64,000 nucleotides of DNA from Mustelus asterias. Its lineage: Eukaryota. Positions 1 through 64,000 of this stretch are shown here, one piece after another (positions within the stretch are counted from its first letter, which is position 1; every line of letters starts with the position of its first letter). A program made the translations under genes and the position numbers. The stretch is taken from positions 62,001 to 126,000 of the forward strand of contig NW_027590219.1 in assembly GCF_964213995.1 (NCBI RefSeq). The letters run 5' to 3'. The notes beneath the pieces were generated by a model that was not told where the DNA came from, searched no databases, and was given only the letters and a program-made list of their open reading frames with translations.

Positions 1-176
1 CTCTCCCCAGTGTGAATTCGCTGGTGTGTCCATAGATTGGATAGCTGGTTGAATCCCTTCCCACACTGAGGGCAGATGAATGGCCTCTCCCCAGTGTGGC
101 TGCGCCGATGAGCATCAAGCAGAGAGGGGGCTCTGTATCTCTTCCCACAGTCCGCACATTTCCATGGTTTCTCCAT
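1..176 (-). CDS. C2H2 zinc-finger gene A (N-terminal part; continues beyond left edge)
   Basis: Minus strand from ATG at 176 reads [58 protein letters not shown]; same start context as paralog at 12690; acceptor tttacag| at 504. Confidence 0.85.
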
Positions 177-503
177 GATGCAGGTGTCCTTGCCTCTACC
201 TTGGGTGGACAATCAGCTGAAGCCTCATCCACACACACAACACGTGTACAGTGTCTCCCCGCTGTGAATGGTGTGATATTTATTCAGGCTGTGTAACTGG
301 TTAAAGCTCTTCAGTCAGTGCACTGGAACACTCTCACTTGAATGTGGAAGTGTGTTGGTGCTTTTTCAGTCAGATTGATGTTTGAAATCTTTTCAAATCT
401 TCCAGATTCAATGGCCGATGATATTCAGGTCCCAAGGAATATGACTCTGCCAGATCTCAACGTGACATTCGAGATTTTAGCCTGTGATTCCTCTTTCAAT
501 ATC

Positions 504-770
504 CTGTAAAACAAGTTGACACAAGTCATCACTGTCAGTACAGGATCGAAAATCAGAACAGACAATTCCAGTTTCTATGGAACATTCTTTCTCTCTCATT
601 CCCCAAAAGCTGTAAATCTCCATCCCACACACTCTCCCTCCATTCTCACTCTGCTGTATCTAATATTCACCCTCCCAATTCTCCTGAAGGTGCTGATTGA
701 GGCTGATTGACAGATCCGTGCTCACTGCTTCCTGTCCTGGACACAGAGAGCTGAAAATCTCAATGCAGGC
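504..770 (-). repeat. ZNF-cluster paralogous intron block with putative 25-nt non-coding mini-exon
   Basis: Near-identical block (ggacaggaagcagtgagcatggatctgtcaatcagcctcaatcagcacc...) also at ~2490-2760 (+), ~11955-12113 (-) and ~18590-18852 (+). Confidence 0.8.
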
Positions 771-927
771 GGCCAGACAGATATATGCCCATATGACTGG
801 ACTAAAAATGTGTGGAATATACAGACTGGATTCACGACCTTACCCTTCAGTTGCTGCAAGTCCCCAATTTCCCCCAGAATGAGAAAAGAAACGGAAAGGG
901 GGAAACATTGATTTCCTCCCAGATGTT

Positions 928-1380
928 GCAGAGGCGGAAGGTTTAATCTGAAGCTCATTGGCCAACTTCCACATTGTGGCGTCACAATAGAGCCCTGCCT
1001 GAATCAGCCAATAGGAATCTCGCTGCTCTCCGGTGACGTCACTGCGGTTCCAATGCGCAGGCCCGGCCGTCCCCACCCTCTGTTGCCCCTCCCCCTCCTC
1101 CAGCCAAGGTTTCCAGGCAACCGGCTGACAGCTCCGGCCAGAGCGAGAAGCCGCTCGGTGATCTCCTCCCGCCGGCCCGGACTGCGCATGTTCAAGGGAG
1201 AGGGAAGCTGCACATGTGCGGGGGAGGTGCCCACCCGCTGACGAAGATACTGAGGTTTTGACCAATGGGAAGAGTTGGAGGACCGCAAGGAGTCTGGTCC
1301 TCCAGCCAATCAGAGCTCCCCATTGTCTGAATGCGGAAGTTGGTTGGCCAATGAGCTTCAGACCAAACCTCCTCCTCTGT
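928..1380. promoter_or_regulatory. Bidirectional GC-rich promoter between head-to-head ZNF genes A and B
   Basis: CCAAT at 1008, 1262, 1306, 1348 and ATTGG at 957; CRE TGACGTCA 1034-1041; RFX-like GTTTCCAGGCAAC 1109-1121; NRF1-like TGCGCATG 1183-1190; ETS-like CGGAAGT ~1334; ~50-bp inverted arms at 928-975 and 1330-1380. Confidence 0.7.
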
Positions 1381-1432
1381 TCTGTCAGTTTATTTTACTA
1401 TTTATTGCCAATTTATGTACATCTGTGCTTTA

Positions 1433-1643
<211 letters not shown>

Positions 1644-2365
1644 AATGCACAATGAATAGTCAGATCCTCGGAGGTACAGAGGATCAGAGGGACCTTGGTG
1701 CGTATGTTCATAGATCTCTGAAGACAGTAGGACAGCGACATAAGGTGGTTCAGAAGGCACATGGGATACTTGCCTTCATTAACCGAGGCATTGAATATAA
1801 GAGCAGGGAGGTTATAATGGAGCTATACAAAACGCTGGTTGGCCACACTATGGTGGAGTACTGTGTGCAGTTCTGGTTGCCACACTATAGGAAGGATGTA
1901 ATTGCACTGTAGAAGGTGCAGAGGAAATTCCCCAGGGTGTTGCCTGGGCTGGAGTGTTTCAGCTATCAAGAGAAACTGGATAGGCTGGCGTTGTTTTTCT
2001 TGGAGCAGAGAAGGGTGAGAGGGACCTTATTGAGGTGTATAAAATTCTGAGGGGCACAGATGGAGGGGGACAGGAAGGAACTTTTCTCTTTAGTAGAGGG
2101 GGCAATAACCAAAGGCATGGATTTAAGTTCAGGGGCAGTAGGTTTATAGGAGATGTGAGGAAAAACCTTTTCACTCAGACGGTGGTGGGAATCTGGAACT
2201 CACTGCATGAAACATTTAAGAAGTATTTAGATGAGCTCTTGAAATGCCATAGCATACAAGGTTACGCACCAAGAGTGGAAAATGGGATTAGAATAGAAAG
2301 GTGTTTGATGGTCGGCGCAAAGACGATAGGCTGAAGGGCCTCTTTCCATGCTGTCAAACTCTATG
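1644..2365 (+). mobile_element. CR1 LINE 3' fragment
   Basis: RT C-terminal peptides (QRDLG..VHRSLK, EYCVQFW.PHYRKD) with stops; CR1-type tail. Confidence 0.85.
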
Positions 2366-3069
2366 ACCACCCTCACAGGCAGTAAGTTCAAGACTATCAT
2401 CAATCACAACCCCCTGTATCTTCACTAACTGAAACAATCCATTTAAAACATTCTTAGTCGAGGAATATCATCATATTTCTGTTCGGCCGGAAGCCTGCAT
2501 GGAGATTTTCAGCTCTCTGTGTCCAGGACAGGAAGCAGTGGGCATGGATCTGTCAATCAGCCTCAATCAGCACCTTCAGGAGAATTGGGAGGGTGAATAT
2601 TAGATACAGCAGAGTGAGAATGGAGGGAGAGTGTGTGGGATGAAGATTTACAGCTTTTGGGGAATGAGAGAAGAAAGAATGTTCCATAGAAACTAGAATT
2701 GTCTGTTCTGAATTTCTATGCTGTACTGACACTGATTAATTTTTCAAACTCGTTTTACAGGATATCAGAAGGTGAGGATTTACAGACAAAAACTCAAAAC
2801 AAACATCACGTCAGCATTCAATTTATCAGGACCTGAATATCACTGACCTTTGATTCTAGAAGGTGAAATGTTTCTCTGTTCTTTCTGCTTCAGAAGATTC
2901 TCAACATCAGTGTGACTGGAAAAGCACCGAGACTCACACACATCCGAGTGAGAGTGTTCCAGTACACTGAGTGTGGAAAGAGCTTTAACCAGTTACACAG
3001 CCTGAAAATACATCGCAGCATTCACAGCGGGGAGAGACTGTACCCGTGTTCTGCGTGAGATTTAACTGA

Positions 3070-3864
3070 TTGTTTAACCTGGAGAGTCACAAGGACACCC
3101 GCATCAGGGGAAAACCGTGGAAATGTGGGGACTGTGGAAAGGGATTCAATGTCCCATCAGAGCTGGAAATTCATCGACGCAGTCACACTGGAGAGAGACC
3201 GTTCAGCTGCTCAGATTGTGGGAAGGGATTCACTCAGTCATCCAGCCTGCAGAGACACCAGCGAGTTCACACCGGGGAGAGACCGTTCACCTGCTCTCAG
3301 TGTGGGAAGGGATTCACTCGGTCCTCCCACCTGCTGAGTCACAAAGTCACTCACACCAATGAGAGACCCTTTAAATGTACTGACTGTGGGAGTGGATTTA
3401 AAAGTTCTCGAGAACTGGTGTCCCACCAACGCACTCACACTGTGGAGAGACCGTTCAGCTGCTCTCACTGCTCAAAGATGTTTAGAACGACATTCCACCT
3501 GCGGAAACACCAGCGAGTTCACACTGGGGAGAGGCCGTTCACCTGCTCTGTGTGTGGGAACGGGTTCACTCAGCTATCCATCCTGCTGAGACACAATCTC
3601 ATTCACACCAATGAGAGACCCTTTAAATGTTCTGACTGTGGGAGCGGATTCAAAAGCTCAGTGGATCTGGTGTCCCACCAGCGCATTCACACTGAGGAGC
3701 GACCATTCAGCTGCTCTCACTGCACAATGAGATTTAAATGGTCATCTGCACTGCGGATACACCAGCGAGTTCACACTGGGGAGAGGCCGTTCGCCTGCTC
3801 TGTGTGTGGGAAGGGATTGACTCGGTTATCCAACCTTCAGAAACACCAACAGATTCACAAATGA
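3070..3864 (+). pseudogene. C2H2 zinc-finger gene B, 9 fingers, open frame but paralog start ATG replaced by AGG
   Basis: Nine CxxC...HxxxH fingers with TGERP-type linkers; paralogs have acc ATG GAG AAA CC whereas this has atc AGG GGA AAA CCG at 3106; exon acceptor at 2760. Confidence 0.7.
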
Positions 3865-4039
3865 TTATCGAGTTGGTTTCTGCTGTTAATCACATCCAGC
3901 ACTGAACCACGTTCATTCTGACAGTTGGTGAAGTGGAAGGTTGAAGGGTTTTCTTTCTGCTGGACTGGCTGGTTTCACCCCTCTGCTTCCAATGAGCTGA
4001 TGCTCTTTGAGCCTGGGAGAGCACATTTCCAATGAAATA

Positions 4040-5630
4040 AGAACAAAGAAAATTACAGCACAAGAACAGGCCCTCCAAGCCTGCACTGATCATGCTGCCT
4101 GACTGAACTAAAACCCCCTACCCTTCCGGGGATCATATTCCTCTATTCCCATCCTATTCATGTATTTGTCCAGATGCCCCTTAAAAGTCACTACTGTATC
4201 CGCTTCCACTACCACCCCCAGCAGCGAGTTCCAGGCACCCATCACCCTCAAGAACAAAGAACAATACAGCACAGGAACAGGCCCTTCGGCCCTCCAAGCC
4301 CGTGCTGCTCCCTGGTCCAAACTAGACCATTCTTTTGTATCCCTCCATTCCCACTCCGTTCGTATGGCTATCTAGATAAGTCTTAAACGTTCCCAGTGTG
4401 TCCGCCTCCACCACCTTGCCTGGCAGCGCATTACAGGCCCCCACCACCCTCTGTGTAAAATATGTCCTTCGGATATCTGTGTTAAACCTCCCCCCACCTT
4501 CACCTTGAACCTATGACCCCTCGTGAACGTCACCACCGACCTGGGGAAAAGCTTCCCACCGTTCACCCTATCTATGTCTTTCATAATTTTATACACCTCT
4601 ATTAAGTCTCCCCTCATCGTCCGTCTTTCCAGGGAGAACAACCCCAGTTTACCCAATCTCTCCTCATAACTAAGCCCCTCCACACCAGGCAACATCCTGG
4701 TAAACCTCCTCTGTACTCTCTCCAAAGCCTCCACGTCCTTCTGGTAGTGTGGCGACCAGAACTGGACGCAGTATTCCAAATGCGGCCGAACCAACGTTCT
4801 ATACGTCTGCAACATCAGACCCCAACTTTTACACTCTATGCCCCGTCCTATAAAGGCAAGCATGCCATATGCCTTCTTCACCACCACCTCCACCTGTGAC
4901 GTCACCTACAAGAATCTGTGGACTTGCACACCCAGGTCCCTCTGCGTATCTACACCCTTTATGGTTCTGCCATTTATCGTATAGTTCCTCCCTACATTAT
5001 TTCTACCAAAATGCATCACTTCGCATTTATCAGGATTGAACTCCATCTGCCATTTCTTTGCCCAAATTCCCAGCCTATCTATATCCTTCTGTAGCTTCTG
5101 ACAATGCTCCTCACTATCTGCAAGTCCTGCCAATTTTGTGTCGTCCACAAACTTACTGATCACCCCAGTTACACCTTCTTCCAGATCATTTATATAAATC
5201 ACAAACAGCAGAGGTCCCAATACAGAGCCCTGCGGAACACCACTAGTCACAGGCCTCCAGCCGGAAAAAGACCCTTCCACTACTACCCTCTGTCTTCTGT
5301 GACCAAGCCAGTTCTCCACCCATCTAGCCACCTCCCCCTTTATCCCATGAGATCCTACCTTTTTCACCAGCCTACCATGAGGGACTTTGTCAAACGCTTT
5401 ACTAAAGTCCATTCTAAAGTACACACTGTGTAAAAAATCTGCCTTATACATCTCCTTTAAACCTTGCCCCTCGCACCTTAAAGCTGTGACTCTTCCACCC
5501 TGGGAAAAAGCGTTTGACTATCCATTCTGTCCATGCCCCTCATAATATTGTAGACTTCTATCAGGTCACTGCTCAACCTCTGTTGTTCCAGTGAGAACAA
5601 ACCAAGTTTCTCCAACCTCTCCTCATAGCG
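4040..5630 (-). mobile_element. Nested CR1 LINE 3' fragments
   Basis: RT ORFs 4372-4905 and 4906-5451 ([29 protein letters not shown]); two CR1 tails at ~4040 and ~4250. Confidence 0.9.
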
Positions 5631-5739
5631 AAACAAACAAATAAACAAAATGATCCACAAAAACTGATGAAAGACATTTATTTTATCCTGGATAGTAAAT
5701 AGTGTTTTTCCTCCACTGCAAGTAGATCTAAAATAAATA

Positions 5740-6000
5740 CAGAAAGAACTGGAAAAACACAGGTCTGGCAGCATCTGTGGAGAGAGAAACTGAGTTAATG
5801 TTTCACGTCCAATGTAACTCTACTTCAGAACTAGAGGGAGAAATGTGATGGGTTTGATACTGCTGAGAAAGGGGGGAGGGTCAGGTCGAACAAAAGGGAA
5901 AGTCAGGGATTGGTTAGAGGGCGACGAGATTAAATGTCAAAAATGTCCTGGAACAAAAGGCAAAGGGAGAGGTAATGGTTGTAGTGAAGAAAGAAAGCAG
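5740..6000. mobile_element. Degenerate Penelope-like element terminal fragment
   Basis: ctggcagcatctgtggagagagaaac...gtttcacgtcc...cttcagaact resembles chondrichthyan PLE ends; decayed CTGAAG..GAAAC core on minus strand. Confidence 0.4.
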
Positions 6001-7639
6001 TTTTGTCACTAGATTAATTGTATCCTCAATTACTTGCCCCATTTTCTGTCATTATCAGGAATACAATAGAATAATTTCACACCATCCCTTTATCTGATTC
6101 TATACAATCCCTGTACAAATGTTGAGGCTAATCAGAGCTGGAAGGTCTCTCTCGCCGGTACATTTATCTTCACTGCACATTCTTTACATACACAGCAATT
6201 AAGCTTTTACATTTGACTGCAAATAAAACTCAATCTTTCATTATAACTACTGATTCATTATTGATTCATTAACTTTAACTCAATTATGGCTCACAACTTA
6301 TTCAACCATCTGTTACTGACTGGTAGCTAATTATTACAGTAATCTTTAATTAATACATTTGGTTAATACAAGATACAATGGTTCAAAAATATACTTTGTG
6401 AAAGACACAAAGCTTTCTTACTAATCTTGATCAGGTTGAACAATCAGCCTCATTCTTGAGCCAGACTTTAGCAGAATATAGTGTCCTCTAACTTATCAAA
6501 ATGATTGAAGAATTCCTTAATTGCTTGCTCAGCAGTGTCTGGAGGCTTTTAGCTTTATGATATAAAGTTCTCATCACATGTTAGAGTTTAACATGGCTTC
6601 CTTGACCTAGTTATATTTAACTGTTAATACAGATGGAAGTGATCATTTTCATTTCTGAGGCACCCCTACATTTACCCACATCACAACAGTGACTACACTT
6701 CAAAATAACTTGACCGTAAAACACTTTCCAAGATCTTGTGGTCATGCAAGAAGCTGCAGAAATGTAATTTCCTTTTTAGGAATAGTCCCCAACTTGGATA
6801 CATCACACTCAGTCCACTCATGGAGATCATTAATAAAGACTGAGTCTCAATTTTGAGTAACAACCATGTCTTTCACTCCGTTTCCAAATCCCCTGTGAAA
6901 ATCCAAACACAATATATCGTGAAATTATTTGGTTTAAAACAGAATGAGTTGTTGTGATTTGGAATTCACTGTCTGAAAATGGTGCAGGAAGCAAATTAAA
7001 CTGGATCTTTCAAAAGGGAACTGGGCAGATTCTAAATGAAATATGGGATTAATGGAGGATCTTGTTCAAAGGGATATCATGGGTACAATGGCTGGAATGG
7101 CCTCCTTCTCTGCTCTCAGATTCATTTTCATTTGATGAAAGTGATAAATATCTGGAACCCACTTCCTACGATGGGCAGAGAAACAGAGATGATGGAATCT
7201 TTCCAAAAGGAAATTGGATGGGCAATTGAGGGAAATAAACCGACAGGGGTACGGGGATAGAACGGGGCAATGGTTTGATTCACAGGGAACCAGCATGGAC
7301 TTAATGGGGCGGATGGCCGCATTCGTGACCCTAATTCTTGACTGATCTAAAGAGAGTATAACCTGATGCATAACCATAAAGCGAATGAAGACAACAGCAA
7401 AGGCTGATGGTTAGAAGAGCTAACTCTGTATCAGGCTGAGTACTGTGGGAGGATCAGGCTGAAGGAGTTCTGCACTGAGGAATGGACACAGGAGCTCATT
7501 GATTGGGGGCAGTCGCTCTGCCTCGAACAGACATTGAGTGAACATAGACCCTTGTGTGTTGTGCTCCTGAGAGAAATGCCACCCCCTGAGAAAGGCATGA
7601 CTCCCTCAGCCTTTGTGACTAAAAGACAGTGATCCATAT

Positions 7640-8530
7640 GACCATAAGATATCAGGGCAGAATTAGGCCATTTGGCCCATCGAGTCTGCTCTGCCATTCA
7701 ATCATGGCTGATATGATTCTCATCCCCATTCTCCTGCCTTCCCCCCATAACCTTTGATCCCCTTATTGATCAAGAACCTATCCATCTCTGTCTTAAAGAC
7801 ACTTAATGACCTGGCCTCCACAGCCCTTTGTGGCAATGAGTTTCACATTTGCCACCCTCCTCTCGAGAAATTCCACCTCATCTCAGTTTTAAAGGAGCGT
7901 CCCTTCACTCTGAGGTTTCCACTAGTGGAAACATCCTCTCCACGTCCATTCTATCTCGGTCTCTCAGTATTCTGTAAGTTTCAATTAGATCCCCTCTCAT
8001 CCTTCTGAACTCCATCGACGATAGACCCAGACTCCTCAACTGCTCCTCATATGACAAACCCTTCATTCCTGGGATCATTCCTGTGAACCTCCTCTGGACC
8101 CCCTCTAAGGCCAGCACATCCTTCCTTAGGATGGGGCCCAAAACTGCTCACAATATTCCAAATGGGGTCTGACCAGAGCCTGATACCGCCTCAGCAGTAC
8201 ATCATTGCTCTTGTATTCTAGCCCTCTAGAAATGAATGCAAGCATTGAATTTGCCTTCGTAACTGCCAACTGAACCTGCATGTTAACCTTAAGAGATTCC
8301 ACAACCAGCACTCCCAAGTCCCTTTGTGCTTGAGATTTCCGAAACCTTTCACCATTTGGAAAATAGTCTACGCCTCTTCTTCTGACCAAAGTGCATAACC
8401 TCACACTTCCCCACATTATATTCCATCTAGCACTTCTTTGCCCATTTGCCTAGCCTGTCCAAGTCATTCTGCAGCCTCCCAACTTCCTCAACACTACCAG
8501 TCCCTCTACATATCTTTGTATCATCCGCAA
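7640..8530 (-). mobile_element. CR1 LINE 3' fragment
   Basis: Peptides [30 protein letters not shown]; tail ccataagatatcag. Confidence 0.85.
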
Positions 8531-9195
8531 ATTTAGAAAGGGTCAAGACCTTTCAGGTGTCCAGATCACCAACAATCTGCCCTGGTCCCCCCCATGCTGA
8601 CACTATAGTTAAGAAAGCCCACAAATGCCTCTACTTTCTCAGAAGACTGAGGAAATTTGGCATGTCAGCTATGACTCTCACCAATTTTTACAGATGCACC
8701 ACAGAAAGCATTCTTTCTGGTTGTTTCACAGCTTGATATGGCTCCTGCTCTGCCCAAGGTCACAAGGAACTACAAAAGGTCGTAGTGTAGCCCAATCCAT
8801 CATGCAAACCAACCTCCCATCCATTGACTCTGTCTACACTTCCCGCTGCCTCGGCAAAGCAGCCAGCATAATTAAGGACCCCACGCACACCGGACATTCT
8901 CTCTTCCACCTTCTTCCATTGGGAAAATGATGCAAAAGCCTGAGGTCACGTACCAACCGACTCAAGAACAGCTTCTTCCCTGCTGCCATCAGACTTTTGA
9001 ATGGACTAACCTTGCATTAAGTTGCTCTTTCTCTATACCCTAGCTATGACTGTAACACTACATTCTGCACTCTCTCATTTCTTTCTCTGTGTACGGTATG
9101 CTTTGTGCGTATAGCGCACAAGAAACAGTACTTTTCACTGTATGCTAATACATGTGACAATAATAAATCAAATCAAAACAAAATCAAATCAAAAT
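8531..9195 (+). mobile_element. Rex1/Babar-like LINE 3' fragment
   Basis: VKKAHKCLYFLRRLRKFGMS...FYRCT.ESILSGC; HSLFHLLP.GK; (aaatc)n tail after aataaa. Confidence 0.75.
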
Positions 9196-9439
9196 AAATT
9201 TAGCAATTATGCCCTCATTCCATCTTCCAGATCATTAATGTGTAACAGTGCATGTTCTGTGAATATGTGACTGAAAGCACATCTCAGCCAGCGAGACCCC
9301 GAGCAGAAGAAGATAAAGGAGATTTGCCAGTGTTGACCTGCAGGAATAACCAAAGCACAAAGAAAGGTCCCCAAGTCTGGGACTCAGAAATATTGGAACA
9401 AAAGCCTATCGGCAGGGAGCCTGATCAATTTGCCTTTTT

Positions 9440-9985
9440 GGTTTGATTTGATTTACTATCGTCACATGTATTAACATACAGTGAAAAGTTTTGTTTCTTG
9501 TGCGCTAAACAGACAAAACAAAACATTCATAGAGAAGGAAATGAGAGAGTGCAGAATGTAGTGTTACAGTGATAGCTTGGGTGTAGAGAAAGATCAACTT
9601 AATGCAAGGGAAGTCCATTCAAAAGTCTGACAGCAGCAGGGAAAAATCTGTTCTTGAGTTGGTCGGTACGTGACCTCAGATTTTTGTATCTTTTTCCCAA
9701 TGGAAGAAAGGGGAAGAGAGAATGTCCAGGGTGCGTGGGGTGCTTAATTATGCTGGCTGCTTTGCCGAGGCAGCGGGAAGTGTAGACAGAGTCAATGGAT
9801 GGGAGGCTGGTTTGCGTGATGTATTGGGCTACATTCACTACCTTTGGTAGTTCCTTGCGGTCTTGGGCAGAGCAGGAGCCGTACCAAGCTGTGATATGGG
9901 ACATCTGTAAAAGTTGGCGAGAGTCGCAGCTGACATGCCAAATTTCCTTAGCCTTCTGAGAAAGTAGACGAGTTCCTTGCACTGG
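9440..9985 (-). mobile_element. Rex1/Babar-like LINE 3' fragment (inverted relative to 8531-9195)
   Basis: YFLRRLRKFGMS, AWYGSCSAQDRKEL, LKNRFFPAAVRLLN; (gattt)n tail. Confidence 0.75.
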
Positions 9986-10077
9986 GTAGTATTTGAGTCC
10001 AAGCTGTGAGTTTTGTGTTTTTTAATCAGTATTTTAGCAAGTGTTGAGTAAAAAGGCAGTTTCAATGGTTTTTGAAT

Positions 10078-10411
10078 GAACATAGAAACCCTACAGTGCA
10101 GAAGGAGGCCATTCGGCCCATCGAGTCTGCACCGACCACAATCCCACCCAGGCCCTACCCCCACATATTTACCCGCTAATCCCTCTAACCTACACATCCC
10201 AGGACTCTAAGGGGCAATTTTTAACCTGGCCAATCAACCGAACCTGCACATCTTTGGACTGTGGGAGGAAACCGGAGCACCCGGAGGAAACCCACGCAGA
10301 CACGAGGAGAATGTGCAAACTCCACACAGACAGTGACCCGAGCCGGGAATCGAACCCAGGACCCTGGAGCTGTGAAGCAGCAGTGCTAACCACTGTGCTA
10401 CCGTGCCGCCC
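10078..10411 (-). mobile_element. tRNA-derived V-SINE (HE1-like)
   Basis: Minus strand: GGCACGGTAGCACAGTGGTTAGCAC (A box) ... GGTTCGATTCCC (B box), V-domain TGTGTGGAGTTTGCACATTCTCC, CR1-like tail. Confidence 0.85.
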
Positions 10412-10479
10412 GTGTTCGAAGATGTGCTACCGTGTTCGAAGATAAGTTAAGAAAGGAATAGTTCATTGGTGAACCCTTC

Positions 10480-10850
10480 AGCATGCAGGTCAGCGGTAGC
10501 ACCCCCGCACATGCGCAGCTTCCCCTCTCCCTTGGACATGCGCAGTCCCGGGCCGGGGGGAGGGGGAGATCACCGAGCGGCTTCTCGCTCTGTCCGGAGC
10601 CGTCAGCCGGTTGCCTGGAAACCTTGGCTCGAGGAGGTGCAGGGGGAGGGGAACAATGGGTGGGGGCGGGTCTCCCGTGTCCGCGCGGCGGAGATCCCAC
10701 CCCCTGACCTTCATGCTGAGGGGTTGACCAATGGGAAGAATTGGAGGACCGGAAGGACTCTGGTCCTCCAGCCAATCAGAACGCGGATTTTGTGTGAATG
10801 AAGATTGAGCTTCAGACAGACTGAAACTTCCTCTGTGCAACATCTGTGAG
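10480..10850 (+). promoter_or_regulatory. Paralogous ZNF promoter and first exon for gene C
   Basis: Homologous to 928-1380 (RFX/NRF1 core inverted, CCAAT pair in same orientation); donor catct|gtgagt at ~10845. Confidence 0.65.
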
Positions 10851-12689
10851 TAAAACACTTTCTTTTCTCCCCCTTTCCATTTCTTTTCTCATTCTGGGGG
10901 AAATTGGGGACTTGCAGCAACTGAAGGGAAAGGAAATGAATCCAGGGAGGCTGCAGACTCTGGAAAGGTTGGCCCAGGTTTCTCTCTCTCAAACCAGAAA
11001 ATGATCCATTTCTGCCCACTGTTTGCTGTTAGCCAATTTTCTATCCACGCCAATATGTTATCCCCACAGCATGAATTTTTATTTGCTGCAATAATCTTTA
11101 ATGTTTCACCTCATCAAATGTCTTCTGGAAATCTAAGTACAGCACATCCACTGATTCCATTTATCCAATTCCCAATGGGGAATTTTAGAAAATTAAACAA
11201 CACATCAACGATCTCACTCTGTTAAGACCGAGAATGGAGCCCAGCAGGACCCGAGGACTCATCAGCCCACAGCTCCAACAGTTTGCTGAGGACCACTTCC
11301 CTGGTAATTGTGCTTTTTCAGAGTTCATCCCACACTTCTGTTTTCTGATTTCCAGCTGTTTCTGAGTTTTAACTGTATCCTCTATTGTGAACACCGAGGC
11401 AAAATACTTGTTCAATTAATTTCCCAGCTCCTTATTTTTCATTTTTAATTGCTGGACTCACTTTCTATAAGACTCTTAAGAAATGAAGTAGGGCAAGTGA
11501 ATGAAGTGTCAGTCGGAGAGCACTTTGTGTCCAGTGACCAGAACACTATTAGTTTTTAAATAGTTCTGGAAAAAGATAGGAGTGATCCACAGGTTAAGGC
11601 CCTAAACTGGAGCAGGGCCAATGTTGTGGGCATTAGGCAGGATCTAGCAGATGTTGATTATGTGAGTCTGTTTGAAGAGAAAGGAATGACTGGCCAATGC
11701 GAAGCTTTTAAAAGTGTGATATCAAGAGTCCAGGAGAAGTATATTCCTGCTCAGATGAAGGGAGAGAATGGTAAACACACAGCCATGGAGCATTAAACTT
11801 GCCTCGCAGGGCCTCTCATATCAGCGCAAAGACAGCTGCTTTGTGAGACTGCGAGCAGCACAGACAAGTCAGAGATAAGAGTGTCTTGAGAAGAGGGATT
11901 CATTGTGAAGGCTCAGGGACGGTTGATAAGATGTAAGAATTCTATTATTTTAATGAACATTCTTTCCTCTCTCGTTCCCCAAAAGCTGTAAATCTCCATC
12001 CCACACACTCTCCCTCCATTCTCACTCTGCTGTATCTAATATTCACCCTCCCAATTCTCCTGAAGGTGCTGATTGCGGCTGATTGACAGATCCATGCTCA
12101 CTGCTTCCTGTCCAGCAGTCAAAAAATCATAAGATTTCGGAGCTGCAGTTGGCCATTCAGCCCATCGAACTGCCTCAAACATTCATGGAGAATTGGCTGA
12201 TCTACCTCAGCACCATTTCCCACACTATCCCCTAGATAGAGAGAGAATAGAGCCAACGTTTCGAGTCTGCAGAGAGGAAGGAATGTTCAATAGAAACTTG
12301 AATTGTCTGTTCTGAATTTCTATCCTGCACTGTCACTGATGACTTCTGTAAACTCATTTTACAGGGTATCGAAAGAGGAATCACAAGCTGAAATCTCAAA
12401 CGTCACATCTCGATCTGACAGAGTCATATTCCTTGGGACCTGAATATCATCAGCCTTTGAATCTAGGAAAAATGGTTGTCTGGTCTGATGACTTGAAAAG
12501 ATTTCAAACATCAGTGTGACTGGAAAAGTGCCAACACACTGCCAGACTGGAGTCAGAGTGTTCCAGTGCACTGAGCTTGAACCAGTTACACAGCCTGAAT
12601 AAATATCACACTGTTCACAGCGGGGGTGGGGGACTGTTCTGTGTGTGGACGAGTCTTCAACTGAAGAGAGAGGCAAGGACACCTGCACC

Positions 12690-13700
12690 ATGGAGAAACC
12701 ATGGAAATGTGGGGACTGTGGGAAGAGATACAGATACCCATCCCTGCTGGAAGCTCATCGGCGCAGCCACACTGGGGAGAGGCCATTTACCTGCTCTCAC
12801 TGTGGGGTGGGATTCACTCGGTTGTCCCAGCTGCAGACACACCAGCGAGTTCACACTGGGGAGAGACCGTTCACCTGCTCTCAGTGTGGGGAGGGATTCA
12901 GTCAGTTATCCAGCCTGCAGACCCACCAGCGAGTTCACACTGGGGAGAGGCCCTTCACCTGCTCTCAGTGTGGGGAGGGATTCAGTCAGTTATCCAGCCT
13001 GCAGGCACACCAGCGAGTTCACACTGGGGAGAGACCGTTCACCTGCTCTCAGTGTGAGAAGGGGTTCAGTCAGTTATCTAACCTGCAGACGCACCAGCGT
13101 GTTCACACTGGGGAGAGACCGTTCATTTGCTCTCAGTGTGAGAAGGGGTTCAGTCAGCTATCTAACCTGCAGACACACCAGCGAGTTCACACTGGGGAGA
13201 AACCGTTCATCTGCTCTCAGTGTGAGAAGGGATTCACTCATTTATCCAGCCTCCAGACGCACCAGCGAGTTCACACTGGAGAGAGACCATTCACCTGCTC
13301 TCAGTGTGGGAAGGGATTCACTGATTTATCCACCCTGCGGAGACACCAGCGAGTTCACACTGGGGAGAGACCATTTATCTGCTCTCAGTGTGGGAAGGGG
13401 TTCAGCCAGTTATCCAACCTGCAGGCACACCAGCGAGTTCACACTGGAGAGAGGCCATTCATCTGCCCTCAGTGTGGGGAAGGATTCACTCGGTCATCCA
13501 ACCTGCAGACACACCAGCGAGTTCACACTGGGGAGAAACCATTCACCTGCTCTCAGTGTGGGAAGGGATTCACTCGGTTATCCAACCTGGGGACACACCA
13601 GCGAGTTCACACTGGGGAGAGGCCGTTCACCTGCTCTCAGTGTGGGAAGGGATTCAAAGTTTCATCCCACCTGCTGAGACACCAAAAAGTTCATGAGTGA
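12690..13700 (+). CDS. C2H2 zinc-finger protein C, 12 tandem fingers, no effector domain
   Basis: ATG 12690 in accATGG context; 336 aa = 12 x 28-aa units with TGERPF/TGEKPF linkers; intact to TGA. Confidence 0.9.
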
Positions 13701-14515
13701 TTCCAGGAGTTTGGATTCTGCTGTCATTGTTTCTCTCTCAATTACATCCAGGACTGCATTTTGTTCATTCTCACAGTTGGTCAATGGAGAGGGTCGGAGG
13801 GTTTCTTTCTGCTGGACTGGCCGGTCTCACAACTGCCTCCAGTGGGCTGATGCTCTTTGAGTCTTGTTGCGAATACCTGGTTTCAAATTTCACACGGATC
13901 ACAGAGTGACAGGGTGTGAGGAAGTTAAGAGTCACTATTTCTGTTTGAAACCCCCCCAAATGCTCATCCAATTTCCTTTGTAATTGTTTATTGTCTCCAC
14001 TTCCTCCATCCTCGTAGGCAGCGAGTTCCAGGTCATTACCATTCACTGCATCAAAATATTCTTCCTCACATCACCCCCTGCATCTCTGACCCAAACCTTA
14101 AACCTATGTCCCCCTCATCCTTGTCCCATCAACTCATGGGAACAGCTTTTCTTTGTCCACCTTATCTAAACCTGTCAGAATCTTGTCCACCTCTATCAAA
14201 TCTCCCCTCAACCTCCTTTGCTCCAAGAGGAACAACCCCAGCCTGACATCGACAATAAAGAACAAACTAACAGAATATGTTAATACCTGAAATCAAATGG
14301 GAATGTTTAATTTCTGTTTGAAAGATATTGTGAATATATTGTCCTGGACAATAAAGGAATTGGAATAACTCATCTTGGGAGTGGTTGAATGAAATATATA
14401 AATCTGGAACTACCTACAGTCTTGTGAAAGTCTGGAATGTGTAGCTGGAAATCCCTCCCTCACAGTACTGTGGGTGTACTTACACCTCAGGCATTGTAGC
14501 AGTTCAGGAAGGCAG

Positions 14516-15628
14516 TGTTGGGGTTGACCATGGCCGAGGCAGCTACATACAGCCACATATTCTGTTATAATTGATTCATTGTTTGAAATTTACAAGCTGT
14601 GAGAACCTGTGTTTCGTTTGTTTTATGTGGATGTTTGTAGATGTGTTTATCATTGTTTTGGGCGACATTTGTTAAGGTTTATCTTCCTCGAGAATTAACT
14701 TTATCTTTAATTAAAGGCATTTCTGAAAGTTTAAAAACAGAACCACAAGAACGCTTAAGGAATTCATTCTGGTTGTTGTTGTAAAGCCCATGCTAAGTTT
14801 CTCTGCTTGTGTGTGGATGATATTTGTGGGTTGCTTCAAGCTTTGAGGTTTTCTGTCTGTGATTTAAATCAAACAGATTTTTTTTAAAGTAAGTGTAATT
14901 GATAAAGTTTTTTTTTCAAAAGTTATGAACCTGGAACAATATTTACATGATGCCAGGATATTTTACTAAACATGCAGGAATGTTAATCCGGATACAATTC
15001 ACACATGTGAGAATGAGAGTTTTAATTTGTAATGGTTATTTAAAATTTGGGACATGTGAAATGATTCTGACCAATCCTGTGTTGGATTAAACTTCCTGTC
15101 AGGTCCAAAGATTTATTGCTGACATAAGAATGGTTAAAATGCTGTGGGAATTATAAGTTGAAAAGGAGAGATTATTAAATAGAAATGATTCCCAGACCGT
15201 GTGGTCATTAGATTAAAACAAAGGAAGGGTGCTGACATCCATTTGAGAACTTTTAATCCACCCCTTTTCAAACTAAGGGAGTCTATGTCCAAAGAAAACC
15301 CCAAGGATGGTAGATGAGGGGGTCTGGAAAACATCATGATGGGGGCACCTATCTGTTCACGAGATGCTCACAAAGCCCCATGATGCCCAGATACTAATTT
15401 GATTGCACCTATATATAATGTATGTAATCTATCACCATTCTGATTGGATTATGTCCAGCCGGGATGGGCTGAGTAACTGGATAAGAATTGATGATATTCT
15501 TTGTTGGGTGGAGTTACACATGGTCAGCCCCTGTGGCTTCTCCCCGCTGGCGTAACTCAATAAACTGTTTGTCGATTGAATCAGGTTTGAGTGTTGAATG
15601 ATTCTTCTGAGTTCATTCCCCCCCAACA
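14516..15628 (+). mobile_element. Putative solo LTR
   Basis: Starts TGTTGGGG and ends CCCCAACA (TG..CA, 8-bp inverted termini); TATA-like ~15410, AATAAA ~15559; no TSD seen. Confidence 0.5.
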
Positions 15629-15639
15629 CACTGGGTACA

Positions 15640-15790
15640 TTGCAAATTCATCCTCGGGAGTGGCCTGATAGGCCGTGGTCCAGACTACATGTGGCCCTTG
15701 GGGGGCCTTTCATGAATCACATGTGTTTGCTTGTTGTAGATGCACATTCAAAATGGTTGGAAGCACAGATCATGAGTAATATTCCAGGGC
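15640..15790 (+). mobile_element. Gypsy-type integrase fragment
   Basis: HPREWPDRPWSRLHV..GGPFM.HM.LLVVDAHSKWLE matches Ty3/Gypsy integrase core start. Confidence 0.7.
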
Positions 15791-16346
15791 AATTAGGACT
15801 AAAACTGGGCGGCATGGACAAGTTGGGCCGAAGGGCCTGTTTCCATGCTGTGAACCTCTATGACTCTAACTACCTTTTTTGTGGCCTGAAGTTCCCACAA
15901 TTGGAAAGCAGCCAGATTAGTTAAATAGACAGCATTAATTGTGAGACAATTAAATAATAAATGATTCATTAATACAAATGTTATAAAGGCTGGAAATGTA
16001 AATTTGAACACAAGTTTATAACTTTTAGAATTGTAAACACATTAAGAATGGTTAAAATGCTGTGGGAATTATCAGATGTTCCCTTCCCATGCTGACAGAA
16101 TAAAAAAAGCTGAAAGGACTTGTTAACCTTTACTGGAGGGAATGAATTGGCTCCTGTTCAAGATGTCTCAACATTGAATGACTGATGTGAACCAATTATC
16201 GGTCGACACTTTCTTTTCTCCCCCTTTCCATTTCTTTTCTCATTCTGGAGTTCAATTTTTAACTTCCAGGTCACCACTCGCTGCCTCAATAAAAATCCTC
16301 CTCACATTCTTCATGTCTCTCTAACCAGGTAATACAGTGCATTACT

Positions 16347-18529
16347 GTACGGCAGGGCAAGGTTTACAATTGGGGGAGAGAGAATTATGATGCGATTAGG
16401 CAAGAATTAGGGGGCATAAGTTGGGAACAGAAACTGTCAGGGAAAGGAACTAATGAAAAGTGGAACTTTTTCAAGGAACAAATACTGTGTGTCCTTGATA
16501 GGTATGTCCCTGTCAGGCAGGGAGGAAATGGCCGAGTGAGGGAACCATGGTTCACGAAAGAGGTGGAATGTCTTGTGAAAAGGAAGAGGGAAGCTTATGT
16601 AGGGATGAGGAAACAAGGTTCAGATGGCTCGATTGAGGGTTACAAGTTAGCAAGGAATGAGCTGAAAAAGGGGCTTAGGAGAGCTAGGAGGGGACATGAG
16701 AAGTCCTTGGCGGGTCAGATCAAGGAAAACCCCAAGGCTTTTTACTCTTATGTGAGGAATAAAAGAATGACCAGGGTGAGGTTAGGGCCGGTCAAGGACA
16801 GTAGTGGGAACTTGTGTATGGAGTCAGTAGAGATAGGTGAGGTGATGAATGAATACTTTTCTTCAGTGTTCACCAAGGAGAGGGGCCATGTTTTTGAGGA
16901 ACAGAAGGTGTTACAGGCTAATAGGCTGGAGGAAATAGATGTTCGGAGGGAGGATGTACTGGCAGTTTTGAATAAAGGGCGATAAGTCCCCTGGGCCTGA
17001 TGAAATATATCCTAGGATTCTTTGGGAGGCAAGGGATGAGATTGCAGAGCCGCTGGCTTTGATCTTTGGGTCCTCGCTGTCCACGGGGATGGTGCCAGAG
17101 GACTGGAGAATGGCGAATGTTGTTCCTCTGTTTAAGAAAGGGAATAGAAATGACCCTGGTAATTATAGACCGGTTAGTCTTACTTCGGTGGTTGGTAAAT
17201 TGATGGAAAAGGTCCTTAGGGATGGGATTTATGACCATTTAGAAAGATGCGCATTAATCCGGGATAGTCAGCACGGATTCGTGAAGGGCAAGTCGTGCCT
17301 CACAAATTTGATAGAATTTTTTGAGGAGGTAACTAAGTGTGTTGATGAAGGTAGGGCAGTTGATGTCATATACATGGATTTTAGTAAGGGGTTTGATAAG
17401 GTCCCCCATGGTCGGCTTATGATGAAAGTGAGGAGGTGTGGGATAGAGGGAAAGTTGGCCGATTGGATAGGTAACTGGTTGTCTAACCGAAGACAGAGGG
17501 TGGTGGTGGATGGAAAATTTTCGGATTGGAGGCAGGTTGCTAGCGGAGTGCCACAGGGATCAGTGCTTGGTCCTCTGCTCTTTGTGATTTTTATTAATGA
17601 CTTAGAGGAGGGGGCTGAAGGGTGGATCAGTAAATTTGCTGATGACACCAAGATTGGTGGAGTAGTGGATGAGGTGGAGGGCTGTTGTAGGCTGCAAAGA
17701 GACATAGATAGGATGCAAAGCTGGGCTGAAAAATGGCAAATAGAGTTTAACCCTGATAAATGTGAGGTGATTCATTTTGGTAGGACTAATTTAAATGTGG
17801 ATTACAGGGTCAAAAGTAGGGTTCTGAAGACTGTGGAGGAACAGAGAGATCTTGGGGTCCATATCCACAGATCTCTAAATGTTGCCACTCAAGTGGATAG
17901 AGCTGTGAAGACGGCCTATAGTGTGTTAGCTTTTATGAACAGGGGGTTGGAGTTTAAGAGCCACGGGGTTATGCTGCAACTGTACAGAACCTTGGTGAGA
18001 CCACATTTGGAATATTGTGTGCAGTTCTGGTCACCTCACTATAGGAAGGATGTGGAAGCGCTGGAAAGAGTGCAGAGGAGATTTACCAGGATGCTGCCTG
18101 GTTTGGAGGGTAGGTCTTATGAGGAAAGGTTGAGGGAGCTAGGGATGTTCTCTCTACAGTGGAGGAGGCTGAGGGGAGACTCAATAGAGGTTTATAAAAT
18201 GATGAAGGGGATAGATAGAGTGAACGTTCAAAGATTTTTTCCTCGGGTGGATGGAGTTATTACAAGGGGGCATAACTATAGGGTTCATGGTGGGAGATAC
18301 AGGAAGGATATCAGAGGTAAGTTCTTTACGCAGAGAGTGGTTGGGGTGTGGAATGGACTGCCTGCAGTGATAGTGGAGTCAGACACTTTAGGAACATTTA
18401 AGCGGTTATTGGATAGGCACATGGAGCACACCAGGATGATAGGGAGTGGGATAGCTTGATCTTGGTTTCAGATAAAGCTCGGCACAACATTGTGGGCCGA
18501 AGGGCTTGTTCTGTGCTGTACTGTTCTAT
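16347..18529 (+). mobile_element. Young 5'-truncated CR1 LINE with intact RT segment
   Basis: ORF 17059-18459 is an uninterrupted RT ([17 protein letters not shown]); frameshift near 16975; nearly identical to 34420-36615 (-). Confidence 0.95.
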
Positions 18530-19040
18530 TACACACATCATCAATCTGCTTATTTATGTCCAAATGTAAAGCTTTAACATGGCTGGCAGCTTGAAGATTT
18601 TCAGCTTTTTGTGTCCAGGACAGGAAGCAGTGAGCATGGATCTGTCAATCAGCCTCAATCAGCACCTTCAGGAGAATTGGGAGGGTGAATATTAGATACA
18701 GCAGAGTGAGAATGGAGGGAGAGTGTGTGGAATGGAGATTTATGATTTTTGGGGAATGAGAGAGGAAAGAATGTTCCATAAAAACTGGAATTGTCTGTTC
18801 TGAATTTCTATTCTGTACTGACACTGATGACTTTTGTAAACTCCTTTTACAGGATATCAGAGGGTGAGGATTTACAGACAGTGTTCCAGTGCGCTGAGTG
18901 TGGAAAGAGCTTTAACCAGTTACACAGCCTGAAAAAAACATCTCAGCATTCACAGTGGGGAGAGACTGTACCCATGTTCTGTGTGTGGATGAGGCCTCAA
19001 CTGATAGCCAAACCTGGAGAGTCACAAGGACACCCGCACC

Positions 19041-20640
19041 ATGGAGAAACCGTGGAAATGTGGGGACTGTGGGAAGGGATTCAGGTTCCCATCTCGGCTT
19101 GAAGTTCATCGACACATTCATACTGGGGAGAGACCATTCACCTGTTGCGTGTGTGGGAAGGGATTCATTCAGTCATCTGACTTGCTGACACACCAGCAAG
19201 TTCATACCGGGGAGATGCCGTTCACCTGAAGCATGTGTGGGAAGGGATTCATTCGCTCATCCCACCTGCTGAGTCACAATCTCTCTCACACCAGTGAGAA
19301 ACCCTTCAACTGCTCTGACTGTGGGAGTGACTTCAAAAGTTCTTGGGAACTGGTGTCCCATCAACGTGTTCACACTGAGGAGAGGCCGTTCAGCTGTTCT
19401 CACTGCACAAAGAGATTTAAAAGGTCATCCAACCTGCGGGTACATCAGCGAGTTCACACTGGAGAGAAACCATTCACCTGCGCCATGTGTGGCAAGGGAT
19501 TCACTGCTTCATCCAGCTTCATGAAACACAAAGGTACTCACAGCAATGAGAGACCTTTTAAATGTGCTGATTGTGGGAGCGGCTTCAAAAGTACTGCAGT
19601 TCTTCGAGACCATGAGCGCATTCACACTGAGGAGAGACCGTTCAGCTGCTCACAATGTTCAGTGAGGTTTAAAAGGTCATCCACGCTGCAGAGACACCAG
19701 CGAGTTCACACTGGGGAGAAACCGTTCACCTGCTCTCAGTGTGGGAAGGGATTCACTCGGTCGTCCGCCCTGCGCACACACCAGCGAATTCACACTGGGG
19801 ACAGACCGTTAAGCTGCTCTGTGTGGGAAGGTATTAACTCGGTTATCCAGCTTGCTGAAACCCAAAGTCACTCACACCAAGTAGAGACCCATTCAATGCT
19901 TTGAATGGGGGAGTGACTGTGTACAGTTCTGGTCACCCGATTATAGAAAAGATATTATTAAACTAGAAAGAGTGCAGAAAAGATTTACTAGGATACTGGG
20001 ACTGGATGGATTGAGTTATAAGGAGAGGCTGGATAGACTGGGACTTTTTTCTCTGGAGCGTAGAAGGCTGAGGGGTGATCTTATAGAGGTCTAGAAAATA
20101 ATGAGGGACATTGATAAGGTAGATCGTCAATATCAAGGTAGGGGAGTCTAAAACTAGAGGGCATAGGTTTAAGGTGAGAGGGGAGAGATACAAAAGGGTC
20201 CAGTGGGGCAACGTTTTCACACAGAGGGTGGTGAGTGTCTGGAACAAGATGCCAGAGGTAGTAGTAGAGGCGGGTACAATTTTGTCTTTTAAAAAGCATT
20301 TAGACAGTTACATGGGTACGATGGGTATAAATGCGGGCAATTGGGACTAGCTTAGGGCTTTTAAAAAAAAGGGGCTGCATGGACAGGTTGGGCCAAAGGA
20401 CCTGTTTCCATGCTGGAAAGCTCTATGACTTCACAAGGTCTGCAGAACTGATGTCCCACCAGTGCAGTCTCACAGAGGAGAGACTGTTCAGCTGTTCTCA
20501 CTGCACAGAGGTTTTAAAGCTCATCAAACCTGTGGATTCACCAGTGAGTCCACACTGGGGAGAGACCATTCACCTGCTTTGTGTGGGGAAGGATTCACTC
20601 AGTTATCCACTCTGCTGACACCCCAGCGAGTTCACATCTT
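19041..20640 (+). pseudogene. C2H2 zinc-finger pseudogene D
   Basis: MEKPWKC start; in-frame TGA at 19227-19229 at a finger Cys position; terminal frameshift; CR1 insertion ~19917-20430; decayed fingers resume to ~20640. Confidence 0.8.
19917..20430 (+). mobile_element. CR1 3' fragment inserted in ZNF D
   Basis: [22 protein letters not shown]; CR1 tail. Confidence 0.8.
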
Positions 20641-21476
20641 TCCTAAAGTGTGGGGCCCATATATAGGGTTCCATTTCAGAGGCATAGAATTGAAAAGCAG
20701 GGAGGTTATGGCCAACTTGTTTAGAACCAGGGTTAGAGTAAACTGGGAGCCCTGTCAAAATTAGTGATCTGCATTTAGAAGAAGGAAAGAGAGGGACTGG
20801 AGATGGAGCAACGTAGATTGACAAGAATAATCCCAGAGCTGAGAGCTTTTAACCCTCAGGAAAGTCTGAGGCTGCTTTTCCCTCGAAAAGAGAAGTCTGA
20901 TGGGTGACTGAAATGTAATGGAGGACATGCCCTTGTTGACATCAAAGGTGATGAAGTGGAGATGGTTCGAGAGCTTCAAGTTTCGAGGTGTTCAGATCAT
21001 CAACAACCTGTCCTGGTCCCCCCATGCCCGGGTGGGGGAGATGGCCTGGGTAAGGTGCTCTGTCAGAGAGTCAGTGCAGGCTCAGTGGCCTCTTCTGCAC
21101 TGTATGAGTGTGGAAGAGAGGAGACAGACATTTGGGGATTGCAAGCTGATCTGTGGGTCAAATGGGAAAAAAGGTTGTGAGTTCTCTGGTTCAGCCCCAG
21201 GCACTGACGAGGAGAAGGATGGAGTCATTGGCTAGGGGACAGCGTCTGTGTCTGACACAGAATATAAAAGCTTCACTCTTCCCAGTGTTTGATCTGAGAT
21301 TTCTGTTACTCAGGAAATATGTCAGACGCTCAATGTGAGAATTCAGAGTCAGTGGAGAGGGTCAGGAGAAGTGATGTTGAGGGAGAGCTGCCTGCCAAAC
21401 CCACTTCACCGATGGAGATTCTGATCACTGCTCTGAACACCTCCTTCTTTGGCTCGGTAAACTCAGTTCTATCTGA

Positions 21477-22691
21477 TTTAAAAAAAATACTTTTCCAATT
21501 CAATCAAATCAAATCCAATTCAGAGTCTCAACAAGTTGAGACATTTCAGATCCAGGCTGACATAAGAACATAAGAAATAGGAGCAGGAGTAGGCCATCTA
21601 GCCCCTCGAGCCTGCCCCGCCATTCAATAAGATCATGGCTGATCTGACGTGGATCAGTACCACTTACCCGCCTGATCCCCATAACCCTTAATTCCCTTAC
21701 CGATCAGGAATCCATCCATCCGCGCTTTAAACATATTCAGCGAGGTAGCCTCCACCACCTCAGTGGGCAGAGAATTCCAGAGATTCACCACCCTCTGGGA
21801 GAAGAAGTTCCTCCTCAACTCTGTCTTAAACCGACCCCCCTTTATTTTGAGGCTGTGTCCTCTAGTTTTAACTTCCTTACTAAGTGGAAAGAATCTCTCC
21901 GCCTCCACCCTATCCAGCCCCCGCATTATCTTATGAGTCTCCATAAGATCCCCCCTCATCCTTCTAAACTCCAACGAGTACAAACCCAATCTCCTCAGCC
22001 TCTCCTCATAATCCAAACCCCTCATCTCCGGTATCAACCTGGTGAACCTTCTATGCACTCCCTCCAATGCCAATATATCCTTCCTCATATAAGGGGACCA
22101 ATACTGCACACAGTATTCCAGCTGCGGCCTCACCAATGCCCTGTACAGGTGCATCAAGACATCCCTGCTTTTATATTCTATCTCCCTCGCAATATAGGCC
22201 AACATCCCATTTGCCTTCTTGATCACCTGTTGTACCTGCAGACTGGGCTTTTGCGTCTCATGCACAAGGACCCCCAGGTCCCTTTGCACGGTAGCATGTT
22301 TTAATTTGTTTCCATTGAGATAGTAATCCCATTTGTTATTATTTCCTCCAAAGTGTATAACCTCGCATTTATCAACGTTATACTCCATTTGCCATATCCT
22401 CGCCCACTCACTCAGCCTGTTCAAATCTCTGACAAGACAGGGCAGGCGACCAAACCACCCTGTCCTGGGCCTGATCTACATGAGCCAAGCTGATTGGAGA
22501 AGGGGGAGGTTCCTCCTCCAAGACTTGAGCTCATTTGCATCCCAGCCAAAAGGCCGAGATGCCGCTTTAAAAAATTGCTTCATATGAAACATATGAAGCT
22601 CAGTGTAACCTAATGACCTCAACCAAGCGCGGCCGACCATGGGCTGCCGACCATAGTACACTTGATCTTAGCCAAAAGGCCGAGAAGCGAT
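21477..22691 (-). mobile_element. U2 snRNA-headed SINE-like element, copy 2 (full length, split by CR1)
   Basis: 22691-22653 = U2 nt 1-39 (38/39); body 22652-22429 and 21562-21477 colinear with copy 3; flanking direct repeat TCTATCTGA at 21468-21476 and 22694-22702. Confidence 0.9.
21563..22428 (-). mobile_element. CR1 3' fragment nested in U2-headed element
   Basis: ORF 21654-22424 RT C-terminus; CTGACA duplicated at 21557-21562 and 22429-22434. Confidence 0.9.
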
Positions 22692-22888
22692 CATCTATCT
22701 GACGTTGCACACACACGTGATATCCCTCGGGAGATTTTGTTTCTTTAACTCTATTGTTGAGGGTTTTATGTGGATGGTTCCGGTGTGGGAGGGTGGATTT
22801 TATTGTTCCCGCCCACTGAATACCTCATCAGAACCGGGAACTGAAAGTGAAAGTGAGGAGCTAAGATTCCCGCCGGCTCTAATATAGA

Positions 22889-23377
22889 GTGTTGCCGATT
22901 CAAACATTCAGCCACCTCTGGGACATCACAGGATATCACATGATGAATCAAACATCTATTCAGACATCATTCTTGACCAGCCATTTCAAACTGAAGATTC
23001 AGTGGTATGTTACCTTTTTCCCAAAAGGTCAAAGGATCCAGCGGCTGAAAAACAATCATCGCAATCGCATGCGATATGATGAGATTCAGCAAGAGGATGA
23101 GTTGTCAACTCTCTCTGTCTCAGTAAATGATTATGATCCAGCTGGCAAGACATATTCTCACAAGCTGAGCATTCTGCTTTACCAATGTGTCAATGGTGTG
23201 TGGTTTGTGAATGATGTGAAGACCCTCCAGGTCCCACACTCGGGGGAAGCTGAGATTAAAGATCTGATCCCCTTGTCAGAGCGAGATAAATACATCAGTG
23301 ACGGCACAATGAAGCTGCACCTCATTGGACAGACCATCGAGGAGAAATGTCAGGGGATTAGGGCGACATTGAATTGA
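22889..23377 (+). pseudogene. BTBD17/LGALS3BP-like C-terminal domain fragment
   Basis: TSIQT...WYVTFFPK...GKTYSHKLSILL..NGVWFV...DLIP..RDKYISDGTMKLHLIG resembles the BTBD17 C-terminus as recalled (TSFQT..WNVLFSPR..EYLVENALHLHLIV); no BTB/BACK exons seen; 3' end abuts CR1 debris. Confidence 0.5.
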
Positions 23378-23949
23378 GGTGTTCAAGCCATGAGGGGTTT
23401 GATAGGAGTAAATGGGGAGGAACTGTTCCAACCAGCAAGAGGGTTGGTAACCAGAGGATGAATGGATTTAAAATGTGCAAAGAAACAAGAGTCCAGATTG
23501 AGGAGATGTCTATTTGACACGGTAAGATGTGATCTGGTTGGTGCGCACTGCCTGAATGGGTTGTGGAATCAGATTCATGAATTAATTTTGAAAAAAACAA
23601 TTCGATACATTCTTAAAGTGGCAAAATTGCAGGGCTATTGGGAAAGATTTGGGCTTAATTGGATAGCTATTTAAATCTCCATTTAGTTCAACAGGACAAT
23701 AATGTCCCGCTGGGGAGAAGGGCCGTAAAATCCTGGTTCCCATCTCTGGTTATTTTAAGTTGGGCCCTGTCTCAGTTATTATTATCTGTTATTATTACAC
23801 CTGAGCCTTTTTGTACAACTCCAGACCCTGTCTGAGTTCACATTGTTCACAGCTCTGTCTCAGTTACTGTGCCAGCCGTGCTCCTATTTAAATTACTGCA
23901 GCCCCTCCCTTTGTTAAGACTGTTTCTGGACCATGTTCATATTTCAAAG

Positions 23950-24245
23950 CATAGAAGTCCTCTCATGCAGAAAGAAGCCATTCAGCTCATCGAGCCTGCA
24001 CCAACAATCCCACCTAGGTCCTAGCCCCATAACCCCACATATTTACCCTGCTAATCCCCCTGACACTAAGGGGCATGGCCAATCAACCGAACCCACACAT
24101 GTTTGGAGTGTGCAAGGAAACAGAAGCACCCAGAGGAAACCCAAGCTGACACGGGGAGAATGTGCAGACTCCGCACAGACAGTGACCCAAGCCGGGAATC
24201 AAACCTGGGTCCCTGCAACTGTGAGGCAGCAGTGCTAACCACTAT
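23950..24245 (-). mobile_element. HE1-like V-SINE (diverged)
   Basis: Colinear with 10078-10411. Confidence 0.75.
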
Positions 24246-24939
24246 ATTTATGTTAAACCAGGTTGTGTCTCAGTTTATGTTACACTAGACAATTGCTCTA
24301 TTCTACATTTAACTCTCCTTATTAATAATTAGGCAAAACATCTCTCTGTTTAGACCACAGGAGGCCCTGGTTTTATTACCACTGAAGATCAAGTCTCGAT
24401 TTATACTTCATGTTTACACTTCACATCTCTCTTAGTTACTGTTACATTAGATTCTGATTCAGCTTACATTAGACTGGATATTCTGTTAAAACTGCACCAG
24501 ACACATCTCAGTTTTAACTTTACAATTGACCCTTTCTCACTACTGCTGCTTTCAATCATGTTTCTCACTGTAAGTAGGTCCGATTGGTCAGACCTGAATT
24601 TGACGTGACCATTTTTATATTGTATCTGCTGTAATAACTGACAAGGTCAAGGAAGTCAGACTAACATGTGATGAAAGAGGTCATTTTGTTTTCTGTATTA
24701 ACCACATATATTAATCAAATTACTGTATGATGGGAGGAACCAGTCATGAAACAGATGATTGTACAATTGATGAACCTTGATTAAGTTATAAATAATGAAT
24801 CAATAATCATATTGGAAAGACTGGATTTTCATCCAAAAATTGTTAAGTTGAATTATTGCATGTCTCTCTGTGTGAGAAACGGCAATTTCAGACAAACTAT
24901 TCTAATAATGAAGGATCCCTGATAAAGGTCCCAAGGAAT

Positions 24940-25370
24940 ACAAAGAACAAAGAACAATACAGCACAGGAACAGGCCCTTTGGCCCTCCAAGCCCGCGCCG
25001 CTCCCGGGTCCAAACTCGACCATTCTTTTGTATCCCTCCATTCCCACTCTGTTCATGTGGCTATCTAGATAAGTCTTAAACGTTCCCAGTGTGTCCGCCG
25101 CCACCACCTTGCCCGGCAGCACATTCCAGGCCCCCACCACCCTCTGTGTAAAATACGTCCTTCTGATATCCGTGTTAAACCTCCCCCCACCTTCACCTAG
25201 AACCTATGAACCCTCGTGAACGTCACCACCGACCTGGGAAAAAGCTTCCCACCGTTCACCCTATCTATGCCTTTCATAATTTTATACACCTCTATTAGGT
25301 CAACACTCATCCTCCATCTTTCCAGTGAGAACAACCCCAGTTTACCCAGTCTCTCCTCATAACTAAGCCC
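24940..25370 (-). mobile_element. CR1 3' end
   Basis: Near-identical to 4250-4680. Confidence 0.85.
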
Positions 25371-26274
25371 TTATTATAATGGTACATTATAATCTTTAGT
25401 TTGATCCAGTGGATAGCGAGATAGTTCAAAATCAAGAGATTTTACTCTTTTGTATTCTTGTCTGATGTACTGAGGCTGGGTGGCCACTGTGCCTAAGAAC
25501 TAATTGGATTTACCCGAGCAGCAGCTTGAGGTAATTATTAACTGAGGAAAAGGTTGACTCTGACACAGGGAGCTGGCCACTCAGGGGTGAAAAGTCAGGG
25601 CTCCGTAATGATTTGTTGCTGGCTGATTACTGAAGACACTTACCCGAGGCAAGAATCACATGTACATCTCAGCAAGTGGGATTGTGTCTGAGACAGAGTC
25701 TTGAGAGGGGAGCGCTGTGATGGATCAACACCTCGATAAAGTTGCAAAAATCATTGTCTGATTTGATTTGATTTATTATTGTCACATGTATTAGCATACA
25801 GTGAAAAGTATTGTTTCTTGTACGCTATACAGACAAAGAGTACCGTACGTAGAGAAGGAGAGGATGCTGAATGTAGTGTTACAGTCATAAGAGTTAGAAT
25901 AAAGTTTTAGAAGCATAGAACAAGTAGAAGATAGAATTAGAGGGTATGCTGGGCACAGCTTGCAAGAAGTCGCCTCACTCCAGCACCATCTTGGAAATTT
26001 TCCTGAATTGATATGCAAATCTCTTTCCTTTAATAATAATTTTAATGTTAATTTAATGTTGTAAAATGTATTATTCAAAGAATCCTGTCCTGCCTTAATT
26101 AAGTCTTGTTTGAACAGACATTTTCTTTTCATGGGGTGTGGGTGTCACTGGCCAGACCAGTATTTTTATTACCTGTTCCTAATTGCCCTTGAGGTGGTGG
26201 TGAGCTGCCTTCCTGAACCGCTGCAGTCCCTGTGGTTTGAGGGACACTCGCAGTGCTGTTAGGGAAGGGATTTA

Positions 26275-29200
26275 CTAAGTCATTCGCAGATTTCATCCGG
26301 CCTCGGCATTCTGCTACGGGGGGGCAACTTCACCGTCTCCTAAGTTAAGGAGGTGGTGGGAGGACGCCTCCTCGTAGCAGACGTCACGTACAAAAACTGC
26401 CCTCTCAGGCTGATTAATGTGTATGCCCCTGCCGTCAAGACCGAGCGGCTGGCACTTTTTGAACAGCTGCCACTGCTACTCACCACCTCCAGGCCAATCA
26501 TACTGGGTGGGGACTTTAACTGTATCATTGACAAGGCCGGCCGATCCAACAGGGCCGAAAGTAAACTGGACGCTACGTCCAGAGCCCTGCTGGAAACAGT
26601 CAAAGATGCCAAGCTGCTCGACGTCTTCAGCGATCCAGCAGACGGAGGGCAGCGTAGATACACGTGGTCGCGGCCAGACGGGTCTGTCCGCTCCAGGATC
26701 GACTTCATGTTTGCATCCCGCGCTCACGGTCAGGTCCACCGACGTCAAGCCGGTGTTCTTCTCTGATCACTGCCTCCTGCTGGCAGACTGTCAGCTGGAG
26801 CAAAACCAGAAAGTGGGCAGGGGGTCCTGGAAGCTTAATGTAGAACTGTTGACCCCAGAGAACCTCGAGGAACTCAAGAGGGTTTACCACGGTTGGAGAA
26901 CCGTGAAACCCTTCTTTGAGTCTCCATCGCTCTGGTGGGAAACCATCAAGGGCAACATCAAGAGGTTCTTTATCCGAAAAGGGGTTTAGAAGGCCAGGGA
27001 GAGACGGGGGGAAATGTCCCGACTCCAGAAAAGCATGCAGGAGCTACTCCAACTGCAGTCGATGGGGGTTGATGTCAAGGAGGACCTCCGGGAGGTGAAG
27101 AGCCAGCAAGCCTCGCTCTTTGCCTCAGAGGCCTCCAAGGTTATCTTCCGGTCCAGGGTCCGCTCCGTGGAGCAGGACGAAACGTGCTCGCGCTTCTTCT
27201 TCCAGAAGGTGCACAGAGAAACCTCTGTGATCACAAGCCTGAAGGAAGAAGATGGCTCTGTAGGGTCATCGCAGTCTGACATCCTGAGGATTTGCAAATC
27301 CTTCTATGCCGGACTGAATGACCTGAAGCCAACAGACAGCACGGCCTCCCAGTCTTTCCTGTCGTCTATCACACAAGTCTTGGACGACGGCGAGCGGGAG
27401 AGCCTGGACAGACCGGTAGCTCTGGATGAGCTGACAAAGGCAGTCGAGTCCCTTCAGAAGGGTAAAACTCCCGGTAGCGACGGCTTACCGGCTGCGCTTT
27501 ACTCGGCATTGTGGGACTTGACGGGCCCGGACCTCCTGGAAGTATACGAGAGTATGCTTCTGGAAGGCAGCATGTCAGAATCCATGAGGAAAGGCATCAT
27601 TACCCTCATCTACAAGCAGAAGGGGGAAAGGGAAGAAATTAGAAATTGGAGACCTATTTCACTATTGAATGTGGATTACAAGATTCTGGCCAAGGTCATC
27701 ACCAACCGGGTCAAGTCTGCTCTGGGGTCAGTGATCCATCCTGATCAAACCTGTGCTGTACCCGGCAGGAAGATCTCTGATAGCCTCGCGCTACTCAGGG
27801 ATACGATCGCCTACGTGCAGGACAGGCAGGTGGACACCTGCCTCATCAGTCTAGACCAGGAGAAGGCGTTTGACAGAATATCGCACAGCTACATGATGGA
27901 TGTGCTCTCCAAAATGGGCTTTGGGGAGGGAATCCGCATTTGGATCCAACTGCTCTACACAGACATCAGTAGCGCAGTTTCAATCAATGGGTGGGAATCA
28001 GATATGTTTCAAATCAGGTCTGGAGTCAGGCAGGGCTGCCCTCTCTCCTCCGTCCTTTTTGTGTGTTGCATTGAACCCTTTGCCGAGGCCCTCAGAAGCG
28101 ACCCAGGCATGAAAGGGGTTACAATCCCAGGCAGCGGAGGGACGCAAGTTAAAGCCTCCCTCTACATGGATGACGTGGCTGTCTTCTGCTCGGACCCCTC
28201 GTCTGTTCGCAGGCTTCTTCGAGTCTGTGAGCAGTTCGAGCTGGCCTCGGGGGCCAAAGTCAACCAGGGTAAGAGTGAGGCCATGTTCTTTGGGAACTGG
28301 CCTGACACATCCTTTGTCCCCTTCACCATTAGGGTAGACTACCTCAAGGTGCTGGGGATATGGTTCGGAGCGGCAGGGGCATGCGCCAAAAACTGGGAGG
28401 AGCGCATCGCCAAAGCCAGACAAAAATTGGGATTGTGGGAGCAACGCTCCCTCTCCATTACTGGGAAGAACCTTGTGATCCAATGCGAGGTTCTGTCCGT
28501 GTTGTTGTACGTGGCGCAGGTGTGGCCTCTCCCCAAGTCCTGCACAGCAGCAGTGACCCGGGCCATCTTCAAGTTCATCTGGAGATCAAAGATGGATCAT
28601 GTCCGGAGGGAGGCGATGCACAAATCTCCAGAGAACGGAGGGAAAAACGTTCCCAACGCCGCCCTCATCCTGATGGCCACCTTTGTGTGCGGCTGCATCA
28701 AGCTGTGTGTAGATCCTCGGTACAGCAACAGCAAGTGCCACTATTTTTTGAGGTTCTACCTGTCCCAAGTGTTGCGGAGGATGGGTCTGGCCACATTGCC
28801 GCGGAACGCTCCAAGTAGTTGGACCGTACCGCAGCACCTGTCCTTCGTGGAGAAATTCTTCCGGAAACACACCTTTGACCACATGGCTATCAAGCAGTGG
28901 TCAGCACGTAATGTCCTTGAGGCCCTGAGAGAAAAGGAGACGGCAGATCCTGTCGGATGGTTCCCTGAGCGGACTGTCAATGTCATTTGGCAGAATACCT
29001 CATCACCAGAACTCACAAACAAGCACCAAGACCTGGCTTGGCTGGTGGTGAGAAGGGCACTCCCCGTCAGATCCTTTATGCACGCCCGGGGTCTCAACCT
29101 CACCGCACGCTGCCCTCGAAGCGGCTGCGGGGCTGATGAGACGGTGGCACACCTCCTTGTGGAATGTGCCTTTGCAAAGAAGGTCTGGAACGAGATGCAG

Positions 29201-29784
29201 TGGTATTTGTCGCGGTTCGTCCCGAGCAGCTCGGTGACGCAGGACTCTGTGCTCTACGGGCTGTTTCCGGGGACGCACACCGAGACAAATATCAACTGCT
29301 GCTGGAGGGTCATCAACTCGGTGAAGGACGCGCTTTGGTCCGCCCGAAACTTGCTGATCTTCCAGCTGAAAGAATTGTCCTCGACCGAGTGTTGCAGACT
29401 GGCACATTCCAAGGTCCAGGACTACGTGCTCAGGGACGCGCTCAAGCTTGGGGCAGCCGCCGCCATGGCACAATGGGGAAAGGCCACCGTGTAAAGCGTC
29501 TCAACCGAGGCAGACCGAGGGCCAGGTAACTGCAGAATACTCTCGGCCTGCGTAACTGTGTGCCAACCTGAAAAATAACGGCACACAGTAAACTCTGACA
29601 CATGTATATAGTTTTAAGAAATGAAATGTAATGGAATGTAATGTTTTTGTAAATGAGCACGGTATTGGACTGTAAAAATGATTCTTTTTTACACTGTTTA
29701 TGACTTTTGGATCTGTAATTTTGCAATGTTTTATTGGAGAGTTTTTTTTGTGTGAATAAAGTATATTTTTGAAATAAAAAAAAA
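26275..29784 (+). mobile_element. Tx1-clade (L1 group) non-LTR retrotransposon, 5'-truncated
   Basis: APE endonuclease (LINVYAP, GGDFN, SRIDF, SDH) with frameshift ~26725 and TAG 26987; RT in ORF 27014-29494 (WRPISLLN, LDQEKAFD, YMDD) and C-terminal CPRSGC..E...H...C; 3'UTR with AATAAA and A tail. Confidence 0.9.
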
Positions 29785-29823
29785 CCTGTTGGACTTTAAC
29801 CTGGTGTTGTGAGACTTCTTACT
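29785..29823 (+). repeat. Penelope-type terminal repeat fragment at the Tx1 3' junction
   Basis: cctgttggactttaacctggtgttgtgagacttcttact matches 38809-38848 and the reverse complement of 38682-38716. Confidence 0.7.
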
Positions 29824-29964
29824 ATTGCTCTGATCCCAGGTCAGTGATTCTGATCTTATATTGTAAAGTATATTTCAACCCTTGTGCAATTTCCGTTTCC
29901 CAGCTCTGTGTGACTATTGTCTTCCTCTGTCTCCTAACCCGCTTTGTATCCGCTGTATATTTTC

Positions 29965-30283
29965 TTTTTTTTAATACTTTTCCAATTCAATCAAATCAAA
30001 TCCAATTCAGAGTCTCAACAAGTTGAGACATTTCAGATCCAGGCTGACAAGACAGGACGGGAGACCAAAACCCCCCTGTCCTGGGCCTGATCTACATGAG
30101 TCAAGCTGATTGGAGAAGGGGGAGGTTCCTCCTCCAAGACTTGAGCTCATTTGCATCTTAGCCAAAAGGCCGAGATGCCGCTTTTAAAAATTGCTTCATA
30201 TGAAACATATGAAGCCTCAGCGTAACCTAATGACCTCAACCAAGTGCAGGCGATCCATACTACACTTGATCTTAGCCAAAGGC
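29965..30283 (-). mobile_element. U2 snRNA-headed SINE-like element, copy 3 (uninterrupted, lacks U2 nt 1-11)
   Basis: 30283-30257 = U2 nt 12-39 with a 1-nt deletion; internal perfect U2 nt 7-27 at 30175-30155; ends GGAAAAGTATT plus A8 tail. Confidence 0.9.
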
Positions 30284-30285
30284 AG

Positions 30286-30595
30286 ACGTGAGTAACGGAG
30301 ACTCAGTATCCCAGTCAGAACCAGGAGTTGAAGCAGCAGAGGGTGAAGATTCAGCAATACCCTGCAGTTACTCGGTACCGAGTTCAGCTGTACAACATTA
30401 CCTGTTCTAGTATCGCCAGTATACACACCGAGCTCCTCGGTATCTGCTCAGAGCCGATAGTTATGGGTTTAACGAGACGGCTCCCGGCTTTGAACATTTC
30501 AGCGGGAACCTCAACCAGAAACAAAGCACTTTTCACTTGTCAATGAAAGATTTGAAGATGACTGACAGCGCCGTGTATTACTGTGCACTGAGACC
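30286..30595 (+). pseudogene. T-cell receptor alpha/delta-type V segment pseudogene
   Basis: GDSVSQSEPGVEAAEGEDSAIPCSYSVPSSAVQHYLF*YRQYTHRAPRYLLR...FSGNLNQKQSTFHLSMKDLKMTDSAVYYCALR; both canonical Cys present; invariant Trp is TAG at 30408-30410; phase-1 acceptor cag|ac. Confidence 0.9.
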
Positions 30596-30634
30596 CACAG
30601 TGCATGAGCCTCCCATGGGCCTCATACAAAAACT
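30596..30634 (+). other. 23-bp-spacer recombination signal sequence (RSS)
   Basis: CACAGTG (30596-30602) + 23 nt + ACAAAAACT (30626-30634) directly after YYCALR. Confidence 0.95.
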
Positions 30635-31339
30635 AGTGCAGGTCGATAATCAAGTGTTCTGTGTCAGGAAAAGAGAGTCGGATCTCATCGAAAATGCACA
30701 GAAAGGGAAGGGGACAATACAGCCCCAGCTGAACGATATTCCCCGCAGAGCTCATCCATTATCAGTATTGTGAAATGTCACATTTGGCGGTCATATTATT
30801 CCCGGATCAAATCCAATCATTCTCCGATCAAATTCGAACAAATTTGCAGATTACCCCAGGTGAATAACTTCGTTAAGCTGTACTTAGAAAAGATATGGAT
30901 CAGGTGCCTTTCTGTCAGGCGACACATTTTAAAAGTGATCAATTATCAAATGCAGCTTCAGAATTGTCCCATTTTATATTTGTGGAGAAGAAATATTGAC
31001 TGATTGAAATCAGAGCTTTACTATTTGAGGAAGGATATCCTTGGTATAGAGGGAGTAGAGCGAAGGTTTACCAGGCTGATTCCTGGGATGGCAGGTTTGC
31101 TATATGAGAAATCTGTTGGTCCCTCACGCCTGACCCGCCATTCAAGAAGATAATGTCCGATATGAGCAGGTCTCAACTACTTTTCACCAGACAGACACCA
31201 TTTAGATACTTCTCATGTGCAAAGAGATTGATTAAGTTACCCCATTTGTCAATACTCCACCACTAAAAGCTCAAACGATTCGATCAACAGGCAGTGCATT
31301 TGTGGACACATTCAGCAAGGCATATGACAGGATGGGCGT

Positions 31340-32200
31340 CGGACTAAACAGTAAAAATTAAAAAGTTCTCTACCAGTGCTCCCCTGCAACACAAAGCTAC
31401 CCTCCAAGCCATCAGGATCCAAGGGGAGTCCTTGGACAACGTGGATCATTTCCAATAAGTCAGGTGCCTCCTCTCGGCAGGAACAGAAATTGGCGATGAA
31501 ATTCAGCATCGACCCCAGTGTGCCAGTGCAGTCTTTGGACGCCTGAAACAGAATGTTCAAACACGGAAATCTCAAACCCAGCACTAGGCTCGTGGTCCCC
31601 ACCATGCTGTAATCATGAGAAACATGGGTTATGTACTGCAGACATCTCAAATCCATTTGGAGATATCACCAATATTGCCTTTGCAAATTCGAGCAACAGG
31701 GAGGATAGACGTACGAATGTGAGTGTCCTCTTCCATGCAAATATCCCCAGTATCGAGGCACTGGTCACACTCGACCAGCTGTGACCGACAAGCCACATAA
31801 TCGCATGCCATACTCAAATCTCCCAAAACATGTGCTCTGCACCGAGCTCTGTATAGGTAAGCGATCACTCGAGGGGAGAGGAATAAGGACACTCGGAAAG
31901 CCTCCCTAAATTAATACAGCATCCGAATCGACACTTGGGAATTGCTTGCCGTAGAATGACCAAAATGGAGAAGAAACATCCGTGAAGGCACCAATCACCT
32001 CGAGCATCACTGGGCACAGCACATGGTGGCAAAACATCAACATCAGAAAGAGAGCGCATTATCCAGAGTGTCCCACCTGCCCACCACCGAAGAAAGCTGT
32101 GGCAGAGTCTCCATCTCCAGCATTGGATAATTCAACCACCGCGGAACACTTCTTTGGAGTGCAAAACCAGACCGCGAGTGACTGCAAAAGTGCAAAAGAT
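31340..32200 (+). mobile_element. Degenerate RTE-clade LINE fragment
   Basis: RHLKS..RYHQYCL..., EDRRTNVSVL..ANIPSIEAL, C..CP..K C-terminal motif, many frameshifts. Confidence 0.6.
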
Positions 32201-32909
32201 AAGTGAGGGGAGAAGAAAAATCAGATTTAAAATCCCACACGGATGAGCTGTGAATCTTGAGGTTGATTTCCATGTTAAAAATCTCAAACGACACTAGGAT
32301 AGAGCGGAGGGAATTTTAAACTGTAAATAAATCCACTCCCAGCAGGCTTTGGACTTTTGGATCTGCAGTGGAGGTGAAGCTTTACACTGAATCCCTGGTG
32401 TTAGAGTGAAGGAATGATATCATATATAGTTTCAATCAAACCTTAATGGCAATGGAGAGGATTGATAAAGAGCAACTACCTCCTCTTGTTGGAGATTTTA
32501 GGACTTGATTTACATGTCATGATTTTAAACTGCTCCATTAAACCTCTGTTCGGAGGTAAATATCCCAACTTTCACCAGCCCCTCTGAGAAACTGTTCGAT
32601 CTTATCCTGGGGACCATTCCAGTAAATCTCTGTGCCTTAAAGGAAGTGTTCATGTGCTTCCCAAAGTGTGGGGTCCAGCAATTAGCACACTACACCAGCT
32701 GAAACACATAGTATATTTTATCAAGATTTAGGACTACTTCCTGATATGTGAACTTGGTTCCTCTTTTTGTTTGTGTCTGTGATGGTCTTTTTGTTAATTT
32801 GTGGGTGCTTGTGAAAAATTCTGTTTTTTTCTGTCTGTTCTGCTCTGTGTGAGTGAGTGTCTCTGTGTTTATAAGTGTGCCTGTCCATATATATCTGTGT
32901 GTGTGCGTA

Positions 32910-33020
32910 TGAGATAGACAGAGAAATCGATAGAGAGAGAGAGTCAAAGAGAGAGAGAGAGAGAAAGAGACAGAGAGAGAGAGACAGAGAGGAGAGAGGC
33001 AGAGAGACGGAGAAGAGGGG
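32910..33020. repeat. (GA)n-rich simple repeat
   Basis: Directly visible. Confidence 0.9.
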
Positions 33021-33389
33021 TCGTGGAGCATTTGGAATCCAAATCAGTTGTTTTATCTGTATCTTCGTTTCTTGTAGATCAAGAGCTGCAAAATGGGAAA
33101 ACGTTGATATCTCTTCTTTTTTTGATACAGCACGGACACAGTGTGATTAAGGCTCGAAAGATTTCTCTCAATTTTCCATTCCTCAGCTATTATTTCTTTT
33201 CTTCGTCCCGTCACAAATCCAGCCCAGCCCTACTTATATTTTATTCGTGTATATTTAAAGTGTATTTGCTTATCTGAATTCTTGATTCCAGCATATTTAG
33301 GGTCCCATTTCACTCTGAACTATAAGCCATTGGTCAGACAGAAACAGAAAGCCAATCGGAAAAATGTCGAACGTGCCCGCCAGAAAGAC

Positions 33390-33540
33390 AAGTACACACA
33401 CAGGCACACACATGGACAAGCACGTAGACAAACACGCAGACAAACACACGCCAAGCACGAACAAAAACGCACAGACAAACACACACACAGGCACATACAG
33501 ATAAACACACAGGCACACACCAACAAACACACACATACGT
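33390..33540. repeat. (CA)n-rich simple repeat
   Basis: Directly visible. Confidence 0.9.
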
Positions 33541-34419
33541 CCTGAAAGCGTTAAAAATCATACAAGTTTTTAAAGAAATGTTGCGTTCTGTTAAAATTTC
33601 AAAGACAGAGAGACCCTGATGAAACAAAATGTTTCTCAGATACAAATAATATTCAAGGGCAATGGTTGTTTTAATTACACGAAGGATTTCTTGATATAAT
33701 ATACACACAAGAATCAAATTGAACTCTGTGCAGCTGAAACTTGTGTACATTCGCTGAAAACATGGAAGTCGATAAACTATTGGTCAATTAAATATATATG
33801 TATTATGTCGTGACGTTGGTGGATCAATAGAATGGAATGTATGGTTGATATTGCAATTAAATAGATGTACTTAAATTGTAATTGGACAACTATACTCACA
33901 TGTTATACATTATGTAATCCCAAATATTAAACGGAATGGGCATAGATAATTTGTAAACAAATCTATTCATGGTCGAACATAATTGCTTGTAGTTCAGCTA
34001 AAGTTCATAGCTGGCATTGCATTTTCTTATTCGGAGAGCTTGCGATCCCCAGTGGCTGACAGACGTTCTTGCTTTAACATGAATAAAGTTCTTGATCTGG
34101 AACTTCCAGTGCCGGCTGGTCAGTTGCAAAACGGTCGAACAGCTGCGGAACTCCAAGAACACACACACACAGGCCGACTGATATGCATCTATCCATGCAG
34201 GAATCATTTGGGTTAGAATTGAAATAGTTGGACACGCTGAAAGGAACAATATCGCTCATTTGCCTTGTTTTGGCGAAGTGGACTTTCCCACACCGCGTGA
34301 AATTGGATTTTTCTCAAGCTGTTGCGTGGAGGAAAATGCGTGGAGAACTGACAACAAACGAGGTAGGAGACGAGCCTTTTGACTCTAGTGGGAGCGGCCG
34401 AAACATTTCCTGAATCAGC

Positions 34420-37400
34420 TCATAGAACATAGAACAGTACAGCACAGAACAGGCCCTTCGGCCCACGATGTTGTGCCGAGCTTTATCTGAAACCAAGATC
34501 AAGCTATCCCACTCCCTATCATCCTGGTGTACTCCATGTGCCTATCCAATAACCGCTTAAATGTTCCCAAAGTGTCTGAATCCACTATCACTGCAGGCAG
34601 TCCATTCCACACCCCAACCACTCTCTGCGTAAAGAACCTACCTCTGATATCCTTCCTGTATCTCCCACCACGAACCCTATAGTTATGCCGCCTTGTAATG
34701 GCTCCATCCACCCGAGGAAATAGTCTTTGAACGTTCACTCTATCTATCCCCTTCATCATTTTATAAACCTCTATTAAGTCTCCCCTCAGCCTCCTCCGCT
34801 CCAGAGAGAACAGCCCTAGCTCCCGCAACCTTTCCTCATAAGACCTACCCTCCAAACCAGGCAGTATCCTGGTAAATCTCCTCTGCACTCTTTCCAGCGC
34901 TTCCACATCCTTGCTATAGTGAGGTGACCAAAACTGCACACAATACTCCAAATGTGGTCTCACCAAGGTCCTGTACAGTTGCAGCATAACCCCACGGCTC
35001 TTAAACTCCAACCCCCTGTTAATAAAAGCTAACACACGATAGGCCTTCTTCACAGCTCTATCCACTTGAGTGGCAACCTTTAGAGATCTGTGGATATGAA
35101 CCCCAAGATCTCTCTGTTCCTCCACAGTCTTCAGAACCCTACCTTTGACCCTGTAATCCACATTTAAATTAGTCCTACCAAAATGAATCACCTCACATTT
35201 ATCAGGGTTAAACTCCATTTGCCATTTTTGAGCCCAGCTTTGCATCCTATCTATGTCTCTTTGCAGCCTACAACAGCCCTCCACCTCATCCACTACTCCA
35301 CCAATCTTGGTGTCATCAGCAAATTTACTGATCCACCCTTCAGCCCCCTCCTCTAAGTCATTAATAAAAATCACAAAGAGCAGAGGACCAAGCACTGATC
35401 CCTCCGGCACACCGCTAGCAACCTGCCTCCAATCCGAAACTTTTCCATCCACCACCACCCTCTGTCTTCGATCAGACAGCCAGTTACCTATCCAATCGGC
35501 CAACTTTCCCTCTATCCCACACCTCCTCACTTTCATCATAAGCCGACCATGGGGGACCTTATCAAACGCCTTACTAAAATCCATGTATATGACATCAACT
35601 GCCCTACCTTCATCAACACACTTAGTTACCTCCTCAAAAAATTCTATCAAATTTGTGAGGCACGACTTGCCCTTCACGAATCCGTGCTGACTATCCCGGA
35701 TTAATCCCCATCTTTCTAAATGGTCATAATCCCATCTCTAAGGACCTTTTCCATCAATTTACCAACCACCGAAGTAAGACTAACCGGTCTATAATTACCA
35801 GGGTCATATCTATTCCCTTTCTTAAACAGAGGAACAACATTCACCATTCTCCAGTCCTCTGGCACCATCCCCGTGGACAGCGAGGACCCAAAGATCAAAG
35901 CCAAAGGCTCTGCAATCTCATCCCTTGCCTCCCAAAGAATCCTAGGATACATTTCATCAGGCCCAGGGGACTTATCGACCTTCAGTTTATTCAAAACTGC
36001 CAGGACATCCTCCCTCCAAACATCTATTTCCTCCAGCCTATTAGCCTGTAACACCTTCTCTTCCTCAAAAACATGGCCCCTCTCCTTGGTGAACACTGAA
36101 GAAAAGTATTCATTCATCACCTCGCCTATCTCTACTGACTCCATACACAAGTTCCCACTACTGTCCTTGACCAGTCCTAACCTCACCCTGGTCATTCTTT
36201 TATTCCTCACATAAGAGTAAAAGGCCTTGGGGTTTTCCTTGATCCGACTCGCCAAGGACTTCTCGTATCCCCTCCTAGCTCTCCTAAGCCCCTTTTTCAG
36301 CTCATTCCTTGCTAACTTGTAACCCTCAATCGAGCCATCTGAACCTTGTTTCCTCATCCCTACATAAGCTTCCCTCTTCCTTTTCACAAGACATTCCACC
36401 TCTTTTGTGAACCATTGTTCCCTCACTCGGCCATTTCCTCCCTGCCTGACAGGGACATACCTATCAAGGACATCCAGTATTTGTTCCTTGAAAAAGTTCC
36501 ACTTTTCATTAGTTCCTTTCCCTGACAGTTTCTGTTCCCAACTTATGCCCCCTAATTCTTGCCTAATTGCATCATAATTACCTCTCCCCCAATTGTAAAC
36601 CTTGCCCTGCCGTACGGCCCTATCCCTCTCCATTGCAATAACAAAAGACACCGAATTGTGGTCACTATCTCCAAAGTGCTCTCCCACAACCAAATCTAAC
36701 ACTTGGCCCGGTTCATTTCCCAGTACCAAATCCAATGTGGCCTCACCTCTTGTTGGCCTATCCACATATTGTGTCAGGAAACCCTCCTGCACACACTGCA
36801 CAAAAACTGCCCCATCCGAACTATTTGACCTACAAAGGTTCCAATCAATATTTGGAAAGTTAAAGTCCCCCATGACAACTACCCTGTGACCCCCACACAT
36901 ATCCATAATCTGCTTAGCAATTTCTTCCTCCACATCTCTGTTACTATTTGGGGGCCTATAGTAAACTCCTAACAACGTGACCGCTCCTTTCCTATTTCTA
37001 ACCTCAGCCCATATTACCTCAGTGTGCAGATCCCCCTCGAAGTGCCTTTCCGCAGCCGTTAAACTATCCTTGATTAACAATGCCACTCCTCCACCTCTTT
37101 TACCAGCTTCCCTACACTTAGTGAAACATCTATACCCCGGAACGTCCAACAATCATTCCTGTCCTTCTTCTACCCACGTCTCCGTAATGGCCACAACATC
37201 GTAGTCCCAAGTACCAATCCACGCCCCAAGTTCATCTACCTTGTTCCGGATGCTCCTTGCATTGAAGTAGACACACTTCAACCCACCTTCCTGTCTACCG
37301 GTACCCACCCTTGACCCTGATACCTTCCCCAATACCTCACCACCCTCACTGACTTCTGGATTACAACTCCTTTTCCCACTCCCCTGACAAATTAGTTTAA

Positions 37401-38670
37401 ACCCCCCTGAAGAGCCGTAACAAATTTCCCTCCTAGGATATTGGCGCCCCTCTGGTTCAGGTGCACCCCGTCCTGTTTGTACAGGTCCCACCTTCCCCAG
37501 AATGTGTTCCAATTATCTACGTATCTGAAACCCTCCCTCCTACACCATGCCTGCAACCACATGTTTAACTGCACTCTCTCCCTGTTCCTCAACTCGCTAT
37601 CACGTGGCACCGGCAACGTACCAGAGATGACTACATGTTTCGTCTTGGCTCTTGGCTTCCAGCCCAGCTCCAGAAATTCCCGCTTTAAATCCCCGTCCCT
37701 TCTCTTACCTATGTCATTGGTACCAATGTGTACCACGACTTGTGACTCTTTCCCCTCCCCCTTCAGAATCCGGAAAACACGGTCTGAGACGTCACGGACC
37801 TTGGCAACATACCATCCGTGAGTCTCTTTTGCTGCCACAGAACCTCCTATCTATCCCTCTAACTAACGAGTCCCCAATAACTATTGCCCTCCCGCTCTGT
37901 CCCTTACCCTCCCGAGCCACAGAGACGGACACAGTGCTGGAGATCCTCTCACTGCGGCTCACCACTGGTATGTCGTCCCCCTCAACCGTATCCAAAGCGG
38001 AATACTTGTTGCTGAGGGGAACGACACCGGGGATCCCTGCACGGACTGCTTCCTCCCAGCCCCTCTCACCGTCACCCATCTGTTTTCATTCCTCGGAGTA
38101 ACTGTATTCCTAAAGCTTCTGTCTATGGCCACCTCTGCGTCCCTAATGATCCTAAGTTAATCGAACTCCAGCTCCAGTTCCCTAACACGGTTTTGGAGGA
38201 GCTGCAGATGGGTGCACTTCCCACAGGTGTAATCAGCAGGGACACTGACGTCGTCCCTCACCTCAAACATACTGCAAGAGGAACATAGCACTGCCTGCAC
38301 ACCCATCCCCTCTAGATACCTTGCCAGTACCAGGTAGAAACAGCAAAAATGAGTTAAACTCACCCCTGCCTCGCCCTTTCCCCCGAAACCCTGTGAGCCA
38401 AAGCCCTTACAGCTTTCACTCAGCTTTCCACTCACTCCCCTGCCCGCTCCCGACGTTGCCCGCTGTATAGAGTGACTTTTATACTAAAAAACACAATCTG
38501 CCAGAGTCCCCTGCAGCCTACTCCCACTTCCTCAGAGTTTAAACCCTTGAAAAAAGCCCGCGAAAAAACGGATTAAATAAATCAATAAATAAATCACAGC
38601 ACTTTACTCACCCTCAGTACCCCTGCTGAGAATCTCTCCCTCTGTCCTGCACCACTTCGAACAAATGGGC
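34420..38670 (-). mobile_element. Near full-length CR1 LINE (ORF1 zinc finger/leucine zipper + SGNH esterase; ORF2 APE-RT), inactivated
   Basis: ORF1 pieces CSSC..CGKC..LELE, IVIGDSLVRG, VVHIGTNDI, DGVHLN; ORF2 YFNARS, GDFN, DSDH, FADD with stop at ~37153 and frameshift at ~35715; catagaa tail at 34421. Confidence 0.95.
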
Positions 38671-38681
38671 AGGATATCGTC

Positions 38682-38887
38682 AGAAGTCTCACAACACCAG
38701 GTTAAAGTCCAACAGGTGTATTTGGTATCACGAGCTTTCAGAGCACTGCTCCTTCATCAGGTGAGTGATGAAAGAGCAGCGCTCCTCGTGCTCGTGATTC
38801 GAAATGAACCTGTTGGACTTTAACGTGTTGTTGTGAGACTTCTTACTGCGCCCACCCCAGTCCAACGCCGACATCTCCACATCGTGG
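38682..38887. mobile_element. Penelope-like element terminal repeat, head-to-head inverted pair
   Basis: 38682-38760 is the reverse complement of ~38767-38843. Confidence 0.75.
38728..38764 (-). ncRNA. Minimal type I hammerhead ribozyme motif
   Basis: TCAC-CTGATGA-A-GGAGC-agt-GCTCT-GAAA-GC-TC-GTGA: conserved core, 5-bp stem II, 4-bp stem I, palindromic minimal stem III. Confidence 0.65.
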
Positions 38888-41800
38888 TCAGGATGTCGAT
38901 AGCAGAGAGAGACATTGAATGTTCCTTTGTACAAAGGAATTGAACCATTCCAAAACAGTGCAAAGGTGGGCAAGTGAGTTCGATTACTAATTGCCCCCTA
39001 GTGTCCCAAGATGTATAAATTCGGTGTTTAGCGGGATAAATATGTGGTGTTACAGGGATAAAGCATGAGTAAGATGCTCTGTTGGAGAGCCAGTTCAGGC
39101 TCGATACGTCGAATGACCTCCTGCTGCAAAATAGGGATCCTATGGTTCAATCACTGAGTGTTAACCTGTGAGTTCCGGAATTGGGGTTAATGCTTATATG
39201 ATGCGATCTTAGTTGATGCTGAGGCAAATAAAATTCTTCCCCAAGACATTTAGACACTGATTAAACAAACAGTCAAATAACCAATATATTTTTGCGAGGA
39301 GATGTGAGACGTGAGAAATTTTAGCTGGAAAATTATGTTCGGCAGACAGGTGCTGCCAAATGGAAAGATGAATGCTAATGATATCAAAGAGCAACCAATG
39401 CTTGCTAATTCAACCTCCATAAACAGACTCGATACGCACAGTATTTCCTAAATAACCAGTACGTGGTAGAATAATGAGTCTCCACCCTAATAATGAGTCT
39501 CCACCCTATATCAATATCCGAAGCTCTAATTTCCATGGCACCCAGGACCTGCTTCAGACTTTCTCTCTTCACAAAGTGACTGCAGTGCTTAAACCGCCCT
39601 CTCAGTAATAAAGGAAGTCAGGGATGCCAACGTCACAAAATGACCAATATGGAAATCATCCTGTGTTTGTAGTTAATCATTTCATAGATTGGATACATTT
39701 TTGAGAACTGAAACACATTGAAATTGACCAAAAACTGTAAAGATATTTTGTAACTAAAGGAGGAGCTGTACCCATTATCCAAAGTTCTTATCTGCTCTCA
39801 TCTCAACACTATAAGTGAACTTGTGCACCCGGTCTGCTGTGTTAACGAGGGAAGCACTGAGGGATAATAGATATGGGGCTGAATGGTGGACCCACAGCAT
39901 CTACGCGTGGCAAGGTCTATGTGTTATCGATTGATTTATGCAGCCCAGGCAATCGTTTTAATCTCACACCATTGATTTCAATGTTGTTGAACACAAGTGA
40001 AATTTTATAAGGTTTAGCGACACACTATTCCTGGAGTCCCCGATAACCCTGTAGGAATATTTGTAGATGCCATTCTGTCATATGCTGCTAGTGAATTCAT
40101 GAAGGTACTTGAAGTTTTACATGTCCCAGTGCACTGCCCGACACAAGTTCGAAAGTCCTATTGCAATCCGTCAATGTTAAAGGGCAGCAGCGACTAACAT
40201 GCGAGCAGAGACATGGCCACAAGGCCAGGTGTTTCCTGTCTGTTCAGCAAACAGGAAAACGCGCAGTGAGTGTTCTGAGGCTGCGCAGACAGTGAGCTGC
40301 TTCGGGATGACACAAAGTATAACTCAATACCAATTGTTCAGCTTCTCAGGAATCATTTCTTCCTGGAGGGAACAAATATGTTTGTGGGCTTCCCTTCTCT
40401 CAACGCGGCTCTGTGAAGACATTCACTCAAATTACTGTCAAGTTGATCATGAAAATAAAATTACATTTGTCCAGCAGATAAGAAATATTTCTGAGCCGCA
40501 TCGTCCCGCCGAACTCTGTCACTCTAAACTGGGCGGAGGCAGCAAAATCGCTCAGAGATGTAATGGTGGCCTCGACAGTATGTTCAAAAAGTAATTAAGT
40601 TCAAATAGAGAATAACAGTCTTTTAACAGAAGCATTTCATCCAAGATTTCCGTACGGAGGTGCGACAGATAAGAAGACATGCATAAATTGGACTCTCTGT
40701 CCTTCGAGAATATTGTTCTCCAAATAGAGACAGTAAAAACTTCGGAAGTTGTTCTTAGAACAAATAGGAAAAGGCTGATTTTCACTCGGACAAAGATTTA
40801 TTTTTATTCCAGGTGTTACAGATTTGAACTTCTTGCTTGAGTTGCTGCTGGAGTGAAGTCTATTCACTTTTCCCTTGTGAAGATGTTAAAATCAGGTTGT
40901 GAATACATGCTGTATTCGGACTCCACTGGATTCTTGAACTGCCGATCAGACTGGACTTGTCACTGATAGATTTCTTGAGGAAAGTGAATGGATCTGACGT
41001 GCAATTTATGCATTTTCTCCACATCGCACCAATCCATTTCCCCTGGATTTAACCTGAAAATTTTAACCCTAATCCTGTCCACGGCCTTCAACTGTTTCTC
41101 GGAAATGGTTCGTTGAAGTATGCGGTAAAACAGTGCAAAAACAATGTACATAATCCAGTGCAGGCCGAATATGATTTGCAAACATTTTCCATATGCATTT
41201 CCTTCACTCGCCTGTGTCTGTGCTGGAAGATATGATGATTCGATGATCCGATGCTGGGTTGGTGACTCGTTTCCTTTTCAAAAATGAAGGCCTCATTAGC
41301 TGCACAGGACAAGGAGGTGGATATAACTGTCATTGGTATCTTTTATCAAACGGCAATTGCCATTTCACACATCAATTCGGAGCATCAATTAGTCAGACGC
41401 GAGGAAACATTATTTTCTGAACACAGCTTTCTCAAATAATTCATTCCTGGAGCGTTTGGTATTTCAGAAAGTGTTGGAAGGACAGCCCGGTACCGATGGA
41501 CAAAACTCGGTGAACATTCAAGTCTGATCGCAGTAACCGACAGTCGGGACGATGCTGCGCTCCTTCCTGACTCTAATTACATTGCAGCTTCTCAACTGTG
41601 AGTTATTATTGATTGAAAGTATCCCGATGTCTATTGAGAATTCCCGAACATAAAATTTTAACAAATATATAGATACATTGAGCTTTCGTAATAAAAATGT
41701 TGGTGACCTATGTAAGGGAAAGTTGATAATTTGAATAATAATTGTCATCTGGAGGTAATGGGATATTAATGTACATCAATTTAACAATGAGAGGAGGCGA

Positions 41801-44139
41801 GTTCAGTGTCTGAAAAGCTGGAGGATGAAGAAGTGCTCAGCACATTGAAAACCTGCTTGCTTCTGCGTTTGAAGTATTGTAACGCACAAAGGAGCCAAGA
41901 ACAGGCCAGTGGGGTTAGACTGAATTGATTTTATTCCACCCGGCACAGTCCCTTTGGACCGAGGGGCCTAACACGTTTGCCGAGTATTGCTCCGAGTCCA
42001 CGAGTGTCCAACGAAAAGTGTATTTAATCGCCGTCTGCCTTACATTCGTGAGCAGATTAAATTAATTGGAGTTGAGAATCAAAATGGACTGTCAAATCTA
42101 AATCTGGAAAATTATGTATTTTTTCCAGCAGTGTTTTGAATTCCCCGCTCCACTTAGGAAGACGGCTCTGATATATTCAAATTCGTCCTTCGTTGTTATG
42201 AAGTGCGCATTGAAATTGGAAATTTAAGTTGCAGAAGTTTCAGTTGGTGAATAATTGAGATCCCCAGTTTGTTTTTAACTTATTTCCTTCCAAATATATT
42301 TAGAATATAGAACATCTGATTAAAGCATGTTTTAATTTCTCGGCCGAGACTTACGGCAACCTGAGATTTAAATACAAAATTGAATGGAAATGCCGCGCTT
42401 GCGCATGGACAACATCTTACTGTAAAACCTCTATTCGGACCACTTGATTTGTGTTGGTACAAATTAGAGCAGTCGCTGTTAGAATTTGCTGAAAAGGAGT
42501 TTGAGTGGAAGCCAACTCACTGCGTTTAAAAATGCAGGAATTTTGGCGAGGACCGTCCAGACATATTTCTCTTGATATTTCTCAGTATATTTTCCGTCTG
42601 AACCCCGTGTAGAGAGAAAACAAACAAATCATTTAAAATAGCTGCCTCCGCCTCAGAGTGTTGGGCTAGGTCTGTGAATAATGCATTTCAACACATTGAC
42701 TTGAATCGCAATTAATAATGTCATTTATTAATTTCATTAATATGAAGAAAAAACGTATCTTATGTTGATAATGTAATTTGCTAAATATGCGTGATTTGCT
42801 TTCTGACGTTTGCTGCTCAATTGCCTCATATCTCCCACGGGAATTTTACCAGAATGTGTTAAATTAATATTTCTATGCAGAGATTTTTTTAGGTTCCAAT
42901 TATTTTTCATTCTCAAAACTATTCCACGGTTTCATTTTCTCTCTGTCTCATGCCGTTTTCTGTGGCAGATCGAGACCTGATCTTTCATCTCCTTCCACAG
43001 GCCCACTAGTTTTGTTGAGATTTAAGTCGTTGACTTGGTTCAGTTTCCCTTGGTTCCCAACGTGCCTCTTCTGTTATATTTATTCTTCCCAATGTCACTG
43101 CAAATGCTGTTTTACTGATAGGAAAGCGCCCCATTACTGTTATCAAACACTTCACGCAGTAAAGAACATACAGTCCGCGAAATAAATTTTTAAAAATACT
43201 GATTGGACTTTGCAGTTGCTTATAAGAACATGCTTTGTAAAAGAAAGAAGAACATATTTTATATTGTTTTACCATTAATCCTGTGCTCAAGAGACTCACC
43301 TCATTCAACATTGATTTTTTTTGTTGCAACTGAATCGCTAGTTGGGGTTTTATGAAGTGAATGTTGAAATGGTTTACTTAACTTGTAGAATCTTATCATA
43401 ATACATTTTGCGCAAAGTTACATTTTCAGTTCATTAGTCTTCAAAAACATCAGCAAATGAATAAGAAACTTAGATTTACCACGGAATCCAACTCAGATAC
43501 GGCAGGTAGGATTAAATATTCTACTGGGTCTGCTGGACAGACGGAATTGAAATTCTAGTTAAACAGCGCAGTCTGGGTGTAGACCGTCGCCACAGGTGGA
43601 ATAGCATACATTGCAGAATGGAATCTAAGTCAATGAACTGCTTGTGGAATAACAGTAAAAGTTATAATTTCTGCCGATGGAATGCGTGCACACATTTGGG
43701 ATTGATGCTTCTCAGTGGAAGAGCTGAATGCTCGTTGTGTGGTTCAGTGAGCTGCCTTTTGTTAAACAGATTATTTTGAGTTGGAGAAGTGGACACGGCT
43801 GTAAATAGTGAAAAGTTAAATATTAAATCGAGGTGGGACCAACATTGCTTTAACCGGCTTATTGAGCAATATACTTGATATCAGTGGCACTAGTGAAATA
43901 ATAGGGAAGTGAAAAATCTGACTTCTTCCGCGAATTTGCTGCATGGGCATTTTTGATTCCTCTTGGGTACAATGAACTTCAGAAATCACAACAAAGCTTT
44001 CTAACCATACATTAACATCAGTATTCTGTACCAGTCACTGGATGTTTGTCAACCTCTTCCGAGATACTCTCAATATCCATTAAGCTCTCTGTTTCATTTA
44101 ATGAGATGTGAAAACCTGTTACTGATTCGAGATTGCAGG

Positions 44140-45630
44140 GAAGCAAAAGCTGTAGAGAAGGAGTATACTGTGGAGGGATTGTCTATAGAGTCTCTGTGGG
44201 TGGAAGTTCGGAGTGGGAAGGGGTCGATCACTTTGCTGGGAGTTTTCTATAGGCCGCCCAATTGTAACAGGGAGGTGGAGGAGCAGATAGGGAAACAGAT
44301 CCTGGAGGGTTGCAATAATAGCAGAGTTGTTGTGATGGGAAACTTTAATTTCCCAAACATAGATTGGAATATCCCTAGGGTAAGGGGATTGGATGGGGAG
44401 GAGTCCGTTAGGTGTGTTCAGGAGGGTTTCCTGACACAGCATGTGGACAAGCCGACAAGAGGAGAGGTTTTACTTGATCTGATACTGACCAATGAACCTG
44501 GAGAGGTGTCAGATCTCTCAGTGGGAGAGTATCTTGGGGATAGCGATCATAGCTCTATCTCCTTTATGCTTGCATTCGAAAAAGAGAGGATCAGGCAAGC
44601 TAGGAACGCATTTATATGGAGTAAGGGGAAATATGAAGGCAGAAGGCAGCAAATTAGAGGAGTAAATTGGAAGGAGGTATTCTTGGGGAAATGTACTGAA
44701 GAGAGGTGGCAGTTTTTCAAGGAATGTCTGTCTTGAGTTCTACAGGACAACGTTCCGAGCAGACAGGGAGGAATTGGTAGGTTAAAGGAACCGTGGTGCA
44801 CGAAAGCTGTGCGGGACCTCGTCGAGAAGAAAAGGAAAGCGTACAAAAGGTTCCGAGAGCTTGGCGAAGATAGGGATCTAGATGAGTATACAGCTTGTAG
44901 GAAGGGACTAAAGGAGGAAATTAGGAGAGCCAGAAGGGGTCACGAGAAGGCCTTGGCAGGTAGGATTAAGGAAAACCCTAAGGCGATCTATAAATATGTG
45001 AAGTGTAAAAGGATGAGATGTGAAGGAATAGGGCCTATAAAAGGTGAAGGCGGGAAAGTCTGTACAGAACCAGTAGAAATGGCAGAGGTGCTTAATGAGT
45101 ATCTTCCCTCGGTTTTCACAGAGGAGAAGGACCTGGGTGGATGTACTGCGGGCTCAGTTCTGGTCGCCTCATTACAGGAAGGATGTGGAAAAGATTGAAA
45201 GGGTGGAGAGGAGATTTACAAGGATGTTGCCTGGATTGAGTGGCATGCCTTATGAGGGTAGGCTGAGGGAGCTCGGTTTTTTCTCCTTGGAGAGACGTAG
45301 GATGAGAGGAGACCTAACAGAGGCTTTTTCCCAGGGTGGAAATGGCTGCTCCGAGAGGACACAGGTTTAAGGTGCTGGGGGGTAGGTCCAGGGGAAATGT
45401 TAGGGGGAAGTTTTTCACACAGAGGGTGGTGGGCGAGTGGAATCGGCTGTCGTCGGTGGTGGTGGAGGCAAATTCAATCGGGTTTTTTAAGAGACTCCTG
45501 GATGAGTTCATGGGACTTAATAGGATGGAGGGTTATAGGTAGGCCTCAAATGTAGGGATATGTTCGGCACAACTTGTGGGGCTGAAGGGCCTGTTTTTTG
45601 CTGTAGTTTTTCTATTTTTCTATGTTTCTA
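44140..45630 (+). mobile_element. CR1 LINE fragment with internal deletion
   Basis: EN/linker peptides (YRPPN, DSDH) jump at ~45150 to QFWSPHYRKD; CR1 tail. Confidence 0.85.
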
Positions 45631-46589
45631 TTGGCGAATTCCACCGTTTCCTTGTGAAATGTTTTGAACGATTTTGTACAGTTAGCTTCGGCCTCCAGAC
45701 CTCAGAAATATATCACCTTCTCTCGCAAAGATTGGACACGTGCCTGCTTATATTCTAAATGCGATTTCTTCTCTTCAGCCAAGAGTTCATTTGGTATGGC
45801 CATACGTTTGGAAATTATGGTTCCACCAGCGACTCATAATCTGTCTTTTGTGCTGTGAGCTAAATGGTATCAGAGTTTAACGGTGGTTTTCAACGACAAA
45901 TACAATGTTACGTAATTAATTCCACACGCAAAGCTGATATTTATTTGTTATGTGTTAGGTCCCATAGTTTAACAGATCGATCGACTCAGTCATGAGGAGA
46001 TATATTTGTTCCCTGACTGTTTTGTACCAATGGCGTTTTATGATCTTAAATGGGCCTACATTTTACAGTACCACACTTTCCATGTCTCTATATCTCTTTC
46101 AAACAAAGTTAACATCCCACATTCCGACACGGCTTTTGCACTCATTATTATACTATTTTTTGTGAGGGCAGTGTCCCTGACAATGCAGCATTTGTTGCCT
46201 GTCCCCAGATGTATTCAGGAATATGTCTCTGAGCCTTTTTTTCCCTGACTGGCTGCAGTATATGATACACTGATGCAAGCATAGTGGCGTTACGGATTGA
46301 GCTCACAAGAGAATGAAGCAACCCCAATATAGTCCCAACTCAGCATGTTGTCCGACTTAGAAGGGAATGCGAAATTCAAGGTACCGCTGTATGTCTGTCC
46401 TTGTGCTTTTAGGTGGTAGAGATCGCGGTTTTGGAATGAACTGTGGAATGGGTTTTGGTCATTTGCTGCTGTGTATCATCTACACGGTACACAGATGTTT
46501 CAGGTGATGGCTGGCATGTCCAGAAAATCAGGCGGCTTGTATGGTGGCCAGCAACTTCTATTTTATTGCTTGTTAGTGTCATTAGTGAC

Positions 46590-46880
46590 CTGATGCAGGA
46601 GGAAAGGGGGAACAGGCTCAAGGTGAGAGGGGGAAAGTTTGAGATGTGTGAGGGAAGTTCTTCACAGAGAGTAGTGGGTGCCTGGGACGTGCTGCCAGAG
46701 GAGGTGGTGGAAGTAGGCATATTCGCAACATTTAAGAGGCATCTGGATGGGTACATGAACAGGCAAGAAATACAAATATGTGGACGGAGTGAGGGCAGCA
46801 GGTTTTTTTTTAGTTCGATCATCCTAATCGACATGAAGGACCGAAGTACCTGTGCTGTACTTTTCTTTGTTCTTTGATCT
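46590..46880 (+). mobile_element. CR1 3' end
   Basis: LKVRGGKF..QRVVGAW..LPEEVVE..FKRHLD. Confidence 0.75.
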
Positions 46881-48374
46881 TGAAATGGGTCAAAGATTCA
46901 GTGGGAGAATTACTGAAAGCTGAAAAGTGGAGTTAGACACGGATAGAAAGACGGAATGGATGAAGAGGGTCTAGAGATTCTAGTTGGACCATCGAGAGTT
47001 TGAAAAATTTGAGTAAATATTGAAATGTTTTCCCACAATTCTGGCAACGAGGAGCAAATAAGTGGAAGGTATTTGATATTGTCTATTGATAGTGAAGAGT
47101 TAAGAAGGATGACTGAGTATTGTCTGCATTGGAAATAAATGACGCACTCTCCGTATTGTGGACGGCGGTGCAGAGATATTCGAGTAACTTTATCATTGTT
47201 ACTCTGTGTATCAAGTCATACATTTCATCAACCCAACTGGAGACAAGAATCACTGTCCTGTTGATTCTATTATGTAAACTGGGGACTCAAATGGATTAGG
47301 AGATTTGACTGACACAAAATCTCCCAGTTTGGGAATACGGTAACACGTGGTTAAAAGATTTTTTAAAAGATGGAATGAGACCAGGATATTCATAGGCCAT
47401 AATATCACGGGTGTGGTAATTTGAATAAAACTTTTTAACATCAAGTCCTTGCAAATCATATCATGAAGAAATAACACAGATCCTCGGTGTTGACATTGTG
47501 ATGTATGGTTTTGACAGTTTCATTCATCTCGTGTTGCAGCGAAGATTAATTTTCAAAATTTCATTTCAGGCAGACCAGGAAACAGTCAGGCTGACCGATC
47601 AGGTAATCGCCCTCCAAGTTCATATCTGACATTTGACTGCACTAATCCATCCAACTGAATGTTAAATCCTGAGACAATTTCAGTGTCTTTGTGTTCAATG
47701 TTTCCATTCTGGGTCTGCCTGTCAGTTGTGAAGGAAAATGGTCTTGCACTGTTTTTCTCAAAATCTTTCATTGCTGCACCCCGATTCAGTACGACATTAA
47801 ATTAGGTCCCTGAGGAGCAGGGTGAGAAGCAACGCGGCCCCGCTACCGTTTGGAGATAATTTTTCACTTCCCGAGTTACCAGCCAGCGCTGACATGCAGC
47901 GCAATTGCTATTGCCCCTCCCACCACCGACATATTAGGGTTCCGCCGAAAACCCGCCGCATCTTTCCGCCCCTGGAAGGGCTGGAGACTACCTGACTGTC
48001 TAATTCAGCTCGGTGCAGCAGGGCGGCCCTGTTTCGACAGTGATGGCAATATCGAATCGATACTAGGATTGACATTTCACGATGTTATTCCAGGCAGTAT
48101 GATAGACCGTGGAACATGACAGTCCTGACTGGCACTGATTCAATCAAATGCGCCTATCGACACTCCCGCCTGATGCAGCAGAATGATGCTTCAAACTTCC
48201 AACTGATTCACGGATTGTTCCCACTGTCTATTTATATTCCCGCTTCCACTGCAATCTCGAATATTCTGTCAGGGTTTGTTGAGGTTCTGGACACACTCGA
48301 TGTTTCAAATTATTCCGATCTGACCTGCCGTATCAGCCGGCCAATAACTGTTGGTTTATTTCTGTATTTTACAG

Positions 48375-48689
48375 AGGCGGTGAAGCTGAGACTGGCGAAT
48401 GGGCAGAGTCGGTGCGCTGGGAGAGTGGAGATTCACTACAAGGGACAGTGGGGGACCGTGGATCATGATCTCTGGGACCAGCCGGACGCCGGTGTTGTGT
48501 GTGGGGAGCTGGGCTGCGGGACCGCGCTCTCTGCACCGGGCGGGGCTCACTTTGGGGAAGGATCCGGACCCATTGTGACGTATAATGTTCAGTGCGAAGG
48601 GAGCGAGACCGCTCTGCGGGACTGTCGCTCTTGGACATGGGGTCACGATAGCGATCCGCACTCCAACGATGCCGGTGTGATTTGCTCAG
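48375..48689 (+). CDS. SRCR domain 1 exon (6 Cys; lacks C2/C7)
   Basis: [48 protein letters not shown]...[15 protein letters not shown]; tttacag|..|gt; 315 nt. Confidence 0.9.
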
Positions 48690-51600
48690 GTAAAAAAAAA
48701 CAAATCTCTCCATCATCTACAGCCTGCTCTCCGGGAAGGGGCGGATAAAGGTTTCTGAGACTGTCCACAGTGGTAAAGAGAGTGGTGGATAATTTCAATA
48801 TTCTGAAAATAGAAGTGTTCTTACATTAACACCAGGATTTAAGTTTATAATAAAGTAACAGCAATGAGAGTGATTAACAATGACCACAACCGTGCACAGG
48901 CCAGCTGTGTCCTTGAGCTGAGCGCTTGCTGTTAGCTATGTTGAGGAGAGGAGCTGTTCGCTCCTGGTTCCTCACTGATCAGTTCCGATCACCATTCAAC
49001 AAATAATGAAGCATTCCAGGACCATACAGAGCAAATCCTGTCCAACAATCGGGCTTCTGCTGAGCAATCGTTTATATTCATCTGTCCGCAGCGTTTGGGT
49101 TATTCTGCTGTTTTAACTTAACTCTAAATCGTTCCATTCTTAATGCCTATTTTTTGCATCAGTGTCCAGAAATTGTCCCCTCAGATGAAAATGTGGTCCG
49201 AACCCCAGAGATGCGGTCGGAGGCCTCCCGATCCCCCAACCCTTCGAGCTCTCCAGCACCACCCCTCTCCCAGTGCCTCAACCGACACAGCCACACGCCT
49301 GGAGACATAGACGGACCTCTCAGCAACTACGTGGAGGAAGGGGGTGGGTGGGGAAGACCTGCGGGGAGAGAGGGGGAGGGGGTGATTGAGGGAAGCCCAG
49401 GCAAGCTAATATGCCCCGATCTTGCCTGTGCAGTGTCAAAAGGTCGGGCATGCTTTGATCGGCTGGCTGTGCACGTAATTATACTTATGGGGAGTCCGGA
49501 TCATGCGGCACTCCGTCGGAATTGGCGGCTGTCGCTGAGTTAAATCTGGGTGTCTCGGTCCATGTGTTTGACATTTACTGACTATTGATTGTGGAGGCCA
49601 TAGAGCGCTTATCCAATCACTGCGGCTACTTTCAGAGCAGCAATCACTGGTCAGATTGAACGTGTTCCAAGAGCGGAGTGAGGATGCGAAGGGTCTGGAG
49701 GAGATTCATGCGTGCTGGAAACTTCCCTCTACTCTTCCCTCGCCACGAATTCTGCCACAGCTGCTGAATTGTTCCAACATTTTCTGATTTTGTGTGAGAG
49801 GGGACTGTCTGGATATCTCCTGTCTCTCCAAGCGTTTTAATAGCTGTCAAGTAAAGCCTCTTCCTCAAATGTTTGATACTATTTGGGAACTTACCTCCCT
49901 CTCATACCCCGAATCTGATGAATACCAACTGTTCCTATATGATTTCCCCTCGTGTTATTTTTTTCGGACGAGTTTACCTTTCGAGTCTGTCAGGGAGAGA
50001 AATCAGAAATGTTATTGGGAGAGTGTTCCAATGAATAAATTGTGCTGGATCAATTTCTTCAGTAGGTTGTATTTCAAACAAATGTGCGGAAGTCGATACT
50101 TTCTCCAGAATAAAATGAAGGAAGATGAGTTGTTTTAACATTTACAGCTGCTGCAGCTTCAGGCAGATTTCACACAGTGTAAACTGACAGAAGGAGATGT
50201 TGTCTAGACTCAGGAACCAGGAGCCTGCGACACTCTCACTGGACTATTTTCCAGAACAGGAGATCCTTTCACGGATGCAGTTCCCTGAATTGCCGATTCC
50301 ATTCCAGATATGGACTGAACAAAGTTACTGAAACTTGAAGCAGAAACTCCCCCCCCCCGCCCCCCACCCCCCGCCCCCTTTCATAGTCGAGCCATCTCAA
50401 TAGAAATGCTAAAATTCCAGGAGGATTTTTGATTACGTTTTGCACCTGGCCTTTGCATTTTGTGATCTGTACACATGGACCCTCAATAAAGCTCGAGTGT
50501 TGTTTGCAAATCACCATTGAGACATTCTGGGATCCACCGTTTCATTTCTGGTTGAAGTCCTTTCAGAACGTTCATTCTCAACACACCGAAAAATAAATAT
50601 AGGATTTCGTTTGATGCCTATCAGTTCGAACATCCCTGGGCAAATAATTCCATATGTTATTGATTCAGGTCCGCCTGTTGCACATTGTGATATTTCCCAT
50701 CACCAGGCGGTAGGGGGCAGTTATACTCAGAATTTATTGAGATAAACCAGCACTCGGTTCAATTTAAGGGAGGAATGGGGAAGAGTGTTCCAGAGGAATC
50801 GCTGTGAGACTGAACACGGCTTCTGGAGAGTATGATAGTTGACACCTATTGAACTTAATGAAACATCTTTAATTGTAGAATTTCTTAATGCAGAAGAAGG
50901 GCATTCAGCCCGTTGAGTCGAACCGACAGAGTATCTAACCCAGGTCGCACCCCACGTTTTTACCTCGATAATTCCCCTGAACGATACATCTTTAGATTAA
51001 GGGGCAACTAAAAGGAACCAGATTCAGAACCAATCATGATAGAATCTAATTAAGCGGATGTGAATACTTTTTGATAATAATTAGTGTGACTCTAATCTGT
51101 TGTTATTCAGCCCACAGATTTCCAAAACTAGTATCCAGAGCTTTCCCATGCTCCGGCAGATTGGAGATCCATAACGGTATAGAATCTGGCACAGTATGTG
51201 ACCTTGACTTGGATTGGAATGACGCCAGAGTGGTCTGTGCTGAACTTCAGTGCGGAATCGCCATTTCCATTAGAAGCGGGGCTTATTTTGGAGAGGGCGC
51301 TGGATTAATATGGAACGATAGACTTGAATGTAAAGGCAGCGAGACAGGCCTGATGTACTGCACCCTTGTCCCTGTAAATCGGTCCGAGTGCACCCACAGG
51401 AACGATGTCAGTGTGATCTGTTCCGGTGAGTGCAGACTTGTGAATATTAGAAAAATTTCTCTTAATATTTCAGCAATGGAGAGATTACATTTCTCTTTCT
51501 CTCTAACATGGACATACCTAACCAGACCTTCATATTTCACTGTAAATTTGTTGTAATTTTGAAACATTATTTCAAAATATGCACGTTTTTTGCAAATCAG

Positions 51601-54600
51601 AAATGTCTGCGTTTTTATTCGTGGTCTGAAATGAGCAGATTATTATTGTTGATTTCGAACCTTGGCTAAACATAGGCTTCTCTTAAACATTTGATATGAC
51701 ATTATTTGTGGAGCTGTTAGGTAGACGTACTCTGCATCCCAAGCCATGAACCCACTGCATGGATTATAGCAGACAATAACTGTGTTTGCATTTTAAAGAG
51801 GTTATTGGCGCAGCAGAATAAATGAAGCGTTTTATATTTCAAATATCTTGCATTAAACAAAATAATTGAATGAGCTTAGTAAAGCCATTGCAAGTGCATG
51901 TTTTACATCCAGCTGTTCAGGTGGAAAATTGTACTAATGTGTAGAGGAGATTTCAAAGCATGGATAACGTGTCAATAATGTGCATAACCTCCAGAATAAT
52001 ACAGTAATCTTTCGAACGACATTTATTTTCTGAATTATCCGGTCCGAGATTCTGTCTAATTTTGGAGGTGCACTTACCATTTTATGCTCAGCTTATTGCT
52101 CCAGAGGATATCGTTTTATAATTGCATCGTCATGCAATGCTTAAACACCGTGCACTTTATTTAAAATGTATACTGGACCTGCTGCAAAGACAGTATATTC
52201 TGCCAATGGCACATGAGCTTTTCTCTTCAGGATGGACTGTTCTCTTTGGGTTGAAGCACCTTCCTAAAAGCATCACACATAATGTTAATTAGTTCTATGT
52301 GATCATTTGTGAATATTGGGCAATGATTGTAGATGCAGATATAAAGTGTGTTTTCCCGTTTACAAAAATAAACTGTCATGTGTTTTTCTAATTTCGATGT
52401 ACAAATTATTTGGGTCTGGGTTTGTACCTGAAACAGGAAATCATGGGCCGAGATTGGTTGGTGGAAAGGACAGGTGCTCCGGCCGTGTGGAAGTGCTGCA
52501 CGGAGAACGCTGGGGGACGCTCTGTGATGCTTACTTTGCTTTCGAAGACGCCAGTGTGATCTGTGAGCATCTTCAGTGTGGAGTGGTAGAGAAAATCCCG
52601 AGAGGTGCAGCCTTTGGGAAGGGAAATGGCACAATGTGGAAGGAGAACTACAGCTGTCGCGGCAATGAGTCCCGGTTGTTGGAGTGTCCGGTTTCATCCG
52701 TGGAAGAGTATCACTGCTCACATGAAAATGACGCCACTGTCATCTGCACGGGTGAGTCCCTAAATCAAGATAATGAAAACACGTGGTGCTGGGATTAGTG
52801 AGGATATTTCTGCATTTAACCGCCCAAATGCTACCCCGTCCTTGAGTTCCATAAACATGTATTATTCATCCGCTTATCAATGTATTTGCTTCAAATATGG
52901 AGCAGCCACGTTGGCTGTTCAGCCTCCTGTCTGTCTGTGCTCAGCAGCATCACATGACATCCTTCACCACTGCACCGGGGGAGCTGATCTGGCGAAAGGT
53001 AATCATCATAGAAATCATAGAAACCCTACAGTGCAGAAGGAGGCCATTCGGCCCATCGAGTCTGCACCGACCACAATCCCACCCATGCCCTACCCCCACA
53101 TATTTACCCGCTAATCCCTCTAACCTACGCAGCTCAGGACTCTAAGGGGCAATTTTTAACCTGGCCAATCAACCTAACCCGCACATCTTTACAGGACGCC
53201 CCGGAAAGAAAAATAAAACATAATAGTTTGGAATATGATGACAGTAACAATTTAATAAAATCATTTAACAACTTTACAAATCTCCAGGTAACTTCCCTCT
53301 GTAAATTGAGACCAACACAACTAAAGACAAATCGGCAATGGGACTAATGTGCTGATCAGTGGGGTGGGTTTCAAATATTAATTTGAGTTAATTTGCTGCA
53401 CTGTAACCACTGGTCTGCATGTCTTTCTTCGCCTAGATGAAAACTGGTCACTGAGATTGATGAATGGGGGAAGTCGGTGTGATGGGCGAGTGGAGATTTA
53501 CCACAATCACAGCTGGGGCAGAGTGCACGACAGCCTCTGGGACCTGAATGACGCGAACGTGGCCTGCAGACAGCTGGGCTGCGGCGAAGCCGAAGCCTCC
53601 TATAACAATTCAAAGTACGGAGAGGGTGAAGGGCCTGTGTGGGTGAATGATGTCCGGTGTGAAGGAAACGAATCGCATCTCCGAAAGTGCAGCATATTCA
53701 CATTGAACCCGCATCGCAGTGACAGCATCGGCGTCGGGGTTCTGTGCTCAGGTGAATAAACAGGTCACTTTTCCAGAAACATAAAGGGAAAAATGTAATC
53801 TTGGTCAACTGGGGAATATACTTTACTTCTTCCTCGGGAACACGTAGCTGAGATATTTCACACTGGTGCTTGGATGCAGGACAGGACGCCCCGGAAAGAA
53901 AAATAAAACATAATAGTTTGGAATATGATGACAATAACAATTTAATAAAATCATTTAACAACTTTACAAATCTCCAGGTAACTTCCCTCTGTAAATTGAG
54001 ACCAACACAACTAAAGACAAATCGGCAATGGGACTAATGTGCTGATCAGTGGGGTGGGTTTCAACAGCACAACGAAGAGAGAGGGGGCCACGTTCAAGAA
54101 GTGGATTGCAACCTTGTGTCCCAGTCACTCACATAATGACTGTTTAAATAAGTATGAAGAAAGGATTGCTGCATGAAGCGTCAGATGGGAAGGAAAGCCA
54201 AAATCTTAGTTCAAGGTAATTTATTGGTAACAAGTAAGGCTGACATGAACACTGGAATGAAGTTACAGTGAAATTCCCCGAGTCGCCACAGTCCACCGCC
54301 TGCTTGGGTCAATGCACGTCTTTCAGAATATGGGCGGAAACCGGAGCAAACCCACGCAGACACGGGGAGAATGTACAAATTCCACACAGACAGTGATCCA
54401 AGCCAGGAATCAAACCCAGGTCCCTGGTGTTGCGAACACAGCAGTGCGAACCACTGTGCTGCCGTGTGGATTGGATCCATGAGCGGTGATTTTCATGATC
54501 GCTCGGGGGAGTGGGGCTGGCTATGGCAGAGCGGTGAGCAGGAGTGGAGAGCATCGATATCTCTGAACATGACCATGATATTTTGAAGCCAATTTGTATT

Positions 54601-57600
54601 GACGGAAGAGAGTCCAATGCAGATCAAATAGCCAGGGCTGGTGGTGCTGTTGGTCAGTATGGGGGCAGGGGAAGGGATTGGGGAGGGAGGGGGTGCGAGT
54701 GCGGGTTTATGCGTGCGCTGGTCGCTGCTGGTGAGTTGAAATGTGCGCGGTTCGTTTCGAAAAGTTCTGATTGCATTCACGTGTTTTGGAGGGGCGTCCA
54801 TCAGAGTAGTTTTGAAATCTGCATTCTTGAGATAACAAGGAACTGATGAACATTTTGGGTGAGTTCGCAAGAAAGGACACTGTCTGAAAGGTCAAGTCAC
54901 TCCCAGCCTACTTGCATATTTGCAGTACCTCTGATTTGTTCCGATATATATGTGTGAACTGGTGAAGTATCTGATGAAGTTTGCATGGCAAAATGAGGCA
55001 GTGAAAAACAAAGAAGCAAATGTCTGCTTAAAACATTCTGTGTGGAACAACTAATTACCACAATTACATAATTGATAACAAAGCAAAACAAGCTGCAATG
55101 AGTGGGTCAGATCCAAACCGAAAACCGTCGCATTATATTCCAGTTGGAAATGTGAATATCTAGAAGATTTGTAAACTCTCCATCATTTATTTTGCCTCCG
55201 AACAGAAACTGTTTTTTCTAGAGCATAGATTAATGTCGCTGGCAACGGCAGTTAAAATGCAGGTTTTAATTGAGCTGGAAATTATACAACAGTTTGAATT
55301 TAGCAACGAGATGAATATGTTTAAGAAACATAATATGAAACTTTCATTATTCTATTAGAACACAAGCAGTTAAGGCTCTCTGGCGGTGGAAGCCGATGTG
55401 CGGGCCGACTGGAGATTTATCACAATGGGACCTGGGGCTCAGTTTGTGATGATTCCTGGGATCTTACAGACGCTGACGTGGTTTGCAAGCAGCTGGATTG
55501 TGGACACGCATTGCGGCTTCCTCTTCATATATCGGCTGGACCTGACGCAGACCCAATTTGGTTGGATGAGCTGGAATGCTCCGGGAGTGAATCATTTCTC
55601 TGGGAATGTCCCCATGCATTGTGGCGTAACCATGACTGTAATCATAATGAAGATGTGAAGATCATGTGCTCTGGTAACTGTCCTAACTTCAGTTACATTA
55701 GAACTTTCATACATAAGATATGTTCCTGATATACCTCAGGACGGTGCTTACGAAGGACATTCTGTCAAATCCGGCTCTGATTTTTTAAAATTCTGGACGT
55801 AATTATTGCTAAAGTATTTCGACAGCCGACTTCTGATGTGTTGCCTTATGTTTCTTTATCCCTCATTTCCTGACATAAATGCATCTTCCACTTAATATCA
55901 CTGACTATTCTGATCACGAGCCTTAAATTTCATCAGGTTATGTGTAAAATTTTCCGGATAACTACATTATTTTGCAAAGATATTTGATTTAATCACTTAT
56001 TTCTCAAGAAGCATGCTGTCACTTGATTCTTCGCATCAAAATTCGCTCCATTCCTCTTAGCAGGACGAAAACTAAGTTGTCATCGGCATGTGTATCCTGC
56101 CATGTATTAACATTTTGATACATACTTTGCAGTCCTCTTCAGTATTAACTATACAAACCAGTTTGCTGCCACAATAGACGTTCATTTTTACTGCCGATTA
56201 CAAAGTCCCAAGGAGCAGCAACCGCAGCGCCAATCCATGTGAATCTCACACCGGAACTTTTGCTACTTAAGTAACGAGAAACTTTACAAACTTTTTAAAT
56301 CTACTTTGATACTGATTGCCTAGTTTCCCATTGTCTTTCATGGGCTTTCACTATGGGAACTTTTTGAAGCTCTTCTGGTCGTCTGCGCACAGAGCATAAA
56401 GCATTGGCCCTCTCACCATTCCGGCAAGCAATCAATCGGGTCCATCATTCAAATATTTCGATTGAAATTCAATGTTGCTTATTCTTGATTATATCTGTAT
56501 TTCTGTGACCTTTGTGAAATAATTATGGCAAACCGTGAACTCAACTTAGACATATATATATATATATACATATATATACCCACAGTGCACTGTGGATACA
56601 GAATTGTTAACTGAACCATGTGGTTATTTATTACTTGCTTGACAGAGCACAAAGAGCTGCGTTTGGTGAAGGGAAAGCATCGCTGTGAGGGCAGAGTGGA
56701 AGTGTTCTATAATGGGACCTGGGGAACAGTTTGCGGTGAAAACCTGTATCAAGATGCTGGAACAGTGATCTGTAAACAGTTAGGTTGCGGCACACTAGTT
56801 TCCATCGACTATGACGCTCGCTCATTCGGAGAAGGATCCGGACCTATTTGGTTGGATGAGGTCGAGTGCCTTTCACACGAGTCGACCCTTTGGCAATGCC
56901 AGGCAGACCCGTGGGGTCAACACAACTGTCTTCATCGGGAAGATGCAGGTGTCGTTTGTTCAGGTAACACAAACAATCATTTTGCTTGCGGGTGTGATTT
57001 GAAATATTGATGTTCCTCATGGAGTCAGCATGTTTGTCTTATCAACAGGGGGAGACATACCGAAGCAAGAGCAGGACAGTGCAAACGGCTGCAAGCGAGA
57101 ATCAGGTGTTTTCTCAACTTTAATAAAACAGCTATCTGCTTGTATTCCTCTCTTGTGCTACATCAAGGTTAATAATTTATTTATTATCTTTGACAAATTT
57201 AGGGCAAAGTTTGCGCTTGGCTGGAGGTAACAACAACTGCTCCGGGAGATTGGAGGTATTGTGTAATCGAGCCTGGGGCACGGTTTGTGATGATTCGTGG
57301 GGTATGAACGATGCCAGTGTTGTCTGCAGACAGCTGGGCTGTGGCTCCGCTCTAATGGCCTCAGGAGGGGCCGCTTTTGGGCAGGGTAACGGTCCTGTCT
57401 GGCTGGATGACGTCAGGTGTGCCGGAAGCGAAGCCTTTCTGTTTGACTGCCCTTCTTCGTCATTAGCTCAAGCTGACTGTGATCACAAGGAAGATGCCAG
57501 TGTGATTTGCTCCGGTATGTGTTCCACTGATCGGTTCCGTTTGGGACTGTGCGACGTTGTCCGGCCCATTTTTGCTGAATATAATTCATGTTTTCAGATG

Positions 57601-60600
57601 TCTTTCTGACCAACAATGCAAATAATTGTGCTCTTTTTACCATGTCTTCATCAGGTCCGGAATTATCTCCGACTTCTCCGCCCACACCTTCAGGTATATC
57701 TCTGTAATAAATATCAATCACGATTACGGCTAATTTTACATTGGGATAAATAATTATCACACATTGGCATTGCCTTAATTTTGTCAATTTCTAACGACAT
57801 TCTGAGTGTTTCCTGATCATATAAGTATTTAAAAACATGGTGGACATTTTATCTCACAAAACTTCTTGGAATCTTTCATCAAGGACATGAAGATGAAAGC
57901 ACCTCCACCCCTCTGGTGATCTGCATCTCACTCGGTGTCCTGTTAATCTGTGAGTTAATCGCCCTTTTGGCAGTAATGCAGAGGAGATCATCAATAAAAG
58001 GTAAGGCTCGAATCATATCCCTGAACCCACGCTGAGTCATGGATGTTGCTTCATACATCAGAGGGAATTCTCTGCCGTTTTGCAAAGAATGACTTGGGTA
58101 CAATTCAGAAACAACTTAACTGAGTATTGGCCAGCAAGTTATTTCAAGCCACATGAGAAACAGTAAAATATTACATATAAATGAGGGAGTTATCTACATT
58201 CATATTCCTCCTCCACCCACCAGTACATGAGACATGGAATGGGATTTATTTTTGTTGCAACAGATTAAAACGTTGATTGCAAGAAATTAAACTCCGATGG
58301 CCTGCACTCTCTGGTATTAAAGGAGATGGCAGCAGAGATAGTGGGTGAATTAGTTATGATATTCCAATTTGTCATAGATTCTGGAAAGATACCAGTGGAT
58401 TGGAAACACGCTTATCTGACACCCTTATTCAAAAAAGGAGAGACGCAAAAAGTGGCAAACTGTAGACCACCTACAGGGGCAGGTGGGACCTGTACAAGAG
58501 AGACGGGTTACACCGAAACTACAAGGGGACCAATATACTTGCAGGGAGATTTGCTAGTGTTATTGGGGAGCGTTTAAACTAGATTTGCAGGGGCGTGGGA
58601 ACCAGAGTGCCAGAGCAGATAGTGGAGCAGGGGTAAAAAGACAGGTTAGTTCAAGCAAAATCACAAATGGAAGGGTAGAGTGTGGTGGAAATAATTTTTT
58701 GAGGTGTGTCTATTTCAATGCCAGGAGTATTGTGGGGAAGGCAGATGAGCTGAAGGCGTGGATAGACACGTGGAAATATGACATTATAGCCATTTGTGAA
58801 ACTTGGCTACAGGAGGGGCAGGACTGGCAGCTCAATGTTCCAGGGTTCCAATGTTTCAGGCGGGATAGAGGCAGAGGGATAAAAGGTGGGGGGCTGGCAT
58901 TGTTGGTCAGGGAAAATGTTACAGCGGTATTCAGGCAGGATAGATTAGGGAGCTTGTCTACAGAGGCCCTATGGGTGGAGCTGAGAAACAGGAAAGGTAT
59001 GATCACATTAATGGGATGGTATTATAGACCACCCAATAGTCAGCGAGAATTGGAGGAGCAAATCAGCGGAGAGATAGCTGACAACTGCAAGAAACACAAA
59101 GTTGTGATAGTAGGGGATTTTAATTTTCCACATATAGATTGGGACTCGCATACTGTTAAAGGTTTCGACGGGGTAGAGTTTGTAAAATGTGTTCAGGAGA
59201 ATTTTCTACATCAGTATATAGAGGTGCCAACTAGAGAGGATGCGGTATTGGATCTCCTATTGGGAAATGAGTTAGGGCAGGTGATGGATGTGAGTGTGAG
59301 GGAACACTTTGGATCCAGTGATCATAATGCCATTAGTTTCAACCTGATCGTGGATAAGGATAGATCTGGTCCTCGGGTTGAAGTTCTGAACTGGAAAAAG
59401 GCCAAATTTGATGAAATGAGATGGGATCTGGGAAGTGTGGATTGGCCCAGGCTGTTCTCTGGTAAGGATGTAAATGGAAAGTGGGAGGGCTTCAAAGGAG
59501 AAATTTTGAGAGTGCAGAGTTTGTATGTTTCTGTCAGGATTAAAGGCAAAGTAAATAGGAATAAGGAACCTTGGTTCTCGAGGGAGATTGTAACACTGAT
59601 TAAGAGGAAGAGAGAGCTGTATGAAATGTACAGGCAGCAAGGAACACATCAGATGCTCGAGGAGTATAAAAAGTGCAAGAAGCTACTTAAGAGGGAAATC
59701 AGGAGGGCTAAAAGAAGACATGAGGTTGCTTTGGCACACAGAGTGAAGGAAAATCCAAAGAGCTTCTATAGGTATGTTAGGAGCAAAAGGATAGTGAGGG
59801 ATAAAATTGGTCCTCTTGAAGACCAGAGTGGTAGACTGTGTATGGAACCAAAAGAGATGGGGGAGATACTAAATGGCTTTTTTGCATCCGTATTTACTGA
59901 GGAAACGGGCATGGAGTCTACGGAAATAGGGCAAACTGTTAGGGAGGCCATGGAATCTTTACAGATTAAAGGGGAGGAGGTGCTCGCTGTCTTGAGGCAA
60001 ATCAGAGTGGATAAATCCCCAGGACCGGACAGGGTATTCCCACGGACCTTGAGGGAAGCTAGTGTTGAACTTGCAGGGGCCCTGGCAGACATATTTAAAA
60101 TGTCAGTATTCACGGGGGAGGTGCCGGATGATTGGAGGGTGGCTCATGTTGTTCCGTTGTTTAAAAAAGGTTCCAAAAGAAATCCGGGAAATTATCGGCC
60201 AGTAAGTTTGACGTCGGTGGTGGGCAAGTTATGGGAAGGTGTGATAAGGGATAGGATCTACAAATATTTGGATAGACAGGGACTTATTAGGGAGAGTCAA
60301 CATGGCTTTGTGCGTGGTAGGTCATGTTTGACCAATCTATTAGAGTTTTTCGAGGAGGTTACCAGGAAAGTGGATGAAGGGAAGGCGGTGGATGTTGTCC
60401 ACCTGGATTTCAGCAAGCCTTTGACAACGTCCCTCATGGGAGGTTAGTTAGGAAGGTTCAGTCGCTAGGTATACATGGGGAGGTAGTAAATTGGATAAGA
60501 CACTGGCTCAATGGAAGAAGCCAGAGAGTGGTTGTGGAGGATTGCTTCTCTGAGTGGAGGCCTGTGACTAGTGGTGTGCCGCAGGGATCGGTGTTGGGTC

Positions 60601-63587
60601 CATTGTTGTTTGTCATCTATATCAATGATCTGGATGATAATGTGGTAAATTGGATCAGCAAGTTTGCTGATGATACAAAGATTGGAGGTGTAGTGGACAG
60701 TGAGGAAGGTTTTCAAAGCTTGCAGAGGGATTTGGACCAACTAGAAAAATGGGCTGAAAAATGGCAAATGGAATTTAACGCAGACAAGTGTGAGATATTG
60801 CACTTTGGAAGGACAAACCAAAGAAGAACGTACTCGGTAAATGGTAGTACTCTGAAGAGTGCATTGAACAGAGGGATCTGGGAATACAGGTACAGAATTC
60901 CCTAAAAGTGACGTCACAGGTGGATAGGGTCATAAAGAGTGCCTTTGGTACATTGGCCTTTATAAATCGGAGTATCGAGTATAAACGTTGGAGTGTTATG
61001 GTAAGGTTATATAAGGCATTGGTGAGGCCGAATTTGGAGTATTGTGTACAGTTTTGGTCACCTAGTTACAGGAAGGATGTAAATAAGATTGAAAGAGTGC
61101 AGAGAAGGTTCACAAGGATGTTGCCGGGACTTGAGAAGCTGAGTTACAGAGAGAGATTGAATAGGTTGGGACTTTATTCCCCGGAGCGTAGAAGATTGAG
61201 GGGAGATTTGATAGAGGTGTATAAGATTTTGATGGGTATAGATAGAGTGAATGCAAGCAGGCTTTTTCCGCTGAGGCTAGGGGAGAAAAAAACCAGAGGG
61301 CATGGGTTAAGGGTGAAAGGAGAAAAGTTTAAAGGGAATATTAGGGGGGGCTTCTTCACGCAGAGTGTGGAATGAGCTGCCAGATAAACATTTTAGAAAA
61401 ACTTGAACGGGTTCATGGATGAGAGGGGTGTGGAGGGATATGGTCCAAGTGCAGGTCAGTGGGACTAGGCATAAAATGGTTCGGCACAGACAAGAAGGGC
61501 CAAAAGGCCTGTTTCTGAGCTGTAATTTTCTATGGTTCTATGGTTCTATGATGGGGATCACGTGGATGTGGCATATCTGGATTATAGAAGGCATTGGACA
61601 AGAGTGTTAGATCCCAGGGGCTGGGCACAGAACATTGGCTTGGATAGAGGATTGATTGAGTGAGAGAAAGCATAGGGTCGGGATAAATGGGTCCTTCTCT
61701 GGAGTGAAATTGACTGTAACACGACGGATGACGCCGTTTTCAGTTTTCAACTGTTTACAACCGATTTAACTGACCTGCGATTAGGGCCAGAGTGCAACAT
61801 AGCAAGATTCGCGGAGGATCCGAAGATGAGTGGGAAAGCAGGCTCTGTTCAGATTATAGAGTTTACAGTTGGATATTGACAGGCTAGGAGAATGGGCCAG
61901 AATGTGGCAAATGGAGATTAATGTGGATACGTGTGTGGTCATCCATTTTCACGTCAAAACATTAAAAGGGTAAATGATTATTTATATGGGACGAGCATTC
62001 AAAGTCTGTCAGTGCAGAGGGATCTGGGTGTCCTTGTGCATGAATGACAGAACATTAATTTGCAGGCGCAGCATTTCATAAGAAAGGCAAATTGAATATT
62101 GGAATTTATTACAAAAGGACCCGGTTTGAAATGTAAAGAAATGTTGTTAACACTGGATAAGGGCCTTCGTGAGACTACACCTGGAGTATTGTGTCCAGAT
62201 TTAGTCTCCGTACCTGATGAAGGAAGTGCTGACACTGGAGGCAGTTGAGAAGATGTTCACCAGATTGATTCCAGGGATGAAAGGGCTACCAACGAGGAGT
62301 GTTTGAAAACTTGGGCTTATACTCGGTGGAGATCAAAAGAATAAGGGGGGATCTGATTGAGGTATATAAAATGCTAAAGGGATTGATGAGGTGGATGTTG
62401 AACAGATATTCCGCTTTGTTGGAGAGTCTACAACAAAGGCTCATAGATTAAGAGTGAACCAAAGTAGTTCCAAATCTGGGGTGAGGGACAAGTTCCCTCA
62501 GAGTTTTGTGAACCTGTTGAACGATTGCCCAAAGTGCAGGGGAGACAGAATCAGTCAGCAGATTCAAGAACGAAAGAAATATGTGTCTCAATGAAAGCTG
62601 GACAAAGCTCAAATGAGGCAGGCAGGTTTGTGGATTTGAAAGCAGGATCAGATCAGCCATGATCATATAGCATGGTGGAGCGGGCTCAAATGGCTGAATT
62701 GCCCAATCTCGCTCCTATTTCCTATGTTCCACTGTGTTCATTAATTATTTGGCAACTGGCATTTTGTTTCCACTTACAATTGGTTGCAAACCAACACTGA
62801 GTTTTTTGCCGTGTCAAGTTCTCTAACAGTACTCGACCCATTTTGAGACGTGATGGTATGATTTTACACAATTATCAATGCCAACACTGCATCCCAGCAA
62901 ACGATTCCACTAATATTACAGGATCAATGCCGGTGGTATTGTGAGTAGCCTCCCTCTCTCTGAGTCAGATGTTTCACGTTCGGTCCCAAGACTTTATACG
63001 AAAAAAGTGTCAGAACTTCCTGTAACACCCTTCCAAGGCAACAATGTCATGCGGTGAGAGTGGGAGATAATCCTGTTCGGCCACGCCTGGTATGGAATGG
63101 CGTTCCTCTGGCGACAGGTTACCGACAAGCTCCATGTTAAAACATGGCCATGGAATTTGTTGAATGTCTACCTTTTGCACCACTAGTTTTGAACAGATAA
63201 ACAAAAACATTGCATGTATCTGAACTCGCACCGAGTTCTCTTGATTCATATCTTATGCGCTGACCTTCATTGGTCTCTAAATGTCTCAGTGTTCCTTGTG
63301 ATGGAGGCAGTGGTATCATCACTGGATTGATGATGCAGAGAAACAAAATAAATTCCACCGGACCCTGGTTTGAATCTCACCTCGACATAGAGTGAGATAT
63401 GAAATCAATAAAAATCCTGAACTGAAATATAGTTCCAGAATGTAACAATATGCTAACTGCCCCGATCTTCCTCCAACAGAACCTGTTGCTGGTAGCTGGG
63501 ATCCACCTTCTGTTTTATACCAAGCCATTTATGAAGAAATAGATAATATTCCTCCCGCCAAGCTATACACTCAGTCTCGTGCTTCAG
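48375..63587 (+). CDS. Multi-exon group-B SRCR type I membrane receptor, WC1/SCART/CD163-family-like (signal-peptide and last exons not located)
   Basis: 11 exons, all AG/GT and phase 1-1, no stops: 7 SRCR, linker, stalk, TM, cytoplasmic AIYEEID. Confidence 0.85.
51111..51425 (+). CDS. SRCR domain 2 exon
   Basis: [19 protein letters not shown]...CAELQCG...[13 protein letters not shown]; 315 nt. Confidence 0.9.
52437..52751 (+). CDS. SRCR domain 3 exon
   Basis: [30 protein letters not shown]...[12 protein letters not shown]; 315 nt. Confidence 0.9.
53005..53190 (-). mobile_element. HE1-like SINE 3' half
   Basis: Near-identical to 10081-10254. Confidence 0.8.
53191..54064. repeat. 184-bp direct repeat pair flanking SRCR exon 4
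   Basis: 53191-53374 and 53881-54064; only one mismatch noticed by eye. Confidence 0.9.
53437..53751 (+). CDS. SRCR domain 4 exon (6 Cys; lacks C2/C7)
   Basis: [34 protein letters not shown]...[13 protein letters not shown]; 315 nt. Confidence 0.9.
54211..54465 (-). mobile_element. V-SINE variant (diverged)
   Basis: tRNA-like head GGCAGCACAGTGG..GGTTTGATTCC and V-domain, different tail. Confidence 0.65.
55359..55673 (+). CDS. SRCR domain 5 exon
   Basis: [33 protein letters not shown]...[14 protein letters not shown]; 315 nt. Confidence 0.9.
56646..56963 (+). CDS. SRCR domain 6 exon
   Basis: [29 protein letters not shown]...[14 protein letters not shown]; 318 nt. Confidence 0.9.
57049..57105 (+). 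CDS. Inter-domain linker exon
   Basis: caacag|..[18 protein letters not shown]..|gt; 57 nt, phase 1-1. Confidence 0.65.
57203..57514 (+). CDS. SRCR domain 7 exon
   Basis: [32 protein letters not shown]...[13 protein letters not shown]; 312 nt. Confidence 0.9.
57655..57693 (+). CDS. Pro/Ser/Thr-rich stalk exon
   Basis: catcag|..[12 protein letters not shown]..|gt; 39 nt. Confidence 0.65.
57884..58000 (+). CDS. Transmembrane exon
   Basis: [38 protein letters not shown]; aag|..|gtaagg; 117 nt. Confidence 0.8.
58470..61545 (+). mobile_element. CR1 LINE (end of ORF1 + ORF2 with frameshifts) in SRCR gene intron
   Basis: ORF 58585-60447 APE + RT start, then 60528-60905 and 60908-61375; ttctatgg tail. 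Confidence 0.95.
61546..62730 (+). mobile_element. Older decayed CR1; likely continuous with 58290-58469 and split by the younger CR1
   Basis: Degenerate RT motifs ([20 protein letters not shown]); CR1 tail ~62725. Confidence 0.7.
63480..63587 (+). CDS. Cytoplasmic exon with AIYEEID tyrosine motif
   Basis: ctccaacag|..[35 protein letters not shown]..|gt; 108 nt, in phase with TM exon. Confidence 0.75.
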
Positions 63588-64000
63588 GTTTGTGTTCTTT
63601 TTAAAACCCAAGCTATACTGCAAAAATGCCGCTTCATGTTTACCCCCTTTAACCATGGGCAAGAGAATCATTACCCTCACCGTGCTCATGTAGAAAGGAG
63701 ACTTATTAAATGCCTTTATTTATCTTGAGAGGATTCGAGTAGATTCGATTACCAATGTTCATTATTTTTCAAGAATATTTCTGCCTTCTGTGTAAAAGTA
63801 GCGAGTAGAGTAACTGTTTCCAATTTCCAACTGCTTTGCACCTTGCACACATCAAAGTCTGATTTAAATAATAATAAGTAAAACATTTGATTGAATATGT
63901 AAATCAATTCAATACATTACTGCTGGCCTCATGCACAGCACCTAATTACAGGGACAGATTAGTATTTGGGAAAGTAACTGGAGTATAATAGGTTTGTTTT

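What the first reader, a model, noticed from the sequence alone, without database searches (positions are those of the whole stretch)
21468..22702. A U2-snRNA-headed SINE family (SINEU-like) in a probable shark genome: three copies in 30 kb
Seen: three dispersed copies (1527-1643 +, 21477-22691 -, 29965-30283 -) share the U2 head (nt 1-39; copy 3 from nt 12) joined at the same point to the same non-U2 body, ~290 nt in the two long copies, ending in an A/T-rich tail. Copy 2 is flanked by a 9-bp direct repeat (TCTATCTGA) and was later split by a CR1 with CTGACA duplicated. Established: SINE heads normally derive from tRNA, 7SL or 5S; U1/U2-headed SINEs (SINEU) were described from crocodilians and linked to Tx1 mobilisation; Keno and Utopia retrotransposons target U2 at about this position. 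Inference: an independent chondrichthyan SINEU, possibly born when an element inserted into a U2 gene was read from the external U2 promoter. I do not know whether it is already in Dfam/Repbase.
Basis: partly seen in the sequence, partly recalled or inferred. Interest (0 to 1): 0.85.

Follow-up and report, generated by a model that had tools for sequence, protein, structure and literature searches.

The report
U2-headed SINE family in an elasmobranch
A short, non-coding jumping element whose first 39 letters are copied from the U2 spliceosomal RNA occurs three times in this window and in very many copies in at least three related genomes, making it a second, probably independent case of the rare snRNA-headed SINEs known so far only from crocodilians.

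Summary
Three unrelated loci carry the same composite element. It has U2 snRNA nt 1-38/39, a non-U2 body holding a second U2 piece (nt 4-33), and an A/T-rich tail.

- **Copy 2** has a perfect 9-bp target duplication and a later nested CR1-like insert.
- **Copy 3** is 29963-30288, not 29965-30283. It starts near U2 nt 3, not nt 12. A contig from another organism shows the same site empty.
- **Copy 1** is an old 5' part joined directly to a 5'-truncated CR1.

Contigs from three coded organisms pile up on the element far more deeply than on its flanks. Tandem head-to-tail copies also occur.

The element is best read as a SINEU-type non-autonomous retroposon. It is not a Pol III SINE, because it has T4-T6 runs inside and no tRNA part. 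Its A-rich ends fit mobilisation by an L1-superfamily (probably Tx1/Keno-like) LINE.

The head/body joint coincides with the published Keno/Utopia target site in U2 (nt 38|39). This favours birth by co-transcription from a U2 gene, but that is untested. The partner LINE, the promoter and a Repbase/Dfam check remain open.

This scan noted the family at least 16 times elsewhere in the same genome (unchecked first-reader notes).

The parts
22694..22702 (.). Target-site duplication of copy 2, 5' side of the element (TCTATCTGA on +)
   Evidence: the only exact match of 6 nt or more between the two flanks. It lies at the element's ends.
22653..22691 (-). Copy 2: U2 snRNA-derived head (U2 nt 1-39, one mismatch), preceded by 2 extra nt (22692-22693)
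   Evidence: Rfam U2 45.5 bits, E 3.8e-8. Sequence.
22429..22652 (-). Copy 2: body, 5' part. It holds a 13-nt local duplication after the head, a perfect palindrome, a T6 run, and two long hairpins.
   Evidence: (93.0% to copy 3 over 215 nt).
22532..22562 (-). Copy 2: internal second U2-like piece (U2 nt ~4-33), forming an extended stem-loop-I-like hairpin. The octamer ATGCAAAT overlaps its end.
21563..22428 (-). Nested CR1-like LINE 3' fragment (5'-truncated, same orientation), inserted later into copy 2. TGTCAG is duplicated at both sides, of which 4-6 nt are attributable to the target.
   Evidence: similar fragments across the window, including downstream of an RVT_1 ORF; open C-terminal frame; ends in TTCTTATG x2.
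21477..21562 (-). Copy 2: 3' part of the body and the tail (ends GTA-T8-AAA)
   Evidence: 77 of 77 nt identical to copy 3..
21468..21476 (.). Target-site duplication of copy 2, 3' side
29963..30288 (-). Copy 3: uninterrupted 326-nt element. The head runs from about U2 nt 3 with small deletions (30257-30288), the internal U2 piece is 30148-30178, and the tail is GTATT-A8-GA. It lies in a V-gene-like pseudogene.
   Evidence: Boundaries come from the empty-site contig of organism E (record 9: 29962 joined to 30289 with 7 other letters between).
1527..1643 (+). Copy 1: old 5' part of the element (head 1527-1565, body up to the first 9 nt of the internal U2 piece). It is joined directly to a 5'-truncated CR1-like LINE on the same strand (1644 to about 2368).
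   Evidence: 78.4% over 116 nt; U2 41.1 bits; no target duplication, no remainder of the element downstream.
26340..29777 (+). Context: 5'-truncated L1-superfamily (Tx1-like) LINE with an AATAAA signal and an A9 tail. It is the only poly(A)-type LINE seen in the window and is a candidate type of partner, but the link is weak.
   Evidence: (Exo_endo_phos, RVT_1, zf-RVT). Tail comparison.

Best explanation
This is a family of short (about 326-343 nt), non-coding, LINE-dependent retroposons of the SINEU type in an elasmobranch genome.

Each unit has three parts:
- the first 38-39 nt of U2 snRNA;
- a body that folds into a chain of hairpins and holds an older second U2 piece (nt 4-33);
- an A/T-rich end.

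Shown:
- The composition of the unit.
- The same U2/body joint in three copies of different age.
- Insertion with a 9-bp target duplication.
- An empty counterpart of one filled site.
- High repetition in three organisms.
- 5'-truncated copies and head-to-tail tandem copies.
- Later disruption of one copy by a CR1.

Inferred:
- RNA copies are reverse-transcribed at nicked target DNA by the enzyme of a poly(A)-type LINE of the L1 superfamily, most likely a Tx1/Keno-like one.
- The RNA is not made by RNA polymerase III, because T4-T6 runs stand inside the unit and there is no tRNA, 7SL or 5S part. It must therefore start from an outside promoter.
- The U2 part ends exactly where Keno and Utopia elements enter U2 genes (nt 38|39). 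The likeliest birth is therefore a Keno-type element, or a short derivative of one, sitting in a U2 gene and read from the U2 promoter, so that the transcript starts at U2 +1 and carries the 5' target flank along.
- The second, inner U2 piece records an earlier round of the same kind of capture.
For: - Head is U2: (best 45.5 bits, E 3.8e-8).
- Same joint and body.
- Only three loci, with unrelated flanks.
- Target duplication.
- Empty site, tandem joints with 4-18 nt between copies, and summed contig depth of about 1e5-1e6 on the element against 1e2-1e3 on the V-gene flanks in organisms A and E, with the element also covered in G.
- Variant letters that are about 40-50% in A but about 95-100% in E (places 30139, 30145; 30120 is about 2% in A against about 100% in E). 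This points to subfamilies and lineage-specific spread.
- Inner U2 piece: 28 of 31 columns identical, score 24 against a maximum of 15 in 1000 shuffles.
- T runs of 4 or more at element positions 99, 122 and 219, and no tRNA in the window.
- Strong fold: -133.6 kcal/mol, z -8.27, 0 of 100 shuffles as good.
- Keno/Utopia site at U2 nt 38|39: PMC4640811, passages.
- SINEU precedent, including repeated 5' addition of U2, poly(A) tails, inner oligo-T and U2-headed Tx1 LINEs: PMC4494074, sections 10-12 and 16-18.
- An L1/Tx1-type LINE is present in the window.
Against: - No partner LINE with the same 3' end was found. The tail's likeness to the 3' end of the in-window Tx1-like LINE scores 21, and 2 unrelated low-complexity loci among 1822 windows score as high or higher.
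- Copy 2 ends in T8-AAA rather than a plain A run.
- Copy 3 has no target duplication. The empty site has 7 letters that the filled site lacks.
- Only one clean target duplication was seen in the window.
- Copy 2's target (TCAGATAGA) is not U2 and not the L1-type TT|AAAA site, so the enzyme's specificity is unknown.
- No RNA evidence exists. The runs called 'RNA?' are guesses and are contigs.
- snRNA-type promoters normally give non-polyadenylated RNA, which sits badly with an A-tailed retroposon.
- The inner U2 piece is recognisable only to about nt 33, not 38.
- Of 6 variable paired positions, 3 keep the pair and 3 break it, so the fold is not shown to be conserved by selection.
Confidence: 0.8

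Rival explanations
1. Same kind of retroposon, but the U2 head was acquired by template switching. In this reading the LINE reverse transcriptase reached the 5' end of the body RNA and jumped onto a U2 snRNA, as proposed for the crocodilian SINEU. The match with the Keno target site is then a coincidence.
For: - Kojima's model for repeated 5' additions (PMC4494074, section 18).
- The unit holds two U2 pieces in series.
- Tandem copies separated by 4-18 odd letters look like template jumps.
- Copy 1 is a direct fusion of a SINE 5' part to a 5'-truncated CR1 on the same strand.
Against: - A jump onto U2 snRNA would be expected to start at or near its 3' end or at varied inner points. Here the U2 part stops within 1 nt of the Keno/Utopia site. 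I estimate about 3 in 188 by chance, under a uniform assumption.
- First-reader notes report U2-headed Tx1 LINEs in this genome (unchecked).
Confidence: 0.3
2. The element is mobilised by the abundant CR1-type LINEs of this genome rather than by an L1/Tx1-type LINE.
For: - CR1-like fragments are the commonest LINE pieces in the window (17 BLAST segments).
- Two of the three copies adjoin CR1 pieces on the same strand.
Against: - The element ends in A/T runs, not in the 8-nt repeat (TTCTTATG) that ends the CR1 copy here.
- No likeness between the element's tail and the CR1 3' end. The nhmmer extension into it has posterior values of only 1-5.
- In copy 2 the CR1 is a nested later insertion with its own small duplication.
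Confidence: 0.07
3. Not a mobile family. On this reading the copies are U2 pseudogenes or variant U2-like RNA genes spread by segmental duplication, or independent one-off chimeric retrocopies.
For: - The head is a near-perfect U2 5' end.
- The RNA would be strongly folded.
- An Sm-site-like AAUUUUUA between two hairpins aligns weakly to U2's Sm site.
Against: - Flanks are unrelated.
- Target duplication and empty site.
- Very high repetition in three organisms.
- 5'-truncated and tandem copies.
- Identical joint in copies that are 78-93% alike.
- The rest of U2 (nt 40-188) is absent.
Confidence: 0.03

Closest known systems
SINEU-1 of crocodilians (Kojima 2015, PMC4494074)
   Same: - Short non-coding retroposon with a short 5' U2-derived head on a non-snRNA body.
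- More than one U2 piece in series.
- A-type tail, oligo-T runs inside, no known promoter, occasional target duplications of about 10 bp, and no partner LINE with the same tail known.
   Different: - The host is an elasmobranch. The paper found none outside crocodilians (section 10).
- Body homology could not be tested because no library was available.
- No U1 pieces here.
- Here the body is a chain of strong hairpins, and the head ends at the Keno/Utopia site.
- Some copies here look young (77 of 77 nt identical tails), whereas SINEU-1 stopped moving 80-100 Ma.
Keno and Tx1-Mar LINEs (Tx1 clade), including U2-headed Tx1-11_Crp
   Same: - Keno enters U2 genes so that U2 nt 39 follows the element. 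Our head is U2 nt 1-38/39.
- Some crocodilian Tx1-Mar LINEs carry U2 heads like those of SINEU.
- Poly(A)-type ends.
   Different: - Our element has no ORF.
- It is not followed by U2 nt 39 onward.
- It lies at non-U2 sites (a random site with a TSD, and a V-gene pseudogene).
- No sequence link to a Tx1 LINE was shown.
SINEU-3 / monomeric-Alu-like deleted small-RNA retroposons
   Same: The U2 5' end (32 nt in SINEU-3) is kept as the head.
   Different: SINEU-3 is mostly U2 (a further 83 nt of U2). Here nothing beyond nt 39 of U2 is recognisable apart from a second 5' piece.
snRNA-LINE chimeric retrocopies made by template switching (U6-L1 type; as cited in PMC4494074 section 18)
   Same: An snRNA piece fused 5' to another retro-copied RNA. 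Copy 1 (element 5' part + 5'-truncated CR1) and the tandem copies have this look.
   Different: Those are one-off events with individual joints. Here one joint is shared by a whole high-copy family.
SVA and other non-autonomous retroposons that are not Pol III transcripts (as discussed in PMC4494074, section 18)
   Same: Non-coding, LINE-dependent, and dependent on outside or unconventional promoters.
   Different: SVA is about 2 kb, primate-specific, has no small-RNA head, and has L1 as a proven partner.

Membership tests
SINEU (snRNA-headed SINEs) | 5' region derived from U1 or U2 snRNA | tested here: met
   Rfam U2 is the best match at all 3 loci (45.5, 41.1 and 23.0 bits). 38 of 39 nt are conserved in copies 1 and 2 by eye against the model consensus.
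SINEU (snRNA-headed SINEs) | Short (<500 bp) non-coding repeated unit that retrotransposes as a whole | tested here: met
   Unit of 326 nt (copy 3). Same joint in 3 copies. TSD. Empty site and high repetition in 3 organisms.
SINEU (snRNA-headed SINEs) | 3' poly(A) tail | tested here: inconclusive
   Copy 3 ends A8GA. Copy 2 ends T8AAA. Loose ends in organism E show A10 runs after the tail. The ends are A/T-rich, but not a plain poly(A) in both copies.
SINEU (snRNA-headed SINEs) | Sequence homology of the body to SINEU-1/2/3 consensus sequences | not testable with these tools
SINEU (snRNA-headed SINEs) | Mobilised by Tx1-clade LINEs (shared target preference or shared heads) | tested here: inconclusive
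   An L1/Tx1-type LINE is present in the window, but its tail likeness is within the chance range. U2-headed Tx1 LINEs are only reported in unchecked notes.
Classical Pol III SINE (tRNA/7SL/5S head) | Head with an internal Pol III promoter, and no terminator inside the unit | tested here: not met
   ARAGORN finds 0 tRNA in the window. Rfam finds no tRNA, 7SL or 5S at E<=10 in the three loci. T4-T6 runs stand at element positions 99, 122 and 219.
U2 snRNA gene or full-length U2 retropseudogene | U2 nt 40-188 with the Sm site and stem-loops III/IV | tested here: not met
   Below Rfam's gathering score in all copies. Only model positions 1-39 align with high posterior.
Keno/Utopia (U2-gene-specific LINEs) | Encodes RT and endonuclease, and is inserted in a U2 gene with U2 nt 39 onward as its 3' flank | tested here: not met
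   No ORF in the unit. The 3' flanks are a TSD plus unique DNA (copy 2) and a V-gene pseudogene (copy 3). Only the 5' joint position matches.

The most novel reading that the evidence does not exclude
The family is the non-autonomous arm of a U2-gene-parasitic Tx1/Keno system in elasmobranchs. In this reading:
- Master copies sit at nt 38|39 of genuine U2 genes.
- They are read by RNA polymerase II from the external snRNA promoter, starting at U2 +1.
- The resulting RNA is U2-capped and hairpin-rich, and is then copied to thousands of non-U2 sites.

That would be the first retroposon class shown to borrow an snRNA gene's outside promoter. It would answer the open question of how SINEU elements are transcribed.
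Probability: 0.3. Interest if true: 0.78.

Novelty: new member of a known kind. Interest (0 to 1): 0.58.

Why it matters
SINE heads almost always come from tRNA, 7SL or 5S RNA, because those carry their own Pol III promoter. snRNA-headed SINEs break that rule. They were described from one reptile order only, where all but one family are long dead and where neither the promoter nor a partner with a matching tail could be found.

This family offers several things the crocodilian one does not:
- It is abundant and occurs in a distant vertebrate class.
- It has young-looking copies and lineage-specific variants.
- Its head ends exactly at the Keno/Utopia target site in U2.

That gives a second, better-preserved system in which the birth and transcription of such elements can be tested. 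Possible tests are a search for master copies in U2 arrays, CAGE or cap analysis, and a retrotransposition assay with the Tx1 enzyme.

There is also a practical point. Annotation pipelines will label these copies 'snRNA/U2', which inflates U2 gene counts in shark genomes.

Tried and rejected
1. **Partner LINE through the tail.**
   - The last 79 nt of copy 2 align colinearly with the last 70 nt of the in-window Tx1-like LINE's 3' UTR. The score is 21, against shuffles of 12.5 +/- 2.1, with 0 of 300 shuffles as high.
   - A scan of 1822 windows of 283 nt then gave two unrelated low-complexity loci at 21-23 (9146-9208, and 58.2 kb for copy 3's tail). I rate the link as weak.
3. **Two metagenome scans** with exact stretches of the element found 0 loci.
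4. **Covariation.** I mapped 11 family-level variant letters onto the predicted fold. Six lie in pairs; 3 keep the pair and 3 break it. This gives no support for selection on the structure.
5. **Copy 1.** I searched for a target duplication around the head-plus-CR1 unit and for the rest of the element after the CR1 end (about 2368). Neither was found. Whether it is a template-switch chimera or a nested insertion followed by a deletion stays open.
6. **nhmmer extension.** nhmmer extended the tail hit into the CR1 3' end, but the posterior values are 1-5, so I rejected it as spurious.
7. **Joints to the 46-nt repeat piece.** Joints link the 46-nt hyper-abundant piece (ending 29821-29823) to the element's tail. 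I did not read these as site preference, because the letters between are 'not known' and both sequences are abundant.
8. **Depth dip over the head (30258-30289).** I did not read this as a scarcity of full-length copies, because the tool drops human-like contigs.
9. **Other RNA families and ribozymes.** Nothing else in Rfam matched convincingly at E<=10. SNORD94 on the other strand (E 0.012-0.13) was taken as chance.
10. **Literature.**
    - 'SINEU' + 'snRNA' (whole word): 7 papers, none on fishes.
    - 'SINE' + 'U2 snRNA' + 'shark': 5 papers, none relevant by title or abstract.
    - Six loose terms, at least 1 required: 162 papers, of which I looked at the 40 listed and found none relevant.
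    - 'Tx1' + 'shark' + 'SINEs': 4 papers, none on this by title or abstract.
    - ('SINEU' as a word start) returned SINEUP papers only.
    - Repbase Reports, Dfam and SINEBase are not covered by these searches.
    - Supplementary figures of PMC4494074 and PMC4640811, which show the U2 joints of SINEU, Tx1 and Utopia, were not seen and may bear on the joint position.
Full report
**What is there**

BLASTN of copy 3 against the whole window and nhmmer find it at three loci only:
- 1527-1643 (+)
- 22691-22429 plus 21562-21477 (-)
- 30288-29963 (-)

The window has no N and is 45% G+C. Identities to copy 3 are:
- copy 2, 5' part: 93.0% over 215 nt
- copy 2, tail: 77 of 77 nt
- copy 1: 78.4% over 116 nt

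**The head is U2**

Rfam at gathering thresholds lists nothing in the window. With E-value thresholds, the U2 model is the best match at each locus:

| Copy | Bits | E-value |
|---|---|---|
| 2 | 45.5 | 3.8e-8 |
| 1 | 41.1 | 3.2e-7 |
| 3 | 23.0 | 0.012 |

The gathering score is 46. Only model positions 1-39 align with high posterior, and the rest of U2 is absent. In all three copies the U2 part ends after ...GTAGTAT and the same non-U2 sequence follows (alignment A1).

**Anatomy of the unit**

- After the head comes a stretch that pairs back onto U2 nt 25-36.
- Next is a perfect 9-bp palindrome with a 3-nt loop.
- Next is a T5-T6 run.
- Next is a second U2 piece. U2 nt 4-33 align to element positions 111-141 with 28 of 31 columns identical. 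The score is 24, against shuffles of 7.1 +/- 1.4 and a maximum of 15 in 1000.
- That second piece forms a lengthened stem-loop-I-like hairpin.
- Then come two long hairpins, a 7-bp hairpin, and a tail of GATTT/GATTG-like repeats ending GTATT plus an A or T run.
- As RNA, copy 3 folds to -133.6 kcal/mol (z -8.27; 0 of 100 shuffles as good).
- T runs of 4 or more stand at element positions 99, 122 and 219.
- An octamer ATGCAAAT (position 133) and a CCAAT (position 176) are present in both long copies. I treat these two motifs as an unexplained detail.

**It moved as a unit**

*Copy 2*
- It is flanked by TCTATCTGA at 21468 and 22694. This is the only match of 6 nt or more in a 56 x 56 comparison of its flanks.
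- Two extra letters lie between the duplication and U2 nt 1.
- It was later split by an 866-bp 3' fragment of a CR1-like LINE on the same strand.
- That fragment has an open C-terminal frame and ends in TTCTTATG twice, with TGTCAG on both sides.

*Copy 3*
- One 268-nt contig of organism E joins 29962 directly to 30289 with 7 other letters (CCAGAGA) in between (record 9).
- This gives an empty counterpart of the site and fixes the insertion at 29963-30288 (326 nt).
- The filled site has no target duplication and lacks those 7 letters.
- This is either a small target deletion or a difference between paralogues. The host is a member of a V-gene family (V-set, E 4e-7) with an in-frame stop and a recombination signal.

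*All copies*
- Six 300-nt flanks compared in 15 pairs share nothing at E<=0.01.

**It is a large family in several organisms**

I laid Logan contigs of four runs on 29650-30600 at 85% likeness.
- The summed contig depth over the element is about 1e5-1.2e6 in organisms A and E, against 2e2-5e3 over the V-gene flanks.
- The tool warns that this figure is not a copy number.
- Organism G (a run guessed to be RNA) covers the element but not the V-gene flanks.
- Organism D holds only a 46-nt piece of another repeat.
- Variant letters differ between organisms. Place 30120 is about 2% G>C in A and about 100% in E. Places 30139 and 30145 are about 40-50% variant in A and about 95-100% in E.
- These differences point to subfamilies and lineage-specific spread.
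- Copy 2 carries the majority letters in the fifth hairpin, and copy 3 a minority form.
- At least five contigs of organism A show one copy's tail followed after 4-18 odd letters by a second, 5'-truncated copy. The second copy starts at element positions of about 9, 40 or 114 (table 5c).
- The depth dip over the head cannot be interpreted, because human-like contigs are dropped by the tool.

**Copy 1**

The head and body up to position 114 are joined directly to a 5'-truncated CR1-like ORF on the same strand.
- The CR1 ends near 2368.
- No remainder of the element and no target duplication follows.
- It is either a template-switch chimera or a nested insertion followed by a deletion. I cannot tell which.

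**Source organism**

A 5'-truncated LINE lies at 26340-29777 (+).
- Its domains are Exo_endo_phos, RVT_1 and zf-RVT.
- It matches human L1 ORF2p at E 2e-66.
- One hit, at 40% identity, is named 'transposon TX1'.
- Its nearest relatives, at 67-71% identity, are proteins of Leucoraja erinacea and Rhincodon typus.
- This fits an elasmobranch. The runs' organisms are coded, so I cannot name the species.

**How it most likely works**

- The A/T-rich ends, the target duplication, the 5' truncation and the tandem arrangement fit target-primed reverse transcription by a poly(A)-type LINE.
- CR1, whose copy here ends in an 8-nt repeat, is an unlikely partner.
- RNA polymerase III is unlikely to make a full-length RNA, because three T runs of 4 or more stand inside the unit and no tRNA, 7SL or 5S part is present. 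The same argument was made for the crocodilian SINEU (PMC4494074, section 18).

*The key clue*
- The Utopia paper states that the U2 sequence downstream of Utopia insertions starts at nt 39, and that Keno's 3' flank is the same (PMC4640811, passages).
- Our head is U2 nt 1-38/39.
- A Keno-type element in a U2 gene, read from the U2 promoter, would give exactly such an RNA.
- Some crocodilian Tx1-Mar LINEs, sisters of Keno, also carry U2 heads (PMC4494074, section 16).
- Unchecked first-reader notes report U2-headed Tx1 LINEs in this same genome.
- I could not test this step.

*Rival origin and remaining weaknesses*
- The rival origin is a template switch onto U2 snRNA, which is Kojima's model. 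It is supported by the serial U2 pieces, the tandem copies and copy 1.
- The link between the element's tail and the in-window Tx1-like LINE's 3' end is weak.

**Comparison with what is known**

The closest described family is SINEU-1. I read sections 10-12 and 16-18 of PMC4494074, plus passages.
- Shared features: a short U2 head, serial U2 additions, an A tail, inner oligo-T, no promoter, and no partner with the same tail.
- That paper found no SINEU outside crocodilians (section 10).
- Later papers that I saw only as passages repeat this (PMC5786205 and PMC8010984).
- My four targeted searches found nothing on a shark or ray U2-headed SINE.
- Repbase, Dfam and SINEBase could not be queried, so an existing library entry cannot be excluded.

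**Verdict**

This is a new member of the SINEU kind in a second vertebrate class, with a joint that points to its origin. This scan noted the family on other pieces of the same genome at least 16 times (unchecked).

Noticed in passing
window 29778-29823: A 46-nt piece (cctgttggactttaacc...cttcttact) directly after the LINE's A tail has by far the highest summed contig depth of the stretch (about 1.5e7 in organism A). It is the only part held by organism D. Loose ends show that it is an inner part of a much longer, hyper-abundant repeat.
   Followed up: partly
window 30290-30634: A V-set gene segment (Pfam V-set, E 4e-7) ends in ...DSAVYYCALRP. It is followed by a heptamer (cacagtg, 30596-30602), a 23-nt spacer and a nonamer (acaaaaact, 30626-30634). 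It carries an in-frame TAG at 30408-30410. This is a TCR/Ig V pseudogene, with SINE copy 3 sitting just upstream at what looks like the leader/intron border.
   Followed up: partly
window 26340-29777 (+): A 5'-truncated L1-superfamily (Tx1-like) LINE with an intact 826-aa RT/zf-RVT frame, a frameshifted endonuclease part, an AATAAA signal and an A9 tail. Its nearest relatives are in little skate and whale shark at 67-71% identity.
   Followed up: partly
window 30129-30156 and 22510-22540 (-): Both long SINE copies hold an exact octamer ATGCAAAT (partly made of the inner U2 piece) and, 43 nt further on, a CCAATCAG. These are promoter-like motifs inside an element whose promoter is unknown. They may be chance.
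   Followed up: no
window 29821-29823 joined to 29963-30000 in other contigs: Several contigs of organisms A and E contain the 46-nt repeat piece and the SINE tail close together in the same relative orientation as here (table 5). This could be chance nesting of two abundant repeats or a preferred insertion site.
   Followed up: no
window 3070-3864 (+) and 19233-19904 (+): Two open frames made of tandem C2H2 zinc fingers (Pfam zf-C2H2, E 3e-49 and 3.5e-36). They are probably exons of KRAB-less ZNF-type genes or pseudogenes.
   Followed up: no
window 22600-22652 (-): Copy 2 has a 13-nt local duplication (ATGGTCGGC-type) just after the U2 head that copies 1 and 3 lack. It lengthens the first hairpin.
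   Followed up: no

Follow-up and report, generated by a model that had tools for sequence, protein, structure and literature searches.

The gene described here, which lies in a 64,000-nt stretch of Mustelus asterias DNA (the window), almost certainly codes for a membrane receptor of the CD163/WC1/SCART family. Taken as a whole, we read it, with a probability of roughly 0.6, as one of about 60 family loci coding for a variable, microbe-binding co-receptor of lymphocytes that would signal via the tyrosines of its tail. Among the lymphocytes, gamma-delta T cells would be the most likely carriers; expression mainly on these cells comes close to even odds without reaching them.

Exon Structure of the Gene and Its Surroundings

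As the earlier note had proposed, the exons form an intact spliced frame. All predicted exons are bordered by AG and GT, are of phase 1-1 and free of stop codons (Table 1), and with the predicted splicing a single open frame of 946 residues extends from domain 1 (D1) to the stop codon. Each of the seven exons for the scavenger-receptor domains D1 to D7 (7/7) has a Pfam SRCR match, with E-values from 1e-23 to 1e-34. The domains contain 6, 8, 8, 6, 8, 8, and 9 cysteines, respectively, the range for group B SRCR domains being 6-8, and the ninth cysteine of D7 may pair with that of the interdomain linker exon. D1 contains the sequence WGTVD and is devoid of C2 and C7, and D4 lacks the same two cysteines. 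An origin in a cartilaginous fish is supported as well, since D1 is 75% identical to a Chiloscyllium protein, the other matches listed being ~50-66% identical.

The peptide of the small exon ahead of D1 resembles the segment before domain 1 in the elasmobranch-type protein P0277. Two scans for a signal-peptide exon gave no convincing candidate, and no further SRCR domain was found upstream of D1 within the window; a single SRCR domain precedes the b/c pair. Four read runs over the locus cover the introns as in DNA and contain no exon joints, and therefore carry no information on expression.

Table 1. Features of the receptor gene and its surroundings (positions in the window; TM, transmembrane).
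Feature	Position	Strand	Remarks
Upstream conserved element, probably non-coding	40200..40302	.	E-box, two ETS-type sites
Small exon ahead of D1	47570..47602	+	33 nt, 11 codons; AG..GT borders
SRCR D1	48375..48689	+	6 Cys, C2/C7 absent; hypervariable; under positive selection among paralogues; in the position of an 'a' domain
SRCR D2, b/c type	51111..51425	+	Pfam; b/c clade 99/99
SRCR D3, b/c type	52437..52751	+	Pfam; b/c clade 99/99
SRCR D4, n type	53437..53751	+	6 Cys, no C2/C7; n clade 100/99; diagnostic of CD163c/SCART
SRCR D5, d position	55359..55673	+	With fish d domains 97/86
SRCR D6, e type	56646..56963	+	e clade 99/98 (first careful tree), 96/94 (second)
Interdomain linker exon	57049..57105	+	One Cys; between e and d'
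SRCR D7, d' type	57203..57514	+	d' clade 96/93 (first careful tree), 87/71 (second)
Pro/Ser/Thr stalk exon	57655..57693	+	AG..GT borders
TM exon	57884..58000	+	Glu within helix, shark-specific; AG..GT borders
LINE-type retroelement in TM-tail intron	58500..61540, borders approximate	+	Endonuclease and frameshifted RT (Pfam)
First cytoplasmic exon	63480..63587	+	YEEI motif; AG..GT borders, in frame
Four further tail exons after the end of the window	G000:C187, L011 1580-1690, 2178-2309, 2343-2366, 4955-stop 5001

In the genome, 62 loci with a TM exon were found, 54 of them with D4 upstream and the tail exon downstream; many of the ~60 loci are defective, and their number may be too high owing to unplaced scaffolds that are near-identical. 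The TM-tail intron of this gene and of three close copies measures ~5.6 kb, compared to ~2.7 kb for most of the other close copies.

The element upstream of the gene is a candidate promoter or enhancer. It is probably non-coding because it contains indels, and among the rows listed no other upstream stretch could still be aligned to a divergent paralogue (77.5% over 80 nt). In addition to its E-box and two ETS-type sites, it comprises a RUNX-type site in 4 of 5 close paralogues.

Linkage to the MHC, which is known in chicken, was rejected for this assembly, in which all MHC-I matches (133/133) are located on C8, whereas the receptor array is located on C22. Synteny with the PEX5/CLSTN3/CLEC region, a trait of strict WC1, and with the mammalian CD163 and SCART1 regions was examined by means of EMG1, MRPL51 and FUOM, proxy markers from human 12p13 and 10q26. 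EMG1 was found on small contigs and MRPL51 on C6, and FUOM was not found in this search of the shark assembly.

Assignment to the CD163/WC1/SCART Family

The WC1/CD163c-type identity claimed in the earlier note is upheld by a per-domain phylogeny, which separates the gene from both CD163A and DMBT1. D2-D4, D6, and D7 fall into the b/c, n, e, and d' clades and D5 groups with fish d domains, the values in Table 1 being those of trees that covered the CD163/WC1 types and DMBT1; both careful trees are based on 104 columns, with bootstraps that are unsettled. The clade of D4 (100/99) unites n domains of a treeshrew SCART-type protein, turtle, emu, gar, and teleosts. The treeshrew protein (P0407) is named 'hypothetical' in the database and owes its SCART label to its architecture and its YEDI tail.

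D2-D7 form a b/c-b/c-n-d-e-d' cassette, as in turtle WC1-like proteins, and the hallmarks of the CD163 family (Herzig 2010), i.e., membrane-proximal e and d' domains, the interdomain exon and a TM segment, are present. The N-terminal m and l domains of SCART are absent and D1 joins neither of them in the tree. Likewise, the h-i-j-k domains and the YREM tail of CD163A are missing from the shark gene. The n domain departs from strict WC1, which has none, and with D4 being of this type, the gene is a WC1/CD163c hybrid like those of chicken and turtle. Searches of the ESM Atlas returned generic SRCR clusters, with 'antigen WC1.1-like' on top for D4 as a lead only, and in PDB searches CD163 was best by summed score, which is not diagnostic.

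That the gene instead codes for a DMBT1/SSC5D-type SRCR protein, with a superficial likeness to WC1, is hardly credible. The orthologue-like proteins of sharks and rays are mostly auto-named DMBT1-like, and long DMBT1-like proteins are the top matches of D1 by summed score, but summed scores favour long repeats. In the trees the deer DMBT1 domains form a clade of their own (99/93) with none of D1-D7 inside, and none of the seven joins the DMBT1-like domains of shark, bird or turtle. Near-identical SRCR repeats with CUB and ZP domains, the marks of DMBT1, are absent, whereas a TM segment and a WC1-type tail are present, so that this reading is refuted by the trees and the homology of the tail.

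Diversification and Ancestry of Domain 1

Among 17 close copies, positive selection was found in D1 only, with an omega of 3.59 (p 6e-7) compared to 0.42-0.82 for D2-D7; gene conversion can inflate such values. Omega was 3.75 in the 13 intact-looking copies and 3.26 on a tree built from the other domains, and divergence amounts to 0.057 in the D1 exon vs. 0.020 in 600 nt of adjacent intron. A multigene family with its diversity concentrated in domain 1 is also the pattern of WC1 (PMC3511184).

Column variability in D1 follows that among the a domains of Bos WC1 (12 distinct sequences; rho 0.55), the controls D2-D7 giving 0.02-0.20. The six D1 positions which match the cation sites of SALSA (PMC7043408) are more variable than the others (entropy 1.27 vs. 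0.33, p 0.0003), these sites having been mapped onto D1 by spacing after its variability was already known. At the predicted cation sites, D5 still has its full set of six acidic residues and D1 has lost most of them. The variable columns of D1 would form a ligand-binding face, so that the microbial ligands would differ from copy to copy. As D1 diversifies fast at the spots which also vary in cattle, a diverse array of co-receptors for sensing microbes is likely present in sharks.

WGTVD and the loss of C2 and C7 had been regarded as a mark of descent from the WC1 'a' domain. This was not supported in that form, as D1 is unplaced in both careful trees, and an AU test neither rejected nor showed a clade of D1 with WC1 'a' (p 0.554). 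In a fast tree, the first domains of teleosts did form one group with shark D1 and WC1 'a' (0.962), two of the rows labelled WC1 'a' in that tree being d domains. C2 is kept in 91 of the 92 scorable first domains, most of which are from turtle, bird and alligator. Because the first domains of sauropsids keep C2, the likeness of D1 to cattle, including the missing disulfide, is probably convergent.

Cytoplasmic Tail and Transmembrane Residue

The tail comprises YEEI, a second tyrosine motif (YYT) exactly 31 residues on, and then YDD, a set of three motifs also present in relatives from coelacanth, turtle, alligator, birds and mammals. YEEI fits the cytoplasmic motif Y-(Q/E)-(D/C/E)-(I/L), which defines the WC1/CD163c branch (PMC2906472). 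The spacing of 31 residues is shared by the shark gene and 7/7 chosen proteins (two shark-type proteins and one each from coelacanth, turtle, alligator, bird and the mammalian WC1 type). All three motifs occur in this order in 49 of 120 proteins, and the middle motif is rare in teleost tails (24/147 representatives). Shark members possess an acidic TM residue (Glu), which is absent from the other vertebrates compared. Together with the ~60-locus expansion and the selection on D1 only, the two further conserved tail motifs and this residue go beyond the earlier note.

Distribution and Age

The cassette with this tyrosine tail was found in sharks, a ray, gar, sturgeon, teleosts, coelacanth, turtles, alligators, birds, platypus, wallaby, and placental mammals, in a survey directed at the jawed vertebrates. 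This spread from sharks to mammals agrees with the age proposed before, and the WC1/CD163c-type architecture most likely dates to the ancestor of jawed vertebrates. One shark protein is already labelled WC1.1-like in the databases. A literature search, with most subscription journals outside its range, found no study of the CD163/WC1 family in cartilaginous fish, and the family phylogeny in PMC2906472 ends at chicken and platypus.

Proposed Function and Alternative Explanations

The receptor is quite probably a diversified ligand sensor with tyrosine signalling. When clustered with an antigen receptor, its YEEI motif would be phosphorylated by Src-family kinases and activation thereby boosted. 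This mechanism is modelled on cattle WC1, which binds bacteria, is phosphorylated by Src and co-signals with the TCR (PMC8356672). The shark-specific Glu of the TM segment might, speculatively, pair with a basic residue of a partner receptor. In cod, a CD163-like gene, m130, marks the tcrg/tcrd cluster; m130, whose identity is unsettled there, also marks most CD8-negative, MCP1b-negative T cells (PMC9276791). Membership of the CD163 family does not fix the cell type, because bovine CD163A is broadly expressed (PMC2906472). In an atlas of the bamboo shark, no marker named scavenger, DMBT1, WC1 or CD163 was present among the 8,645 rows listed for the major cell types.

A stand-alone pattern-recognition or scavenger receptor on myeloid, B or general T cells, equally diversified and of the same family but not tied to gamma-delta T cells in particular, is unlikely but a serious contender. 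It would suit the expression of CD163A, which in humans is myeloid but in cattle broad (PMC2906472), the presence of cod m130 beyond the gamma-delta cluster (PMC9276791), the ETS, RUNX and E-box motifs upstream, which suit blood cells generally, and the absence of T-cell support among the shark marker rows listed. However, the shark gene lacks the h-i-j-k domains and YREM of CD163A and has the n domain and the YEEI-type motif of the gamma-delta-associated WC1/SCART branch, and its multigene, D1-variable pattern is that of WC1 (PMC3511184). Quite improbable is a diversification of D1 that, instead of widening the detection of microbes, serves to escape a pathogen attaching or entering via the receptor, or to keep up with a polymorphic host ligand. 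Positive selection on the outermost exposed face suits any arms race, CD163 of the pig is a virus entry receptor, and the loss of most acidic cation ligands from D1 is a hint that its ligand is a protein, like that of CD6. But escape usually works on alleles of one gene, whereas the divergence seen in the shark runs through many paralogues in parallel, like that of WC1, the variants of which differ in bacterial binding (PMC5949365).

The variable microbe-binding lymphocyte co-receptor stays our preferred reading. It can be extended, tentatively and with considerable doubt, to a shark WC1-like repertoire of dozens of germline-encoded gamma-delta co-receptors, which would dock into an activating receptor complex via the shark-specific acidic TM residue. 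Their outer domain would lack the disulfide that is also missing in cattle WC1 and would have diversified on the corresponding ligand face, independently and ~450 million years apart. If this were true, the gamma-delta system of jawed vertebrates would have included a variable SRCR co-receptor from the outset, with a reduction in mice and humans.

With the full cassette and signalling tail present in a shark, this receptor type would go back to the time at which T-cell receptors arose. Parallel selection on D1 in sharks and cattle would mark a recurring route by which one SRCR face is turned into an innate repertoire, and the variable columns name residues relevant to the poorly defined ligands of WC1. 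The long-standing idea that gamma-delta T cells accompany expanded WC1-like genes becomes testable in existing shark single-cell data; in most shark annotations these genes are concealed by DMBT1-like labels.

Comparison With Known Receptors

The closest known systems are the WC1/CD163c hybrids of sauropsids (CD163_1 and CD163_8 of chicken, Herzig 2010; 'antigen WC1.1-like' of turtle, e.g., P0444). They share the seven-domain order first-b-c-n-d-e-linker-d', a similar TM start, YEEI followed by YYT 31 residues on and by YD[DN], and the multigene state. In contrast to the shark gene, their first domain nearly always has C2 and they have no acidic TM residue. A further difference is that shark D2 and D3 cannot be cleanly assigned to b and c.

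Bovine WC1 (13 genes; a-b-c-d-e-d-b-c-d-e-d') shares the multigene state, a six-cysteine first domain varying at the same columns, the b, c, e, and d' domains, the YEEL/YEEI signalling motif and the YDD repeats, but has no n domain and comprises 6 or 11 domains. A gamma-delta T-cell restriction and the binding of bacteria have been demonstrated for WC1 alone.

CD163c-alpha/SCART1 (m-l-b-c-n-d-e-d') has in common with the shark gene the n domain (100/99), the b-c-n-d-e-d' cassette and a tyrosine motif, which is YEDI in SCART1. It differs by its m and l domains and by its one or two genes, the shark gene having a single first domain, which is variable, and dozens of copies. The CD163-like or 'WC1.1-like' genes of teleosts and gar, with cod m130 as a putative member, share the x-b-c-n-d-e-d' cassette and YEEI and are multigene in characins, but YYT is missing from most teleost tails and there is no acidic TM residue. 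Finally, CD163A (M130), the haemoglobin-haptoglobin receptor, shares the b, c, e, and d' domains, but is a single gene with h-i-j-k domains and a YREM tail.

Structure and Family Placement of the Receptor

The exons proposed from sequence alone in an earlier note, coding for seven SRCR domains (D1–D7), a linker with one cysteine, a stalk, the transmembrane (TM) helix and the tail, are all present in the window, and Pfam assigned SRCR to all seven domains. Each exon is stop-free, in phase 1-1 and bordered by AG and GT, with the splicing being predicted. A 33-nt exon is located 5′ of D1; no additional SRCR domain was detected upstream of D1 within the 64-kb window, and scans of the sequence upstream of D1 found no leader exon. 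Beyond the window, the contig (C187) carries four further tail exons of the receptor, and the joined predicted exons, D1 through the stop, encode 946 residues. Among the D1 matches listed, the highest identity (75%) is that to a bamboo-shark protein, and zebra-shark and manta proteins show the same layout, which places the host among the elasmobranchs. A duplicated stretch flanks the D4 exon.

Features of the window
Feature	Position	Strand	Remark
SRCR exons D1–D7	48375–57514		
TM exon	57884–58000		
First tail exon	63480–63587		
Duplicated stretch	53194–53374, 53886–54065		about 180 bases, both sides of D4 exon
LINE-type insertion	58500–61540		TM-tail intron
Upstream reach of duplicated unit	~38,660		
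Non-coding element	40200–40302		ETS, E-box and RUNX-type motifs; conserved to distant paralogue
C2H2 zinc-finger array	1–283	−	single exon; clustered beside receptor gene
C2H2 zinc-finger arrays	3070–3861, 12603–13697, 19008–19901		single exon; same cluster
Young LINE-type copies	16293–18456, 26414–29491, 44005–45600		long open frames
Young LINE-type copy	34502–37152	−	long open frame
RT frame	26990–29491		834 codons, zf-RVT domain

The per-domain trees comprised bovine WC1, serow CD163, a SCART protein of treeshrew, deer DMBT1, other SRCR genes of this genome, as well as turtle, emu, coelacanth, gar and teleost family members; CD5 and CD6 were left out. The SCART label is ours and is based on an m-l-b-c-n-d-e-d′ layout and a YEDI tail, following the scheme in the accessible text of PMC2906472. 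In the two careful trees, one of 94 rows, from which redundant and long-branch rows of an earlier set had been removed, and one of 102 rows including SCART, bootstraps were unsettled; in the former, D2 and D3 fall into the b/c clade (99/99), D4 into n (100/99), D6 into e (99/98) and D7 into d′ (96/93), and in the latter D2/D3 stand beside b (100/75), D4 in n (100/99), D5 beside fish d domains (97/86), D6 in e (96/94) and D7, more weakly, in d′ (87/71). In the 102-row tree the DMBT1 domains remain apart (99/93). The trees bear out the WC1/SCART-like type proposed earlier for the receptor.

Expansion of the Family in the Genome

The TM exon and the first tail exon have 62 matches each in the genome, and at 54 of the 62 TM loci the TM exon is preceded by D4 and followed by the tail exon, all on one strand. 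The D4 search gave at least 150 matches among those listed, of which 60 of D4 type were taken. Seventeen family loci are located on the 76.7-Mb contig C22 (49.2–52.8 and 60.8–61.0 Mb), the remainder on smaller scaffolds. Of 38 modelled loci, 17 were free of stop or frameshift flags from D1 through the first tail exon, two of which proved broken on inspection; one further locus is complete apart from its tail within the sequence retrieved, in four divergent genes the flags arose at exon borders that could not be placed, and most of the others are pseudogenes. The history of the family is one of birth-and-death evolution. The 17 close D1 exons are all distinct (median difference 20 of 312 bases), and the close subfamily therefore has at least 9 loci even if both haplotypes were assembled; in other subfamilies, near-identical unplaced scaffolds may inflate the total. 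The LINE-type insertion is common to four near-identical copies (C187, C147, C159 and C88) and thus marks a very recent duplication burst. The member at 51.78 Mb of C22 has an eight-cysteine d-type first domain replacing the variable six-cysteine one.

Three CD163/WC1-type genes on contig C3 (4.25–4.44 Mb) make up a second and divergent lineage, which shares the b/c-b/c-n-d-e-d′ cassette but has a different, eight-cysteine first domain; the one gene with its tail fetched carries YEEI and YYT motifs. The two lineages may be older than the split from bony fish.

Diversity and Origin of Domain 1

For D1, omega reaches 3.59 in the set of 17 copies nearest to the window gene (p 6e-7 against 1), and D2–D7 give 0.42–0.82; gene conversion can raise omega. 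Restricting the D1 set to 13 intact-looking copies gives 3.75, a tree built from the other domains gives 3.26, and pairwise pN/pS is 3.33 (12 equal-length copies). Divergence per site is 0.057 in the D1 exon vs. 0.020 in 600 bases of the preceding intron. Column by column, variability in D1 follows the variability among 12 distinct WC1 a domains of Bos (31 Bos proteins, 19 after filtering), with a rho of 0.55, vs. 0.02–0.20 for D2–D7. Cattle WC1 diversity is concentrated in two regions of domain 1, according to the accessible text of PMC3511184. Judged by their spacing, six D1 positions match the exposed SALSA cation sites described in the available part of PMC7043408, and this mapping is supported because the corresponding residues are all acidic in D5 and D7. 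In D1 these six are the positions that vary (entropy 1.27 vs. 0.33, p 0.0003; Bos a domains 1.41 vs. 0.36) in a test chosen after the variability had been seen.

The earlier note had pointed to the WGTVD of the N-terminal WC1 domain in ruminants. This is a resemblance and does not prove descent. Shark D1 forms a separate clade (99/99); a fast tree grouped it with WC1 a and the first domains of teleosts, neither careful tree places it with WC1 a, and the AU test is compatible with either arrangement (p 0.554). Since C2 is kept in 91 of 92 scorable first domains, from 120 listed n-domain relatives (mostly turtle, bird and alligator), the loss of the C2-C7 bond in sharks and cattle would be read more simply as convergence.

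Cytoplasmic Tail and Membrane Helix

A profile built from four tails retrieved 155 representatives, thirty of which were looked up; among these are coelacanth, gar, sturgeon, tarpon and other teleosts, turtles, alligators, birds, platypus, wallaby and sharks. The motif order is YEEI, a second tyrosine motif ending in YYT, and YDD, with a YEEI-to-YYT spacing of 31 residues in seven of seven chosen proteins (sharks, coelacanth, turtle, alligator, bird, mammal) and likewise in the window receptor. Of the 120 listed n-domain relatives, 49 have all three motifs in this order; the middle motif is found in only 24 of 147 new representatives and is absent from most teleosts. An acidic residue within the TM helix is present in all seven true shark-type database tails, a set excluding one teleost row misassigned by the filter and devoid of this residue, and in 32 of 38 genome copies vs. 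0 of 163 other, non-shark tails. In four divergent members (C22, 60.8–61.0 Mb) the first tail motif is YAEI or YAEM where the others have YEEI, and these may be signalling variants.

Upstream Element and Neighboring Loci

The motifs of the upstream element, whose RUNX-type site is altered in the window copy, would fit blood-cell expression, naming no particular cell. Elsewhere in the genome, contig C8 holds a very large MHC class I expansion, with all 133 exon matches, 132 of them within 21.6–43.4 Mb.

Proposed Function and Comparison With Known Receptors

The structure, family, expansion and D1 selection of the shark receptor are observed; its mode of action can be proposed as follows. The D1 variants would differ in the ligands bound at the usual SRCR ligand face, which loss of the C2-C7 bond might open up. 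The TM glutamate could, speculatively, form a pair with a basic side chain in a partner protein. Src-family SH2 domains prefer pYEEI, and the YEEI tail may recruit them by analogy with WC1. According to the available sections of PMC8356672 and PMC5949365, WC1 itself is a Leptospira-binding receptor and a substrate of Src kinases, and it enhances TCR signalling only if the two receptors are clustered together.

Concerning the cell type, the accessible parts of the respective papers report a likely gamma-delta cluster in nurse sharks (PMC10529500) and, in cod, a CD163-like gene marking gamma-delta cells and other T cells too (PMC9276791). The accessible text and listed marker-table entries of the bamboo-shark atlas (PMC11372145) name no such receptor gene. 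In the tongue sole sheet of its Supplementary Data 2, as far as available, 'DMBT1 isoform X1' (LOC103393936) strongly marks T cells (57% vs. 5% of cells), and may be a mislabelled WC1-like family member or CD6-like. No lizard or snake occurs among the best 120 of 604 n-domain relatives (turtle query), where turtles, birds and alligator are plentiful. Squamates reportedly lack gamma-delta T cells, and their absence from the listed relatives is a lead only.

No description of a WC1-like family in cartilaginous fish was found in the literature covered, which took in few subscription journals. Database labels already hint at the link, as a great white shark protein among the tails looked up bears the automatic name antigen WC1.1-like. 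Deep ancestry of the receptor type by itself is an expected extension; added weight comes from the parallel domain-1 repertoire in sharks and cattle and from the gamma-delta question, which is directly testable. Turtle WC1-like proteins share the window receptor's layout, first-b/c-b/c-n-d-e-linker-d′, as do the WC1/CD163c hybrids that Herzig described in chicken.
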